From Escherichia virus LS2: a stretch of DNA of 39,197 bases. Positions within the stretch are counted from its first letter, which is position 1. The number at the start of each line of letters is the position of its first letter. The notes under the pieces were generated by a model that worked only from the letters and a program-made list of their open reading frames with translations, was not told where the DNA came from and did no database searches. The position numbers were made by a program, and so were the translations under genes. Location: the sequence record MN518894.2. The stretch is one strand, 5' to 3'. Of the stretch, positions 1-39,197 are shown one piece after another.

Positions 1-204
1 TCTCACAGTTCAAGAACCTCAAGTCTCCCCATAGGCCCTCTTTCAGTCCAGACAAAAGGCCCTACCCCAGTCTATCATAAGGCTGGACCGATGGTCAAGA
101 CGTTAGGTCAACGATAGGTCTAGGCTATGGCTGAGGTCAGGACGATAGGTAGGGACTATGGGTCTGCCTCTGAGTCCCTAGGTGTATCAGACATTACGTC
201 ACTA

Positions 205-301
205 CCTACAGTCTAACTACCTACAGTCATTGACTCCTGCCTGCCTACCTACAGTCACCGACCATCGGTAAAGCCATTACCTACAGTCAAAGACCTACAG
301 T
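205..301. repeat. Left-end short direct-repeat array: CCTACAGT at 205, 220, 248, 280 and 294
   Basis: Exact 8-mer occurs 5 times in 97 nt and again at 39137-39144 near the right end; analogous to the short repeats beside the terminal repeat of T7-type genomes. Confidence 0.6.
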
Positions 302-553
302 TAACCGACACAAAGCTATAGACTTAAGGTCTAATACATGTTAGTCAAAGACTATATCCTCTTACACTATGGGGCCGACGATAGCTTAATCAATATTATT
401 TAAGATTACCTATTGACTACAGGTCCAGACTATGGCTTAATAGCTTCCGTCAACACGACACGGCAACAACCGGATAGTGAAGACGCCGGGTCATCCCGGT
501 TAAGTAGACAACCTGATAAGTCATACGAACAACAGGCAGATGACAGAAAGTAG

Positions 554-583
554 TTGACAAGATGTACCGACTTAAAGTAGTAT
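554..583 (+). promoter_or_regulatory. Host sigma70-type early promoter (-35 TTGACA 554-559, 18-nt spacer, -10 TAGTAT 578-583)
   Basis: Consensus -35 and near-consensus -10 upstream of the early gene block, at the position of T7 A promoters. Confidence 0.55.
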
Positions 584-721
584 GTACCACATCAACACGA
601 AACAACGGTGACGACCAACACTGAAACGGTCTACCATGAAGTCGACTGGGAAAGGGAATGCTCTTTAACAATCTGGATAAACTCTTAATGTGCGCCGATA
701 GCGACTAACTACAGGGCCTTT

Positions 722-769
722 GAGTCTACATCTGAAGGCCCTGACTGATAGTCACTAACGGAACAGAGG
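722..769 (+). promoter_or_regulatory. Early-leader hairpin (perfect 9-bp stem cagggcctt / aaggccctg) followed by 20-bp box cctgactgatagtcactaac
   Basis: Perfect inverted repeat 722-730 / 745-753; the 20-bp box at 750-769 recurs exactly at 1409-1428; candidate RNase III processing or stability element. Confidence 0.45.
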
Positions 770-776
770 GACACTG

Positions 777-1022
777 ATGAAACATCTGAGCACCATTACC
801 AACCATAACGAAGTATTCGTGAACACTAAAGGTTATGCGTGGATTCAGCTTAAAGAGACGACAGGAGCGCGTCACCGTGTGGTAGTGCGCAAGGTCTCAA
901 GCAAGCCGTTCAGCAACTACAGCGTAGATACTGTTCGTATAGACAACGAGACCTACCTGATAGACTCGCAGATAACCGTGAGTCCTACAGCGAGCGCCTC
1001 AGCTCCTTATTTCGCTAACTGA
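777..1022 (+). CDS. Early hypothetical protein (81 aa)
   Basis: ORF with GAGGG Shine-Dalgarno 6 nt upstream, first gene after the host promoter; no homolog recognised. Confidence 0.6.
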   Translation: MKHLSTITNHNEVFVNTKGYAWIQLKETTGARHRVVVRKVSSKPFSNYSVDTVRIDNETYLIDSQITVSPTASASAPYFAN

Positions 1023-1095
1023 GAGTGCTTCACTACACGTCTGTACACTCATACCGGCCTCACTCATACTCACTAACAACCTAAGAGGATTCATT

Positions 1096-1374
1096 ATGAG
1101 ACTGAACAAAGCTACAGCAGAAGCCTTTCGCAAGGAGCTTGAATCAAGATTATTGTGTGGAGTGGCGGAAGGAGCCGCTCGGTATAAAGAGAATGGTCTA
1201 ACGTTCAAGCGCTTTATGTGGGATTGCTATCACGGAGTGGGCCATAAAAAGGCGCAGGATATAATCACCAGTAACAATGCGGAAGTGCAAGTGGTGGGAG
1301 GATATATGACTAACGTGAAGGATTCACACATAGAGACCATGCTCAAGAATGCACTTAAAGATGTAGCCTACTAG
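1096..1374 (+). CDS. Early hypothetical protein (92 aa)
   Basis: ORF with AAGAGGA Shine-Dalgarno 6 nt upstream; no homolog recognised. Confidence 0.6.
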   Translation: MRLNKATAEAFRKELESRLLCGVAEGAARYKENGLTFKRFMWDCYHGVGHKKAQDIITSNNAEVQVVGGYMTNVKDSHIETMLKNALKDVAY

Positions 1375-1384
1375 TGATTAACTA

Positions 1385-1428
1385 CAGGTCGTTAGACCTG
1401 ATAGCGGGCCTGACTGATAGTCACTAAC
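1385..1428 (+). promoter_or_regulatory. Second copy of the early-leader element (6-bp stem caggtc/gacctg plus box cctgactgatagtcactaac)
   Basis: Stem 1385-1390 / 1395-1400; box 1409-1428 identical to 750-769; lies just upstream of the ocr homolog. Confidence 0.4.
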
Positions 1429-1460
1429 AAACACACACACAACTTTGAGAGGATATAACT

Positions 1461-1796
1461 ATGGAACGTAACGCTAACGCATACTATGAGCTGCTGGCTG
1501 CAACCGTTGAGGCATTTATCGAGCGTATTCAGTACGACCACCTGACTCAAGATGACGACTACAGCGATGCGCTGCACGAGGTCGTAGGCGATCAGGTCCC
1601 GCACTATTACCACGAGATTTTCACGGTGATGGCTGCTGATGGTATAGACCACGAGTTCGAAGACTCTGGGCTGATGCCTGAAACCAAGGACGTAACGCGT
1701 ATCCTCCAAGCTCGCATCTATGAGGCGCTTTATAACGATGTGTCTAATAGCTTGGATGTAGTCTGGTTTGAGGATGAAGAGGACTGCGAGCGATGA
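1461..1796 (+). CDS. ocr: Ocr-like anti-restriction protein (DNA mimic), T7 gp0.3 homolog
   Basis: 111-aa acidic protein; the stretch [43 protein letters not shown] matches T7 Ocr as I recall it; GAGAGGA Shine-Dalgarno. Confidence 0.85.
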
Positions 1797-1963
1797 TAAC
1801 TTACGGTTTATGCCAGCACCACGTCACCAACGCCCGACTTATGGTCAAGACCGGGCAGTTAAACCACGATGCGACTATGCGTCACCTGAAAGCGGTCTAC
1901 GAGGGCCGCAAGCGTATACACGACAGCTTACACGATGAGGATAACCAACAATGCACCAGATAA
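1793..1963 (+). CDS. Small early ORF (56 aa), start overlaps the ocr stop (ATGA)
   Basis: ATGA start-stop overlap typical of T7 early small genes; below the 60-aa cutoff of the ORF track; no homolog recognised. Confidence 0.35.
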
Positions 1964-2076
1964 CTTATAGCAGCGAACAAGCGTTCTACGATGGGTGCTA
2001 CGAGCTGATGAAGCGCGATACTTGCTACGTGGCCAATCGTGAAAGCTTGACCATAACGCTGACAGGTGGATACTGA
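1951..2076 (+). CDS. Small early ORF (41 aa)
   Basis: ATG-initiated ORF following the previous small ORF; weak support. Confidence 0.25.
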   Translation: MHQITYSSEQAFYDGCYELMKRDTCYVANRESLTITLTGGY

Positions 2077-2234
2077 GTGATAGACGAGAGGTCATCGACT
2101 GATAGGTGGCCTCAAAGATTACCACTTACATTGATAGGAGTTAACTATGAAAATGGGTTACGGGGCAGCTTATCTCCGGTCATCTTTCTGATAGCTTGGG
2201 GACTTCTGGACGCAATCAAGCGAGGGTCATTCTA

Positions 2235-2432
2235 ATGAGCTGGGTACTTCTGGGTATCTTAGGCTATGGACTTATCGCATACGTGCTGGTGAGAGACATC
2301 AACAAGGCACGTAAAGTCTATAAATTCAACTATGTACGTATGGTCCGCTGGACTGTACGTCAACCTAACGGACGATTCCTGCGCAATTTAGCGAACGTCT
2401 GGGATATAGCAACTCTTGGGAGCAAACTGTAA
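2235..2432 (+). CDS. Small membrane-anchored early protein (65 aa from ATG 2235; the ORF track extends to a TTG at 2196)
   Basis: GAGGG 8 nt upstream of ATG 2235; N-terminal hydrophobic segment SWVLLGILGYGLIAYVLV. Confidence 0.5.
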   Translation: MSWVLLGILGYGLIAYVLVRDINKARKVYKFNYVRMVRWTVRQPNGRFLRNLANVWDIATLGSKL

Positions 2433-2758
2433 TGAACAAGTCATACGGGATTAATCTGGTACACTCTATGGACGCAGAAATGAACATGTTAAGCCTACTG
2501 GCTACCGGGTATCATCACGGAACGTCAAGTCACACCGCACGTCAACAGCAGGAGCGGGACCGTGTACTACAGGCGCGACTCCGGGCAGAGGGCCATAAGT
2601 CCGAACTGATGTGTCTGGCGTATGGTGGACGACCAATCACCGACGATGGTAAACTTCTGGTATCAGGCTGGACGGCGATAGACCAACGGTCAACCATCAA
2701 GCACACGACAAAAGGTGACTTCAGTCATCTTCACGCTAACCCACTGATATGCAAGTAA
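2432..2758 (+). CDS. Early hypothetical protein (108 aa) at the position of the T7 0.7 kinase, but not a kinase
   Basis: ORF overlapping the previous stop (TAATG); no kinase motifs. Confidence 0.55.
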   Translation: MNKSYGINLVHSMDAEMNMLSLLATGYHHGTSSHTARQQQERDRVLQARLRAEGHKSELMCLAYGGRPITDDGKLLVSGWTAIDQRSTIKHTTKGDFSHLHANPLICK

Positions 2759-2763
2759 TTATG

Positions 2764-2786
2764 ACTTAACTATCACTATAGGACTC
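2764..2786 (+). promoter_or_regulatory. Phage-RNAP promoter (acttaactatcactata G gactc, +1 near 2781) immediately upstream of the RNAP gene
   Basis: Matches the 11-member promoter family in this window. Confidence 0.7.
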
Positions 2787-2855
2787 AAGGTCTAAGACTC
2801 CAAGTGAAAGACCAAAGAGACTCTAAGTGAAAGACTAATAACAAGGACTTTAAGT

Positions 2856-5537
2856 ATGAGCGTCATCTCTATTGACAAACATGACTTCTCTGATGTGTCG
2901 AACGCCATTGAGCCGTTTAACCTGCTGGCTGACCACTACGGACAAGACCTTGCAGTCAAACAGCTTCAGCTTGAGCATGAGGCATATACAGAAGGCGAGC
3001 GACGTTTCATCAAGAACCTTGAGCGGCAGACTGAGCGCGGGGAACTGGCAGACAATCAGGTCGCCAAGCCTTTGATGCAGACTCTGGTCCCTAAGATTGC
3101 GCAAGCCGTCAGGGAGTGGCACGAAGGCCTAGACGGGAAGCTGTCAACCTCGCGTCCTAGCGTAGCGTTCACCATGTTGAGCACTGAAGAGAAGGCCGTT
3201 AAGGACCGCTCTATGCGCATCTCCTGTGAGTCCGCTGCGGTTATCATACTGAAGGTCATACTCTCCAAGCTGGTCAAGCCTGAAGGGATACCGATTACAC
3301 CGATGGCCTCCGCGATAGGTCGCACACTTGAGGACGAAATCCGCTTCGGTCGCATCCGTGACAAAGAGAAGGAGCACTTCAAGAAGGCGATAGCTGATAA
3401 CCTGAACAAGCGAGCTGGGGCATCCTACAAAAAAGCCTACATGCAAGCGGTCGAGGCGTCCATGCTGGAGCAAGGCCAACTGGAAGATGCATGGGGTACT
3501 TGGAGTCCTACAGAGGCTGTACACGTTGGCATCAAGATGCTCGAGATTGTCATCCAGTCAACACAACTGGTCGAGCTTAAGCGGTACGGTGCTGGTAATG
3601 CAGCGGCTGACGTAGAGATGGTCCACCTGTCAGACTTCTGGGTCAAGAAGATGGCACAACGAGGATTCAGCCTTGCGGGTATCGCTCCAGTCTACCAGCC
3701 TTGCGTCGTTCCACCTAAGCCGTGGACTGGTGTCGTAGGTGGTGGGTACTGGGCCAAAGGTCGCAGACCGTTACCATTGATTCGCTTAGGGTCTAAGTCT
3801 GCGGTAGCACGTTATGAAGACGTATACATGCCTGAAGTCTATGACGCTGTGAACATCATTCAGAATACACCTTGGAAAGTTAACAAGAAGGTATTGGACG
3901 TGGTGAACATGGTCGAGAAGCTGAACAACACGCCTATTAATGACATCCCTCAGATGGAACCGCTGAAGCCTGAGGACTATGCTGGTGAAACCGAGGAGGA
4001 ACTCAAGGCATGGAAGAAGACTGCTGCTGGTATCTATCGCCGCGAGAAGGCCAGACAGTCACGCAGATTGTCCATGAGTTTCATCGTTCACCAGGCCAAC
4101 AAGTTCTCACAGTTTAAGGCCATCTGGTTCCCGTACAACATGGATTGGCGAGGTCGTGTCTACGCTGTCCCGATGTTCAACCCTCAGGGTAACGACATGC
4201 AGAAGGGGCTCCTGACTCTGGCAGTCGGCAAGCCTATCGGGGCGGATGGTTTCAAATGGCTTAAAGTCCACGGTGCAAACTGTGCGGGTGTCGATAAAGT
4301 CACCTTCGATGAGCGCATCAAGTGGGTGGAAGACAACCACGAAAACATCATGGCTGCTGCTAAGGCACCGATGGATAGTATTGAGTGGTGGGGCAAGTTA
4401 GACTCTCCGTTCTGTTTCCTCGCGTTCTGCTTCGAGTATGCTGGCGTAATGCACCACGGCCTGTCTTACTCCTGCTCGCTGCCGATAGCGTTCGATGGGT
4501 CCTGCTCTGGTATTCAGCACTTCAGTGCGATGCTTCGTGACCACATCGGTGGACATGCAGTAAACCTGACGCCATCCGGCATGGTACAAGACATCTACCG
4601 CATTGTGTCTGACCGCATTGAGGAGGAGCTTAAAGTCCTTCTGATTAACGGTACTGACAACGAGATGGTCACTCACGAGGATAAGAAAACTGGTGAGATT
4701 ACCGAACGTATCAAGCTGGGGACACGAGAGCTGGCCCGTCAGTGGCTGACATACGGTATGTCACGCAAGGTCACTAAGCGTTCAGTCATGACTCTGGCAT
4801 ACGGGTCGAAAGAGTACGGATTCGCAGACCAAGTTTACGAGGACATCGTGATGCCAGCGATTGACTCAGGGTCTGGCGCTATGTTCACTGAACCAAGCCA
4901 AGCGTCTCGCTTCATGGCAAAGATGATTTGGGAAGCTGTGAGTGTGACAGTAGTTGCTGCGGTTGACGCGATGAAGTGGCTTCAAGGTGCTGCCAAGCTG
5001 CTGGCTGCTGAGGTGAAGGACAAGAAGACTGGGGAAATCCTGAAGCCTTGCCTTCCGGTACACTGGGTCACACCTGATGGGTTCCCGGTCTGGCAGGAAT
5101 ACCGCAAGAAGGATACCACTCGTCTGAACCTGATGTTCTTAGGGTCCTTCAACCTTCAACCTACGGTCAACAAAGGTACGAAGAAAGAGCTGGACAAGCA
5201 CAAGCAGGAGTCAGGCATTAGCCCCAACTTCGTCCACTCACAAGATGGTAGCCACCTGCGGAAGACTGTAGTCCACACTCACAGCAAGTATGGCGTGATG
5301 TCATTCGCAGTGATTCACGATAGCTTCGGGACCATCCCTGCTGACGCTGAGTATCTGTTCCGTGGTGTCCGTGAGACGATGGTCGAGACATACCGCGATA
5401 ACGATGTGCTGCTTGACTTCTACGAGCAGTTTGAATACCAGCTTCATGAAAGCCAGCGCGACAAGTTGCCTGAGCTTCCGAAGAAAGGTAAACTGAATAT
5501 CGAAGACATCTTGTCTTCAGACTTTGCATTCGCTTAA
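2856..5537 (+). CDS. gp1: Single-subunit DNA-dependent RNA polymerase (T7 gene 1 homolog, 893 aa)
   Basis: Co-linear similarity to T7 RNAP throughout, including C-terminal ...HSQDGSHLRKTVV...IHDSFGT...FAFA. Confidence 0.97.
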   Translation: MSVISIDKHDFSDVSNAIEPFNLLADHYGQDLAVKQLQLEHEAYTEGERRFIKNLERQTERGELADNQVAKPLMQTLVPKIAQAVREWHEGLDGKLSTSRPSVAFTMLSTEEKAVKDRSMRISCESAAVIILKVILSKLVKPEGIPITPMASAIGRTLEDEIRFGRIRDKEKEHFKKAIADNLNKRAGASYKKAYMQAVEASMLEQGQLEDAWGTWSPTEAVHVGIKMLEIVIQSTQLVELKRYGAGNAAADVEMVHLSDFWVKKMAQRGFSLAGIAPVYQPCVVPPKPWTGVVGGGYWAKGRRPLPLIRLGSKSAVARYEDVYMPEVYDAVNIIQNTPWKVNKKVLDVVNMVEKLNNTPINDIPQMEPLKPEDYAGETEEELKAWKKTAAGIYRREKARQSRRLSMSFIVHQANKFSQFKAIWFPYNMDWRGRVYAVPMFNPQGNDMQKGLLTLAVGKPIGADGFKWLKVHGANCAGVDKVTFDERIKWVEDNHENIMAAAKAPMDSIEWWGKLDSPFCFLAFCFEYAGVMHHGLSYSCSLPIAFDGSCSGIQHFSAMLRDHIGGHAVNLTPSGMVQDIYRIVSDRIEEELKVLLINGTDNEMVTHEDKKTGEITERIKLGTRELARQWLTYGMSRKVTKRSVMTLAYGSKEYGFADQVYEDIVMPAIDSGSGAMFTEPSQASRFMAKMIWEAVSVTVVAAVDAMKWLQGAAKLLAAEVKDKKTGEILKPCLPVHWVTPDGFPVWQEYRKKDTTRLNLMFLGSFNLQPTVNKGTKKELDKHKQESGISPNFVHSQDGSHLRKTVVHTHSKYGVMSFAVIHDSFGTIPADAEYLFRGVRETMVETYRDNDVLLDFYEQFEYQLHESQRDKLPELPKKGKLNIEDILSSDFAFA

Positions 5538-5549
5538 CAGGAGAGAGTT

Positions 5550-5765
5550 ATGAAATTTGCACACAAGCATGCTGGAGTTAAGGGCGGGACTCAAATCGTG
5601 ACCGTAACAGAACACAACGGCAATGGTCTGGTGAAGACCACGGTCATTCCTACCGAAATGTCAAAGCAGCTTAACGTCCCATTCAAGACCCTCGTCTATC
5701 TTGTGGAATCCAGCCACGAGAAATACCTGAAAGACGCAGTGACCAAGCTGGAGCAGACCAAATGA
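5550..5765 (+). CDS. Hypothetical protein (71 aa) between RNAP and the gene 1.1 promoter
   Basis: Good Shine-Dalgarno GGAGAG; natural codon usage; a degenerate second copy lies at 5843-6151. Confidence 0.65.
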   Translation: MKFAHKHAGVKGGTQIVTVTEHNGNGLVKTTVIPTEMSKQLNVPFKTLVYLVESSHEKYLKDAVTKLEQTK

Positions 5766-5839
5766 CAGACCTACAGTTACTGGCCTTGTGGCTGGGAGCA
5801 CTCGCAGTATTCACTTTAATCCAAAGCAGAAGAGGTTAA
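5762..5839 (+). CDS. Small hydrophobic peptide ORF (25 aa, MTDLQLLALWLGALAVFTLIQSRRG)
   Basis: ATGA overlap with the upstream stop; single predicted transmembrane helix; weak support. Confidence 0.3.
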   Translation: MTDLQLLALWLGALAVFTLIQSRRG

Positions 5840-5842
5840 CCC

Positions 5843-6151
5843 GAAATTTGCACACAAGCATGCTGGAGTTAAGGGCGGGACTCAAATGAACCATCCAGTG
5901 ACCGTAACATAATCTTGAGCTGGCTAACCGGGAACACACACGGCAATGGTCCAAGATTTAGAAGGCTCTGGTGAAGACCACGGTCATTCCTACCGAAATT
6001 AAGCGGATGGTCGGCCTGAAGTTCAAGGCTCTGTTCAAGACCCTCGTCTATCTTGTGGAATTCAAGACCGGGCCAGCCACGAGAAATACCAGAAAGACGC
6101 ACTTCACCACGAGTCGAGACAAGCTGGAGCAGACCAAATGACAGACCTACA
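5843..6151 (+). pseudogene. Block-mosaic degenerate copy of 5552-5775 (gene 5550-5765 plus the first codons of the next ORF)
   Basis: Nine blocks of 6-46 nt 100% identical to the upstream gene, separated by eight replaced blocks of 2-34 nt; ATG replaced by CCG; frame broken. Confidence 0.6.
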
Positions 6152-6343
6152 CGGATGGCTCTCAGAAGGACTTTGAGTACCGACTGAGCGACATCGACGG
6201 TCGCATCCAGTATGACTACGAGCAGGTTAAAGTCTATGGACAGGAGGCCGAACGTGAGCGAGCGATTCAGGCATTCACGCAGGTAAGACCGCGCATCATC
6301 TTACCCCTTTGCCTCCCATTGCCGTTAACCGTTAAAATTCCGT

Positions 6344-6395
6344 GTCGACGTACGTACGTACGTACGTACGTACGTACGTTGCATGCATGCATGCA
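6344..6395. repeat. GTCGAC followed by (ACGT)8 (6348-6379) and (TGCA)4 (6380-6395)
   Basis: Perfect tetranucleotide periodicity; alternating purine-pyrimidine, fully self-complementary; contains SalI, BsiWI, SnaBI, SphI and NsiI recognition sequences. Confidence 0.95.
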
Positions 6396-6417
6396 CTAAA
6401 CTATCACTATAGGATTA
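6395..6417 (+). promoter_or_regulatory. Phage-RNAP promoter (+1 near 6412), phi1.1 equivalent
   Basis: cactaaactatcactata G gatta. Confidence 0.8.
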
Positions 6418-6458
6418 GACTCAAGGTCATGACTCAAAGTCGTGGCCTTCATGATTAA
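6417..6458 (+). promoter_or_regulatory. RNase III-type processing site (R1.1-like)
   Basis: agactcaaggtc...gtggccttcatgatta resembles the T7 R1.1 site as I recall it; two further copies at 13113 and 36188. Confidence 0.6.
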
Positions 6459-6497
6459 CCGGTACGACTCAGGTTCAATTACCGGAGCTGTACACCA

Positions 6498-6671
6498 ATG
6501 TATCAGAACACTATCAACTTCGAGCGAATCCGTGAACGTCAGCAGACTGAAGATTATATTCCGAAGGGACGCAAGCTGAACAAGACCAAGCGTGGTGGAG
6601 GTGTCAAGGGTGCTTTCCGTAACGCTGAAGGCAAAGACGCTCTATGGTCAACCAAGAGAAATACTTCGTAG
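6498..6671 (+). CDS. gp1.1: gp1.1-like small basic protein (57 aa)
   Basis: Contains KGRKLNKTKR as in T7 gp1.1 (from memory); below the ORF-track length cutoff. Confidence 0.65.
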   Translation: MYQNTINFERIRERQQTEDYIPKGRKLNKTKRGGGVKGAFRNAEGKDALWSTKRNTS

Positions 6672-6686
6672 GAGTGTAACAAATTC

Positions 6687-6950
6687 ATGAACCATTACGA
6701 GCTTAAAGATTTCCTTTCAAAGCAGCAAAGAGTCTTGGACTTGTGGTTGAGCACGACTGGTATGCTCCAGCGTAGACTTAAGGTAGAGCGAGTGTCCTTC
6801 AGGACAGACTACAGCAAGAACGGCTACGAGCGAGGGACCTGCTACCGAGACTTGAGTTTACTGGACTCACTGGGTCCAACAGAATACGCCGATGCCATCG
6901 GTCCGGCTTACAACGGTCTCGCTTACACAATTTGGAGGATAACACAATGA
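6687..6950 (+). CDS. Hypothetical protein (87 aa) at the gene 1.2 position
   Basis: ORF between gp1.1 and ligase; stop overlaps the ligase ATG; no clear similarity to T7 gp1.2. Confidence 0.6.
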   Translation: MNHYELKDFLSKQQRVLDLWLSTTGMLQRRLKVERVSFRTDYSKNGYERGTCYRDLSLLDSLGPTEYADAIGPAYNGLAYTIWRITQ

Positions 6951-7999
6951 CAACTATCAAAACCAACCCGCATCGCGCTGTAGATTACTCTGAGTCAGGC
7001 GTTAAGAAAGCGCTTGAAGCTGCTGGGTCGCTGGAAGCCGAAGTGAAGTATGACGGTGTGCGGTTGAATATTCCGGTGATGCGCGAAGGTGAGAACTACT
7101 GGTTAAGCCGTGAGTCAAAAACGCTTCCGGCCTTAGACTGGGTCAACAGTGAGTCAGGACATGCATGCCGTGCGGCCGACTGGCGATGGTTCCTGAAGCA
7201 AGCAGGACATGAAGTCGTCGGTCTGCTGATTGACGGAGAGGTGCTGGTCAAGGGTGTAGACTTCAACACATCCTCAGGTCTTATCCGCACCATGTGGCTG
7301 ACCCCAAGCAACTACAAGTGCGCTGAAGGCTATCCAAGACGTGGCAACAAGGTCCCATTCCAGATAGCCCGGTTACTACTAAAAGTGGTCGTCTACGGGG
7401 TCATCGACCTTAACATCATCAACGACCCGAAAGCCGAAGGTCCTATCCATAGCGTCACACGCCTGAAGGCCGAAGCTATCGTCCCTCTCCTCCAGAAATA
7501 CTTCCCGGAAATAGACTGGGTTCTGTCTGAGTCATACATCGTGTTTGAGCTTGAGGAGCTTAACTACTTGTATGAAAAGAAGAGCCGAGAGGGCCATGAG
7601 GGTCTGGTGGTTAAAGACCCACTGGGACGCTGGAAGCGTGGCAAGAAGTCAGGTATGTTCAAGATGAAACCCGAAGAGGGCACGGACGGTACGTTGTACG
7701 GCCTGATATGGGGAACAGAAGGTCTAGCCAACGAAGGTATGGTCATCGGCTTTGACGTTATGCTTGAGAACGGGATGGAAGTGAACGCGTGCGGCCTGAC
7801 CGAAGAACAGAAAGATGAATTTACCGCGAGCGTGCTGAACTGGCGCAAAGGCCTGTGCAGCAGCACCATTTATGGCAACCCGTTTGCGGGCAACCAGGTG
7901 GAAGTGCTGTTTATGGAACGCTTTCCGGATGGCAGCCTGCGCCATCCGAGCTTTAAATGCTGGCGCGGCACCGAAGATAACCCGACCGTGAAAAGCTAG
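6947..7999 (+). CDS. gp1.3: ATP-dependent DNA ligase (T7 gene 1.3 homolog); true start ATG 6947 (MTTIKTNP...), C-terminal 73 codons recoded
   Basis: GGAGGA 7 nt upstream of ATG 6947; IKTNP N-terminus and C-terminal PDGSLRHPSF...RGTEDNP match T7 ligase. Confidence 0.93.
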   Translation: MTTIKTNPHRAVDYSESGVKKALEAAGSLEAEVKYDGVRLNIPVMREGENYWLSRESKTLPALDWVNSESGHACRAADWRWFLKQAGHEVVGLLIDGEVLVKGVDFNTSSGLIRTMWLTPSNYKCAEGYPRRGNKVPFQIARLLLKVVVYGVIDLNIINDPKAEGPIHSVTRLKAEAIVPLLQKYFPEIDWVLSESYIVFELEELNYLYEKKSREGHEGLVVKDPLGRWKRGKKSGMFKMKPEEGTDGTLYGLIWGTEGLANEGMVIGFDVMLENGMEVNACGLTEEQKDEFTASVLNWRKGLCSSTIYGNPFAGNQVEVLFMERFPDGSLRHPSFKCWRGTEDNPTVKS

Positions 8000-8152
8000 C
8001 AGAACCCACGGTCCTATACCAGGGTGTGTGACTCAGGCGGTGAACCCGTAGTCACTGCCAATCTGGAGAGAAATACGTTCAATACCAGAAATCAACTGGT
8101 CGATGGCAATAAAGCGTACGTCAGCCGAGGCGGTAGCCTAAGAGATTCATTA

Positions 8153-8192
8153 TAATGTCAACCCAGTGGTCATTAATGTCAACCCAGTGGTC
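8153..8192 (+). repeat. Tandem 19-bp direct repeat taatgtcaacccagtggtc x2 (8153-8171, 8174-8192)
   Basis: Exact duplicate; second copy forms the 5-prime arm of the terminator hairpin. Confidence 0.9.
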
Positions 8193-8216
8193 TTCGGACT
8201 GCTGGGTTTCTTTACG
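8181..8216 (+). terminator. Early intrinsic terminator candidate (TE-like): 12-bp stem, UUCG tetraloop, U-rich tail
   Basis: aacccagtggtc TTCG gactgctgggtt (10 Watson-Crick plus 2 G-U pairs) followed by tctttacg; same architecture as T7 TE. Confidence 0.5.
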
Positions 8217-8235
8217 TCTGGGCCACCAGCCTGAC

Positions 8236-8258
8236 CCTAAGCTATCACTATAGGACAA
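8236..8258 (+). promoter_or_regulatory. Phage-RNAP promoter (+1 near 8253)
   Basis: ccctaagctatcactata G gacaa. Confidence 0.75.
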
Positions 8259-8536
8259 CCTAACCGACCTAAGGAGGAACCGCATGTTTAAGAACTTAAT
8301 GTTCAATCGCCTTACTACAAGATTCCACCTGTCTCACAACCCGTTCGGCTTGCATTAAGCGCAACAACGAGTAGGCTACTTCGGGAAGGCCGTTAAGCTG
8401 TCACCTACAGTGGCTTCGCTAATTACTCGCAAGTGAAAGCTGAAGGCTCGCGAGAAAGGCCAACTTTACGTACCTGTGGTCTTTACAAAGTGGCCTCGCG
8501 TTCGTCTGTTCGTTGAGGTCGTGAAGGAGATGTTCT

Positions 8537-8935
8537 ATGGGGAGGGTGTCATACCACCACAGACTGTCAAGCCTGTATTGGTGTCGACCGCTTCCACTGC
8601 TGACGACCGCTTCCAAACTTGTAGGTAACAAAATCGACGCCGTCCGCAAGCCGTCCCACTATCAGGTCTTTGATGGTGTGGAATCCATTGAGATTATCGC
8701 CCGGTCCATGACTGTCAGCGAGTTCCGTGGTTTCTGCATGGGTAACGTCCTGAAGTATCGACTCCGAGCTGGTAAGAAGTCCGAGCTGGCTACTATGGAG
8801 AAGGACCTAAACAAAGCGGCCTTCTATCAGGAGCTGTTCGACCTGCATAAAGGTAAGTGCTATGCCGCCGAGAGACTGGTGCCGGAGAGAGTGACTCTCA
8901 ACCCGGACTATGCATTACCTATACATATACCATAA
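8537..8935 (+). CDS. Hypothetical protein, DUF3310-like (132 aa)
   Basis: AAGGAG 8 nt upstream; motif PSHYQ...GNVLKYRLRAGKK resembles DUF3310 from memory. Confidence 0.55.
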   Translation: MGRVSYHHRLSSLYWCRPLPLLTTASKLVGNKIDAVRKPSHYQVFDGVESIEIIARSMTVSEFRGFCMGNVLKYRLRAGKKSELATMEKDLNKAAFYQELFDLHKGKCYAAERLVPERVTLNPDYALPIHIP

Positions 8936-8953
8936 ATGGAAGGAGCGAGGTTT

Positions 8954-9112
8954 ATGCACATTGAGGAAAAGAAATACATCGTGGAGCTTGAGGGTCGCGT
9001 CCAGTCCTTCGAGGTTCCTGTGTACGCAAAGTCTCTTGAAGAGGCTACCATGAAGTCCCAAGAGTATGAGGACGCTGGGTTTGTGGTCGGACGGATTCGT
9101 CCTGAGACCTAA
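8954..9112 (+). CDS. gp2: gp2-like inhibitor of host RNA polymerase (52 aa)
   Basis: [14 protein letters not shown]...[10 protein letters not shown] resembles T7 gp2 (HSFEVPIYAETLDEA...AGFEVTRVRP); below the ORF-track cutoff. Confidence 0.7.
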
Positions 9113-9130
9113 ACTATCACTGTAGGACAG
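9108..9130 (+). promoter_or_regulatory. Phage-RNAP promoter (+1 near 9125), variant core cactgtagg
   Basis: cctaaactatcactgta G gacag. Confidence 0.7.
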
Positions 9131-9169
9131 ACGTCAAGTTCGTAACTTTAAATTAGGAGATTTACACCA

Positions 9170-9868
9170 ATGGCTAAAGAGCAACTGAAGACTTTCACCA
9201 CTCCGGTAGCTGGTATCGTTGAGCCTTACGCATGGCTGAACAGAGCAGACACCAAGTTTAACGAGCGTGGTGAGCATAAGGTTAACCTGACATTCAACCT
9301 GAGCGACCCGAAGGTCCGTAAGATGATTGATGTCTTACAGAAGATTCACGACGATGCGTATGCGAAAGCACTTGCAGACCACGAGAAGAACCCACCTCAG
9401 GTTCAGCGTGGCAAGAAGCCTATTGAACCACGAGAAGGCGACATGCCGTGGATTGAGAATGGTGACGGTACTGTTACCCTGAAGTTAAAATGCTTTGCGT
9501 CTTACCTTAAAGATGGCAAGTCCGAGCCTATCGTATTACGGTTCTACGACACCGATGCTAAACGCATCCGTGACGTCCCGAATATTGGCGCTGGGTCTAA
9601 GCTGAAGGTCAAGTTTAAAGTCCTGCCGTTCAAGTGGAACGCTGCGACGGGTGCAAGCGTTAAGCTCCAGCTTGAGTCCTGCCTTCTGGTAGAACTGAAG
9701 GAGTGGAAAGGTGATGGTAATGGTGGCGATGGTGGCTGGGGCGATGATGAAGACCTCGGTACTGGCTACAAAGCGTCAACCGATGGTGACTTCGGGTCTG
9801 ATGACTTCGGTGACGATGGTTCCGAAGGTGGGGATGACTCCAACTCTGGTGGCGATTACAACTTCTAA
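9170..9868 (+). CDS. gp2.5: Single-stranded DNA-binding protein (T7 gp2.5 homolog) with acidic C-terminal tail ending in F
   Basis: Similarity to T7 gp2.5 (EPYA..., GKKP..EGDMP, SKLKVK...PFKWN, ASVKLQLES). Confidence 0.93.
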   Translation: MAKEQLKTFTTPVAGIVEPYAWLNRADTKFNERGEHKVNLTFNLSDPKVRKMIDVLQKIHDDAYAKALADHEKNPPQVQRGKKPIEPREGDMPWIENGDGTVTLKLKCFASYLKDGKSEPIVLRFYDTDAKRIRDVPNIGAGSKLKVKFKVLPFKWNAATGASVKLQLESCLLVELKEWKGDGNGGDGGWGDDEDLGTGYKASTDGDFGSDDFGDDGSEGGDDSNSGGDYNF

Positions 9869-10320
9869 TGGCCCAATGGTCTGCAAAACGGGGGCACTCT
9901 GTGGGTGCCTACCGCTCTGGACTTGAAGCCAAGAACCAGCAGTGGCTGGAACAGAACGGCGTCAAAGCGGAGTACGAAAGCCATTATATCAACTATGTGA
10001 TTCCGGCTTCCGACCACAAGTACACACCAGACTTTATCCTTCCTAACGGTATCATCGTAGAGACCAAAGGTATCTTCGATAGTGATGACCGTAAGAAGCA
10101 CCTTCTGGTACGAGAACAGCACCCAGAGTTAGACATCCGGTTCGTGTTCTCAAGTTCCCGCTCCAAGTTATACAAAGGGTCTCCGACCACGTATGGCGCA
10201 TGGTGCGAAAAGAACGGCTATAAGTATGCCGATAAGTTCATCCCGGTTGAGTGGCTTCGAGAGGCGACTGTACGTCTGCCCTCAGGTATACTCATCCCCA
10301 AGAAGAAAGGAGTTAAGTGA
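9868..10320 (+). CDS. gp3: Endonuclease I, Holliday junction resolvase (T7 gp3 homolog)
   Basis: YTPDFILPNGIIVETKG...DDRKKHLLVREQHPELDIRFVFSSSRSKLYKGSPT matches T7 endonuclease I. Confidence 0.93.
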   Translation: MAQWSAKRGHSVGAYRSGLEAKNQQWLEQNGVKAEYESHYINYVIPASDHKYTPDFILPNGIIVETKGIFDSDDRKKHLLVREQHPELDIRFVFSSSRSKLYKGSPTTYGAWCEKNGYKYADKFIPVEWLREATVRLPSGILIPKKKGVK

Positions 10321-10544
10321 TGACTCAAGAAGTTAAGGTCGTTCGTCAGCGTCTGACCATTGATAAGATCCCGGTAGGCTATGCGTTTATCATCCACGGT
10401 AAGCCTGGTGAAGTGTACGTGAAGATTAGTAACTCTCACGTCTTCAACCATAAGTTGCTACAGATGCATACCACGGATGCTAACCGTTTCCAACGTCATC
10501 TGAACCTAGTAGCCGTAGAGCTGGTGGTGTACGATGGTGAGTAA
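10320..10544 (+). CDS. Hypothetical protein (about 74 aa)
   Basis: ORF between endonuclease I and lysozyme; no homolog recognised. Confidence 0.5.
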   Translation: MTQEVKVVRQRLTIDKIPVGYAFIIHGKPGEVYVKISNSHVFNHKLLQMHTTDANRFQRHLNLVAVELVVYDGE

Positions 10545-10992
10545 GGTTCAGTTCAACCCACGGTCCCGGACTGACGCTATCTTCGTTCACTGTTCGGCTA
10601 CCAAGCCAGATATGGACATCGGGGTAGAGACCATCCGTATGTGGCACAAGCAGCAAGGCTGGCTGGACGTAGGCTACCACTTTATCATCAAGCGAGATGG
10701 CACTGTGGAAGAGGGTCGCCCGGTCAATGTCGTAGGGTCACACGTTAAGGACTGGAACTCAAAGTCCGTAGGCGTCTGCCTTGTAGGTGGAATTGACGCT
10801 AAGGGCAAGTTTAAAGCTAACTTCACTCCGGCCCAGATGCACTCCCTGCGCAACAAGCTGGCTGACCTGAAGGCCCTGTATCCTCAGGCAGAAATAAAAG
10901 CACACCATGACGTAGCACCTAAGGCGTGTCCAAGTTTCGACTTGCAACGCTGGCTGACTACCAACGAACTGGTCACTTCCGACCGAAGCTAA
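10534..10992 (+). CDS. gp3.5: N-acetylmuramoyl-L-alanine amidase / lysozyme (T7 gp3.5 homolog)
   Basis: AIFVHCSATKP...WHKQQGWLDVGYHFIIKRDGTVEEGR...KACPSFDL matches T7 lysozyme. Confidence 0.95.
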   Translation: MVSKVQFNPRSRTDAIFVHCSATKPDMDIGVETIRMWHKQQGWLDVGYHFIIKRDGTVEEGRPVNVVGSHVKDWNSKSVGVCLVGGIDAKGKFKANFTPAQMHSLRNKLADLKALYPQAEIKAHHDVAPKACPSFDLQRWLTTNELVTSDRS

Positions 10993-11128
10993 TCACCGGA
11001 AACATGGGACCATGAGTCCTATGGAAAGTCGTCATTTAGAATTGCGGAGTGACGAATGGCTAAATCGTATTAAGTATCAACAGCCGAGGGTCCACGTTCA
11101 GGTATGATCCACGACAACAAGGCTGAAG

Positions 11129-11151
11129 GCTAAACTATCACCTTAGGGATG
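11129..11151 (+). promoter_or_regulatory. Phage-RNAP promoter, deviant core (ctatcacctta G gg), +1 near 11146
   Basis: gctaaactatcacctta G ggatg; three mismatches to the consensus in -4..-2. Confidence 0.5.
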
Positions 11152-11198
11152 GGACCATGAGTCCTTTCCCTTTGTTCGCATTTGTGATTAAGGAGTGA

Positions 11199-12902
<1,704 letters not shown>

Positions 12903-12980
12903 AAGGGACATCGCGGACTATAAGAACGTCGCGGAGGACACGTACGGCTAAAAAAACTTAAAGCTCGCTACCATCGGTTC

Positions 12981-13109
12981 ATGTACAAATGGTGGAGTGA
13001 TGAAGCAACCTGCCTGTCCAACATTCTGGGAGACCAAAGGTTCGACTCTAAGGCATGGAAGAGAGCTAACCGGAAGTTTATGTATCACTTCTTGCGTACA
13101 GACTTCTAG
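12981..13109 (+). CDS. Small ORF (42 aa) between primase and DNA polymerase
   Basis: ATG-initiated ORF, weak Shine-Dalgarno; position of T7 4.x genes. Confidence 0.3.
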   Translation: MYKWWSDEATCLSNILGDQRFDSKAWKRANRKFMYHFLRTDF

Positions 13110-13112
13110 GTC

Positions 13113-13152
13113 TAGACTCAAGGTCATTCACATCGAGTGGCCTTTATGATTA
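13113..13152 (+). promoter_or_regulatory. RNase III-type processing site
   Basis: tagactcaaggtcattcacatcgagtggcctttatgatta; near-identical to the copies at 6417 and 36188. Confidence 0.6.
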
Positions 13153-13173
13153 GACTAAACCGGAGGATTAACC

Positions 13174-15345
13174 ATGTTTGACCTTAAGAGTATCTGGGGT
13201 TCTGACATAGAGACCAACGGTCTCCTTGATACAGTATCCCAGTTTCACTGTGGGGTCCTGATTAACGCCGAGTCGAATGAGACCCTTAAGTATGGGGTAG
13301 CTCCGATGGTCGGTATCGTCGGTGGCTTCAAAGAGTATGTACAGAAGGTGGAAGAGATTGCCGCATCACCTGATGGTATGCTGGTATTCCACAACGGTAT
13401 CAACTATGACGTCCCGGCTATTGACAAGCTGAAGCGTCTGTACTTTGGGAAACGCTTTAACTTCCCGAAACACAAGATGATTGATACCTTGGTGCTGGGA
13501 CGCTTGATGTATCCAAACATTAAGTTCTCAGACATGGGCGCAGTGAAAGCTGGTCGTCTGCCACCTAAGATGATGGGACGCCAGTCTCTTGAGGCTTGGG
13601 GCTATCGTCTCGGTGAGATGAAAGGTGAGTACAAACACGATTACGTTGCCAAGTGCAAGGCTGAAGGTATCGAATATAAGGCTGGGGACGAATGGTTGTT
13701 CCCATCTCAGGAGATGCTAGACTATAACGTTCAAGACGTTGTGGTCACACTGGCGTTGTTCAAGAAGTTCCTGACTGACAAGTATTACTTCCAGTCTGAA
13801 CAGTTCGCTTTCGACCAGATTTATGCGTTGCGTCTGGAACATGATGCTGCGTGGACCTGTGCGAAGATGGAACGTAACGGCTATCCGATGAACACCGAGA
13901 TGGTCGAAGGCTTATATCGTGAACTCACCGTCAAACGTGCAGAGTTGTTGGACAAGCTGCGTTCGACTTTCGGTAGCTGGTATGCACCAAAGGGAGGCAA
14001 GGAGTTCTTCAAGCACCCACGGACAGGCAAGGACCTTCCGAAGTATCCGCGAGTCGTGTATCCTAAGGTCGGGTCAGTATTCAAGAAGCCGAAGAACAAA
14101 GCTCAACGATTAGGTCTGGAGCCTTGCGAGTTCGACTCACGAGACACGATGGAAGGAGCACCGTTCACACCTATCACTTACGTTGAGTTTAATCCGGGAA
14201 GCGGAGACCACTTAGCGAAAGTCCTGATGGAGCGTGGCTGGGAGCCTGTGGACTTCACTGACACCGGGAAACCTGTAGTCGATGACGAGACGTTAGAACA
14301 CGTTAAGTTACCAGACGAAGAGGCTCAGGCTTGCGTAGAGCTGGTCCGTGAGTATCTGGTAGTCCAGAAGCGCATCGGTCAGGCTGCTGAAGGTAAGAAC
14401 GCATGGTTGAAACTTGTAGGTCCAGACGGACGTATGCACGGTTCAATCAACCCATGCGGGGCAGTAACCGGACGTGCTACTCATAGTTCACCAAACATGG
14501 CTCAGGTCCCTGCTAACGGTGCTCCGTATGGTGAGATTTGCCGTGGTGCTTTCGGTGCAGCTTGGAACAAGACGGATGGTAAGCCAGACCCTTGGATTCA
14601 AGTGGGCGTGGATGCCTCAGGTCTTGAGCTTCGTTGTCTGGGGAACCGAGCGGCCCCGTTTGATGGTGGAGCCTATGCGAAGACTGTGGTAGAAGGGGAC
14701 ATCCACTGGGCCAACGCAGTAAACGCTGGGTTAGCACCTAACGTCCCACGCGATAAGTCGAACCACGACCATGAGGCTTTCCGTAACAACGCTAAGACGT
14801 TCATCTATGCGTTCCTGTATGGTGCAGGGGCCGCTAAGATTGGACTGATAGTCGGTGGCGGTAAGAAGGAAGGTTCAGCTCTCATGAAGAAATTCATTGA
14901 GGGTACACCAGCTATCAAGGATCTGCGAGAGGCTGTGAAGAATACGTTAATCTCAGACTCTAAGTGGGTGGATGGAGAGAACATCGTCAAGTGGAAACGC
15001 CGTTGGTTGCGTGGACTTGATGGTCGCCGTATCCACATCCGGTCGCCGCACTCAGCACTTAACGCCTTACTTCAGGGTGATGGTGCGGTGGTCTGTAAAC
15101 ACTGGCTTGGCGAGAAGGAACCTAAGCTGGAAGAGGCAAAATACGTGCATGGCTGGGATGGTGACTTTGCGTGGATGGCTTTTGTCCATGATGAAGTTCA
15201 AGTTGCCGGAAGGACTATGGAAATAGCTGAGGACATCGTTAAGGTGGCGCAATCCACAATGCGAGAGGTTGGAGAGTTCTACAAGTTCAAGTGTGTACTT
15301 GACACCGAGGGAAAGATAGGATCGACGTGGAAGGAGTGTCACTAA
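13174..15345 (+). CDS. gp5: DNA polymerase (T7 gp5 homolog)
   Basis: Co-linear with T7 gp5 (N-terminal exonuclease D-I-E, motifs NYDVP, RATHSSPN, AKTFIYAFLYGAG, HDE). Confidence 0.96.
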   Translation: MFDLKSIWGSDIETNGLLDTVSQFHCGVLINAESNETLKYGVAPMVGIVGGFKEYVQKVEEIAASPDGMLVFHNGINYDVPAIDKLKRLYFGKRFNFPKHKMIDTLVLGRLMYPNIKFSDMGAVKAGRLPPKMMGRQSLEAWGYRLGEMKGEYKHDYVAKCKAEGIEYKAGDEWLFPSQEMLDYNVQDVVVTLALFKKFLTDKYYFQSEQFAFDQIYALRLEHDAAWTCAKMERNGYPMNTEMVEGLYRELTVKRAELLDKLRSTFGSWYAPKGGKEFFKHPRTGKDLPKYPRVVYPKVGSVFKKPKNKAQRLGLEPCEFDSRDTMEGAPFTPITYVEFNPGSGDHLAKVLMERGWEPVDFTDTGKPVVDDETLEHVKLPDEEAQACVELVREYLVVQKRIGQAAEGKNAWLKLVGPDGRMHGSINPCGAVTGRATHSSPNMAQVPANGAPYGEICRGAFGAAWNKTDGKPDPWIQVGVDASGLELRCLGNRAAPFDGGAYAKTVVEGDIHWANAVNAGLAPNVPRDKSNHDHEAFRNNAKTFIYAFLYGAGAAKIGLIVGGGKKEGSALMKKFIEGTPAIKDLREAVKNTLISDSKWVDGENIVKWKRRWLRGLDGRRIHIRSPHSALNALLQGDGAVVCKHWLGEKEPKLEEAKYVHGWDGDFAWMAFVHDEVQVAGRTMEIAEDIVKVAQSTMREVGEFYKFKCVLDTEGKIGSTWKECH

Positions 15346-15635
15346 TGGCTATGACCAAACGTATGCGAGTTTCGTTCTCGCTGGGTGCTGTGTTTCCAAC
15401 TGAAAACGTGGAGAACTTCAAGAAGACTCTCTGCGAGCTGAGCCGTAAGGTCCTCAACGGAGAGAAGACCACTGGTTTTGAGCATAAGATGGTAGAGGTT
15501 GGTGTAACTGAAGGTCTTGAAGCTGTAGTCGAACTGGTCATCAAGAAAGTTATCGTCGAGCAGCTGAAAGAAGACCTGAGCGATTACGATAGCCAGCCGA
15601 GCTTTGGCAACTTCCGGGTGAGGTTCAATAAATGA
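15345..15635 (+). CDS. gp5.5: gp5.5-like protein; start ATG 15345 (MAMTKRM...)
   Basis: AAGGAG 8 nt upstream; N-terminus MAMTK as in T7 gp5.5 (from memory). Confidence 0.7.
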   Translation: MAMTKRMRVSFSLGAVFPTENVENFKKTLCELSRKVLNGEKTTGFEHKMVEVGVTEGLEAVVELVIKKVIVEQLKEDLSDYDSQPSFGNFRVRFNK

Positions 15636-15841
15636 GTGAATACTTACGGGTCCTAGCGGCCCTTAAGTCCTGCCCGAAGACCTTCCAGTCCAACTATGTG
15701 CGCAACAACGCTGCACTTGTGGCTGAGGCTGCGAGTCGTGGACATCTAAGCTGCCTGTCTATGGACGGGCGTAACAACGGTGCGTGGGAGATTACCGCTG
15801 CTGGCACCAAGTTCCTGAATCAACACGGAGGCTGTCTATGA
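15632..15841 (+). CDS. gp5.7: gp5.7-like protein (69 aa)
   Basis: MSEYLRVLAALKSCPKTFQSNYVRNNAALVAEAASRGHLSCL... closely matches T7 gp5.7. Confidence 0.85.
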   Translation: MSEYLRVLAALKSCPKTFQSNYVRNNAALVAEAASRGHLSCLSMDGRNNGAWEITAAGTKFLNQHGGCL

Positions 15842-16023
15842 AGTCGAGAAGGATCACCGCAAGTACGCTGAGTTGGTCTGTGGAGTGATACCTACGGCTC
15901 AGAGGTAAATCACTGGGACGTATATCGCCAAGTTCAGAAGGAGACCGAAATGTCTTCCAACTTCTGGAGCCAGACATTTATTCGCTGGAAAGGAGCTGCC
16001 GAGGAAGTCGAGCCGAAAGTCTG

Positions 16024-16893
16024 ATGTCTGATAAGAAGATACCTCTGGTTCTGGATGGTGACTATCTGGTCTTCTCTTCTCTGGCTGCTGCCGAGGACGA
16101 GACAGACTGGGGTGATGACATCTGGACCCTTATCTGCGACCACGCCAAGGCTCGTCGTATCCTTGAGAACACCATCGCTGAAATCGTTAAGAAGCGCAAG
16201 GCGTGGAAAGACGCTAAGATTGTGATGTGCTTCACCGACGATCAAAACTGGCGTAAGGACGTTCTGCCAACCTATAAGGCCAACCGTAAAGGTTCCCGCA
16301 AGCCTGTAGGTTACAAGAAGTTCGTAGCCGAACTGATGGCTGACCAACGGTTCAACAGCTTCCTGCGTCCTACGCTTGAAGGTGATGACTGTATGGGTAT
16401 CATCGGGACCCGACCTCAGATTGTTGGCTGTGATCATGCGGTTCTGGTGTCCTGTGACAAGGACTTCAAGACCATCCCGAACTGTGAGTTCTTCTGGTTA
16501 TCCACTGGTGAAATCCTCAGTCATACGACTGCCGAGGCAGACTACTGGCACATGGAGCAAACCATCAAGGGTGACACTACAGATGGCTACGGCGGTATTC
16601 CGGGGCTGGGTGGGGACACCACTCGTGCGTTCCTTGACGAGCCGTACTACTTCGTGCAGGAGAGCCGTGAGCTTAAGACTGGCAAGAACAAAGGCCAGAT
16701 TAAGACCGAATGGAAGAAGTATCCTAAGCGTGAAGACATGACGCTGTGGGACTGCATGGTTACACTGGCTGCTAAGGCTGGTATGACCGAGGAGGAACTT
16801 CTGGTCCAAGCTCAGGTCGCTCGTATTTGTCGAGCCTCCGACTATGACCCTAAGTCCAAGGAGGTCATCCTGTGGACACCATCCATGTACTAA
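16024..16893 (+). CDS. gp6: 5-prime to 3-prime exonuclease (T7 gp6 homolog)
   Basis: 289-aa ORF at the conserved position after gp5.7; FEN-like family by position and length. Confidence 0.85.
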   Translation: MSDKKIPLVLDGDYLVFSSLAAAEDETDWGDDIWTLICDHAKARRILENTIAEIVKKRKAWKDAKIVMCFTDDQNWRKDVLPTYKANRKGSRKPVGYKKFVAELMADQRFNSFLRPTLEGDDCMGIIGTRPQIVGCDHAVLVSCDKDFKTIPNCEFFWLSTGEILSHTTAEADYWHMEQTIKGDTTDGYGGIPGLGGDTTRAFLDEPYYFVQESRELKTGKNKGQIKTEWKKYPKREDMTLWDCMVTLAAKAGMTEEELLVQAQVARICRASDYDPKSKEVILWTPSMY

Positions 16894-17016
16894 ACTGGGT
16901 CGGACTTCTGGCCCTTTACTGCATGTACAAGTGGTTCGGGTCGAACAACCGCCCTAAACACTGAGTCTAACCGATAGTCATATCCTATCAATCCAACAGT
17001 CATCCATAGGTGAAAC

Positions 17017-17039
17017 ACTAAACTATCACTATAGGGACT
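17017..17039 (+). promoter_or_regulatory. Phage-RNAP promoter (+1 near 17034), phi6.5 equivalent
   Basis: cactaaactatcactata G ggact. Confidence 0.8.
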
Positions 17040-17100
17040 TTAGGACCTAAGATATGACTATAAGATAGACTTTAGTCTTAACTTAAAGAGGAGATTCAAG

Positions 17101-17373
17101 ATGGCTATTAATGCTATTGAAAACGTTGTTAAGCAGTTACAGGAAGAAAGACTCGATGTCCCGAACATCTCCCAGTCTGCTATCCAGTTCCTGCACGTAT
17201 TGTTCAACGCAAGCTACGCTGAGAAGATGGGAGCTATTAGTCTCCTCAAGCAGCAGGGCTACAGCGATGCGTTCATTGCCGGATTCATCAAGGGTCTCCA
17301 GTATTGCTCTGACACTCTCGACTCTGCGATTGCTATGCGTCGTGAGCTGAAAGATACCGTTCAGTTCGATTAA
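17101..17373 (+). CDS. gp6.5: gp6.5-like protein (90 aa)
   Basis: Positional equivalent of T7 gene 6.5. Confidence 0.7.
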   Translation: MAINAIENVVKQLQEERLDVPNISQSAIQFLHVLFNASYAEKMGAISLLKQQGYSDAFIAGFIKGLQYCSDTLDSAIAMRRELKDTVQFD

Positions 17374-17387
17374 CTGTAGGAGGGACT

Positions 17388-17612
17388 ATGTGTTTCAGTC
17401 CAAAGATTAGCACTCCGAAGCCTTCGGTCCAAGCACCTGAACCAGCACCCCTGAGTGAGGAAGTTGCGTCAGTTGACATCGGGGCTGAATCGGATGTGGA
17501 CACCAACGAGACCAAAGGTATCAAAGACCTGAAGGTCAAGAAGGAGTCTGCAACTAAAGATAAATCGTCAGTAAGTCGCGCTATGCGAGCCTCTGGCGTC
17601 AACATGGGGTAA
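17388..17612 (+). CDS. gp6.7: gp6.7-like virion protein (74 aa)
   Basis: MCFSPKISTPK...APEPAPL matches the T7 gp6.7 N-terminus. Confidence 0.85.
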   Translation: MCFSPKISTPKPSVQAPEPAPLSEEVASVDIGAESDVDTNETKGIKDLKVKKESATKDKSSVSRAMRASGVNMG

Positions 17613-17616
17613 GACA

Positions 17617-18021
17617 ATGCTACCATATCTCAACTCACGCGAAGGTCGCCACATGTGCGCTTGTCGCCTCTGGGAAGACGGGCAGTCTAACTTCAAGTCA
17701 TTCGAGGACTTCAAGGCTCATACTTACCGTATTGCTGACGAGTTCGACGGTGAAGAGTACACAATCTACGATGTCTCAGGTCAACCAGTAGCGTATCTCT
17801 ACATGCTGGCTACCACATCTTGGCACCGACCGACTCCCGGTCTTGACCTTTCAATCGTCGCTATTCGTCGTGACTCGCAGTCCTCCCGCAAGGTTCTTGA
17901 GACTGTCAGGTACATCATAGACGAAGAGTGCAAGCGTTGGGGTCTTGGCTGGTATTCTCGTGTCAAGCATGTTTCCGGGTCGGTAGACATCGTAACAACC
18001 AAGGAGATTAACCGTGGGTAA
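17617..18021 (+). CDS. gp7: gp7-like protein (134 aa)
   Basis: Position and length equivalent to T7 gp7. Confidence 0.7.
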   Translation: MLPYLNSREGRHMCACRLWEDGQSNFKSFEDFKAHTYRIADEFDGEEYTIYDVSGQPVAYLYMLATTSWHRPTPGLDLSIVAIRRDSQSSRKVLETVRYIIDEECKRWGLGWYSRVKHVSGSVDIVTTKEINRG

Positions 18022-18262
18022 ATCAATCAGTAAGGCCTTCAGTAAAGTAGTAAAAAATGCTTTAGGGACCGTTGGTCTTGGTAACGATGGCACACCTAAG
18101 GTTGTTGAGGCTCAGACCCCAGCAGCGCCAGTGGAAGTACCGAACGACAAAGTGGAAGATGTGGATACCGAAGCGACTGCATCTGACGAGAAGAAAGTGA
18201 AGCGTTCCGGTAAGCGGAGCCTTCAGGTCTCTCGCACCTCTGGTGGCGGTATTTCTATATAA
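18014..18262 (+). CDS. gp7.3: gp7.3-like tail assembly/virion protein (GTG start)
   Basis: C-terminal SGKRSLQVSRTSGGGISI matches T7 gp7.3 (...KKSLSVARSSGGGINI); AAGGAG upstream. Confidence 0.8.
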   Translation: MGKSISKAFSKVVKNALGTVGLGNDGTPKVVEAQTPAAPVEVPNDKVEDVDTEATASDEKKVKRSGKRSLQVSRTSGGGISI

Positions 18263-18273
18263 GGAGGTGACGA

Positions 18274-19842
18274 ATGGCTGAACGTGAAGGGTTCGCTGCT
18301 GAAGGCGCTAAGTCAGTTTATGATAGATTGAAGAACGGACGACAGCCTTACGAGACCCGCGCACAGAACTGTGCTGCTGTCACTATCCCGTCACTGTTTC
18401 CTAAGGAATCAGACAACTCGTCTACTGAATATACCACTCCGTGGCAAGCTGTAGGTGCTCGCTGCCTGAACAACTTGGCTGCAAAGCTGCTGCTGGCGTT
18501 ATTCCCTCAGTCACCGTGGATGCGACTGACAGTCTCCGAATATGAGGCAAAGACCTTGAGTCAGGACTCAGAGGCCGCTGCTCGTGTTGACGAAGGGCTG
18601 GCTATGGTCGAGCGGGTGTTGATGGCCTACATGGAGACTAACAGTTTCCGTGTCCCATTGTTCGAAGCTCTGAAGCAGCTTATAGTCTCCGGTAACTGTC
18701 TGCTCTACATTCCGCCTCCAGAACAGGGAACCTACAGTCCTATGCGAATGTACCGCTTAGTGTCATACGTTGTTCAACGTGATGCGTTCGGTAACATCTT
18801 GCAGATTGTGACTCTCGACAAGGTAGCGTTTAGTGCTCTACCGGAGGACGTGAAGTCTCAACTCAACGCAGATGACTATGAGCCTGACACCGAGCTGGAA
18901 GTGTATACGCACATCTACCGTCAGGACGACGAGTATCTACGCTACGAGGAAGTGGAAGGCATTGAGGTAGCAGGGACCGATGGTTCTTACCCACTGACTG
19001 CCTGTCCATACATCCCGGTACGAATGGTTCGACTGGATGGTGAAGACTACGGTCGTTCTTACTGCGAGGAGTATCTGGGAGACCTCAACTCGCTGGAGAC
19101 GATTACAGAAGCTATCACCAAAATGGCTAAGGTAGCCTCCAAGGTGGTGGGCCTCGTTAACCCGAACGGTATCACACAACCTCGTCGTCTGAACAAGGCG
19201 GCTACAGGTGAGTTCGTGGCTGGTCGCGTTGAGGACATCAACTTCCTGCAACTGACGAAAGGTCAGGACTTTACGATTGCTAAATCGGTAGCTGACGCTA
19301 TCGAGCAACGTTTAGGCTGGGCCTTCCTTCTTAATAGTGCCGTTCAGCGTAATGCCGAGCGAGTCACTGCTGAAGAGATTCGTTATGTTGCTGGCGAACT
19401 GGAGGCGACCTTAGGTGGCGTGTACTCAGTACAGTCACAAGAGCTTCAGTTACCTATCGTCCGTGTGCTGATGAACCAGCTTCAGTCTGCTGGCATGATT
19501 CCTGACCTTCCGAAAGAAGCAGTAGAGCCTACTGTCTCCACAGGTCTTGAAGCGTTAGGTCGTGGTCAGGACTTGGAGAAGCTGACTCAGGCGGTTAACA
19601 TGATGACTGGTCTTCAGCCACTATCTCAGGACCCGGACATCAACTTGCCGACCCTTAAGCTACGACTCCTGAACGCTCTGGGTATCGACACCGCTGGCCT
19701 ACTCCTGACGCAAGACGAGAAGATTCAGCGCATGGCTGAGCAGTCGTCTCAACAAGCAGTTGTCAAGGGTGCGGCCGCTGCTGGTGCTAACATGGGCGCT
19801 GCTGTAGGTCAGGGAGCTGGTGAGGACATGGCTCAAGCCTAA
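18274..19842 (+). CDS. gp8: Head-tail connector (portal) protein (T7 gp8 homolog)
   Basis: 522-aa ORF at the conserved position; length and order match T7 gp8. Confidence 0.93.
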   Translation: MAEREGFAAEGAKSVYDRLKNGRQPYETRAQNCAAVTIPSLFPKESDNSSTEYTTPWQAVGARCLNNLAAKLLLALFPQSPWMRLTVSEYEAKTLSQDSEAAARVDEGLAMVERVLMAYMETNSFRVPLFEALKQLIVSGNCLLYIPPPEQGTYSPMRMYRLVSYVVQRDAFGNILQIVTLDKVAFSALPEDVKSQLNADDYEPDTELEVYTHIYRQDDEYLRYEEVEGIEVAGTDGSYPLTACPYIPVRMVRLDGEDYGRSYCEEYLGDLNSLETITEAITKMAKVASKVVGLVNPNGITQPRRLNKAATGEFVAGRVEDINFLQLTKGQDFTIAKSVADAIEQRLGWAFLLNSAVQRNAERVTAEEIRYVAGELEATLGGVYSVQSQELQLPIVRVLMNQLQSAGMIPDLPKEAVEPTVSTGLEALGRGQDLEKLTQAVNMMTGLQPLSQDPDINLPTLKLRLLNALGIDTAGLLLTQDEKIQRMAEQSSQQAVVKGAAAAGANMGAAVGQGAGEDMAQA

Positions 19843-19860
19843 ACTATCACTATAGGAACA
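19838..19860 (+). promoter_or_regulatory. Phage-RNAP promoter (+1 near 19855), phi9 equivalent
   Basis: gcctaaactatcactata G gaaca. Confidence 0.8.
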
Positions 19861-19957
19861 ACAAAAGTAAGACCGCGTAAGCCAACTCTAGGGGAGGCAT
19901 AAACTAGACTGCGCAGGCAGGTGTTGGCCTATTAACGACTTAAAGGAGAATGACTCA

Positions 19958-20848
19958 ATGTCTCAATCAGTTTATGCCGAGTTCGGCGTTAGCTCTAATG
20001 CAATCACTGGTTCCGTTGAGGACCTGAACGAACACCAGAAGTCTATGCTTGAACAGGACGTATCGGTTCGTGATGGCGACGATGCTATTACCTTCAAGCA
20101 ACTGGAAGCTGAAACCGAAGAGGCTACCGAAGAAGACGATAACGTCGACGAGACTGAAGGTGCGTCGTACGAAGACCACGAGTCCGATGACGAAGAGTCT
20201 GAGACCGATGGTGAGCAGCCTGAGTTCATCGAACTGGGTGATGCACCAAAAGAGCTGACCGAAAGTGTCACCGCTCTGGATGAAAACGAAGCTGCATTCG
20301 ACGACCTGGTGTCTTCTGCTGTAGAAGCTGGCAAGGTCACTGCTGATGAAATTACCGCTATCAAGGCTGAATACGCCAAGGACGGTAAGCTGTCTGACGC
20401 ATCCTACGCTAAGTTGCAGGAAGCAGGTTACACCAAGCGTTTCGTAGATTCGTTTGTCCGTGGTCAGGAAGCTCTTGCTGAACAGTATGCTGCTGGTGTG
20501 GTTCGCTACGCTGGTGGTGCTGAACAGTTTAATCGCATCCTGTCACACCTTGAGTCCAACGACCCGTCAACTCGTGAAGCACTTGAAGCTGCTATCGTTC
20601 GTAAGGACATTGCGACTACCAAAGCTCTGCTGAATCTGGCTGGCAAGACTCTGGGTAAAGCTGTAGGTGTTAAACCTCAGCGAACCATCACCACTCAGGC
20701 TAAACCTGTGGTCGCACCTAAGGCTCCTCAGACAGAAGCATTCAGCTCCAAGGCTGACATGATTAAGGCTATGAGTGACCCGCGATACCTGCGTGACGCT
20801 AAGTACACGATGGAAGTTCGCGCTAAGGTAGCTGCCTCAAGCCTGTAG
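19958..20848 (+). CDS. gp9: Capsid assembly scaffolding protein (T7 gp9 homolog)
   Basis: Acidic 296-aa protein immediately upstream of the capsid gene. Confidence 0.9.
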   Translation: MSQSVYAEFGVSSNAITGSVEDLNEHQKSMLEQDVSVRDGDDAITFKQLEAETEEATEEDDNVDETEGASYEDHESDDEESETDGEQPEFIELGDAPKELTESVTALDENEAAFDDLVSSAVEAGKVTADEITAIKAEYAKDGKLSDASYAKLQEAGYTKRFVDSFVRGQEALAEQYAAGVVRYAGGAEQFNRILSHLESNDPSTREALEAAIVRKDIATTKALLNLAGKTLGKAVGVKPQRTITTQAKPVVAPKAPQTEAFSSKADMIKAMSDPRYLRDAKYTMEVRAKVAASSL

Positions 20849-20849
20849 G

Positions 20850-20872
20850 ACTAAACTATCACTATAGGGAGA
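20850..20872 (+). promoter_or_regulatory. Phage-RNAP promoter (+1 near 20867), phi10 equivalent, closest to consensus
   Basis: gactaaactatcactata G ggaga. Confidence 0.85.
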
Positions 20873-20975
20873 CCAAGAGACAGACTCAAGGTTTCCCCTA
20901 TTACTTCAGTCCATACGGATTGGGCATACAGTAAGTAATAAACTTTATCTTTCAATTGAATAGGAGAATTATCAT

Positions 20976-22025
20976 ATGGCAAACGTTCCGGGTCAGAAAA
21001 TTGGTACAGACCAAGGTAAAGGCAAATCCAGTTCCGACGCTCTGGCGTTGTTCCTGAAGGTATTTGCTGGTGAAGTCCTGACCGCATTCACTCGCCGCTC
21101 TGTAACTGCTGACAAGCATATTGTCCGTACCATTCAGAACGGTAAGTCTGCTCAGTTCCCGGTCATGGGTCGCACCTCTGGTGTGTATCTGGCTCCGGGT
21201 GAGCGACTGTCCGATAAGCGTAAAGGTATCAAACATACCGAGAAAGTGATTACCATTGATGGTCTGCTGACTGCCGATGTGATGATTTTCGACATTGAAG
21301 ACGCGATGAACCACTATGACGTGGCTGGCGAATATTCCAATCAGTTAGGTGAAGCTCTGGCTATCGCTGCTGATGGTGCTGTTCTGGCTGAAATGGCTAT
21401 CCTGTGTAACCTACCGGCTGCATCCAACGAGAATATTGCTGGTCTTGGCACTGCGTCCGTACTTGAAGTAGGCAAGAAAGCTGACCTCAACACCCCGGCT
21501 AAACTGGGTGAAGCAATCATTGGGCAACTTACCATTGCTCGTGCGAAGCTGACCTCCAACTACGTTCCTGCTGGCGACCGTTACTTCTACACCACGCCTG
21601 ACAACTACTCTGCAATCCTCGCTGCTCTGATGCCGAATGCTGCTAACTATGCTGCGCTGATTGACCCGGAGACTGGTAACATCCGTAACGTAATGGGCTT
21701 TGTTGTTGTTGAAGTTCCACACCTGACTCAGGGCGGTGCTGGTGAAACTCGTGGTGCTGATGGCATCACTATTGCGACTGGTCAGAAGCACGCATTCCCA
21801 GCTACCGCTACTGGTGATGTTAAAGTTGCTCTGGACAACGTTGTGGGCCTGTTCTCTCACCGTTCTGCTGTGGGTACTGTTAAGCTGCGTGACTTGGCGC
21901 TGGAACGTGACCGTGACGTCGATGCTCAGGGCGACCTGATTGTTGGTAAATACGCTATGGGTCACGGTGGTCTGCGTCCTGAAGCGGCTGGCGCACTGGT
22001 TTTCACAGCAGCGGCAGCGGGTTAA
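20976..22025 (+). CDS. gp10A: Major capsid protein 10A (T7 gp10A homolog)
   Basis: Co-linear with T7 capsid (LFLKVF.GEVLTAF, KHTEKVITIDGLLTADV, NAANYAALIDPE, KYAMGHGGLRPEAAGA). Confidence 0.97.
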   Translation: MANVPGQKIGTDQGKGKSSSDALALFLKVFAGEVLTAFTRRSVTADKHIVRTIQNGKSAQFPVMGRTSGVYLAPGERLSDKRKGIKHTEKVITIDGLLTADVMIFDIEDAMNHYDVAGEYSNQLGEALAIAADGAVLAEMAILCNLPAASNENIAGLGTASVLEVGKKADLNTPAKLGEAIIGQLTIARAKLTSNYVPAGDRYFYTTPDNYSAILAALMPNAANYAALIDPETGNIRNVMGFVVVEVPHLTQGGAGETRGADGITIATGQKHAFPATATGDVKVALDNVVGLFSHRSAVGTVKLRDLALERDRDVDAQGDLIVGKYAMGHGGLRPEAAGALVFTAAAAG

Positions 22026-22288
22026 TGACCTTCAAGACCCTCTCTACTGAGGGTCCTACCTTGGAAACCTGGAGTCCTGCAGTGGGTGTCAGTATTAAGG
22101 TTGACTTCCCTGAGCTGGCAGATGTGACCGACTGGTCTCTGCTGGATGTAACCATGCCGGATGGTGTGAGCTACTCTCGTAGAACCAACAGTCTCTACTT
22201 CAAGGCCACCGATGCTGTGACAGGTCTTGTAACTGTTGGATATGACGGGTCTACCGTTAGGTCATTCAACGTTTCGTTCACAAAATAA
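21998..22288 (+). other. gp10B: Putative -1 frameshift site G GTT TTC (21998-22004) and 94-codon -1 frame extension (minor capsid 10B); alternatively an independent 87-aa ORF from ATG 22025
   Basis: Same heptamer context as the end of T7 gene 10A; the -1 frame is open from 22004 to the stop at 22286-22288. Confidence 0.55.
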
Positions 22289-22294
22289 TTGAAA

Positions 22295-22331
22295 CCCCTT
22301 GGGTGCCTTCGGGTGCTTGAGGGAAATTTTT
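22295..22331 (+). terminator. Late terminator candidate (TPhi-like): hairpin with UUCG loop followed by T5
   Basis: cccttgggtgcc TTCG ggtgcttgaggg (7 Watson-Crick plus 5 G-U pairs) then aaattttt; located after gene 10 as in T7. Confidence 0.4.
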
Positions 22332-22346
22332 GCTTAAGGAGGGCCT

Positions 22347-22913
22347 ATGGCTCAATACATTCCACTGAACGCTACCGATGACTTAGATGCCATCAACGAT
22401 ATGTTAGCTGCTATAGGTGAACCAGCAGTCCTACAGCTTGACGAGGGTAACGCTGACGTCTCTAACGCACAACGTATCCTGCATCGTGTCAATCGTCAGG
22501 TCCAAGCTAAAGGCTGGAACTTTAACATCAACGAAGCTGCTGTCCTGACACCTGATGTCCAAGACAATAGGATTCGATTCCTTCCGTCTTACCTTCGTGT
22601 AATGACCGCTGGGGCCACCAGCTACTACAGCAACATGGGTGGATACCTGTACGACCTGTCCACTCAGTCAACCACTTTCACCGACCCTATAACGGTAGAG
22701 CTTGTTGAGATGAAACCGTTCTCTGAGATGCCTGTGGTATTCAGGGACTACATCGTTACCAAGGCCAGCCGTGAGTTCAACGCTAAGTTCTTCGGTAGCC
22801 CAGAGTCTGAACTGTACCTTCGTGAGCAGGAAGCAGAGCTCTATCAGCAGGTCATGGAATACGAGATGGACACTGGTCGATACAACATGATGTCCGACAT
22901 CGGGAGGGACTAA
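22347..22913 (+). CDS. gp11: Tail tubular protein A (T7 gp11 homolog)
   Basis: 188-aa ORF at the conserved position. Confidence 0.9.
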   Translation: MAQYIPLNATDDLDAINDMLAAIGEPAVLQLDEGNADVSNAQRILHRVNRQVQAKGWNFNINEAAVLTPDVQDNRIRFLPSYLRVMTAGATSYYSNMGGYLYDLSTQSTTFTDPITVELVEMKPFSEMPVVFRDYIVTKASREFNAKFFGSPESELYLREQEAELYQQVMEYEMDTGRYNMMSDIGRD

Positions 22914-23140
22914 TGGCTAGTCACAACCTGAAGATTCACCGCCAGCACTTTGGTCCGGTACAACTAGGTCCAAAGACAGCAGAGCTGAGACTTAACGACA
23001 GGGACTTTAAGGTTGGCGATTGGCTTATCCTGAATGAGTGGGACAACGGGTATACTGGGCAACAGGTAGCACGTAAGGTTGTCCATGTGGCTGACGTTGG
23101 TGACATCGCTGAAGGATACGTCCTAATCAGTATGATTTAA
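22913..23140 (+). CDS. Small PUA/ASCH-like protein (DUF3850-type, 75 aa) inserted between tail genes 11 and 12
   Basis: Motif KIHRQHFGPVQLGPKTAELRLNDRDFKVGDWLIL resembles DUF3850 from memory; no T7 counterpart at this position. Confidence 0.6.
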   Translation: MASHNLKIHRQHFGPVQLGPKTAELRLNDRDFKVGDWLILNEWDNGYTGQQVARKVVHVADVGDIAEGYVLISMI

Positions 23141-23149
23141 GGAGGGCCT

Positions 23150-25507
23150 ATGCCACTTATCACACAAAGAATAAAAAATCTTAAAGGTGGAATTAGCCAG
23201 CAGCCTGACATACTGAGGTTCTCAGACCAAGGCGAGGCGCAGGTTAACTGCTGGTCATCAGAGAGTGATGGCCTCCAGAAGCGTCCACCTACAGTCTTCA
23301 AGCGACGTCTTAACATCGACGTTGGGAGCAACCCTAAGTTCCACCTGATTAATCGTGACGAGCAGGAGCAGTACTATATAGTGTTCAATGGGTCCAACAT
23401 TCAGGTAGTTGACTTGAGCGGTAATCAATACTCAGTGTCCGGTGCGGTAGACTACGTTAAGTCCTCCAACCCACGAGATGACATCCGTGTCGTTACCGTG
23501 GCAGACTATACGTTCGTCGTTAACCGTAAGGTTGTCGTCAAAGGTGGAAGCGAGAAGTCACACTCTGGTTATAACCGTAAAGCACGAGCTTTAATTAACC
23601 TGCGTGGTGGGCAGTATGGTCGAACCCTTAAAGTGGGAATCAACGGTGGCGTTAAGGTCTCGCATAAGCTACCAGCAGGTAATGATGCCGAGAATGACCC
23701 ACCTAAGGTGGACGCTCAAGCCATTGGGGCAGCTCTGAGAGACCTTCTTGTTGCTGCTTACCCTACCTTCACGTTCGACCTTGGGTCTGGCTTCCTGTTA
23801 ATCACTGCCCCTTCAGGGACTGACATTAACTCAGTGGAGACGGAGGATGGTTACGCTAACCAGCTAATCAGCCCAGTACTCGACACAGTGCAGACAATCT
23901 CTAAGTTACCTCTTGCAGCTCCAAATGGGTACATCATTAAGATTCAAGGTGAGACCAACAGTAGCGCCGATGAATACTACGTGATGTATGACTCCAATAC
24001 TAAGACGTGGAAGGAGACAGTTGAGCCGGGAGTTGTCACTGGGTTCGACAACACCACAATGCCACATGCTCTGGTAAGACAGTCTGACGGCTCCTTTGAG
24101 TTCAAGACTCTGGATTGGTCCAAGCGTGGTGCTGGTAACGATGACACAAACCCTATGCCTAGCTTCGTGGATGCTGCGATTAATGATGTGTTCTTCTACA
24201 GGAACAGGCTAGGGTTCTTGTCTGGTGAGAACGTAATCATGAGCCGTTCAGCCAGCTACTTTGCGTTCTTCCCTAAGAGTGTGGCGACACTGAGTGATGC
24301 TGATCCTATTGATGTAGCTGTAAGTCACCCTCGAATCTCAATCCTTAAGTATGCCGTTCCGTTTAGCGAGCAGCTACTACTTTGGTCGGATGAGGTTCAG
24401 TTCGTGATGACAAGCTCTGGGGTCCTTACCTCGAAGTCTATCCAGCTTGATGTAGGCTCAGAGTTTGCCCTAGGTGACAATGCCAGACCGTTCACTGTAG
24501 GACGCTCAGTCTTCTTCTCAGCTCCTCGTGGGTCATTCACCAGTATTAAGCGATACTTCGCTGTAGCTGATGTATCTGATGTGAAGGATGCAGATGATAC
24601 AACTGGTCACGTACTGTCCTACATCCCTAACGGGGTGTTTGATATTCAAGGTACAGGTACTGAGAACTACATCTGCGTCAACTCTACAGGTGCATACAAC
24701 CGAATCTACATCTACAAGTTCTTGTTTAAGGACGGAGTACAGCTTCAAGCCTCTTGGTCACACTGGGAGTTCCCTAAAGATGATAAGATTCTGGCGTCTG
24801 CTTCTATTGGCTCTACCATGTTCATCGTTCGTCAGCACCAAGGAGGGGTAGACATTGAGCACCTTAAGTTCATCAAGGAGGCAACTGACTTCCCCTCAGA
24901 GCCATATAGACTACACATTGACTCCAAGGTGTCTATGGTAATTCCAATTGGCTCATATAATGCTGACACCTATAAGACTACGGTTGACATTGGTGCTTCT
25001 TATGGTGGCAACGCTCCGTCTCCCGGTCGGTACTATCTGATTGACAGTCAGGGTGCTTATGTGGACCTTGGGGACTTGTCCAGTATCTCTACTGTGATTA
25101 CCCTCAACGGCGATTGGTCAGGACGTACAGTGTTCATCGGACGGCCCTATCTGATGTCCTACAAGTTCTCACGGTTCCTGATTAAGATTGAAGATGATAG
25201 TGGCACTCAGTCTGAAGACACTGGTCGTCTACAGCTTCGTCGGGCTTGGGTCAACTACAAGGACACTGGCGCTCTGAGACTAATTGTCAGAAACGGTGAG
25301 CGGGAGTTCGTGAATACCTTCAACGGGTACACACTTGGTCAGCAAACCATAGGGACTACAAACATTGGTGACGGGCAGTATCGCTTCGCTATGAATGGTA
25401 ACGCATTGACCACGAGTCTAACCTTAGAGTCCGACTATCCTACCCCAGTGTCAATCGTTGGTTGTGGCTGGGAGGCGTCATACGCTAAGAAAGCTCGTTC
25501 CGTTTAA
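23150..25507 (+). CDS. gp12: Tail tubular protein B (T7 gp12 homolog)
   Basis: 785-aa ORF at the conserved position. Confidence 0.93.
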   Translation: MPLITQRIKNLKGGISQQPDILRFSDQGEAQVNCWSSESDGLQKRPPTVFKRRLNIDVGSNPKFHLINRDEQEQYYIVFNGSNIQVVDLSGNQYSVSGAVDYVKSSNPRDDIRVVTVADYTFVVNRKVVVKGGSEKSHSGYNRKARALINLRGGQYGRTLKVGINGGVKVSHKLPAGNDAENDPPKVDAQAIGAALRDLLVAAYPTFTFDLGSGFLLITAPSGTDINSVETEDGYANQLISPVLDTVQTISKLPLAAPNGYIIKIQGETNSSADEYYVMYDSNTKTWKETVEPGVVTGFDNTTMPHALVRQSDGSFEFKTLDWSKRGAGNDDTNPMPSFVDAAINDVFFYRNRLGFLSGENVIMSRSASYFAFFPKSVATLSDADPIDVAVSHPRISILKYAVPFSEQLLLWSDEVQFVMTSSGVLTSKSIQLDVGSEFALGDNARPFTVGRSVFFSAPRGSFTSIKRYFAVADVSDVKDADDTTGHVLSYIPNGVFDIQGTGTENYICVNSTGAYNRIYIYKFLFKDGVQLQASWSHWEFPKDDKILASASIGSTMFIVRQHQGGVDIEHLKFIKEATDFPSEPYRLHIDSKVSMVIPIGSYNADTYKTTVDIGASYGGNAPSPGRYYLIDSQGAYVDLGDLSSISTVITLNGDWSGRTVFIGRPYLMSYKFSRFLIKIEDDSGTQSEDTGRLQLRRAWVNYKDTGALRLIVRNGEREFVNTFNGYTLGQQTIGTTNIGDGQYRFAMNGNALTTSLTLESDYPTPVSIVGCGWEASYAKKARSV

Positions 25508-25531
25508 CTTATTGAATGGCCTATAGATTTA

Positions 25532-25554
25532 CCTTAACTATCACTATAGGGACT
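25532..25554 (+). promoter_or_regulatory. Phage-RNAP promoter (+1 near 25549), phi13 equivalent, bracketed by a 12-bp inverted repeat
   Basis: accttaactatcactata G ggact; inverted repeat aatggcctatag (25515-25526) / ctataggccatt (25553-25564). Confidence 0.75.
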
Positions 25555-25583
25555 ATAGGCCATTAAGGTTATAAGGAGACTTT

Positions 25584-26054
25584 ATGTATATTCGTAAAGC
25601 TACGGAACCGGATGTCCACTACTTTCTGTGGCATCTTTCAGCAGATGATGTTAATGAGTGCAAAGCAAACTACGGGTCAACCGTTGGTCTCTCTGAAAGA
25701 CTGCTTAAGCACCTATCTCCGTCATCTGTGGTTTTAACGAACGGTGTAGGCGAAGTGTTTGCCTATGGTGGAAACCAAGGGGATAACGTATGGTTCTTGA
25801 CTTCAGGTCTGGTCAACAAGCTGAGACCTAAAGAGAAGCGAGAGTTCATAAAGCGTATCTCTGAGTACAGGGACTTAATGTTAGACCAATACGGGACCAT
25901 CTGGAACTACGTGTGGTCAGGCAATAAGTCTCACATTAAATTCTTGAAGTTGCTTGGGGCTAAGTTCCATGATGATTGGACTATCAGCCCGGTAACTGGT
26001 GAGCGTTTTCAATTATTCACTATCTCTAAGGAGGACGTATGTGTGAACCCGTAA
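25584..26054 (+). CDS. gp13: Internal virion protein gp13-like
   Basis: Positional equivalent of T7 gene 13. Confidence 0.7.
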   Translation: MYIRKATEPDVHYFLWHLSADDVNECKANYGSTVGLSERLLKHLSPSSVVLTNGVGEVFAYGGNQGDNVWFLTSGLVNKLRPKEKREFIKRISEYRDLMLDQYGTIWNYVWSGNKSHIKFLKLLGAKFHDDWTISPVTGERFQLFTISKEDVCVNP

Positions 26055-26626
26055 GTATCGGCATGGGTATCATGGCTGTAGCCGGGGCCACTATGTCCGC
26101 TCCCAGACAGGCCAAGGCCGAAGGCGCAGCAATTGACTCTCAGAACCGACAGGCTCAGGAAATGGTTAAGCAGATGAACTACTCTGACGCCAACCTGAGG
26201 ATGCAGGAGCGAGACCTGAAGGAACAGCAGATGGCTGAACTGACAGAGACCACGCTAAACGGTATCCGTAATCAGGGTATGGTCCGAGCTGCGGTGGCTG
26301 AGTCCGGTCTGGAAGGTAACTCTATGGACAGGATTGAACGTCAGGTCGAAGGAGATACAGTCAAGGAGCGAGCAAGGATTACCGAAAGTTACAACCGCGA
26401 CTATGCGGCTATCTTCGGGAACCGTATCGCCAACATTGAGAACACCAAGTCTGCTATCCGTGGTCAAGGTAAGATCATCAAGACCAGTCCGCTGGCCCAT
26501 GCACTTAATGTTGCAAGCGCCGGGATGCAGGGGTACGCTGCTGGTAAGTCAATCTCTGGAGCATCAAGCTCTGGTGGTGCTGCACCGATTAGTGCTGCTA
26601 AAGGCACACCTACAGGTCATAGCTAA
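26039..26626 (+). CDS. gp14: Internal virion protein A (T7 gp14 homolog)
   Basis: MC... N-terminus and SMDRIERQVEG...ESYNRDYAAIFG match T7 gp14. Confidence 0.9.
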   Translation: MCEPVSIGMGIMAVAGATMSAPRQAKAEGAAIDSQNRQAQEMVKQMNYSDANLRMQERDLKEQQMAELTETTLNGIRNQGMVRAAVAESGLEGNSMDRIERQVEGDTVKERARITESYNRDYAAIFGNRIANIENTKSAIRGQGKIIKTSPLAHALNVASAGMQGYAAGKSISGASSSGGAAPISAAKGTPTGHS

Positions 26627-26637
26627 GAGGAGGACTA

Positions 26638-28920
26638 ATGGCTAGTAATATTGAATCAGCTCTGGCTAATCGGACTATTGGTCGTGGCAGAGCGCCTGGT
26701 AAAACTATCGCCGTCAACTATCAAGCAGCCAGCGTTCAGGCTCCAACTGGTGACTCCGGTCTGGCTCGTGCGTTAACTAACTTCGTTGAGTCTGGGACAG
26801 GATTGTACAAGCAGTTCAAGGACGAGGAGAAGACCAGAGCTGACGAGCGGTCTAACGAGATTATCCGTAAGCTGACTCCTCAGCAAAGACGTGAGGCTAT
26901 CCAGAACGGCACATTGCTGTATCAGGATGACCCTTACGCTATGGAAGCACTTCGAGTCAAGACTGGTCGTAATGCTGCCTTTGCTGTAGACGACGAGATT
27001 AACGTTAAGATTCAGAACGGTGAGTTCCGTACACGTCAGGACATGGAAGAGTATCGCCACCAGCGACTTCAGGACGCCGCTAAGTCCTATGCTGAAGAGG
27101 CAGGTATTAACCCTACAGACGAGTTCTTCCAGCGTGGGTTCAACGATAACATCACAGACCGCAACATCGCTATCTACGGGTCATTCAATAAGTATTTCAG
27201 CAAGCAGTCTGAAGAGACAGCAATGTTGAACACTCGTATTGAGATGAACTCGTTCCTTAACGATGGGGACCTGATGCGTTCGCCTGAGTCTGGAAAGACC
27301 TTCATGGCCTACCTTCGGGATGGACTAACGACTGCCGCTATCCCTTCGGACCAGCGAGCACGAGAGGTAATTACCCAGACGGTACGTGACGCAATCCAGA
27401 AGTCTGGAGGCTCAAACTTCCTACAGCAAGTGCGAGGAGAGCGAATCACCCTTAATGGTGTGGACGCTACAGTCGAAGAGATTGTAGGACCTGATGTCTT
27501 CAACGCTGCTATTGTTGAGGCACAAGGAACTGAGTACAAGCTGGTGGCTAAGTATCAGGAAGACTTAGCGTTAGGCGTTCAGTCTGCGATTCTTCAGGAT
27601 GACCCAACCATTGGTCTTTCCCAGATTCAGAAACTCAAGGAGCAGAACAACCTGCTTCAGCCGGGTGAAGAACTAACGCCTCAGCGTCAGATGCTTATTA
27701 ATGCCGAAGCCAGCTTACTGGAAGCGGTCAAGCGTAAGTCTGCTGAACAGGCAAAGGAGAACACTAAGTTAATCCAGACCCAGAACAAGCAACTGGTCAT
27801 CGACCAAGTTTATCAGCGACGTCTGGCTGGGGACAACGTGTCCACCAACTATGAGGACCTTCCGGTCTCTGAAGCTACAGGAGAGTTCAAGCGTTCAGAC
27901 ATGAACAACTATGCGTCTGCCAAGCTACATCAGATTGACCAGATGGACATCCCTGAGGCTGCTAAAGACGCACAGAAGGTGGCATTGTTAAGGGCTGACA
28001 CTAACAATGGTCCGTTCCGTAATGCCTTCCAGACGCTGACTCAGGACGCTGCTGGTGAGTGGCAAGCTGCGGTCATCCGTGGGCAGTACGACCCAGACAA
28101 GATGCAACGCTTCGAATCTCTTCGTCGTGCCTACACTCAGGACCCTTCAAGTTTTGCTGCTCTGTATCCCGACCAAGCTCAGTTGTTCTCTACGTTCGAC
28201 CAGATGGACAAGATGGGTCTGGACCCTCAGACGATGATTGAAGCTGATAAGCAAGCTGCAAGTCAAAGCCGTGAGATGCGCATGGAGTCAGACAAGGCGT
28301 GGCAGGAGTTGAAGAATGACTCCAAGAATAAGGACCTTTCGCGTCTTCCTACGTCTCTGGACGCAAGTGCTCGTAAGGTCTGGGACTCATGGTACTATCG
28401 TACAGGTAACGCTGACGCTGCAACGCAGCAGACTCAACGCTGGCTGAATGAGAACACCGTAACGTTCCAGTCTGAAGGTTCTGACGGTAAGTCCGTCGGC
28501 ATGGTGTCCAAGCACCAGCTTATGGTCGGGGATAACCCAGAGTCGTGGCAGGTTGGTCGAGACATTATCGACACCGCTCGTAAGCAGCTCATTAAGGCCA
28601 ACCCTTGGGTAGTGAACTCTCAGTTGTCCGTTGTTGAACAGAACGGCTCTATCTTCCTCCAAGACGCTACAGGAACTATTCGTATTCGGTACGATAAAGA
28701 ACTTGTAGGTAAACTCTACCGCGAACAACAGCAGAAGGCACAAGATGCCGCATACGCTCAGGCAGAACGTGACGCTAACAAGCGAGCGCGTATAGTCGGT
28801 ACTAAAGCTGCTGGTGACAAACGTCGAGCTGACCGAGAGGCCAACATCGAGAAGCGCGGTGGGATGTATAATGACGTCTCACTGGAGGGTATCGCAAACG
28901 TACTAATTGGTAAGGAGTAA
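26638..28920 (+). CDS. gp15: Internal virion protein B (T7 gp15 homolog)
   Basis: ADERSNEIIRKLTPQQRREAIQNGTLLYQDDPYAMEALRVKTGRNAA is near-identical to T7 gp15. Confidence 0.95.
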   Translation: MASNIESALANRTIGRGRAPGKTIAVNYQAASVQAPTGDSGLARALTNFVESGTGLYKQFKDEEKTRADERSNEIIRKLTPQQRREAIQNGTLLYQDDPYAMEALRVKTGRNAAFAVDDEINVKIQNGEFRTRQDMEEYRHQRLQDAAKSYAEEAGINPTDEFFQRGFNDNITDRNIAIYGSFNKYFSKQSEETAMLNTRIEMNSFLNDGDLMRSPESGKTFMAYLRDGLTTAAIPSDQRAREVITQTVRDAIQKSGGSNFLQQVRGERITLNGVDATVEEIVGPDVFNAAIVEAQGTEYKLVAKYQEDLALGVQSAILQDDPTIGLSQIQKLKEQNNLLQPGEELTPQRQMLINAEASLLEAVKRKSAEQAKENTKLIQTQNKQLVIDQVYQRRLAGDNVSTNYEDLPVSEATGEFKRSDMNNYASAKLHQIDQMDIPEAAKDAQKVALLRADTNNGPFRNAFQTLTQDAAGEWQAAVIRGQYDPDKMQRFESLRRAYTQDPSSFAALYPDQAQLFSTFDQMDKMGLDPQTMIEADKQAASQSREMRMESDKAWQELKNDSKNKDLSRLPTSLDASARKVWDSWYYRTGNADAATQQTQRWLNENTVTFQSEGSDGKSVGMVSKHQLMVGDNPESWQVGRDIIDTARKQLIKANPWVVNSQLSVVEQNGSIFLQDATGTIRIRYDKELVGKLYREQQQKAQDAAYAQAERDANKRARIVGTKAAGDKRRADREANIEKRGGMYNDVSLEGIANVLIGKE

Positions 28921-28924
28921 CATA

Positions 28925-31900
28925 ATGGCGACTCGTGGTATTCGCAATAACAATCCGGGTAACATCCGGGTAAGTAAGGACCAATGGGAAGGAATGACTG
29001 GAGATGATGGCGCATTCGTCACCTTCGATAGTCCAGAGTCTGGCGTCCGAGCTTTAGGTAAAAACCTGCTGTCCTACGGTCGCCAAGGCTATGACTCCAT
29101 CGAGAAGATTATCAACCGATGGGCACCTCCTAACGAGAACGACACTAAGGCTTATATCGACTCAGTGGTGGCTGCAACTGGTATTCCAGCTACCCAGAGT
29201 CTCGACCTATCGAACCCGGACACCCTGTCTGCTCTGGCGCAAGCTATCAGCTTCCATGAGACAGGCTCCCGGTACAATCCTGAAGTCTATCAGAAGGGAG
29301 TCGAAAGAGCACTTAACGGCATTAGCCCAAAGACTCCACCAGTAAGCGCTAACGTATTTGACGCACTCACGGAAGGACTCAAGGCTAAACCTAAAGTAGC
29401 TCTGGGCGAGAACCTTCCGAACGCTGCTGGTCTGAACATTGAGGGTCAAGCATCTGAAGCTCCCAACGAATCGTTCGGTGAGATGTTCTATAAGTCTACT
29501 GGCGAGACCATGCAGGAACGAGAGGACCGCTCTACGTGGTTCGGTTTCGGTGAGGCTACAAAAGCTGAAGTGAAGAACTCTATGATCGGCGTGGCTATCC
29601 GCGCTGGTCAGACCGAGGACTCACTGGATGTCATTGGTGATGTTTTCAACCCGACACGCTGGAACAACCATAAGTGGTCCCGTGAGGAGCTGGACCAGAT
29701 TCGTAACGCTGGGGTCCTACCTCAGTATTACGGGGTCATTACTGGTGGCTCCCCTCAGAACCTGACCGAGCTTATTAACTTGGCGCTTGAGAACCAGAAG
29801 TTGGACCAAGAGAAGGCCAAGGCAGGGATTGGTGCTCAGTTAGCTGCTGGTGTGATTGGTGCTGGTGTAGACCCGCTGACCTACGTTCCTATAGCTGGAC
29901 AGGTTGGTAAAGGTGGTAAGCTGGTCAACAAGATGTTCACCGTGGCTGCTCAATCTGGAGCACTGTCTGGTGTGTCAGAGATGGCCCGTACCTCAGTGGC
30001 TGGTGGTGACGCTCATGTGGCTGAAGCTATCCTTGGTGGTGCTCTCTTCGGTGGAGGGATGACTGCTATCGCTGATGGTTTAGGCAGAGCCTTAGGTCGC
30101 AACACTAATGAGTTTGCTGGCCCAGCTACACGTCTGGAAGCTCGTGAGACCGCTCGTAACGTTGATGGTCAGGACCTGTCTCGTCTCCCTATTCAGGAAG
30201 GTGAGCAGACCTTTAGTCATCAAGGCGTTAAGTTCGCTGACGTTCCGAATGAGCCGGGTAGTGTACGACTTGAAGATGGATCAATCCTGATTGGTGAGAA
30301 CCCTCTTAACCCTAAGACACGTCAAGTCTTTGACGAAGTGATTGAGCCTGAACGTGCCGCTGCTGGTGTGAACCTTGGTGGGCTAACTGAGATTGGCCTG
30401 AAGCTGCTTCGGTCCGAGAACCCTGAGATTCGTGGAGTCGCTGCCGACTTAGTGCGTTCACCGACTGGTATGCAGTCGAGGGCCTCAGGTAAAATCGGGA
30501 CCACTGCGTCAGACGTATTCGAGAGACTTCGTGCTGTGGACCATCGGTTCTACAACGACATCGACGATGCTGTTACTGAGGCACTCAAGGACCCTTACTT
30601 CCAGACAGCATTCTGGCGAGACTCTGGCGCATTCCGTCAAGACATCTATCAGCGTGTGTCTATGGCTATCGAAGATGGTAGCGGAAACCTGAAGGCTGAA
30701 CTGACTACGGGAGAACTGAAAGTCTATGACCTGCTGAAGAACCAGTTCGACGCCAAGCGTGAGATGATGGAGAACCCAGCTATGTTTGGTCGCCAAGACG
30801 CTCAGTCTATCTTCCCGGGTAGCCGCTTCAAGGGGACCTACGTCCCTCATGTGTATAGCAAACAGATGAAGGAGCTGTACATCAAGGAGCTTGGGAGTCC
30901 AGAGGCGTTGCAGGAGGCCATCAAGAAGTCATGGTTGACCAGCTATGCGTCTCGACCTGAAGTCAAGAAACGCGTGGACGAGGCACTCTTAGAGGCTGAC
31001 CCTACGTTGACTCCAGAAGGACTTGCTGCTGCGGTCGATAAGTACGCCAACGATAAGGCTTACGGTATCTCTCACACCGAGCAGTTCGAACGTTCATCCG
31101 TAATGGAAGAGAACATCAACGGTCTGGTTGGTCTGGAGAACAACAGCTTCCTTGAGGCTCGTAACCTGTTCGATAGTGATATGTCAATCGTCCTGCCTAA
31201 CGGTCAGACCTTCAGTGTCAACAACCTGCGTGAGTGGGACATGGACAAGATTGTCCCGGCCTACAACCGTCGAGTTAATGGCGATATTGCTATCATGGCT
31301 GGTACAGGCAAAACCACGAAGGACATGAAGGACTTGGTTGAGACCATGATGAACAAGGCTGGGGATGACGGTAAGTTGAAAGGTGAGGTATCTACCTTAC
31401 GTGACACCTTGAAGATTCTCACCGGTCGTGCTCGACGTGATGGGGCTGATGATGCAGCCTTCGCTACAGTGATGCGTACAATGACAGACCTATCGTTCTT
31501 CGCTAAGAATGCCTACATGGGTGTTCAGAACTTAACGGAGATTGGTGGTATGCTGGCTCGTGGTAACGTTCGTGCAATGCTTCATGGAGTCCCGATGTTC
31601 CGTGACCTAGCCTTCCGTAACAAGAAGGTCGGAGCCTCAGAGATTAAGGACCTGCACAATGTTATCTTCGGTAAGGAACTTGATGACTCAATCCGTCCAT
31701 CTAAACAGGATGTCATTGACCGTCTGCGCTCCTATAGCGACTTAGGCCGCTGGGCAGCTACAGCTCTGGGGACTGCCAAGTATTACACTGGTGAACTTGC
31801 AGTACGCTCTCCGTTCACTAAAGTCCTCAACGGTACGACAAACTACCTGTTAGATGCTGGACGTCAAGGATTCCTGTCCGACATCGTGGAACATAGTCTG

Positions 31901-32812
31901 ACTGGCAGTAAGCGTCGGTTCGATGACCGCTGGCTTAAGACCGCTGGTATCTCCGACGAGCAGTGGAAGGGCATTAAGTCCCTAATCAGTGAGTCAGTGA
32001 CTCGAGGTCCAGACGGGAAGTATACCATCAAGGATAAGAAGGCGTTCAGTCAGGACCCAAGGGCTATGGACCTGTGGCGTATGGGTGACACCATCGCTGA
32101 CGAAACGTTACCCCGGCCCCACAAGCTGTCAAACATGGACGCCAAGGCTTATGGTCCTCTCGCTAAGACTGTCCTTCAGTTTAAGAACTTCGTCATCAAG
32201 TCCATCAATGGACGTACCATGCGAACCTTCTATAACGCCACGAAGAACAACCGAGCGATGGACGCTGCTCTGTCCACTGTGATCTCTATGGGTCTTGCTG
32301 GTATCTACTACATGGCTCAGGCGCATGTCAAGGCTTACGCTATGCAGGATGGTCGAGACCGTGACTACCTCAAGCAAGCTCTGGACCCGACGATGATTGA
32401 ATATGCAGCTCTATCACGTAGTTCACACCTTGGTGGACCACTTGGGGTAGCTAACATTCTGGGCGGAATCGCTGGGTATGAGGACACTAAGATGCTCCGT
32501 TCGTCTATCCTACCTCGTTCGCCTACAGAGAAGCCTGAACGTGCCATCGCGTATGGTGCGGCTACAAGTGACCCTGTTATGAATGTTGTTGGTAACTTCT
32601 TGGAGCAGGTTCCAGCTTTCGGATATGCTGCTAACGTTGGCGCTTCGGCTTACAACTTGGCTGGCTACCTCAAGGCTGATACTCGCGTCAACGAGCGTGA
32701 CTACATGACCGGGATGTATAATACGTTCCGTGAACTGGTTCCGAACGACCCAACTACCCAGAAGCTGTTGCTTGGAACGTTTGAGGAGCAAGGCATCCAC
32801 ATCAAGGACTAA
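28925..32812 (+). CDS. gp16: Internal virion protein C (T7 gp16 homolog) with a non-T7 N-terminal domain (about 190 aa)
   Basis: From about residue 190 co-linear with T7 gp16 (TRWN.H.W..EEL..IR, VTGGSP.NL, ARETARN, LVRSPTGMQS, NPAMFG, GTYVPHVY, EARNLFDSD, ILTGRARR); AAGGAG 7 nt upstream of ATG 28925. Confidence 0.93.
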   Translation: MATRGIRNNNPGNIRVSKDQWEGMTGDDGAFVTFDSPESGVRALGKNLLSYGRQGYDSIEKIINRWAPPNENDTKAYIDSVVAATGIPATQSLDLSNPDTLSALAQAISFHETGSRYNPEVYQKGVERALNGISPKTPPVSANVFDALTEGLKAKPKVALGENLPNAAGLNIEGQASEAPNESFGEMFYKSTGETMQEREDRSTWFGFGEATKAEVKNSMIGVAIRAGQTEDSLDVIGDVFNPTRWNNHKWSREELDQIRNAGVLPQYYGVITGGSPQNLTELINLALENQKLDQEKAKAGIGAQLAAGVIGAGVDPLTYVPIAGQVGKGGKLVNKMFTVAAQSGALSGVSEMARTSVAGGDAHVAEAILGGALFGGGMTAIADGLGRALGRNTNEFAGPATRLEARETARNVDGQDLSRLPIQEGEQTFSHQGVKFADVPNEPGSVRLEDGSILIGENPLNPKTRQVFDEVIEPERAAAGVNLGGLTEIGLKLLRSENPEIRGVAADLVRSPTGMQSRASGKIGTTASDVFERLRAVDHRFYNDIDDAVTEALKDPYFQTAFWRDSGAFRQDIYQRVSMAIEDGSGNLKAELTTGELKVYDLLKNQFDAKREMMENPAMFGRQDAQSIFPGSRFKGTYVPHVYSKQMKELYIKELGSPEALQEAIKKSWLTSYASRPEVKKRVDEALLEADPTLTPEGLAAAVDKYANDKAYGISHTEQFERSSVMEENINGLVGLENNSFLEARNLFDSDMSIVLPNGQTFSVNNLREWDMDKIVPAYNRRVNGDIAIMAGTGKTTKDMKDLVETMMNKAGDDGKLKGEVSTLRDTLKILTGRARRDGADDAAFATVMRTMTDLSFFAKNAYMGVQNLTEIGGMLARGNVRAMLHGVPMFRDLAFRNKKVGASEIKDLHNVIFGKELDDSIRPSKQDVIDRLRSYSDLGRWAATALGTAKYYTGELAVRSPFTKVLNGTTNYLLDAGRQGFLSDIVEHSLTGSKRRFDDRWLKTAGISDEQWKGIKSLISESVTRGPDGKYTIKDKKAFSQDPRAMDLWRMGDTIADETLPRPHKLSNMDAKAYGPLAKTVLQFKNFVIKSINGRTMRTFYNATKNNRAMDAALSTVISMGLAGIYYMAQAHVKAYAMQDGRDRDYLKQALDPTMIEYAALSRSSHLGGPLGVANILGGIAGYEDTKMLRSSILPRSPTEKPERAIAYGAATSDPVMNVVGNFLEQVPAFGYAANVGASAYNLAGYLKADTRVNERDYMTGMYNTFRELVPNDPTTQKLLLGTFEEQGIHIKD

Positions 32813-32830
32813 ACTATCACTATAGGAAAC
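32808..32830 (+). promoter_or_regulatory. Phage-RNAP promoter (+1 near 32825), phi17 equivalent
   Basis: gactaaactatcactata G gaaac. Confidence 0.8.
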
Positions 32831-32876
32831 GGGAGGCGCTACCATAGGTCTCCGTTTAAATCACAAAGGAGGCATA

Positions 32877-35576
32877 ATGTCCACGATTACACAATTCCCT
32901 TCAGGAAACACTCGTTACAGGATTGAGTTCGACTACCTAGCCAGAACGTTTGTTGTTGTTACGCTGGTGAATAGCTCTAACCCTGCCCTGAACCGTGTAC
33001 TGGAAGTTGGTCGAGATTACCGATTCCTTAATCCAACGATGATTGAGATGTTGGTTGACCAATCAGGTTTCGACATCGTTCGTATTCACCGTCAGACTGG
33101 AACTGACTTAGTGGTAGACTTCAGGAATGGCTCAGTGTTGACAGCTAGTGACCTGACCAATGCAGAGCTTCAGGCTATCCATATTGCAGAAGAAGGTCGA
33201 GACCAAACTGTTGACTTAGCGAAGGAATATGCCGATGCTGCTGGTAACTCTGCTGGCAACGCTAAGGATAGCGAGGACGAAGCACGACGAATCGCTGAGA
33301 GTATCAAGGCATCTGGTCTGCGAGGCTATATTACCCGTCGCTCCTTCGAGAAAGGCTTCAACGTTACAATATGGAACGAGGTACTGCTATGGGAAGAGGA
33401 TGGTGATTATTACCGATGGGATGGTGGACTGCCAAAAAACGTACCTGTTGGTTCAACTCCTGAAACGTCTGGCGGCGTTGGTTTGGGTGCGTGGGTTAGT
33501 GTTGGTGATGCGTCATTGCGCGCCCGGCCTGCCGAAAAACGTGCCGGTGGGCAGCACCCCGGAAACCAGCGGCGGCGTTGGCGCGATAACGGCGATCCGC
33601 GCGGCTGGGGCGCGATTGGCGATGGCGTGACCGATGATACCCTGGCGCTGCAGGCGTGCTTTGATACCGCGACCTGCGATATTGATCTGGGCGGCAAAAC
33701 CTATCTGGTGCGCAAAAACCCGACCCTGGCGGCGACCTATCCGAACGAACCGGATTTTAGCGATGGCAGCTATAACTATAGCCCGTGCCTGGCGCTGGTG
33801 GGCAAAAAAAACATTAAAATTCATAACGGCGCGCTGATTGTGGAAACCCATGGCCTGGATGCGATTAGCCTGATTGCGTGCGAACATGTGACCGTGGATC
33901 TGACCATTAAAGGCCCGGGCATTTTTCCGGCGATTGATACCCCGACCGGCTATGCGGAAAAAGGCGAAGCGAACTTTGGCTATGATAGCAGCCTGCTGCT
34001 GGCGCCGAACAACGCGCTGGATACCAGCGCGTATACCGGCGGCGCGTATGCGGGCGTGGCGGGCCAGTTTCCGAAATATAACGCGGATGGCAGCCAGGCG
34101 AGCGGCTGGCAGAGCACCTGGGGCACCTTTCTGGGCGGCTATATTGGCAGCTGGGCGTGCGGCGTGAAAGTGCAGCGCGCGTGCCGCGGCATTCTGATTA
34201 ACGATTGCGATATTAGCGGCTTTAACTTTGGCGCGGTGGGCATTGGCATTCGCAACACCGCGGCGGCGTATGGCGCGAGCGATTATACCACCGATGCGGA
34301 TATTCCGGATGGCGTGATGGTGATTAACACCCGCATTCGCAAATGCTATAGCGCGGGCATTTATGTGCTGAGCGGCTATCGCCTGAACTATATGGCGAAC
34401 AACATTGAAGATATTGGCCATCCGAACGGCAACGATGCGCTGAACGCGAGCTATGATCCGGGCTATGGCATTACCCATGGCCGCAACCGCCGCATTCGCA
34501 ACGTGACCATTACCGAAAACATGATTCGCAACTGCCGCCGCAAATGCATTGATTTTCATGGCGGCGGCCAGGCGATTATTGCGAAAAACCATTGCCTGGA
34601 ACATGGCGTGGTGGGCATTTATGCGAAATGCGGCCCGGGCTGGAGCCCGAACTATGAACCGTATAACCTGATTATTGCGGATAACTATGTGCGCAGCCGC
34701 GATGTGCCGGCGAGCGAAACCACCGGCCCGCTGATTGGCGCGAAATATACCCGCAGCATTGATGTGGGCGGCGGCGGCGAAGCGACCCAGGCGACCTATC
34801 CGGATCCGTTTGTGAAAATTCATAACAACTATTGCGAACTGCGCGCGTATGATGGCGTGGCGATTAGCACCGGCGCGGGCGATGATAACTATAACGTGTT
34901 TATGGATATTGATGTGAGCCATAACACCGTGGTGCTGAAATGCAACACCCCGAACAACTTTGCGGAAGGCATTGGCATTAACGCGGGCGCGGCGAGCAAC
35001 AAAGTGTATCGCGGCCAGCGCGTGAAACTGATTGGCAACAGCATTAAACAGCTGAACACCCTGAACCTGACCTATCGCAGCGCGGGCTATAAAATTCAGG
35101 GCATTCCGAAAAGCCTGATTATGCATGGCAACACCCTGGATCTGAACGTGAGCACCCAGAGCTGCAAACTGTGCGATTTTGTGATTGATAGCCGCATTAA
35201 CTATAGCTTTGAAGGCAACCAGGTGCTGAGCTTTAGCGCGCGCGATAGCGCGACCCTGCAGGAAGTGTGGCTGTATGATAACATGAAAATTACCCGCCCG
35301 GCGGCGGCGGCGGCGGCGACCATTAGCGGCAACCTGTTTCGCGGCATTTGGCAGGTGTGCATTGCGGGCACCGGCGATGCGTTTGGCGCGAAACAGACCC
35401 AGTTTGCGAGCACCGGCAGCGGCGGCACCGGCTTTGATGTGGTGCGCAGCGCGACCACCGGCTTTATTGCGACCTTTGGCATTGGCGCGAGCGGCCTGAT
35501 TGTGCCGGCGGTGACCCAGGAAAGCCAGGTGCAGATTAACCTGAAACTGGTGAGCAGCCTGGATAGCGTGGCGTAA
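32877..35576 (+). CDS. gp17: Tailspike / tail fiber (gp17 position): native T7-like N-terminal anchor (to about 33528) fused to a recoded pectate-lyase-like beta-helix (depolymerase-type) domain
   Basis: N-terminus resembles the T7 gp17 tail-binding domain (FDYLARTFVVVTL...); body contains WGAIGDGVTDDTLALQACF; single uninterrupted 899-codon ORF. Confidence 0.9.
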   Translation: MSTITQFPSGNTRYRIEFDYLARTFVVVTLVNSSNPALNRVLEVGRDYRFLNPTMIEMLVDQSGFDIVRIHRQTGTDLVVDFRNGSVLTASDLTNAELQAIHIAEEGRDQTVDLAKEYADAAGNSAGNAKDSEDEARRIAESIKASGLRGYITRRSFEKGFNVTIWNEVLLWEEDGDYYRWDGGLPKNVPVGSTPETSGGVGLGAWVSVGDASLRARPAEKRAGGQHPGNQRRRWRDNGDPRGWGAIGDGVTDDTLALQACFDTATCDIDLGGKTYLVRKNPTLAATYPNEPDFSDGSYNYSPCLALVGKKNIKIHNGALIVETHGLDAISLIACEHVTVDLTIKGPGIFPAIDTPTGYAEKGEANFGYDSSLLLAPNNALDTSAYTGGAYAGVAGQFPKYNADGSQASGWQSTWGTFLGGYIGSWACGVKVQRACRGILINDCDISGFNFGAVGIGIRNTAAAYGASDYTTDADIPDGVMVINTRIRKCYSAGIYVLSGYRLNYMANNIEDIGHPNGNDALNASYDPGYGITHGRNRRIRNVTITENMIRNCRRKCIDFHGGGQAIIAKNHCLEHGVVGIYAKCGPGWSPNYEPYNLIIADNYVRSRDVPASETTGPLIGAKYTRSIDVGGGGEATQATYPDPFVKIHNNYCELRAYDGVAISTGAGDDNYNVFMDIDVSHNTVVLKCNTPNNFAEGIGINAGAASNKVYRGQRVKLIGNSIKQLNTLNLTYRSAGYKIQGIPKSLIMHGNTLDLNVSTQSCKLCDFVIDSRINYSFEGNQVLSFSARDSATLQEVWLYDNMKITRPAAAAAATISGNLFRGIWQVCIAGTGDAFGAKQTQFASTGSGGTGFDVVRSATTGFIATFGIGASGLIVPAVTQESQVQINLKLVSSLDSVA

Positions 35577-35729
35577 GAATGCCTGTGGCTGGAAGCGGCG
35601 TTTCAGCGCCGCCGCTGCGAACGCATTGAAAGCCGCCTGACCGAACTGGAACTGATTATTAAAAAAGCGAAAGAAATTGAATCATAACAACTTTGGGTCA
35701 CGGACGACCCGCTTTAAACTGGAGGTTTT

Positions 35730-35924
35730 ATGATTGAGTTAGACTTCAAGAATGAGGTCCTTAAAGCCTCTCCTATAGTCGGGACCGCTGCGGCTGATGG
35801 TGCCAGTCGGTTCTTCTTTGGACTTACACTGAACGAATGGTTCTACGTTGCAGCTATCGCGTACACCGTTGTCCAGATTGGTGTGCTAGTCTACAAAACG
35901 ATTAAAGGAGGTGGTAAAACATGA
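35730..35924 (+). CDS. gp17.5: Class II holin (T7 gp17.5 homolog)
   Basis: SPIVGTAAADGASRFFFGLTLNEWFYVAAIAYTVVQIG matches the T7 holin. Confidence 0.9.
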   Translation: MIELDFKNEVLKASPIVGTAAADGASRFFFGLTLNEWFYVAAIAYTVVQIGVLVYKTIKGGGKT

Positions 35925-36184
35925 CGCAGATGGACTTAGAGAAGTTCCTCTTGATGCTTGATACTGAGCGTGCTCGACTTATGCTGCAAGACTTGCGGGA
36001 TGACACTAAGCGTTCACCTCAGCTCTACAACGCCATTGAGAAGCTGCTTGCTCGTCACAACTTTGTGTTAAGCAAGGTGTCTGTTGACGAGAAGACGCTC
36101 GCTGATATGGAGGCCCTGAACGCAGAGTACGATAAGGTGCTCTCCGCTACGGAAGATAATGACACCGGGTATGGTGTTCAATAA
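35921..36184 (+). CDS. gp18: Terminase small subunit (T7 gp18 homolog)
   Basis: FLLMLDTERARLMLQDLRDDTKRSPQLYNAIEKLLARH matches T7 gp18. Confidence 0.9.
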   Translation: MTQMDLEKFLLMLDTERARLMLQDLRDDTKRSPQLYNAIEKLLARHNFVLSKVSVDEKTLADMEALNAEYDKVLSATEDNDTGYGVQ

Positions 36185-36187
36185 GCG

Positions 36188-36230
36188 TTAGACTCAAGGT
36201 CATTACTGTATGTAGTGGCCTTTATGGTTA
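36188..36230 (+). promoter_or_regulatory. RNase III-type processing site (R18.5-like)
   Basis: ttagactcaaggtcattactgtatgtagtggcctttatggtta. Confidence 0.6.
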
Positions 36231-36285
36231 ACACTAACTAGTGGAGGAGACTCTACGTGCAATCTGATAAACCGGGAGGGCAACT

Positions 36286-36735
36286 ATGCTCGAATTTTTA
36301 AAGAGAGCTGCTCCGTGGTTACTTGCAGCAGTGATGTTTGCTGGTGGCTACCACACCGCTAACAATAAGTGGGAGGCTAAGGTCAATGAAGAATACACCT
36401 CGAATCTTAAGGCATCGGAAGATACAAGGCTTGCTGTCCAAGCTGAAGTCAACAAAGTGTCCAAACGGTTTCAGGACGAAATGTCCTCGCTGGAAGGCAG
36501 CACTGATAGGATTATTGCTGATCTTCAGTCTGACAATAAGCGGCTGCGCATCCGAGTCAAGCCAACGAGTGGAACCACGCAAAGTGACGGTCGATGCGTC
36601 ATTGATGGTTACGCCGAGCTTGACGAAAGAGATGCTAAACGTCTTATCACCATCGGAGTGAAAGGAGACAAGTGGATTAAGGCCCTTCAGGACACTGTGA
36701 GAGCCTTGCAGCAAGATAAGGAGGTGACGCATTGA
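36286..36735 (+). CDS. gp18.5: Rz-like spanin, inner-membrane subunit (T7 gp18.5 homolog)
   Basis: 149 aa with N-terminal transmembrane segment; position after the small terminase. Confidence 0.85.
36386..36661 (+). CDS. gp18.7: Rz1-like outer-membrane lipoprotein spanin embedded in the +1 frame of Rz (start assigned to an internal Met; exact start uncertain)
   Basis: [25 protein letters not shown] matches the T7 gp18.7 lipobox region ([25 protein letters not shown]). Confidence 0.75.
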   Translation: MKNTPRILRHRKIQGLLSKLKSTKCPNGFRTKCPRWKAALIGLLLIFSLTISGCASESSQRVEPRKVTVDASLMVTPSLTKEMLNVLSPSE

Positions 36736-38495
36736 GTAAAGATTTAGTGGCGCGTCAGGCGCTAATGACTGCCCGTATGAAGGCAGACTTCGTGTTCTTC
36801 CTGTTCGTCCTGTGGAAAGCTCTGTCACTACCAGTCCCGACTCGCTGTCAGATTGACATGGCGAAGAAACTATCGGCTGGGGACAACAGGCGTTTCATCC
36901 TACAGGCGTTCCGTGGTATCGGGAAGTCATTCATTACGTGCGCATTCGTGGTATGGAAACTGTGGAACAACCCAGACTTGAAGTTCATGATTGTGTCGGC
37001 CTCAAAGGAACGAGCCGATGCTAACTCCATATTCATCAAGCGAATCATCGACCTCATGCCTCAGCTTCAGGAACTCAAACCTAAGCAGGGACAGCGAGAT
37101 GCGGTTATTAGCTTCGACGTTGGACCAGCCAAGCCAGACCACTCACCTTCGGTTAAGTCCGTTGGTATCACTGGTCAGTTGACTGGTAGTCGTGCTGACA
37201 TCCTGATTGCCGATGACGTGGAGGTTCCGAACAACTCAGCGACTCAGGCTGCCCGAGACCGTCTGTCAGAGCTTGTAAAAGAGTTTGACGCTATCCTGAA
37301 GCCGGGAGGCACAATCATCTATCTGGGTACTCCTCAGAACGAGATGACCCTGTATCGTGAGCTGGAAGGGCGTGGGTATACCACTACTATCTGGCCTGCT
37401 CGTTACCCGCGCGATAAGAAGGACTGGCAGTCTTACGGCGACCGTCTGGCTCCGATGCTTCAGGCAGAGCTGGAAGAGGACCCTGAGTCATTCTACTGGC
37501 GTCCGACCGATGAAGTACGATTCGATGATACGGACCTGAAGGAACGTGAGCTGTCCTACGGTAAAGCTGGCTTCGCTCTACAGTTCATGCTTAACCCTAA
37601 CCTGAGTGATGCCGATAAGTACCCTCTGAAGCTCCGTGACCTTATCGTAGCAGACTTGGACCCAGCGTCCAGCCCAATGGTCTACCAATGGCTTCCTAAC
37701 CCTCAGAACAAGCGTGAGGACGTTCCTAACGTTGGACTCATTGGTGACTCATACCACACGTATCAGACTGTAGGTTCTGCCTTCAGTTCGTACACCCAGA
37801 AGATTCTGGTCATTGACCCTAGTGGTCGTGGTAAGGATGAAACTGGTTATGCGGTACTGTACCAGCTAAACGGCTACATCTTCGCTATGGAAGTTGGCGG
37901 TATGCGAGGTGGCTATGAAGACTCTACGCTGGAAGCCTTGGCTAAGATTGGTCGTAAGTGGAAGGTCAACGAATACGTCATTGAGGGTAACTTTGGTGAT
38001 GGTATGTACCTTGAGCTATTCAAGCCTGTAGCTTCCCGTATTCATCCTGCTGCTGTAACTGAAGTGAAGAGTAAGGGCCAGAAGGAGCTCCGAATCTGTG
38101 ACGTTCTGGAGCCTATCATGGGGTCTCACCGACTTATCGTCAACGCTGCTGCTATCGTACAAGATTACCAGTTGGCCTCTGATAAGGATGGTGTTCGTAA
38201 CCCTATCTACTCTCTCTTCTACCAGATGACACGTATCTCTCGTGAACGTGGAGCATTGGCACACGATGACCGACTTGATGCGCTGGCTATCGGTGTACAG
38301 TTCTTCGTTGAGTCTATGGCGAAGGATGCCAACAAAGGCGAACGTGAAGTCACTGAGGAGTGGCTGGAAGAACAGATGGAGAACCCACGGAAAGGCTTCG
38401 AGTCAATCCACACTGAGTTCTGGGACAATGGGGTCAGGGTAACTCACGATACTGACGACGAGCTGGGACTAGGGTCCTACGTTACGTTCCACTAG
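36732..38495 (+). CDS. gp19: Terminase large subunit (T7 gp19 homolog)
   Basis: 587-aa ORF with ATPase and nuclease regions at the conserved position. Confidence 0.95.
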
Positions 38496-38589
38496 CTGAA
38501 TGAATAACTATAGGCGAAAACTGAATTAATAAGCAGTTAGTAACCTATAGTTACTACCAGCCTAACCTACTGTTTTATAAGGAGTTTGG

Positions 38590-38612
38590 ACTTAACTATC
38601 ACTATAGGGAAG
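38590..38612 (+). promoter_or_regulatory. Phage-RNAP promoter (+1 near 38607), phiOR equivalent
   Basis: gacttaactatcactata G ggaag. Confidence 0.8.
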
Positions 38613-38792
38613 ACCCCCGGTTACTTATAGTATTACTGTAGTGAATATACATATGCAGACTTTATGCAAGACCTTAGGAGGCAGACTCCGAGTTCTTACC
38701 TAAGGCTTGCACCGATGGAAGGAGGGTGATATTAATCATAATCCCTCCTATACAGATAGTCAAAGACCATAGATACAGGAGGTATGTAGCAT

Positions 38793-38951
38793 ATGGCAAA
38801 GACCAAAGCTGTACTTAAAGCTCTGGCGACCAATCGAGCTACATACAGGTTTCTTGCTGCTGTTCTACTTGCTGCTGGCGTTACTGCTGGAAGTCAGTGG
38901 GTCGGGTGGGTCGAGACTCTCGTATGTTCTCTGGTCTCTCAGTGTAATTAA
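38793..38951 (+). CDS. Small hydrophobic protein (52 aa) at the gene 19.5 position
   Basis: ACAGGAGG Shine-Dalgarno; predicted membrane helix FLAAVLLAAGVTAG. Confidence 0.5.
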   Translation: MAKTKAVLKALATNRATYRFLAAVLLAAGVTAGSQWVGWVETLVCSLVSQCN

Positions 38952-39120
38952 CGCAATCATAGTAACGATTCATGAGCGGAAGACCTAAGGTCAGTACGTG
39001 GATAAAGACTCACTCTACTGACCTTAGCTACTGTAGTCAAGGACTTTAGGTAACACCATTTAGAAGCTCACTTAGGGTCATCCTACTTATTGGTCTACTA
39101 GTGGTCATCCTAGTGCCTTG

Positions 39121-39144
39121 GACCTACGGTCCTTGACCTACAGT
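39121..39144. repeat. Right-end copies of the CCTACAGT-type repeat (gacctacggtcc, cctacagt)
   Basis: Same motif as the left-end array, consistent with genome-end repeats. Confidence 0.45.
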
Positions 39145-39197
39145 AGCTGCCACCTACGCGGTCACGATGAGTTTTGGACCAAAAGTTTGAGACCACA

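What the first reader, a model, noticed from the sequence alone, without database searches (positions are those of the whole stretch)
13113..13152. Three near-identical RNase III-type sites (also 6417-6458 and 36188-36230)
The 40-nt element tagactcaaggtc…gtggcctttatg(a/g)tta recurs three times at positions matching T7 R1.1, R4.7 and R18.5. This supports conserved host RNase III processing of polycistronic transcripts.
Basis: partly seen in the sequence, partly recalled or inferred. Interest (0 to 1): 0.2.

Follow-up and report, generated by a model that had tools for sequence, protein, structure and literature searches.

The report
T7-type RNase III sites in coliphage
The three repeated 40-base elements are the counterparts, in a K1F-like relative of phage T7, of the well-studied hairpins at which the host enzyme RNase III cuts T7's long messenger RNAs, so the finding is real but ordinary.

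Summary
Confirmed, and ordinary. The window is a complete Kayfunavirus genome, a K1F-like member of the T7 group. It is 97-99.7% identical to Escherichia virus ECG4 over most of its length.

TAGACTCAAGGTC..GTGGCCTTYATGRTTA occurs exactly three times, all on the + strand: 6416-6457, 13113-13152 and 36189-36230. Chance expects none.

Each copy folds as an upper helix of 10-12 bp, an asymmetric internal loop (ACUC on the 5' side, YAUGR on the 3' side) and a lower helix. This is the architecture of T7 R1.1, and site 2 shares all 10 upper-helix pairs and both loop strands with R1.1.

A covariance model built only from seven T7 RNase III sites finds all three copies. It also finds three diverged early-region sites and nothing else. 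The same model recovers 8 of the 10 RNase III stem-loops annotated in phage T3.

Gene context matches R1.1, R4.7 and R18.5. The sites are conserved in nearly all relatives sampled, with compensatory changes.

Cleavage itself could not be tested. No new biology. Unrelated oddities nearby, including a scrambled stretch at 5843-6175, are listed separately.

The parts
6409..6472 (+). Site 1, the R1.1 equivalent. Lower helix 6410-6418 with 6455-6463; only about 5 of its 9 pairs form in this genome. Internal loop ACUC 6419-6422 and CAUGA 6450-6454. Upper helix 6423-6434 with 6438-6449 (12 bp), apical loop CAA. Predicted cut between U6452 and G6453.
   Evidence: Pattern match; fold; covariance-model hits of 53.0 bits and 31.1 bits with the T7-only model; present upstream of gp1.1 in 74 of 78 related loci.
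6397..6414 (+). Phage-RNAP promoter TAAACTATCACTATAGGA fused to site 1. The inferred start is G6412, so promoter-initiated transcripts begin inside the 5' arm of the lower helix, as with T7 phi1.1A/R1.1.
   Evidence: One of 11 promoter-consensus matches, 0 expected; the same fusion is seen in T7, T3 and all Kayfunavirus relatives.
13106..13167 (+). Site 2, the R4.7 equivalent, directly upstream of gene 5. Lower helix GGUCUAG 13109-13115 with UUAGACU 13150-13156. Internal loop ACUC 13116-13119 and UAUGA 13145-13149. Upper helix 13120-13129 with 13135-13144 (10 bp, identical to T7 R1.1), apical loop ACAUC. Predicted cut between U13147 and G13148.
   Evidence: covariance-model hits of 63.8 bits and 48.2 bits; present in 22 of 23 related gp5 loci.
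36182..36245 (+). Site 3, the R18.5 equivalent. Lower helix 36184-36191 with 36228-36235 (8 positions, one C.A mismatch); it starts at the last base of the gene 18 stop codon. Internal loop ACUC 36192-36195 and UAUGG 36223-36227. Upper helix 36196-36206 with 36212-36222 (11 bp), apical loop UGUAU. Predicted cut between U36225 and G36226.
   Evidence: covariance-model hits of 62.2 bits and 51.5 bits; present in 23 of 23 close gp18 loci. The UAUGG 3' loop is shared with T3 and T7 R18.5.
698..766 (+). Diverged family member upstream of the first early ORF (777-1022), a position like that of R0.3. Internal loop ACUAC / GACUGA.
   Evidence: Covariance-model hits of 30.9 and 33.0 bits; fold z = -4.45.
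1371..1435 (+). Diverged family member between ORF 1096-1374 and the ocr-like gene 1461-1796.
   Evidence: Covariance-model hits of 37.7 and 34.8 bits. The single-sequence MFE fold (z = -2.98) keeps the lower helix but rearranges the upper part, so the two-helix reading here rests on the model alignment. Neighbouring genes identified.
2074..2136 (+). Diverged family member in the early region, between small ORFs and upstream of the RNA polymerase gene.
   Evidence: Covariance-model hits of 37.9 and 35.7 bits; fold z = -2.96.

Best explanation
The three elements are RNase III processing signals of the T7 R1.1 class. They are positional orthologues of T7/T3 R1.1, R4.7 and R18.5, in a K1F-like phage.

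Proposed mechanism:
- Every gene is on the + strand and transcription gives long polycistronic RNAs, so each element is transcribed.
- In the RNA it folds into two coaxial helices separated by an asymmetric internal loop (5' ACUC, 3' YAUGR).
- Host RNase III binds the upper helix through its proximal-box and distal-box base pairs.
- Because the internal loop interrupts the duplex, the enzyme cuts only one strand, within the 3' side of the loop (..CCUUYAU^GR..).
- The upstream mRNA is left with a stable 3'-terminal hairpin that protects it from 3' exonucleases. The downstream mRNA starts with pGAUUA or pGGUUA.

Shown here: the repeat, the fold, covariation, synteny, and statistical membership of the T7 site family.

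Inferred: binding and cleavage by RNase III, the exact scissile bond, and the stabilising effect.
For: (1) There are exactly three matches against none expected, all in the sense orientation and between genes.

(2) The folds give upper helices of 10-12 bp, a 4 + 5 nt internal loop and a lower helix, the same shapes obtained for T7 R1.1, R4.7 and R18.5.

(3) In the alignment with seven T7 sites, 91.6% of cells are paired. Ten of 18 pairs change on both sides, and no shuffle of 500 and no slid register comes close (29-49% paired).

(4) A model built from T7 sites only hits the three elements at 51.5, 48.2 and 31.1 bits. It also hits three early sites and nothing else below E = 1. It recovers 8 of 10 curated T3 'RNase III recognition site' stem-loops at their annotated coordinates, and nothing else scores better than E = 0.29.

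(5) The flanking genes are as expected: RNAP, promoter and gp1.1; primase/helicase, gp4.3-like ORF and DNA polymerase; small terminase and Rz-like spanin.

(6) The sites are conserved at the same positions in 74/78, 22/23 and 23/23 related contigs. Compensatory changes occur in the lower helix and at the ninth upper-helix pair (UA/CG).

(7) Site 2 shares all 10 upper-helix pairs and both loop strands with T7 R1.1. Sites 2 and 3 have the published determinants: GC, AU, AU in the proximal box and UA + UG in the distal box (PMC1540722).

[quoted passage not shown] T7 has ten such sites processed by host RNase III (PMC6938266).
Against: - No cleavage data exist for this phage or, in the held literature, for any Kayfunavirus.
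- Site 1 has G-C where R1.1 has the distal-box U-A pair. In the minimal R1.1 substrate, every distal-box substitution examined reduced binding (PMC1540722).
- In this genome three outer pairs of the site 1 lower helix are broken relative to other Kayfunavirus genomes, and it scores lowest with the T7-only model (31.1 bits). Site 1 may therefore be a weaker substrate.
- T7's own R0.5 and R4.7 carry C-G at the same position, which tempers the distal-box concern.
- Single-sequence fold z-scores are modest: -1.6 to -2.5.
- The phage encodes no gp0.7 kinase, so the T7-style stimulation of RNase III would be absent.
- T7 grows on hosts lacking RNase III (PMC6938266), so processing is unlikely to be essential.
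Confidence: 0.9

Rival explanations
1. The hairpins act by themselves, as transcription pause or termination signals or as mRNA-stabilising structures, without RNase III cleavage.
For: Each contains a stable GC-containing hairpin followed by a U-rich stretch (UUUAU / UUCAU).
Against: - The terminator scan found nothing at any of the three elements.
- The U stretch is only 2-3 residues long and is interrupted.
- The internal-loop sequence and the lower helix are conserved and covary, which a simple terminator does not need.
- The homologous T7 elements are mapped RNase III sites, not terminators. The T7 and T3 terminators TE and Tphi are annotated elsewhere.
Confidence: 0.04
2. RNase III binds but does not cut at one or more of the sites. 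Site 1 is the likeliest case. The element would then be a regulatory binding site, or a decaying one, rather than a processing site.
For: - Site 1 has G-C at distal-box position 1 and a degraded lower helix in this genome.
- It has the lowest T7-only model score.
- Binding-competent but cleavage-resistant R1.1 variants exist (PMC1540722).
Against: - The proximal box and both loop strands of site 1 match cleaved T7 sites. CAUGA is the 3' loop of T7 R4.7, and C-G at the same distal position occurs in T7 R0.5 and R4.7.
- The upper helix alone suffices for correct cleavage in the minimal R1.1 substrate (PMC1540722).
- The core of site 1 is identical in about 20 Kayfunavirus genomes.
Confidence: 0.05
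3. The repeats work at the DNA level, for example as protein-binding sites, replication-origin elements or hotspots for recombination between phage modules.
For: The 15-16 bp arms are nearly identical at three module boundaries. In T7 the region around phi1.1A/B also holds the primary replication origin (own knowledge). T3 annotates its origin upstream of R1.1.
Against: - Compensatory changes preserve RNA pairing rather than DNA sequence.
- All copies have the same orientation as transcription.
- G.U pairs are retained in the helices, and these pair only in RNA on this strand. The reverse strand scores no better than E = 0.29.
- Breakpoints of similarity with ECG4 do not fall at the sites.
Confidence: 0.01

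Closest known systems
Bacteriophage T7 RNase III site R1.1 (T7 nt ~5848-5905; model substrate 'R1.1 RNA')
   Same: - Same motif, ACUCAAGGUCAUU..AGUGGCCUUUAUGAUU.
- Same two-helix, internal-loop fold.
- Same fusion to the phage promoter in front of gene 1.1.
- Window site 2 has the identical 10-bp upper helix and identical loop strands; site 1 has the same genomic position.
   Different: The apical loops and lower helices differ. Site 1 has a 12-bp upper helix, G-C at distal-box position 1, CAUGA instead of UAUGA, and a weak lower helix. Cleavage has been shown for T7 but not here.
Bacteriophage T3 RNase III recognition sites R1.1, R4.7 and R18.5 (annotated stem_loops in NC_003298)
   Same: Same three genomic positions. 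R4.7 lies directly before gene 5 and R18.5 begins at the end of gene 18. The same model hits them. Core identity to the window sites is 25-28 of 34.
   Different: T3 encodes the gp0.7 kinase and this phage does not. The T3 sites are less alike among themselves (24-29 of 34) than the window's (30-32 of 34).
T7 R4.7 and R18.5
   Same: Positional counterparts of sites 2 and 3. The UAUGG 3' loop is shared by R18.5 in the window, T3 and T7.
   Different: In T7, R4.7 is followed by promoter phi4.7 and gene 4.7, both absent here. The window sites resemble T7 R1.1 (29-30 of 34) more than they resemble their T7 positional counterparts (25 and 27 of 34).
T7/T3 promoter-embedded RNase III sites R3.8, R6.5 and R13
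   Same: The window has look-alike hairpins at the corresponding promoters (about 11145-11180; about 25515-25565; weaker at about 17000-17060).
   Different: This is a different structural class that lacks the ACUCAAGG..CCUUUAUGA motif. The models did not match R3.8 or R13. They are not part of the three-copy repeat.

Membership tests
T7-group RNase III processing signals (R1.1 class) | Hairpin made of an upper and a lower helix separated by an asymmetric internal loop; about two helical turns in all. | tested here: met
   Folds and the pair table (91.6% paired against 29-49% in slid registers). The lower helix is 7 bp in site 2, 8 positions with one mismatch in site 3, and only about 5 of 9 pairs in site 1.
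T7-group RNase III processing signals (R1.1 class) | Conserved sequence around the loop: ACUCAAGGUC on the 5' side and GGCCUU(U/C)AUG(A/G)U on the 3' side. | tested here: met
   In the 34 core columns each window site shares 27-30 positions with T7 R1.1 and 28-31 with T7 R0.5.
T7-group RNase III processing signals (R1.1 class) | Significant score against a profile built only from experimentally defined sites. | tested here: met
   Model R2, built from seven T7 sites, scores 51.5, 48.2 and 31.1 bits (E = 5e-10 to 5e-5) with no other hit below E = 1 except three early sites. The model was validated on T3 annotations.
T7-group RNase III processing signals (R1.1 class) | Sense orientation, intergenic position, and synteny with R1.1, R4.7 and R18.5. 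| tested here: met
   ORF map, PHROG assignments, EcoDS1 gene names, T7 and T3 maps.
T7-group RNase III processing signals (R1.1 class) | E. coli RNase III reactivity determinants. Proximal box: GC, AU/UA, AU. Distal box: UA + UG. No antideterminant pairs (PMC1540722). | tested here: inconclusive
   Read directly from the sequence. The proximal box is identical to R1.1 in all three sites. The distal box is U-A/U.G in sites 2 and 3, but G-C/U.G in site 1, as in T7 R0.5 and R4.7, which carry C-G there.
T7-group RNase III processing signals (R1.1 class) | Structure maintained by compensatory change among orthologues. | tested here: met
   For example, lower-helix pairs GC/UA, GC/AU, AU/GC/UA and CG/UA, and the ninth upper-helix pair UA/CG. 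Caveat: these alignments were fitted to the model.
T7-group RNase III processing signals (R1.1 class) | Single-strand cleavage by host RNase III within the 3' side of the internal loop (..UAU^GA..). | not testable with these tools
   Needs an in vitro cleavage assay or in vivo end mapping in rnc+ and rnc- hosts.
Intrinsic (rho-independent) terminators | GC-rich hairpin followed directly by a run of at least 5 U. | tested here: not met
   No terminator-like call at any of the three elements.
Any curated Rfam family | Score at or above the gathering threshold. | tested here: not met
   No hits in the whole window. No match means only that nothing reached a family's threshold.

The most novel reading that the evidence does not exclude
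The three sites, and their counterparts across Kayfunavirus, are kept unusually uniform and close to the optimal R1.1 sequence. Their core identity is 30-32 of 34, against 23-27 in T7 and 24-29 in T3. Each is closer to its paralogues than to its positional orthologue. One reading is intragenomic homogenisation (gene conversion between sites). Another is stronger selection for high-affinity substrates, because this lineage lacks the gp0.7 kinase that boosts RNase III turnover in T7 and T3.
Probability: 0.1. Interest if true: 0.3.

Novelty: already known. Interest (0 to 1): 0.08.

Why it matters
It matters little beyond annotation.

RNase III processing of T7-group transcripts has been textbook knowledge since the 1970s, and these are straightforward orthologues. 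The practical value is this:
- The sites are not annotated in the Kayfunavirus records examined (ECG4, EcoDS1, and nt 5000-14500 of K1F). This analysis gives coordinates and predicted cut positions for six sites.
- That helps when interpreting transcriptomes or engineering K1F-like phages, for example when choosing insertion points that do not disturb mRNA processing.

Tried and rejected
- Rfam at gathering thresholds gave no hit in the window.
- The T7 GenBank and RefSeq records as served carry no RNase III features. T7 cut coordinates therefore come from my memory of Dunn and Studier 1983. They were checked only for falling in the expected loop position. The T3 RefSeq record supplied curated annotations instead.
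- The K1F genome paper is not held, and the K1F stretch examined (nt 5000-14500) has no such features. Literature searches for Kayfunavirus plus RNase III, and for the T7 cut coordinates, found nothing.
- Idea tested: cleavage unmasks the Shine-Dalgarno sequence of the downstream gene. It was suggested by a CUUCU/GGAGG outer helix at site 2 in a short fold. It was rejected because, in longer contexts, the unpaired probability of the ribosome-binding region does not rise after the predicted cut at any site: 0.19 to 0.18, 0.64 to 0.54 and 0.54 to 0.40.
- The terminator reading was rejected.
- Distant gp18 relatives (51-56% identity) and the few loci lacking a hit were searched again with filters off. 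No site was found next to gene 18 there, so the motif looks confined to the enterobacterial T7 group as sampled.

Full report
**What the window is.** A 3-kb probe and a whole-window BLAST show a complete T7-like genome of the genus Kayfunavirus (K1F group). It is collinear with Escherichia virus ECG4 (MN218775.2) at 97-99.7% identity over most of its length. All long ORFs are on the + strand. Eleven matches to the phage promoter consensus TAAACTATCACTATAGGA are present against none expected.

**Checking the observation.**
- The pattern TAGACTCAAGGTC-N(10-25)-GTGGCCTTYATGRTTA occurs exactly three times, all on the + strand: 6416-6457, 13113-13152 and 36189-36230. None of 100 shuffles gave a match (raw sequence).
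The 6417-6458 range is shifted by one base, and the 36188-36230 range starts one base early.
- Over the 34 core columns the copies share 30-32 positions. The apical part differs, so overall identity is 82-84%.

**Anatomy.**
- Each element folds into an upper helix of 10-12 bp beginning AAGGUCAU / GUGGCCUU.
- Next comes an asymmetric internal loop: 5' ACUC, and 3' UAUGA, CAUGA or UAUGG.
- A lower helix is made from the flanks.
- T7 R1.1, R4.7 and R18.5 fold the same way.
- Site 2 has a clean 7-bp lower helix (GGUCUAG / UUAGACU). Site 3 has 8 positions with one mismatch. Site 1 forms only about 5 of 9 pairs in this genome.

**Homology with defined sites.**
- T7 carries the same motif at 1437-1472 and 5857-5891. 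These are R0.5 and R1.1 by Dunn and Studier's numbering, which I recalled from memory. The recalled cut positions fall in the 3' strand of the internal loop in seven of the ten folds, the R1.1-class sites.
- The three window elements align with T7 R0.3, R0.5, R1, R1.1, R1.3, R4.7 and R18.5.
- On that alignment the two-helix structure is 91.6% paired, and 10 of 18 pairs change on both sides. No shuffle of 500 reaches the observed values, and slid registers reach only 29-49% pairing.

**A cleaner membership test.**
- I built a covariance model from the seven T7 sites alone.
- Run without filters over the window, it hits 36183-36246 (51.5 bits), 13108-13168 (48.2 bits) and 6409-6472 (31.1 bits).
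- It also hits 2074-2137, 1371-1436 and 698-767, all on the + strand. Nothing else scores below E = 1.
- The T3 RefSeq record annotates ten 'RNase III recognition site' stem-loops. The model recovers eight of them at their annotated coordinates, and nothing else scores better than E = 0.29. The two it misses, R3.8 and R13, belong to a different, promoter-embedded class.

**Positions.**
- Site 1 is fused to a phage promoter (6397-6414, inferred start G6412). It lies upstream of the gp1.1 homologue at 6498-6671. This is the phi1.1A/R1.1 layout of T7 and the phi1.1/R1.1 layout of T3.
- Site 2 lies between a gp4.3-like ORF (12981-13109) and the DNA polymerase gene (13174-15345). There is no gene 4.7, so the layout is that of T3, where 'R4.7' directly precedes gene 5.
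- Site 3 starts at the last base of the gene 18 (small terminase) stop codon and precedes the Rz-like spanin gene 18.5. Its UAUGG 3' loop is shared with R18.5 of T3 and T7.

**Conservation.**
- Protein-anchored retrieval of related viral contigs shows a site upstream of gp1.1 in 74 of 78 loci.
- It shows a site upstream of gene 5 in 22 of 23 loci, and downstream of gene 18 in all 23 close relatives.
- Compensatory changes occur in the lower helix and at the ninth upper-helix pair. These alignments were fitted to the model, which favours the structure.
- Twelve distant gp18 relatives (51-56% identity) have no such site.

**Mechanism.**
- Published work shows that host RNase III processes T7's polycistronic transcripts at ten sites (PMC6938266).
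- R1.1 RNA is cut at a single phosphodiester (PMC4858673). Internal loops restrict cleavage to one strand and leave a protective 3' hairpin (PMC1540722).
- The published determinants are GC, AU/UA, AU in the proximal box and UA + UG in the distal box (PMC1540722). Sites 2 and 3 have them all.
- Site 1 has G-C at distal-box position 1. T7 R0.5 and R4.7, which are cleaved, carry C-G at that position.
- By alignment with T7 (3' ends ..CCUUUAU-OH and 5' ends pGAU.., from my own knowledge of the 1970s end-sequencing work), the predicted cuts are 6452/6453, 13147/13148 and 36225/36226.
- These last steps are inference. Nothing here tests cleavage.

**Rivals.**
- The terminator scan is negative at all three elements.
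- A DNA-level role is contradicted by strand-specific G.U pairing and covariation.
- A role in unmasking ribosome-binding sites found no support.
- Site 1 might be a weakened substrate. Three outer lower-helix pairs present in other Kayfunavirus genomes (UAGGAUUAG / UUAACCCUA) are broken here (UUAACCGGU) by a local cluster of substitutions.

**One small point of interest.**
- The window's three sites are more alike (30-32 of 34 core positions) than the corresponding sites within T7 (23-27) or T3 (24-29).
- They are also more alike than positional orthologues across the three phages (25-29).
- This phage has no gp0.7 kinase.
- Homogenisation, or tighter selection, is possible but untested, and the sample is tiny.

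**Verdict.** The elements belong to a long-known class. They are simply unannotated in the Kayfunavirus records examined: ECG4, EcoDS1, and nt 5000-14500 of K1F. Interest is low.

Noticed in passing
window 5843-6175: Interleaved mosaic. About nine blocks of 10-45 nt are copied, in order, from the upstream ORF (window 5552-5775). They alternate with blocks collinear with ECG4 5928-6189. The mosaic destroys the ORF that ECG4 annotates as ECG4_07. No phage record carries it (best match 76% identity). It looks like an assembly or consensus artefact rather than natural recombination.
   Followed up: partly
window 6344-6395: Perfect microsatellites (ACGT)8 at 6348-6379 and (TGCA)4 at 6380-6395. They follow a GTCGAC (SalI) site and lie immediately upstream of the phi1.1-type promoter. 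ECG4 shares them, but the roughly 20 other Kayfunavirus relatives inspected lack them at this position. Both units are self-complementary. Function unknown.
   Followed up: partly
window 6459-6497: Cluster of 11 substitutions relative to ECG4 within about 45 nt, mostly T to G or C, in an otherwise near-identical stretch. It removes three outer pairs of the lower helix of site 1.
   Followed up: partly
window 698-766, 1371-1435, 2074-2136: Three further, more diverged RNase III-type sites in the early region. All are on the + strand and between genes, and both covariance models detect them.
   Followed up: yes
window ~11145-11180, ~25515-25565, ~17000-17060, ~2780-2830: Promoter-associated hairpins resembling the other class of T7/T3 RNase III sites. 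GGGAUGGGACC..CCUUUCCCUUUGUUCGCAUU resembles T7 R3.8. A long stem enclosing the phi13-type promoter resembles R13. A weaker candidate resembles R6.5. A possible degenerate R1 remnant (GGACUCAAGGUCU...) follows the promoter in front of gene 1. The models matched none of these.
   Followed up: partly
L044, L053-L062 (relatives), region upstream of gene 5: In about half of the Kayfunavirus relatives the site before gene 5 is fused to a phage promoter (..TATCACTGTAGGATAGACTCAAGG). In the window and its nearest relatives that promoter is absent, and a different 5' arm (GGUCUAG) completes the lower helix.
   Followed up: partly
window 33525-35684 (within tailspike gene 32877-35576): The C-terminal two-thirds of the tailspike gene does not align with ECG4 and has no megablast match in 50,697 phage records. 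Pfam finds the T7 tail-fibre N-terminus, Tail_spike_N and a beta-helix. This is probably a swapped receptor-binding module. GC content is raised (0.57).
   Followed up: partly
window 33513-35126, - strand: A 537-aa open reading frame antisense to the tailspike gene, with no Pfam match. It is probably a by-product of the composition of this GC-richer module.
   Followed up: partly
window 777-2758 (early region): No gp0.7-type protein kinase among the early ORFs. An ocr-like gene is present at 1461-1796. The T7-style phosphorylation of RNase III is therefore not expected in this phage.
   Followed up: yes
L003 (ECG4, MN218775.2) 35786-39007: Product names in the ECG4 record are shifted by one or more genes near the right end. 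The gp18 homologue is called 'holin class II', the spanin 'terminase small subunit', the large terminase 'Rz-like spanin', and the tailspike 'peptidoglycan lytic exotransglycosylase'.
   Followed up: no
window 8153-8192: Perfect tandem duplication of a 21-nt unit, TAATGTCAACCCAGTGGTCAT (1.9 copies).
   Followed up: no
L085-L138 (gp1.1 relatives at about 84% identity): These genomes carry a second site of the same class about 450 nt downstream of the gp1.1 start (51 loci). This is the R1.3 position in front of the ligase gene. The window has none there, because its genes 1.2 and 1.3 overlap.
   Followed up: partly

What the first reader, a model, noticed from the sequence alone, without database searches (positions are those of the whole stretch)
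21998..22288. Conserved G GTT TTC slip site and open -1 frame for a 10B capsid extension
The heptamer sits 7 codons before the capsid stop, in the same context as at the end of T7 gene 10A. The -1 frame is open for 94 codons and ends just before the late terminator. The extension ORF also has its own ATG overlapping the capsid stop, so independent initiation is an alternative.
Basis: partly seen in the sequence, partly recalled or inferred. Interest (0 to 1): 0.4.

Follow-up and report, generated by a model that had tools for sequence, protein, structure and literature searches.

The report
Capsid frameshift adds Ig-like domain
This T7-like coliphage (Escherichia virus LS2, a K1F relative) almost certainly uses the same ribosomal -1 slip site as phage T7 to make a minor, longer capsid protein that carries a flexible linker and a small immunoglobulin-like domain; this is a known trick in this phage group that is simply mis-annotated here as a separate "hypothetical protein".

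Summary
G GTT TTC lies at 21998-22004 in X XXY YYZ phase, with TTC the 7th codon before the stop of capsid gene 10A (20976-22025). The -1 frame runs 94 codons to a stop at 22286-22288, 7 nt before a T7 Tphi-like terminator. An ATG (22025) overlaps the capsid TAA.

The frameshift reading is supported by comparative evidence. The heptamer sits in the same phase in 14 of the 15 analysed relatives that carry this extension, across five genera. The extension ORF is always in the -1 frame despite several linker indels. No start codon or Shine-Dalgarno is conserved, and the window's ATG is absent in most relatives. The linker between the capsid stop and any possible start is under purifying selection only in the -1 frame (pN/pS 0.35 against 1.0 and 2.0).

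The predicted product is 10B: 437 aa, 46.0 kDa, against 36.3 kDa for 10A. It adds a roughly 20-residue disordered linker and a 74-residue Ig-like beta-sandwich (phrog_7473, no Pfam family, not T3's Big_2).

K1F itself carries a T7-type 48-aa tail between the same heptamer and terminator, so the extension behaves as a swappable cassette.

This is a new member of a known mechanism. No virion proteomics exists for this genome.

The parts
20850..20872 (+). Phage RNA-polymerase promoter (phi10-like) that drives gene 10
   Evidence: The core CACTATAGGGAGA at 20860-20872 is an exact match. Four related copies occur on the + strand elsewhere in the window. The 23-nt extent is inferred from T7 promoter geometry (general knowledge).
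20976..22025 (+). Gene 10A, major capsid protein (349 aa, 36.3 kDa), 0 frame
   Evidence: ORF list; Pfam PF21703 Gp10A-like, E 8.7e-106; mass.
21998..22004 (+). Slippery heptamer G GTT TTC (X XXY YYZ phase), identical to the T7 gene 10 shift site
   Evidence: It is the only copy in the genome. Codons GTT and TTC are invariant in 17/17 genomes and CTG in 15/15, while neighbouring Ala, Gly and Pro codons vary synonymously.
22004..22288 (+). 10B extension in the -1 frame: 94 codons plus TAA. Predicted 10B = residues 1-343 of 10A plus these 94 aa = 437 aa, 46.0 kDa
   Evidence: pN/pS is 0.28-0.35 in this frame against 1.0-2.0 in the other two. Matches phrog_7473, E 5.7e-35.
22004..22063 (+). Linker (extension residues 1-20, HSSGSGLMTFKTLSTEGPTL), predicted disordered
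   Evidence: AF2 pLDDT is below 50 for residues 1-4 and 8-16. Length and sequence vary between genera but always stay in frame.
22064..22285 (+). Ig-like beta-sandwich domain (extension residues 21-94; conserved VTDWS...RRTNSLYFK...YDGS..RSF)
   Evidence: AF2 block pLDDT is 90-93 with six beta strands. The top PDB fold match is the lambda gpV C-terminal Ig-like domain, 2l04 (E 3.5e-3, TM 0.54-0.56). BFVD matches include PP81 'minor capsid protein', BIG2 proteins and T7M gp10B. Invariant columns are listed.
22025..22027 (+). ATG overlapping the 10A stop (TAATG): possible lineage-specific restart codon for a free 87-aa product
   Evidence: SD dG is -2.8 kcal/mol, and an ATG at or next to the capsid stop is present in only 4 of 15 domain-bearing loci. 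By contrast the TAATG at 22911-22915 is preceded by GGGAGGG.
22031..22065 (+). Candidate RNA hairpin (apical stem GACCCUC/GAGGGUC, 22036-22042 / 22049-22055); role uncertain
   Evidence: Present in the MFE fold and at equivalent places in relatives, with different sequences. Against synonymous-codon permutations it is marginal here (z -1.81) and strong only in the Przondovirus/PP74/PcaP1EGY group (z -2.4 to -3.4).
22295..22333 (+). Tphi-like late terminator (stem 22296-22323, T tract after it) with CCCC at 22295-22298
   Evidence: The same AACCCC...GAGGGG-Tn hairpin starts 3-16 nt after the 10B stop in all 17 G/A-GTTTTC loci examined. In T7 a CCCC in this terminator contributes to frameshifting (Atkins 2016 review PMC5009743).

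Best explanation
Programmed -1 ribosomal frameshifting of the T7 gene 10 type. Proposed steps: (1) Gene 10 mRNA is made from the phi10-like promoter and ends at the Tphi-like terminator. (2) Most ribosomes read CTG GTT TTC ACA ... GGT TAA and release 10A (349 aa). (3) A minority slip back one base with tRNA-Val and tRNA-Phe on G GUU UUC (GUU to GGU, UUC to UUU). They then read CAC AGC AGC ... for 94 more codons and stop at 22286-22288. (4) The product 10B (437 aa, 46.0 kDa) has the complete HK97-fold capsid body of 10A up to Phe343, then a roughly 20-residue flexible linker and a 74-residue Ig-like beta-sandwich. (5) 10B co-assembles with 10A in sub-stoichiometric amounts, so some capsomers display the Ig-like domain on the outer surface. 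There it most likely gives weak, accessory adhesion to host-surface or mucus glycans. What is shown here: the sequence anatomy, the conservation of site and phase, the coding constraint on the linker, and the lack of a conserved initiation signal. What is inferred: that shifting happens in LS2, its efficiency, incorporation into virions, the role of the terminator CCCC or the hairpin as stimulators, and the adhesion function.
For: Heptamer, phase and open -1 frame. The same heptamer and phase occur in 14 of the 15 analysed loci that carry this extension, across Kayfunavirus, Caroctavirus, Przondovirus, Berlinvirus and Pektosvirus; PP81 has A GTT TTC. The extension is always in the -1 frame although the slip-to-stop distance (3, 5, 6, 7 codons) and the linker length (TDWS motif at extension residue 38-53) differ. 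That implies at least five in-frame indels, about (1/3)^5 = 0.004 if the frame were unconstrained (my calculation). No start codon is conserved in position: some genomes have none before extension residue 21 or 31, and SD energies are -6.6 kcal/mol or weaker (most between +1 and -6), against -7.3 to -12.6 for real genes. Linker codons 9-26 lie after the 0-frame stop and before the first candidate start in most Kayfunavirus, and show pN/pS 0.35 in the -1 frame against 1.01 and 1.99 in the other frames. GGTTTTC is unique in the genome. The confident AF2 fold begins at extension residue ~21, upstream of the GTG27 start used in most automatic annotations. The Tphi-like terminator with CCCC is conserved right after the 10B stop, as in T7, where it stimulates shifting. 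Curated records annotate the joined CDS: Peacock QEG09703.1 and CR8 10B, the latter with 'matches in mass spectrometry analysis', and Penshu1. K1F g10b::gfp gave stable fluorescent phage. Kvp1 10B was proven by MS with a shift at TTTTCA.
Against: There is no direct protein evidence for LS2 or for this extension type. The SH4 virion proteomics used a database without the extension. The PP81 paper treats it as a separate gene. The cryo-EM of Przondovirus H5 reports only gp10. No clear local 3' stimulator was found: local folding is not better than dinucleotide shuffles (z -0.83) and only marginal against codon permutations (z -1.81), and there is no SD-like element upstream. Invariance of the heptamer codons is partly explained by strong codon bias. 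The window does have an in-frame ATG in a TAATG arrangement that could support some restart.
Confidence: 0.85

Rival explanations
1. Independent translation. The 87-aa ORF (22025-22288) is a separate gene whose ATG is reached by termination-reinitiation at the overlapping TAATG. It would give a free 9.5 kDa Ig-like protein (a decoration or 'minor capsid' protein) and no capsid fusion.
For: ATG 22025 overlaps the 10A stop. The same TAATG arrangement starts a real gene at 22913 in this genome. ATGs at or next to the capsid stop recur in PE3-1-like, RDN8.1, CR8 and T7. Many GenBank records annotate a separate small ORF, sometimes as 'minor capsid protein'.
Against: The ATG is absent from most relatives that keep the domain, where the sequence is TAAcg or unrelated. 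By the cluster sizes, roughly 28 of ~170 member sequences start at this ATG. The SD is weak (-2.8 kcal/mol), whereas the TAATG gene at 22913 has GGGAGGG. The linker upstream of every alternative start is under purifying selection in genomes without the ATG. The ORF is locked to the -1 frame of gene 10 in every lineage. T7 has the same TAATG and makes 10B by frameshifting (Condron 1991 as cited). A free Ig-like domain has no evident way to attach to the capsid. As an extra, minor route in the LS2 sub-lineage it is not excluded (I would give that about 0.2).
Confidence: 0.06
2. Transcriptional slippage. The phage RNA polymerase adds or drops a U on the T4 run, producing a subpopulation of mRNAs in which the extension is in frame.
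For: The shift site contains a T run (TTTT, 22000-22003), and the CR8 record marks 'tttt' as the site.
Against: Four residues is far shorter than the homopolymer runs known to cause productive polymerase slippage (general knowledge; Atkins 2016 review). The conserved unit is the full heptamer in X XXY YYZ phase, including the G and the wobble C. That pattern is the signature of tandem tRNA re-pairing, not of a homopolymer. T7 gene 10 shifting is established as ribosomal.
Confidence: 0.03
3. Chance or non-functional. The heptamer and the open frame are coincidental, and the downstream ORF is not expressed as part of the capsid, or not expressed at all.
For: GGTTTTC is expected about 4 times per genome by chance. 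Local RNA structure is not significant.
Against: The ORF encodes a conserved, confidently folded domain found after the capsid gene in about 450 phage records and is under purifying selection. The heptamer's position and phase are conserved across five genera.
Confidence: 0.01

Closest known systems
Phage T7 gene 10A/10B programmed -1 ribosomal frameshift (Condron, Atkins & Gesteland 1991; reviewed in PMC5009743)
   Same: Identical heptamer G GTT TTC at the homologous Val-Phe codons a few codons before the 10A stop. TAATG at the stop. The extension ORF ends just before a Tphi terminator that carries CCCC.
   Different: The extension is 94 aa with an Ig-like fold, not T7's 56-codon -1-frame tail (10B is 53 aa longer than 10A), which is not Ig-like. 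There are six rather than three codons between the slip site and the stop. The terminator is ~290 nt rather than ~200 nt from the site. No experimental proof exists here.
Phage K1F gene 10b (type species of the same genus, Kayfunavirus)
   Same: Same heptamer, near-identical flanks on both sides, same terminator. g10b is treated as a -1 frameshift product, and a GFP fusion to it gave fluorescent phage (PMC6277420).
   Different: K1F carries a T7-type 48-codon tail (phrog_12582 'head protein'). The LS2 extension is unrelated to it in sequence, so this is a cassette replacement between the heptamer and TAATTGAAACCCC.
Phage T3 gp10B: Ig-like (Big_2) capsid extension made by -1 frameshift
   Same: A -1 frameshift near the end of gene 10 appends a linker and an Ig-like domain of about 90 aa to a fraction of capsid subunits.
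   Different: The slip site differs (C CCA AAG). T3's domain is Pfam Big_2 (E 4.2e-10), whereas the LS2 domain has no Pfam hit and no detectable profile similarity to T3's (hhalign probability 0.2%). T3's terminator lies about 160 nt after the 10B stop.
Citrobacter phage CR8 10A/10B, Escherichia phages Peacock and Penshu1; Przondovirus (KP32) and Pektosvirus (PP81) 'minor capsid protein'
   Same: A homologous extension domain, 39-80% identical to the window's in the protein alignment (Peacock 80%, CR8 47%, KP32 43%, PP81 46%), placed after the same heptamer. CR8, Peacock and Penshu1 annotate a joined -1 frameshift CDS.
   Different: KP32, PP81 and most other records annotate the piece as a separate small ORF with arbitrary GTG/TTG starts. 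LS2 and a minority of relatives have an ATG at the capsid stop, and LS2 annotates the ORF as hypothetical protein LS2_34.
Ig-like domains added to phage structural proteins by programmed frameshifts (Fraser et al. 2006/2007, as cited in PMC5009743)
   Same: A C-terminal Ig-like module, a flexible linker, sub-stoichiometric display through recoding, and a likely accessory adhesion role.
   Different: The domain is not in any of the recognised sequence families (Big_2, I-set, FN3). It is known only as phrog_7473, 'unknown function'.

Membership tests
T7-type gene 10 -1 programmed ribosomal frameshift (10A/10B) | Slippery heptamer X XXY YYZ (G GUU UUC) in the 0-frame phase near the 3' end of the major capsid gene | tested here: met
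   21998-22004, phase confirmed; homologous to the T7 Val-Phe codons.
T7-type gene 10 -1 programmed ribosomal frameshift (10A/10B) | -1 frame open from the slip site past the 0-frame stop, encoding a C-terminal extension | tested here: met
   Open 21983-22288, 94 codons after the shift. Also open in all 15 domain-bearing loci.
T7-type gene 10 -1 programmed ribosomal frameshift (10A/10B) | The extension depends on upstream translation: no conserved initiation signal of its own, and coding constraint extends upstream of any start codon | tested here: met
   Start-codon and SD survey. Linker pN/pS 0.35 in the -1 frame against 1.01 and 1.99.
T7-type gene 10 -1 programmed ribosomal frameshift (10A/10B) | Distal 3' stimulator: CCCC in the Tphi terminator downstream of the 10B stop | tested here: inconclusive
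   The terminator with CCCC is present (22295-22323) and conserved in all G/A-GTTTTC loci examined. Whether it stimulates shifting cannot be tested computationally.
T7-type gene 10 -1 programmed ribosomal frameshift (10A/10B) | Two capsid species with a common N-terminus in virions, and a junction peptide that spans the shift | not testable with these tools
   No proteomics exists for LS2. Indirect support comes from relatives only: the CR8 annotation note, K1F g10b::gfp, and Kvp1 MS.
Frameshift-appended Ig-like domains on phage structural proteins | Ig-like beta-sandwich fold in the extension | tested here: met
   This rests on a predicted model only. AF2 pLDDT is 90-93 over residues 21-94. 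The best fold matches are Ig-like domains (lambda gpV C-terminal domain 2l04, filamin repeats, BIG2 proteins), but the scores are modest (E 3.5e-3, TM ~0.55).
Frameshift-appended Ig-like domains on phage structural proteins | Membership in a recognised Ig-like sequence family (Pfam Big_2, I-set or FN3) | tested here: not met
   No Pfam hit at E <= 1 for the LS2, KP32, PP81 or CR8 extensions. hhalign against the T3 Big_2 extension gives probability 0.2%. No PDB sequence relative was found.
Translationally coupled small gene (termination-reinitiation at overlapping UAAUG) | Conserved start codon overlapping or adjacent to the upstream stop, usually with an SD inside the upstream gene | tested here: not met
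   The ATG is present in 4 of 15 domain-bearing loci, with SD -2.8 kcal/mol. A true coupled gene in the same genome has GGGAGGG before its TAATG.

The most novel reading that the evidence does not exclude
The conserved pair 'G GTT TTC heptamer plus Tphi terminator' may act as a portable display socket. Unrelated C-terminal modules would be exchanged as cassettes by recombination between these two conserved flanks, with the recoding signals (slip site and distal terminator element) staying outside the cassette so that any insert is displayed at a set low ratio. The modules seen are the T7/K1F-type tail and the unclassified Ig-like phrog_7473 domain found here. In the LS2 sub-lineage a UAAUG restart codon might add a second, free form of the Ig-like domain. 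The hairpin 13-25 nt downstream of the heptamer (25 nt in the Kayfunavirus genomes), strongly supported only in Przondovirus-type genomes, could be an unusually distant stimulator.
Probability: 0.25. Interest if true: 0.45.

Novelty: new member of a known kind. Interest (0 to 1): 0.25.

Why it matters
The practical value is in annotation and phage engineering. Hundreds of Kayfunavirus, Przondovirus and related therapeutic-candidate phage genomes list this piece as a 54-87 aa 'hypothetical protein' with arbitrary start codons. It is very probably the C-terminus of a frameshifted capsid protein that puts an Ig-like domain on the virion surface. That bears on virion proteomics databases, immunogenicity, possible mucus or host-surface adherence, and the choice of capsid-display sites (as already used in T7 and K1F). 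The finding also adds a third, sequence-unclassified extension module to the gene 10 frameshift system. It shows that modules are exchanged between the conserved slip site and the conserved terminator. It does not reveal a new mechanism.

Tried and rejected
- Pfam on the extension from LS2, KP32, PP81 and CR8: no family.
- PDB sequence searches with the single sequence and with the family profile: only noise.
- Rfam on 21800-22450 at E <= 1: nothing.
- Search for natural in-frame capsid-domain fusions among 1.84 billion representatives: the full domain appears only as short stand-alone ORF calls. The many long hits match just a ~22-residue beta-hairpin repeat and were discarded as spurious. 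Clustering at 50% identity could hide fusions, so absence is not proven.
- The search for related loci in IMG/VR: only two close relatives.
- Local 3' stimulatory structure: the 116-nt fold is no better than dinucleotide shuffles (z -0.83). Alifold consensus structures differ between groups. The codon-permutation test is significant only for Przondovirus, PP74 and PcaP1EGY. I therefore do not claim a stimulator for LS2.
- I considered whether the hairpin tracks the 0-frame stop rather than the heptamer, for example through ribosome queuing. In the Przondovirus group the distance to the heptamer is constant (19 nt) while the distance to the stop varies (+4 or +10), so I dropped the idea.
- I looked by eye at possible pairing of the terminator AACCC with GGGTT at 22019-22023. 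It is only 5 bp and is absent in Przondovirus, so I did not pursue it.
- Literature: SH4 proteomics is uninformative because the database lacked the ORF. The CR8 genome announcement has no text on 10B. The H5 cryo-EM paper does not mention the extension. The primary T7 paper PMC209055 is not held.
Full report
**What the window is.** The 39,197-bp window is a complete T7-like podophage genome of the genus Kayfunavirus (K1F-like). The capsid region is 99.4% identical to Escherichia virus LS3. The 87-aa ORF is recorded as 'hypothetical protein LS2_34 [Escherichia virus LS2]' on a contig of exactly 39,197 bp.

**Check of the observation.**
- Gene 10A is 20976-22025 (349 aa; Pfam Gp10A-like, E 8.7e-106). 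It is preceded by a phage promoter whose core lies at 20860-20872.
- The sequence ...GCA CTG GTT TTC ACA GCA GCG GCA GCG GGT TAA places G GTT TTC at 21998-22004 in X XXY YYZ phase. TTC is the seventh codon before the stop.
- After a -1 slip the reading frame continues CAC AGC AGC GGC AGC GGG TTA ATG ACC ... for 94 codons to TAA at 22286-22288.
- The -1 frame is closed upstream of 21983, so a productive shift must occur within about 14 codons. The heptamer is the only slippery motif in that stretch.
- ATG 22025-22027 overlaps the 10A stop (TAATG).
- A terminator stem at 22296-22323 follows the extension stop by 7 nt.
- GGTTTTC occurs once in the genome on either strand, against about 4 expected. 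Its mere presence is therefore not remarkable, but its position and phase are. From the density I estimate about 7e-4 in-phase copies expected in the permissive stretch.

All elements of the finding are confirmed.

**Comparative test of frameshift against independent initiation.** I collected the homologous region from 17 other phages.
- tblastn with the 94-aa extension finds it directly after the capsid gene in 454 phage records. These are Kayfunavirus, Caroctavirus CR8, Przondovirus/KP32-like, Berlinvirus PP74 and Pektosvirus. Many matches begin at query residues 1-4, which is upstream of the ATG.
- In 14 of the 15 loci that carry this domain, G GTT TTC is present at the same capsid codons and in the same phase. 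PP81 has A GTT TTC.
- The domain ORF is in the -1 frame of gene 10 in every case. This holds although the slip-to-stop distance is 3, 5, 6 or 7 codons and the linker length varies (the TDWS motif sits at extension residue 38, 39, 41, 42 or 53). At least five indel events therefore preserved the frame.
- No start codon is conserved. The ATG at the capsid stop occurs in only four of the 15 loci. Most Kayfunavirus read TAAcg, which gives Thr. One genome has no ATG/GTG/TTG before extension residue 31 and another none before residue 21.
- Predicted SD pairing is -6.6 kcal/mol or weaker everywhere (most between +1 and -6) and -2.8 for the window's ATG. Genes 9-12 of the window give -7.3 to -12.6.
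- As an internal control, a genuine small gene after gene 11 also starts in a TAATG overlap, but it has GGGAGGG immediately upstream.
- Gene callers start this ORF inconsistently, giving products of 87, 75, 68, 64 and 54 aa.

**Selection.** I ran a Nei-Gojobori analysis over seven Kayfunavirus genomes.
- Linker codons 9-26 lie after the 0-frame stop and before the first candidate start in genomes that lack the ATG. They show pN/pS 0.35 in the -1 frame, against 1.01 and 1.99 in the other two frames.
- The domain (codons 27-94) gives 0.28, against 1.40 and 1.86.
- The linker is therefore translated in genomes that have no start codon ahead of it. That requires ribosomes arriving from gene 10 in the -1 frame.
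- The heptamer codons are invariant (GTT 17/17, TTC 17/17, CTG 15/15), while adjacent Ala, Gly and Pro codons vary synonymously. Strong codon bias weakens this argument.

**The product.**
- 10B is predicted to be 437 aa and 46.0 kDa, against 36.3 kDa for 10A. A free 87-aa product would be 9.5 kDa.
- AlphaFold2 on the extension gives a disordered segment of about 20 residues, then a confident six-strand beta domain with block pLDDT 90-93.
- Foldseek's best PDB match is the C-terminal Ig-like domain of the lambda tail tube protein (2l04; E 3.5e-3, TM ~0.55), followed by filamin-type Ig repeats. In BFVD the best matches are the PP81 'minor capsid protein', BIG2 proteins and T7M gp10B.
- By sequence the domain belongs to no Pfam family, has no PDB relative, and matches only phrog_7473, 'unknown function'.
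- It is not detectably related to T3's extension, which is a clear Big_2 domain.

**Signals around the site.**
- All phages with the GTTTTC site have a Tphi-like hairpin (AACCCCTTGGG...CTTGAGGGG-Tn) starting 3-16 nt after the 10B stop. In T7 a CCCC in this terminator, more than 200 nt from the site, is involved in frameshifting (Atkins et al. 2016, PMC5009743). The element is present here at 22295-22298, but its role is untested.
- A hairpin lies 13-25 nt downstream of the heptamer in most of these genomes.
- Against synonymous-codon permutations this hairpin is significant in Przondovirus, PP74 and PcaP1EGY (z -2.4 to -3.4), marginal in LS2 and T7 (z about -1.8), and absent in Peacock-type Kayfunavirus. 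I do not claim it as a stimulator for LS2.
- Rfam has nothing here.

**Relation to known systems.** This is the T7 gene 10A/10B recoding event.
- T7 has the identical heptamer at the homologous codons and even the same TAATG.
- The type species of the same genus, K1F, has the heptamer and the terminator but a T7-type 48-codon tail (phrog_12582). LS2 and K1F are near-identical up to the heptamer and again from TAATTGAAACCCC onward, and unrelated in between. The extension is thus a cassette exchanged between two conserved flanks.
- K1F g10b is treated as a -1 frameshift product, and a C-terminal GFP fusion to it produced stable fluorescent phage (PMC6277420).
- Kvp1 10B was proven by mass spectrometry with a shift at TTTTCA (PMC2579914).
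- T3 appends an Ig-like Big_2 domain through a different site, C CCA AAG.
- Curated records for close relatives already join the two frames: Peacock, CR8 with a note of MS matches, and Penshu1 (PMC6753287).
- Other work treats the piece as a separate 'minor capsid protein' gene (PMC7693777).
- I found no direct proteomic or structural demonstration for this extension type.

**Verdict.**
- Independent initiation at the overlapping ATG cannot be the conserved mechanism. At most it is a minor, lineage-specific extra route.
- Transcriptional slippage and chance are unlikely.
- The finding is a new member of a well-known kind, and is effectively already annotated in some sister genomes. It has modest added interest: an unclassified Ig-like module and clear cassette exchange at a conserved recoding site.
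- Interest 0.25.

Noticed in passing
window 22913-23140 (+): A 75-aa ORF sits between tail tubular genes 11 and 12. It is a DUF3850/ASCH-like protein (Pfam DUF3850 E 3.7e-19; phrog_986 'RNA-binding protein' E 2.2e-34). It starts in a TAATG overlap with gene 11 and has a strong SD (GGGAGGG). Kosakonia phage Kc166A has an ORF in the same place. It is an odd passenger in the middle of the structural module.
   Followed up: partly
window 22296-22333 compared with L001-L015 and L017: The LS2 Tphi-like terminator has an altered 3' side...CTTGAGGGAAATTTTTGC, where all relatives examined have ...CTTGAGGGGTTTTTTTGC. This shortens the stem (12 pairs against about 17) and interrupts the U tract. It could weaken termination, or the proposed distal frameshift element.
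   Followed up: no
window 21998-22288 compared with L004 (K1F) 1359-1511: Within one genus the 10B extension is swapped as a cassette. K1F has a T7-like 48-codon tail and LS2 a 94-codon Ig-like module. The two are near-identical up to the heptamer and again from TAATTGAAACCCC onward.
   Followed up: partly
whole window, both strands: GGTTTTC occurs only once in 39 kb, against 4.1 +/- 2.1 expected from shuffles. This is compatible with avoidance of this slippery motif elsewhere, but it is not significant on its own.
   Followed up: no
L008, L012, L013, L015 (Przondovirus/PP74), 19 nt after the heptamer: A strong 43-nt hairpin (dG -19 to -27 kcal/mol) with compensatory changes in its apical stem (GACGG/CCGTC, GGTGG/CCACC, GGCGG/CCGTC). 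It is far more stable than synonymous-codon permutations (z -2.4 to -3.4). The 19-nt spacer is longer than in classical -1 frameshift stimulators.
   Followed up: partly
L010 (Escherichia phage RDN8.1) 623-1419: The deposited record splits the major capsid gene into two CDSs (623-1084 and 1084-1419). This is probably a sequencing or assembly indel rather than biology.
   Followed up: no
one search hits P0026-P0107: A profile of the extension domain picks up many long repetitive proteins through a ~22-residue stretch (NSLYFKAT...G..V.V), matched 3-21 times per protein. This looks like a generic beta-hairpin or propeller-blade resemblance rather than homology.
   Followed up: no

What the first reader, a model, noticed from the sequence alone, without database searches (positions are those of the whole stretch)
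33529..35681. Tailspike body (2.15 kb) uses exactly one codon per amino acid and encodes a depolymerase-type beta-helix
From 33529 every residue uses a single codon (Leu CTG, Ala GCG, Gly GGC, Arg CGC, Ser AGC, Thr ACC, Pro CCG, Val GTG, Ile ATT, and so on), with essentially no synonymous variation over about 700 codons; the sole exception I see is one GTT. The upstream 217 codons of the same gene use mixed codons. No natural gene looks like this: it is the signature of in-silico reverse translation or a designed synthetic insert. The encoded domain carries the pectate-lyase-superfamily motif WGAIGDGVTDDT and long Gly/Asn/Ile-rich repeats, consistent with a capsule or polysaccharide depolymerase receptor-binding domain on a T7-type N-terminal anchor. 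Together this reads as a host-range module swap.
Basis: partly seen in the sequence, partly recalled or inferred. Interest (0 to 1): 0.8.

Follow-up and report, generated by a model that had tools for sequence, protein, structure and literature searches.

The report
Back-translated patch in phage LS2 record
The one-codon-per-amino-acid tailspike block is real, but it is a computer back-translation of another phage's (Peacock) tail-spike protein pasted into the public genome record of Escherichia virus LS2, so it is a database artefact and neither natural biology nor good evidence of an engineered phage.

Summary
A run of 701 consecutive codons (33579-35681) uses one codon per amino acid; under this genome's own codon usage that has probability about 10^-360. 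Back-translating the phage Peacock tail-spike protein (QEG09711.1, residues 235-899 plus stop) with a fixed table reproduces window 33579-35576 exactly, 1998 of 1998 bases.

The window is the public record of Escherichia virus LS2. Its 899-aa ORF is exactly WFG77622.1, on a 39,197-bp contig.

The "designed host-range swap" reading is not supported, for five reasons.
- The 5' junction (33525-33581) is a recoded copy of the protein's own residues 184-200, placed one base out of frame. It scrambles residues 217-234.
- The recoding runs through the stop codon for another 35 codons.
- A second patch (7781-7996) is an exact back-translation of the last 72 residues of the Peacock ligase.
- An (ACGT)8(TGCA)4 filler sits at 6348-6395.
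- The sibling records LS3 and ECG4 have every frameshift-induced stop in their tailspike edited away.

The encoded protein is a genuine beta-helix tailspike on a T7-type anchor.

Verdict: in-silico editing of a deposited record. Biological interest is low; it matters for database curation.

The parts
32877..35576 (+). Annotated tail spike ORF (899 aa), exactly WFG77622.1 'tail spike [Escherichia virus LS2]'. It is a chimera of native N-terminus, scrambled linker and Peacock body.
   Evidence: ORF list. Exact-sequence look-up, contig length 39197 = window length.
32877..33524 (+). Native N-terminal anchor (residues 1-216) with mixed codons. Contains the Phage_T7_tail domain (10-115) and the Tail_spike_N domain (152-211).
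   Evidence: 99.3% nt identity to LS3 over window 32345-33524. Codon table. Pfam E 1.6e-15 and 1.3e-18.
33525..33581 (+). 57-nt junction: 'C', then 17 table codons GLPKNVPVGSTPETSGG (33526-33576) in the +1 frame, then 'GTTGG'. The 17 codons duplicate residues 184-200 of the same protein. Read in the ORF frame the junction gives the scrambled linker RPAEKRAGGQHPGNQRRRW, in place of Peacock's QISDPEGATKYPELQIARW.
   Evidence: Sequence, run scan, protein comparison with Peacock.
33579..35576 (+). Exact back-translation of Peacock tail spike QEG09711.1 residues 235-899 plus a TAA stop (the beta-helix tailspike body).
   Evidence: 1998/1998 bases reproduced. tblastn 100% over 664 aa. 76% nt identity to the natural Peacock gene, with 432 of 485 differences at third codon positions.
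35577..35684 (+). 36 codons after the stop, the first 35 in table codons: ECLWLEAAFQRRRCERIESRLTELELIIKKAKEIE(S). This stretch overwrites a 3' segment that is conserved in LS3, U8 and Peacock. Residues 1-25 resemble the C-terminal end of the Kayfunavirus endosialidase chaperone domain.
   Evidence: Run scan. tblastn 72% identity to U8, LI10P1 and ZCEC02 endosialidase C-termini, with residues 26-36 unmatched. Comparison of the 3' regions.
7781..7996 (+). Second back-translated patch: the last 72 residues of the DNA ligase, identical to the Peacock ligase C-terminus. The natural TAG stop follows.
   Evidence: Exact match of the back-translation. Three-way DNA alignment. Protein alignment.
6348..6395 (.). 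(ACGT)8(TGCA)4 placeholder-like filler inside a 93-nt block (6303-6395) that is absent from Peacock and 100% shared with the LS3 record.
33513..35126 (-). 537-aa antisense ORF, a by-product of the codon monotony and not a gene.
   Evidence: ORF list. Its composition is dominated by A/R/N/I/G/H/F, as expected from the reverse complements of the table codons.

Best explanation
The block is a computational patch in a deposited database record, not a property of a phage.

The window is the GenBank record of Escherichia virus LS2. LS2 is a Kayfunavirus whose backbone is essentially identical to its sibling records LS3 and ECG4. In those siblings the tailspike body is an endosialidase-type gene riddled with 1-2-nt indels.

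In LS2 the interval 33525-35684 (2160 nt, exactly the length of the corresponding Peacock interval) was overwritten with text made by reverse-translating protein sequence with a one-codon-per-amino-acid table. By my own knowledge, that table is the most frequent E. coli K-12 codons. The overwritten interval consists of:
- a misplaced, frame-shifted copy of the protein's own residues 184-200;
- Peacock tail spike residues 235-899 plus the stop;
- 36 further codons resembling an endosialidase C-terminus.

The same procedure patched the ligase C-terminus.

Shown: the exact back-translation identity, the identity of the record, and the other in-silico edits in this record and its siblings.

Inferred: the motive was to restore intact ORFs in a low-quality assembly, using Peacock as the template. 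Also inferred: the real LS2 virion probably carries an endosialidase-type tailspike like LS3 and ECG4 (about 60% likely) rather than a Peacock-type one.
For: 1. Back-translation of Peacock residues 235-899 plus stop equals window 33579-35576 at 1998/1998 bases. The Peacock ligase tail equals window 7781-7996.
2. The chance under this genome's codon usage is 10^-360. There is no nucleotide hit in the phage records or the viral contigs. A natural gene for a 99%-identical protein uses natural codons: L008 is 99.5% nt identical to Peacock in the body, while the window is only 75%.
3. The ORF is exactly WFG77622.1, the ligase is WFG77598.1 and the ORF at 6687-6947 is WFG77597.1, all from Escherichia virus LS2 on a 39197-bp contig.
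4. The junction is one base out of frame and duplicates residues 184-200. The recoding passes through the TAA stop for 35 more codons.
5. An (ACGT)8(TGCA)4 filler is shared with LS3. LS3 has a second (GACT)n(ACGT)n filler at the end of its tailspike.
6. In LS3 and ECG4, all 44 stops that the indels would create in frame are removed by point substitutions. In ECG4 these follow a fixed scheme: TGA>TCA x14, TAA>TAT x13, TAG>TAC x9.
7. The window and LS3 are 100% identical in most 250-nt bins on both sides of the block.
Against: - I could not read the LS2 GenBank record itself, its revision history, comments or raw reads. A guessed accession was not in the collection and no paper on LS2, LS3 or ECG4 was found.
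- Who made the edits, with what tool and why, is therefore inferred.
- The odd 5' junction and the 36-aa tail are not explained by simple back-translation of any protein I could find.
- All major genes of the window are intact, so the genome is not obviously non-viable.
Confidence: 0.92

Rival explanations
1. LS2 (or a derivative) is a physically built engineered phage. A synthetic, recoded Peacock tailspike body was fused to the native T7-type anchor to retarget the phage from K1-type hosts to E. coli 4s-type hosts.
For: The architecture resembles a module swap: a native anchor (99.3% to LS3) plus a heterologous beta-helix body (100% Peacock). The ORF is open and all other major genes are intact. 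Peacock infects E. coli 4s, whereas the LS3/ECG4 body is endosialidase-like.
Against: - The junction is frame-shifted and scrambles residues 217-234.
- The recoding continues 105 nt past the stop and overwrites a conserved 3' segment.
- There is a second recoded patch in the ligase with no change of protein.
- Strict one-codon usage, including GCG x6 and GGC runs, is not what gene-synthesis optimisation produces (my knowledge).
- The source names the organism Escherichia virus LS2 and it is an ICTV species.
- The sibling records show purely textual edits: stop scrubbing and ACGT fillers.
Confidence: 0.04
2. The patch is in silico but protein-accurate. The real LS2 naturally carries a Peacock-type tailspike (a natural module exchange relative to LS3/ECG4), and the submitters replaced an unreadable stretch with the back-translated best BLAST hit.
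For: - The block has exactly the Peacock length, and the ORF aligns without gaps to Peacock from 32877 to 35700.
- Tailspike body exchange on near-identical Kayfunavirus backbones is common: the same body turns up in Enterobacter, Shigella and Salmonella phages.
- Natural Peacock-like phages exist (L008).
Against: - The flanks are 100% identical to LS3, which carries an endosialidase-type body.
- The post-stop peptide resembles an endosialidase C-terminus, not the Peacock downstream sequence.
- The body has zero differences from Peacock over 664 aa, while the nearest natural relative differs at 5 residues and the rest of the genome is only about 92-96% identical to Peacock in nt. This shows copying, not measurement.
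- Peacock also served as the template for the ligase patch.
Confidence: 0.25
3. It is a natural gene with extreme codon bias, for example through selection for translation efficiency.
For: None beyond the open reading frame.
Against: - The probability is 10^-360 under this genome's usage.
- The bias starts and stops abruptly within one gene and continues past the stop codon.
- The natural genes for the same protein use mixed codons.
Confidence: 0

Closest known systems
Output of simple reverse-translation programs using an E. coli 'most frequent codon' table (for example EMBOSS backtranseq-type tools)
   Same: There is one fixed codon per amino acid (GCG CGC AAC GAT TGC CAG GAA GGC CAT ATT CTG AAA ATG TTT CCG AGC ACC TGG TAT GTG, stop TAA). 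It is exactly reproducible from a known protein.
   Different: The patch also contains a frame-shifted duplicate of upstream residues, a residual natural-looking GTTGG, and a 36-aa peptide with no exact source. A single clean program run on one protein would not give these.
Escherichia phage Peacock tail spike QEG09711.1 (MK903279.1; host E. coli 4s)
   Same: The protein is 100% identical over residues 235-899. The ORF length (899 aa) and the interval length are the same.
   Different: Nucleotide identity is only 76%. The N-terminal 216 residues are LS2/LS3-type (20 substitutions relative to Peacock), and residues 217-233 (all but 228 and 231) are unrelated.
Engineered T7-family phages with swapped tail-fibre or tailspike modules (synthetic host-range engineering, known from the literature; my knowledge)
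   Same: On paper, a native N-terminal adaptor is joined to a heterologous receptor-binding body.
   Different: There is no clean in-frame junction. The recoding spills beyond the ORF, unrelated genes are also patched, and the organism is named as an ordinary phage species.
Right-handed parallel beta-helix phage tailspikes (Det7 gp208, HK620, Sf6, LKA1 gp49, phi297 gp61)
   Same: The predicted fold of the body matches these at Foldseek probability 1.00, E 6e-8 to 1e-5. Pfam Beta_helix is above its cut-off.
   Different: Sequence identity is only 8-13% and TM-scores are 0.26-0.45. The substrate and the catalytic residues are unknown.
Kayfunavirus endosialidase tailspikes (K1F type; for example vB_EcoP-U8 QOI58473.1)
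   Same: The N-terminal anchor is homologous. The post-stop peptide resembles their C-terminal chaperone end. The siblings LS3 and ECG4 carry a damaged copy.
   Different: The body in the window is not an endosialidase.

Membership tests
In-silico reverse translation | Every amino acid is encoded by one and the same codon throughout. | tested here: met
   662/662 codons in ORF codons 238-899, and a 701-codon run at 33579-35681.
In-silico reverse translation | A source protein exists whose table-based back-translation reproduces the DNA exactly. | tested here: met
   Peacock tail spike 235-899 plus stop gives 1998/1998 bases. The Peacock ligase last 72 aa give window 7781-7996.
In-silico reverse translation | No natural nucleotide-level counterpart exists, and differences from the natural gene are synonymous. 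| tested here: met
   No megablast hit and no exact 57-mer in the viral contigs. Identity to the natural Peacock gene is 76%, with 432 of 485 differences at the third position.
In-silico reverse translation | The codon chosen is the most frequent one of a reference organism (E. coli K-12). | not testable with these tools
   The table matches the E. coli K-12 highest-frequency codons from my own knowledge. No codon-usage table was available to the tools.
Engineered host-range module swap | A heterologous receptor-binding body sits on the native adaptor. | tested here: met
   The N-terminus is 99.3% nt identical to LS3. The body is 100% Peacock.
Engineered host-range module swap | A clean in-frame fusion at a domain boundary. 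| tested here: not met
   The 57-nt junction holds a +1-frame duplicate of residues 184-200, and residues 217-234 are scrambled.
Engineered host-range module swap | Synthetic sequence is confined to the swapped coding module. | tested here: not met
   The recoding continues 35 codons past the stop. There is a second patch in the ligase and an ACGT filler at 6348-6395.
Engineered host-range module swap | The record is declared synthetic, or the construct is shown to exist physically. | not testable with these tools
   The sources name the organism Escherichia virus LS2, species Kayfunavirus LS2. No paper was found. No reads were available.
T7-type tailspike with beta-helix depolymerase body (protein level) | An N-terminal Phage_T7_tail adaptor domain. 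| tested here: met
   PF03906, E 1.6e-15, residues 10-115. PF18668 Tail_spike_N, E 1.3e-18, residues 152-211.
T7-type tailspike with beta-helix depolymerase body (protein level) | A right-handed parallel beta-helix body. | tested here: met
   PF13229 scores 27.8 bits against a cut-off of 25.9. The AF2 model has pLDDT 84.5 and pTM 0.88 and is all-beta. Foldseek matches phage tailspikes and GH28/GH110 enzymes.
   PF12708 was not reported at E<=0.1. Only PF12218 End_N_terminal was found, at 19.4 bits, below its 26.3 cut-off, over residues 246-283. Homologues P0060 and P0083 carry precomputed PF12708 hits.
T7-type tailspike with beta-helix depolymerase body (protein level) | Polysaccharide-degrading activity and a known substrate. 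| not testable with these tools
   The only information is the Peacock host, E. coli 4s.

The most novel reading that the evidence does not exclude
LS2 is a phage that was really built. A fully recoded Peacock tailspike body was synthesised and recombined into an LS3-like K1-type Kayfunavirus, and the oddities (scrambled linker, recoded tail after the stop) are tolerated design errors. The record would then document a viable chimera with a junk 18-residue linker between adaptor and beta-helix.
Probability: 0.03. Interest if true: 0.35.

Novelty: not a real feature. Interest (0 to 1): 0.2.

Why it matters
There is nothing new biologically. The tailspike is the already deposited Peacock protein and the codon pattern is software output.

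It matters for data integrity:
- A public record that serves as the named isolate of an ICTV species (Kayfunavirus LS2) contains fabricated nucleotide sequence. So, in other ways, do its siblings LS3 and ECG4.
- The resulting chimeric protein has propagated into NCBI and UniRef (WFG77622.1, UniRef100_A0ACD4QLL8).
- Host-range prediction, receptor-binding-protein classifiers, codon-usage or recombination analyses, and genome language models trained on such records would all learn artefacts from them.

A simple scan for runs of single-codon usage and for (ACGT)n fillers would flag such records.

Tried and rejected
- Natural extreme codon bias: rejected (10^-360; abrupt borders; continuation past the stop).
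- A feature planted only in this window copy: rejected, because the exact 899-aa chimeric protein, the ligase and LS2_13 are public NCBI/UniRef entries on a contig of the window's length.
- The window-specific blocks being reversed or complemented copies of LS3 or Peacock sequence: no such matches.
- The other blocks that differ from LS3 and Peacock (6685-6932, 7997-8172, 15843-15971) also being synthetic: rejected. They resemble natural Kayfunavirus genes (ST1749 homologue, HNH endonuclease remnant at about 75%, hypothetical gene at about 90%). Block 10985-11125 had no match among the 15 records listed.
- Recoded runs in LS3, Peacock or the ECG4 segment: none.
- Literature on LS2, LS3 or ECG4: nothing found.
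- Guessed accession MN518892: not in the collection.
- The look-up of encoding contigs for the window protein: not on record.
- Sequence search of the PDB: only a weak 25-residue match to a beta-1,3-glucanase. The fold search was needed.
- NCBIfam: no family.
- Scans of metagenome and genome contigs for the recoded DNA: not run, because the answer was already overdetermined.
Full report
**1. The observation**

The ORF 32877-35576 (899 aa) is the gene-17-type tail protein of a T7-like genome. Codons 1-217 use mixed codons. Codons 238-899 use exactly one codon per amino acid, 662 of 662.

I scanned both strands and all frames for runs of the 21 table codons (GCG CGC AAC GAT TGC CAG GAA GGC CAT ATT CTG AAA ATG TTT CCG AGC ACC TGG TAT GTG TAA). 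The longest run is 701 codons at 33579-35681. Eight large genes of the same genome use these codons only 31% of the time, so the probability of the body is 10^-360. GC3 jumps from 0.30-0.50 to 0.60-0.80.

- In the ORF frame the monotony begins at 33579, not 33529. ORF codons 218-234 are mixed.
- The ORF ends at TAA 35574-35576, and the last 105 nt of the reported block lie after the stop.

**2. What the block is**

Megablast of 33529-35681 against 50,697 phage records finds nothing. An exact 57-mer is absent from the IMG/VR contigs. At the protein level, residues 236-899 are 100% identical over 664 aa to the tail spike of Escherichia phage Peacock (MK903279.1, QEG09711.1).

The decisive test was to back-translate Peacock residues 235-899 plus the stop with the fixed table. 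This reproduces window 33579-35576 at 1998 of 1998 bases.

The natural Peacock gene is only 76% identical in nucleotides, and 432 of the 485 differences fall at third codon positions. An independent natural contig (Logan SRR13318105, L008) encodes a 99%-identical protein with natural codons. It is 99.5% nt identical to Peacock in the body, while the window is 75%.

**3. Where the window comes from**

An exact-sequence look-up shows that the 899-aa ORF is WFG77622.1, 'tail spike [Escherichia virus LS2]'. The ligase is WFG77598.1 and the ORF at 6687-6947 is WFG77597.1 (LS2_13). All lie on a contig of 39,197 bp, which is the window length. Kayfunavirus LS2 is a species in the NCBI/ICTV taxonomy.

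The nearest records are Escherichia virus LS3 (MN518893.2) and ECG4 (MN218775.2), both from Indian sewage, at 99.7% over 20000-33500. In a three-way alignment, LS2 and LS3 are 100% identical in most 250-nt bins and differ only in a few local blocks. Against LS3, the replaced interval is window 33525-35684 (2160 nt) versus LS3 33680-35738 (2059 nt). The window aligns without gaps to Peacock from 32877 to 35700, so the patch was built to Peacock's length.

**4. Why this is an in-silico patch and not an engineered swap**

(a) The 57-nt junction (33525-33581) consists of 'C', a recoded copy of the protein's own residues 184-200 one base out of frame, and 'GTTGG'. In the ORF frame it reads RPAEKRAGGQHPGNQRRRW, where Peacock has QISDPEGATKYPELQIARW.

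(b) After the TAA stop the table codons continue for 35 more codons (ECLWLEAAFQRRRCERIESRLTELELIIKKAKEIE). Its first 25 residues are 72% identical to the C-terminal end of Kayfunavirus endosialidases, with mostly conservative substitutions, and the last 11 match nothing. This stretch overwrites a 3' segment that LS3, U8 and Peacock all conserve.

(c) A second patch, 7781-7996, is the exact back-translation of the last 72 residues of the Peacock ligase, and it leaves the protein unchanged.

(d) At 6348-6395 the window holds (ACGT)8(TGCA)4. This lies inside a 93-nt block that is absent from Peacock but 100% shared with LS3. LS3 has a further (GACT)n(ACGT)n filler at the end of its tailspike.

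(e) In LS3 and ECG4 the tailspike body is an endosialidase-type gene (about 91% to vB_EcoP-U8, 93% to LI10P1). It carries some 20 one- or two-base deletions and three larger ones, yet frame 0 is open for 877 codons. Restoring the U8 bases while keeping the indels creates 44 in-frame stops, and every one of them is removed by a point substitution. In ECG4 the substitutions follow a fixed scheme: TGA>TCA x14, TAA>TAT x13, TAG>TAC x9.

(f) Where LS2 has its ligase patch, LS3 has an unrelated 51-nt segment of the same length. LS3 is then 100% identical to Peacock across the ligase 3' end and the adjoining downstream sequence, although the rest of the ligase is only 76-80% identical. This suggests that Peacock served as the repair template for both records.

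Taken together, the three sibling records were edited as text to yield intact ORFs. In LS2 the tailspike was replaced by a back-translated Peacock protein.

**5. What the encoded protein would be**

- Pfam finds Phage_T7_tail (10-115, E 1.6e-15), Tail_spike_N (152-211, E 1.3e-18) and Beta_helix (480-606, 27.8 bits against a cut-off of 25.9). The WGAIGDGVTDDT region gives only a sub-threshold End_N_terminal match.
- PHROGs hits are tail fibre and tail spike families, mostly over the N-terminus. NCBIfam finds none.
- An AlphaFold2 model of the body, built from a 30-sequence alignment, has pLDDT 84.5 and pTM 0.88 and is all-beta.
- Foldseek against the PDB returns phage tailspikes (Det7 gp208, phi297 gp61, LKA1 gp49, HK620, Sf6) and GH110/GH28 enzymes, at E 6e-8 to 1e-5 with TM 0.26-0.45.
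- Homologues occur in Enterobacter, Shigella and Salmonella phages and in Enterobacter hormaechei genomes (mostly annotated as beta-helix repeat proteins).
- Peacock was isolated on E. coli 4s (PMC6763663), so a surface polysaccharide of that strain is the likely substrate. That is inference.

**6. What remains open**

I could not see the LS2 record's history, its comments or any reads, and I found no paper. Who made the edits, and with what tool, is therefore unknown.

I think the real LS2 tailspike is endosialidase-type, because the flanks are identical to LS3 and the post-stop peptide is endosialidase-like. A natural Peacock-type body is not excluded (about 25%). A physically built chimera is very unlikely (about 3-4%).

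The origin of the frame-shifted duplicate and of the 36-aa tail is unexplained. They look like generated or hand-assembled text rather than the output of a single program run.

**7. Verdict**

The designed host-range swap is not supported. This is a database artefact: of low biological interest, but worth flagging to curators.

Noticed in passing
window 7781-7996 (run of table codons 7775-7996): A second one-codon-per-amino-acid block lies in the DNA ligase C-terminus. It is the exact back-translation of the last 72 residues of the Peacock ligase, and the natural TAG stop follows.
   Followed up: yes
window 6303-6395 (filler 6348-6395); LS3 L004 6318-6410: An (ACGT)8(TGCA)4 placeholder-like filler, preceded by GTCG, sits inside a 93-nt block that is absent from Peacock and 100% shared between LS2 and the LS3 record. 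In LS3 it is translated as part of an annotated ORF (...RRTYVRTYVRTLHACMH*).
   Followed up: yes
L001 (LS3 MN518893.2 33032-35665) and L002 (ECG4 MN218775.2 33034-35667): The sibling records annotate an 877-aa 'peptidoglycan lytic exotransglycosylase' that is really an endosialidase-type tailspike with about 20 frameshifting indels. All 44 resulting in-frame stops have been substituted away (ECG4: TGA>TCA x14, TAA>TAT x13, TAG>TAC x9), which gives a junk but open frame.
   Followed up: yes
L004 (LS3) 35652-35688: A second filler, (GACT)3.8(ACGT)6, sits at the 3' end of the LS3 tailspike. It is a 27-nt insertion relative to phage U8.
   Followed up: partly
L004 (LS3) about 7800-7850, and the alignment bin covering the ligase 3' end and downstream (bin starting at window 7949): LS3 has a 51-nt segment of the same length but unrelated sequence (ARKPSTHGSAPHSGRTH) exactly where LS2 has its ligase patch. 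LS3 is then 100% identical to Peacock across the ligase 3' end and the adjoining downstream sequence, although the neighbouring ligase sequence is only 76-80% identical. This suggests copy-paste from Peacock.
   Followed up: partly
window 5826-6160: Segments that are 100% identical to the upstream 71-aa gene (5550-5765) are interleaved with pieces of the genes normally found here (Peacock 5843-5959 and 6005-6304). This gives a mosaic with no intact ORF, which looks like a mis-merge of two sequences.
   Followed up: partly
window 6687-6950: LS2_13 (87 aa) occupies the position of the dGTPase-inhibitor gene (gene 1.2) but is unrelated to the LS3 and Peacock protein. It is homologous to a hypothetical protein of phage ST1749, with frameshift-like differences: the matching peptide AKSLGLVVEHDWY is in another frame, and there are 33 gap openings in 1.6 kb.
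   Followed up: partly
window 7997-8192: A 176-nt block downstream of the ligase replaces the small gene found in LS3 and Peacock. It is about 75% similar to HNH endonuclease genes of other Kayfunaviruses and ends in a perfect 21-nt tandem duplication (TAATGTCAACCCAGTGGTCAT x1.9, at 8153-8192).
   Followed up: partly
window 33513-35126 (minus strand): A 537-aa antisense ORF (plus shorter ORFs in other frames) runs across the recoded block. It is a by-product of the restricted codon set and could be mis-called as a gene.
   Followed up: no
window 10985-11125 and 15843-16023: Two further blocks do not align to LS3 or Peacock. The second resembles a hypothetical gene of other T7-like phages (about 90%, with a deletion). 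The first had no match among the 15 records listed by the distant blastn search.
   Followed up: partly

What the first reader, a model, noticed from the sequence alone, without database searches (positions are those of the whole stretch)
35577..35687. Recoded 35-codon amphipathic peptide directly after the tailspike stop, with no start codon
Immediately after the TAA at 35574-35576 and in the same frame, 35 further codons in the same one-codon-per-residue style encode ECLWLEAAFQRRRCERIESRLTELELIIKKAKEIE, then native-style TCA TAA. There is no ATG, GTG or TTG start and no ribosome-binding site. It is either a C-terminal extension reachable only by stop-codon readthrough or a leftover of the donor construct.
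Basis: seen in the sequence. Interest (0 to 1): 0.55.

Follow-up and report, generated by a model that had tools for sequence, protein, structure and literature searches.

The report
Untranslated chaperone-helix remnant after tailspike stop
The 35 codons after the tailspike stop are a back-translated copy of the last helix of another phage tailspike's self-cleaving chaperone domain; they lie untranslated behind a strong stop codon, so they are a construction or editing leftover and not a working gene part.

Summary
After TAA 35574-35576 come 35 in-frame codons (35577-35681), then TCA TAA. All 35 use the same one-codon-per-residue table as the tailspike body. They are part of one unbroken run of 701 such codons, 33579-35681. 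There is no in-frame start codon and no Shine-Dalgarno motif.

The peptide has a source. It is 35/35 identical to the last 35 residues (858-892) of a natural 892-aa tailspike of P22-like E. coli prophages (RefSeq WP_032229949.1; four IMG/VR and two metagenome contigs). That stretch is the terminal coiled-coil helix of the C-terminal intramolecular chaperone domain (Peptidase_S74; aligns to residues 252-273 of 275 in PDB 3GW6).

The rest of that domain, including the Ser-Lys cleavage dyad, is absent from the window. The expressed spike body is a back-translation of the phage Peacock tailspike (residues 235-899, 100% identical). Peacock's spike naturally ends at ...SVA and has no chaperone domain.

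I read the peptide as a non-functional leftover of a synthetic or in-silico patch. Readthrough of UAA-G is not supported. The one predicted consequence is at RNA level: the GAA-TCA-TAA junction pairs with the holin start codon.

Interest is low.

The parts
32877..35576 (+). Chimeric gp17 tailspike ORF, 899 aa. It is the only translated product of this region.
   Evidence: ORF list. Pfam finds Phage_T7_tail, Tail_spike_N and Beta_helix. It aligns to the Peacock tail spike over 899 aa with no gaps.
32877..33524 (+). Native-codon N-terminal anchor, residues 1-216, of LS3/ECG4 type.
   Evidence: 99.1-99.5% nucleotide identity to LS3/ECG4. Homology ends at 33524.
33525..33578 (+). 54-nt slice of back-translated text encoding (G)GLPKNVPVGSTPETSGG(V). 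It copies the ORF's own residues 184-201, lies exactly 100 nt downstream of the native copy, and is shifted +1. In the ORF frame it reads RPAEKRAGGQHPGNQRRR.
   Evidence: Top-codon run 33526-33576 in frame +1. Direct repeat D2 with spacing 100. Protein alignment.
33579..35573 (+). Back-translated receptor-binding body, identical to Peacock tail spike residues 235-899.
   Evidence: 100% amino-acid identity and 75.7% nucleotide identity to MK903279.1. Uses a single codon per residue.
35574..35576 (+). TAA stop of gp17, in UAA-G context. It sits inside the recoded run.
35577..35681 (+). The finding itself: 35 back-translated codons, ECLWLEAAFQRRRCERIESRLTELELIIKKAKEIE. These are residues 858-892 of the P22-like prophage tailspike and form the terminal coiled-coil helix of its Peptidase_S74 chaperone domain. 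Not translated.
   Evidence: 35/35 identity. 76/105 nucleotide identity to the natural gene, with differences mostly at third codon positions. Aligns to 3GW6 residues 252-273 of 275. Predicted helix.
35682..35684 (+). TCA junction triplet of unknown origin. It is not in the one-codon table, not in the natural source protein, and not in the backbone relatives.
35685..35729 (+). Native backbone resumes here: TAA, the small hairpin GGGTC-N6-GACCC, and the holin leader with SD GGAGG at 35721.
   Evidence: Alignment A1, blastn, SD scan.
35675..35740 (+). Predicted RNA stem created by the junction. AAUCAUAA (35679-35686) pairs perfectly with UUAUGAUU around the holin AUG at 35730, and the stem is extended by AACUUU/GAGGUU.
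   Evidence: MFE -19.9 kcal/mol, z -2.99. P(AUG unpaired) is 0.00-0.04, against 0.47-0.96 in Peacock, LS3 and U8. Opening energy is 1.4-5.6 kcal/mol higher, depending on relative and context length.
35730..35924 (+). Holin (gp17.5) gene, native. This is the downstream neighbour whose translation start the junction may occlude.

Best explanation
The 105 bases are an untranslated fragment carried inside an artificial, back-translated block, 33525-35681, that replaces most of gene 17 in an LS3/ECG4-type Kayfunavirus genome.

The fragment encodes the last 35 residues of a natural P22-like E. coli prophage tailspike. Those residues are the C-terminal helix that forms the trimeric coiled coil of the intramolecular chaperone (Peptidase_S74 / ICA) domain.

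In this window the fragment sits after the TAA of a Peacock-type spike body that does not use such a domain. It has no start codon and no ribosome-binding site. It lacks the other roughly 140 residues of the chaperone domain, including the Ser-Lys cleavage dyad. So it makes no protein, and it could not act as a chaperone if it did.

It is a leftover of how the block was assembled. The likeliest route is concatenated protein strings, with the donor's '*' carried along, pushed through a most-frequent-codon back-translator.

Shown here: the sequence identity, the codon style, the missing translation signals and the missing remainder of the domain.

Inferred: (a) that the block is a scripted or in-silico patch, or a crude synthetic design; (b) that its only possible effect is as 3'-UTR RNA. 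As RNA it exactly fills the 108-nt spacer that Peacock has at this place, and it is predicted to pair with the holin start codon.
For: - Codon style: the 35 codons lie in one run of 701 top codons that crosses the stop. Chance P is about 1e-19.
- Source: 35/35 identity to the C-terminus of the prophage tailspike in 4 IMG/VR contigs, 2 metagenome contigs and RefSeq E. coli genomes. Nucleotide identity is only 76/105, with the differences concentrated at third codon positions. That pattern is what back-translation of a protein produces.
- Domain position: the source protein has Head_binding, End_N_terminal and Peptidase_S74 (residues 720-786). Its last 200 aa align to the endoNF chaperone structure 3GW6 at E 1e-32. 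The peptide aligns to 3GW6 residues 252-273 of 275.
- Fragmentary: only residues 858-892 of that protein are present in the window. The S720-D-x-x-x-K motif is absent. Pfam finds nothing in the peptide alone.
- Family requirements: the Ser-Lys dyad and trimer assembly are needed for ICA function (PMC3742443). The C-terminal helix is the trimerising coiled coil (PMC8326128).
- No translation signals: no in-frame start and no SD.
- Not needed by the donor: Peacock's spike ends at SVA-TAG, and a second in-frame stop follows one codon later.
- Scripted assembly: a 54-nt out-of-frame back-translated duplicate sits exactly 100 nt from its native copy. A second back-translated patch covers the ligase C-terminus. 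Filler-like (ACGT)8(TGCA)4 is shared only with the LS3/ECG4 records. The spacer length of 108 nt is identical to Peacock's.
Against: - No expression data exist. Very low readthrough, or growth on an ochre-suppressor host, cannot be excluded by sequence alone.
- The fragment is in frame, free of stops and closed by a stop. It corresponds to the helix that drives trimerisation in this domain family, so a deliberate intent (a trimerisation tag) is conceivable.
- The provenance of the window is unknown. I cannot tell a physically built phage from an edited database record.
- The TCA triplet and the choice of this particular prophage protein remain unexplained.
Confidence: 0.85

Rival explanations
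1. Conditional C-terminal extension. A fraction of ribosomes read through the TAA, or all do in an ochre-suppressor host. This appends a 36-residue coiled-coil helix that helps the chimeric spike to trimerise, much as a foldon-type tag would.
For: The fragment is in frame, has no internal stop and is terminated by TAA. AF2 predicts a continuous helix at pLDDT 96.7. One heptad register has 8 of 10 hydrophobic a/d positions. The homologous helix is the main trimerisation driver of ICA domains (PMC8326128).
Against: The stop is UAA followed by G. UAA is read by both release factors, and the demonstrated bacterial readthrough cases are at UGA and are rare (PMC5373646). Rfam finds no RNA family here. 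The only predicted structure just after the stop is a hairpin in the GC-rich recoded stretch, which is not exceptional against shuffles (181-nt fold, z -2.0), so I see no evidence of a stimulatory element. The Peacock spike natively folds without any C-terminal domain. Without the cleavage dyad the extension would stay attached to the receptor-binding end. No natural relative has the arrangement.
Confidence: 0.04
2. An intended fusion that was broken by mistake. The designer meant to fuse the chaperone-domain helix to the donor body, but the donor's translated sequence kept its terminal '*', which the back-translator turned into TAA.
For: The stop lies inside the uniformly recoded run and uses the table's stop, TAA, whereas Peacock's native stop is TAG. 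The fragment starts in frame immediately after it. The other end of the block also shows an indexing error.
Against: A 35-residue piece of a roughly 170-residue domain is not a sensible chaperone graft. The source is an unrelated prophage spike, not the backbone's own U8-like chaperone end. Intent cannot be read from sequence. In either case the present sequence is untranslated.
Confidence: 0.15
3. A functional RNA spacer. The 108 nt were placed to keep the gp17-holin spacing and to fold over the holin ribosome-binding site, lowering or delaying holin synthesis.
For: The spacer length equals Peacock's 108 nt. The junction forms an 8-bp perfect duplex with the holin AUG. P(AUG unpaired) is about 0, against 0.47-0.96 in three relatives, and opening energy is 1.4-5.6 kcal/mol higher depending on relative and context length.
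Against: These are predictions only. The pairing depends on just 5 new bases added to a weak native stem and was found post hoc. Nothing suggests design, and the rest of the 105 nt is simply a protein back-translation. Ribosomes terminating at 35576, about 150 nt upstream, would not necessarily matter.
Confidence: 0.05
4. A natural fossil: the remains of a displaced tailspike gene's 3' end left behind by horizontal exchange of the receptor-binding module.
For: Such fossils exist. Peacock's own 3' UTR keeps about 60 nt homologous to the coding end of U8-type endosialidase genes (alignment A1).
Against: 35 of 35 codons are the single top codon (P about 1e-19). The fragment is continuous with an obviously back-translated block. 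No natural Kayfunavirus context was found in phage, IMG/VR or metagenome scans.
Confidence: 0.01
5. An independent small gene encoding a 36-aa helical peptide.
For: There is an open frame of 36 codons closed by a stop.
Against: There is no ATG, GTG or TTG in frame and no SD. No promoter-like site is nearby. The ATG at 35579 is in another frame and would give an unrelated 16-aa product.
Confidence: 0.01

Closest known systems
C-terminal intramolecular chaperone / ICA domain (Pfam PF13884 Peptidase_S74) of phage K1F endosialidase endoNF, PDB 3GW6
   Same: The peptide aligns to the last helix, 3GW6 residues 252-273 of 275 (FAEAAYQRRKLERIEARLSALE). Its natural parent domain aligns to 3GW6 at E 1e-32. 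It shows the heptad pattern expected of the trimeric coiled coil.
   Different: Only about 20% of the domain is present. There is no Ser-Lys dyad and none of the rest of the fold. It is not part of any translated polypeptide and it is artificially recoded.
Tailspike of P22-like E. coli prophages (RefSeq WP_032229949.1, e.g. E. coli A3 NZ_CP028771.1; IMG/VR UViG 2740892426_000004)
   Same: Residues 858-892 are identical to the peptide, 35 of 35.
   Different: The natural gene uses ordinary codons (76/105 nt identity) and ends ...GAG TAG, abutting the next gene's ATG. It has a P22-type head-binding N-terminus and an unrelated receptor-binding body. It shares only the hinge motif with Peacock.
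Escherichia phage Peacock tail spike locus (MK903279.1, QEG09711.1)
   Same: The window's spike is the same length, 899 aa. Residues 235-899 are identical. The distance from the stop to TAACAACTTTGGG is 108 nt in both.
   Different: Peacock's 108 nt are native non-coding DNA with an in-frame stop after one codon, plus a decayed remnant of a U8-type gene end. The window has the back-translated prophage helix there instead.
Programmed stop-codon readthrough extensions in phages (Qbeta A1 protein; cited from general knowledge, not re-checked here)
   Same: An in-frame open extension follows the stop codon of a structural gene.
   Different: The known cases use a leaky UGA and are conserved and essential. 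Here the stop is UAA-G in an artificial block, with no conservation.
Most-frequent-codon back-translation of protein text (EMBOSS backtranseq-style; cited from general knowledge)
   Same: One codon per residue from the E. coli top-codon table, with '*' rendered as TAA, over 701 consecutive codons.
   Different: Nothing differs. This describes the style. It says nothing about whether the DNA was ever synthesised.

Membership tests
Intramolecular chaperone auto-processing domain (CIMCD / ICA, Pfam PF13884 Peptidase_S74) | Sequence homology to the domain | tested here: met
   35/35 identity to the end of a natural domain that hits PF13884 and 3GW6. The peptide aligns to 3GW6 residues 252-273.
Intramolecular chaperone auto-processing domain (CIMCD / ICA, Pfam PF13884 Peptidase_S74) | Complete domain of roughly 150-170 residues, including the PF13884 core | tested here: not met
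   Only source residues 858-892 occur in the window (tblastn). Pfam gives no hit for the peptide alone.
Intramolecular chaperone auto-processing domain (CIMCD / ICA, Pfam PF13884 Peptidase_S74) | Catalytic Ser-Lys dyad at the cleavage site (S-D-x-x-x-K) | tested here: not met
   In the source protein the motif is at residues 720-725. It is absent from the window. The requirement is taken from PMC3742443.
Intramolecular chaperone auto-processing domain (CIMCD / ICA, Pfam PF13884 Peptidase_S74) | Translated as the C-terminal part of the trimeric fibre or spike polypeptide | tested here: not met
   It lies behind TAA 35574-35576 with no start codon or SD of its own.
Programmed stop-codon readthrough extension | Leaky stop codon and context (typically UGA) or a stimulatory RNA element | tested here: not met
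   The stop is UAA followed by G. Rfam finds no family. The only predicted structure just after the stop is a hairpin in the recoded stretch that is not exceptional against shuffles (181-nt fold, z -2.0). Background on termination comes from PMC5373646.
Programmed stop-codon readthrough extension | Extension conserved in related genomes | tested here: not met
   Peacock has an in-frame stop one codon after its TAG. No natural T7-like context carries this peptide.
Programmed stop-codon readthrough extension | Extended protein detectable | not testable with these tools
   This needs a western blot or mass spectrometry. The expected shift is 96.7 to 101.2 kDa.
Independent small ORF | Start codon with ribosome-binding site | tested here: not met
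   No in-frame ATG, GTG or TTG, and no SD-like motif between 35519 and 35720.
Artificial back-translated insert | A single codon per amino acid, continuous with the neighbouring insert, and unlike the host genome's usage | tested here: met
   A 701-codon run. Native genes use these codons 33% of the time, giving P about 1e-19 for the peptide.
Natural fossil of a displaced gene end | Native codon usage and nucleotide-level homology to a natural gene end in related phages | tested here: not met
   The codon style is artificial. Identity to the natural gene is only 76/105 nt, with third-position changes. No natural counterpart was found.

The most novel reading that the evidence does not exclude
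The fragment is a deliberate, conditionally expressed trimerisation tag. In ochre-suppressing hosts, or through rare readthrough, the chimeric spike gains the coiled-coil helix of an ICA chaperone domain without its protease part. This would test whether that helix alone can nucleate trimer assembly of a foreign beta-helix spike.
Probability: 0.03. Interest if true: 0.4.

Novelty: not a real feature. Interest (0 to 1): 0.1.

Why it matters
The value is mainly housekeeping. The window is not a clean natural genome, because its gene 17 and the end of its ligase gene contain back-translated protein text. Any annotation, host-range inference or evolutionary reading of this tailspike locus has to treat 33525-35684 as artificial.

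The result also shows that the apparent post-stop peptide should not be annotated as a gene, a readthrough product or a chaperone domain.

If the phage physically exists, two practical predictions follow. First, the out-of-frame 18-residue linker replaces a conserved hinge and may cripple the spike. Second, the junction may lower holin translation.

Tried and rejected
- Word-indexed protein search with a padded peptide found nothing.
- A full HMMER scan of 1.84 billion representatives gave one spurious multihaem-like hit. Both tools missed the exact natural source because the query is short.
- tblastn against the phage collection gave only about 72% matches to endosialidase-type gp17 ends. That pointed to the right domain but not to the source.
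- An exact search for the recoded DNA in IMG/VR was negative.
- What worked was degenerate IUPAC back-translation patterns of the peptide.
- I tested whether the backbone's original gp17 ended in ...KEIES-TAA-CAACTTTGGG. No such context exists in IMG/VR or the metagenome scan. The sibling genomes LS3 and ECG4 carry a U8-like endosialidase end instead. Rejected.
- I tested whether the other non-LS3 segments are shuffles of native sequence. They are not. They are natural mosaic alleles.
- Rfam and promoter/terminator scans of the region were empty or uninformative.
- A literature search for LS3/ECG4 engineering found nothing relevant.

Full report
**The observation**

The window is a complete T7-like (Kayfunavirus) genome. 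Gene 17 is an 899-codon ORF at 32877-35576 that ends in TAA. In the same frame follow 35 sense codons, 35577-35681, then TCA, then TAA at 35685-35687. No ATG, GTG or TTG lies in that frame. The only Shine-Dalgarno-like motif within 200 nt is the holin's GGAGG at 35721.

A scan of all six frames for runs of E. coli most-frequent codons shows that the 35 codons are not a separate item. They are the tail of one unbroken run of 701 such codons, 33579-35681, which passes straight through the stop. The window's native genes use those codons 33% of the time. For this peptide, the chance of 35 in a row is about 1e-19.

One refinement concerns 'amphipathic'. The peptide is predicted to be a single helix (AlphaFold2, pLDDT 96.7) and shows a coiled-coil heptad pattern, with 8 of 10 a/d positions hydrophobic. 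Its hydrophobic moment is unremarkable.

**The surroundings**

The backbone is closest to Escherichia viruses LS3 (MN518893.2) and ECG4 (MN218775.2). Downstream genes are 99.7-100% identical and the first 648 nt of gene 17 are 99.1-99.5% identical.

Homology to those genomes stops at 33524 and resumes at 35685, the TAA of TAACAACTTTGGG. Everything in between is artificial text.

From 33579 to 35573 the block is a back-translation of residues 235-899 of the phage Peacock tail spike (MK903279.1). Amino-acid identity is 100% and nucleotide identity is 75.7%.

Peacock's spike ends ...SLDSVA-TAG. It has no C-terminal chaperone domain, and a second in-frame stop follows one codon later. The 35-codon peptide therefore does not come from the donor.

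**What the peptide is**

tblastn against phage genomes gave about 72% matches over the first 25 residues. These matches lie at the extreme C-termini of endosialidase-type tailspikes, for example U8...RPDQCFWLEAAYQRRRCDRIETRLDKLEGCGGRG-stop. A search of solved structures aligned the peptide to residues 252-273 of the 275-residue chain of 3GW6, the intramolecular chaperone domain of K1F endosialidase.

General protein searches failed on so short a query. Degenerate DNA patterns derived from the peptide did find it, in four IMG/VR contigs and two metagenome contigs.

In all six contigs, the peptide is the exact end of an 892-residue tailspike...ERWGLRPD-ECLWLEAAFQRRRCERIESRLTELELIIKKAKEIE-TAG. 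The same gene is annotated 'phage tailspike protein' (WP_032229949.1) in a P22-like prophage next to ybhB/bioA in E. coli A3. It is complete in 14 of 5,426 complete E. coli genomes.

That protein has a P22 head-binding domain, an End_N_terminal hinge and Peptidase_S74 at residues 720-786. Its last 200 residues align to 3GW6 at E 1e-32.

The window holds only residues 858-892 of it. The S720-D-x-x-x-K cleavage motif and the rest of the domain are absent.

The natural DNA and the window's DNA share 76 of 105 bases, with 21 of the 29 differences at third codon positions. That pattern is expected if the protein sequence, not the DNA, was copied.

**What the parent domain does, and why the fragment cannot do it**

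In endosialidases the C-terminal domain is needed for folding and trimerisation and is then cleaved off (PMC12632334). Cleavage uses a conserved Ser-Lys dyad that is positioned only in the assembled trimer (PMC3742443). In the homologous MyRF ICA domain, which superposes on 3GW6, the C-terminal helix of about 36 residues forms a parallel triple coiled coil that is the main driver of trimerisation (PMC8326128).

The window's fragment corresponds to that helix alone. If it were translated it would behave as a trimerising coiled coil. It could not act as a chaperone-protease, and it would remain fused to the distal end of the spike.

**Is it translated?**

Nothing in the sequence says so. The fragment has no start codon and no SD. 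The only route is in-frame readthrough of UAA-G, because a frameshift runs into TGA at 35627 or 35638.

UAA is recognised by both RF1 and RF2, and the readthrough cases demonstrated in E. coli are rare and occur at UGA (PMC5373646). From general knowledge, UAA is the least leaky stop codon in E. coli.

No Rfam family matches the region. A hairpin is predicted in the GC-rich recoded stretch just after the stop, but the 181-nt fold is not exceptional against shuffles (z -2.0), so I see no evidence of a stimulatory element. No natural T7-like genome carries this peptide after a spike gene. I put the readthrough reading at about 4%.

**Why it is there (inference)**

Several features point to a scripted or careless assembly of protein strings, not to a considered design.

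1. The stop inside the recoded run is the back-translation table's TAA, whereas Peacock's own stop is TAG. This is what happens when a translated sequence keeps its '*'.
2. The other end of the block has a comparable defect. A 54-nt slice of back-translated text encodes the ORF's own residues 184-201. It lies exactly 100 nt from the native copy and one base out of frame, so it is read as RPAEKRAGGQHPGNQRRR. That replaces a hinge motif conserved between Peacock and the prophage spike.
3. The distance from the gene 17 stop to TAACAACTTTGGG is 108 nt, exactly as in Peacock. The 35 codons plus TCA fill the natural 3' UTR base for base.
4. A second back-translated patch covers the last 74 codons of the DNA ligase gene. 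In LS3 and ECG4 the start of the homologous stretch is garbled, and part of it lies inverted.
5. The window shares a filler-like (ACGT)8(TGCA)4 block at 6348-6395 with the LS3 and ECG4 records and with no other phage record. Those two records also carry CTGACTGACTGA(CGTA)n at the end of a heavily indel-ridden gene 17.

Taken together, I think it more likely than not that the recoded blocks are in-silico patches of a poor assembly, or a computational design, and less likely that they are a carefully built phage. I cannot prove this. Either way the peptide is a leftover.

**A natural analogue**

Peacock's own 3' UTR keeps about 60 nt homologous to the coding end of U8-type endosialidase genes (alignment A1). 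Nature does leave gene-end fossils after tailspike swaps. The window's fragment cannot be one of these, because its codon style is artificial.

**A possible side effect**

The junction GAA-TCA-TAA creates AAUCAUAA, a perfect 8-bp complement of UUAUGAUU at the holin start. This extends a weak native stem (AACUUU/GAGGUU).

Folding gives -19.9 kcal/mol with z -2.99. Across three context lengths the holin AUG is unpaired with probability 0.00-0.04, against 0.47-0.96 in Peacock, LS3 and U8. Opening the ribosome-binding region costs 10.6-12.2 kcal/mol, against 6.5-9.2 in the relatives.

This is a prediction found after the fact. It may be accidental, but it is the only way I can see the leftover affecting phenotype.

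**Verdict**

The feature is real as sequence but it is not a biological element. It is a fragment of a well-known domain, from an identifiable natural protein, stranded untranslated in an artificial block. Interest is low.

Noticed in passing
window 33525-33578: A 54-nt back-translated copy of the ORF's own residues 184-201 (GLPKNVPVGSTPETSGGV) lies exactly 100 nt downstream of the native copy and one base out of frame. It is read as RPAEKRAGGQHPGNQRRR (residues 217-234). That replaces the hinge motif DPEGATKYPELQIAR, which is conserved between Peacock and the prophage spike. It probably damages the chimeric spike.
   Followed up: partly
window 7775-7996: There is a second back-translated block: the last 74 codons of the DNA ligase gene. 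In LS3 and ECG4 the start of the homologous stretch gives junk residues, and about 35 nt of it match the window only in reverse complement.
   Followed up: partly
window 6348-6395; L003 6363-6394 and 35654-35688; L004 6365-6396 and 35656-35690: A filler-like (ACGT)8(TGCA)4 block sits just upstream of a phage promoter-like sequence. It is shared only with the LS3 and ECG4 records. Those records also carry CTGACTGACTGA, which has stops in all three frames, followed by (CGTA)n at the 3' end of gene 17. These look like placeholders, not biology.
   Followed up: partly
window 35675-35740: The GAA-TCA-TAA junction is predicted to base-pair with the holin SD/AUG through an 8-bp perfect duplex. The AUG is almost never unpaired, against 47-96% unpaired in three natural relatives. 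Holin translation may be reduced.
   Followed up: partly
L002 3301-3408 (Peacock 3' UTR) versus L005 (U8 gene 17 end): Peacock's natural 3' UTR retains a decayed remnant of the coding end of an endosialidase-type gene 17 (...LEGCGGRG-stop and downstream). This is a natural fossil of a past tailspike module exchange.
   Followed up: partly
L003 33032-35665 (LS3 gene 17): The LS3 and ECG4 gene 17 is a U8-like endosialidase gene with dozens of indels. It nevertheless stays open for 877 codons and is annotated 'peptidoglycan lytic exotransglycosylase'. The record quality is doubtful.
   Followed up: partly
window 6685-6910, 7993-8172, 10994-11122: These three segments do not align to LS3 or ECG4. 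The first has 87% matches in other Kayfunavirus genomes. The other two resemble HNH-endonuclease regions or remnants in related phages. They are natural mosaic differences, not recoded text.
   Followed up: partly
window 35579-35629: The recoding creates an ATG three bases after the gp17 stop, in another frame, giving MPVAGSGVSAPPLRTH-stop. It has no SD and is almost certainly meaningless.
   Followed up: no
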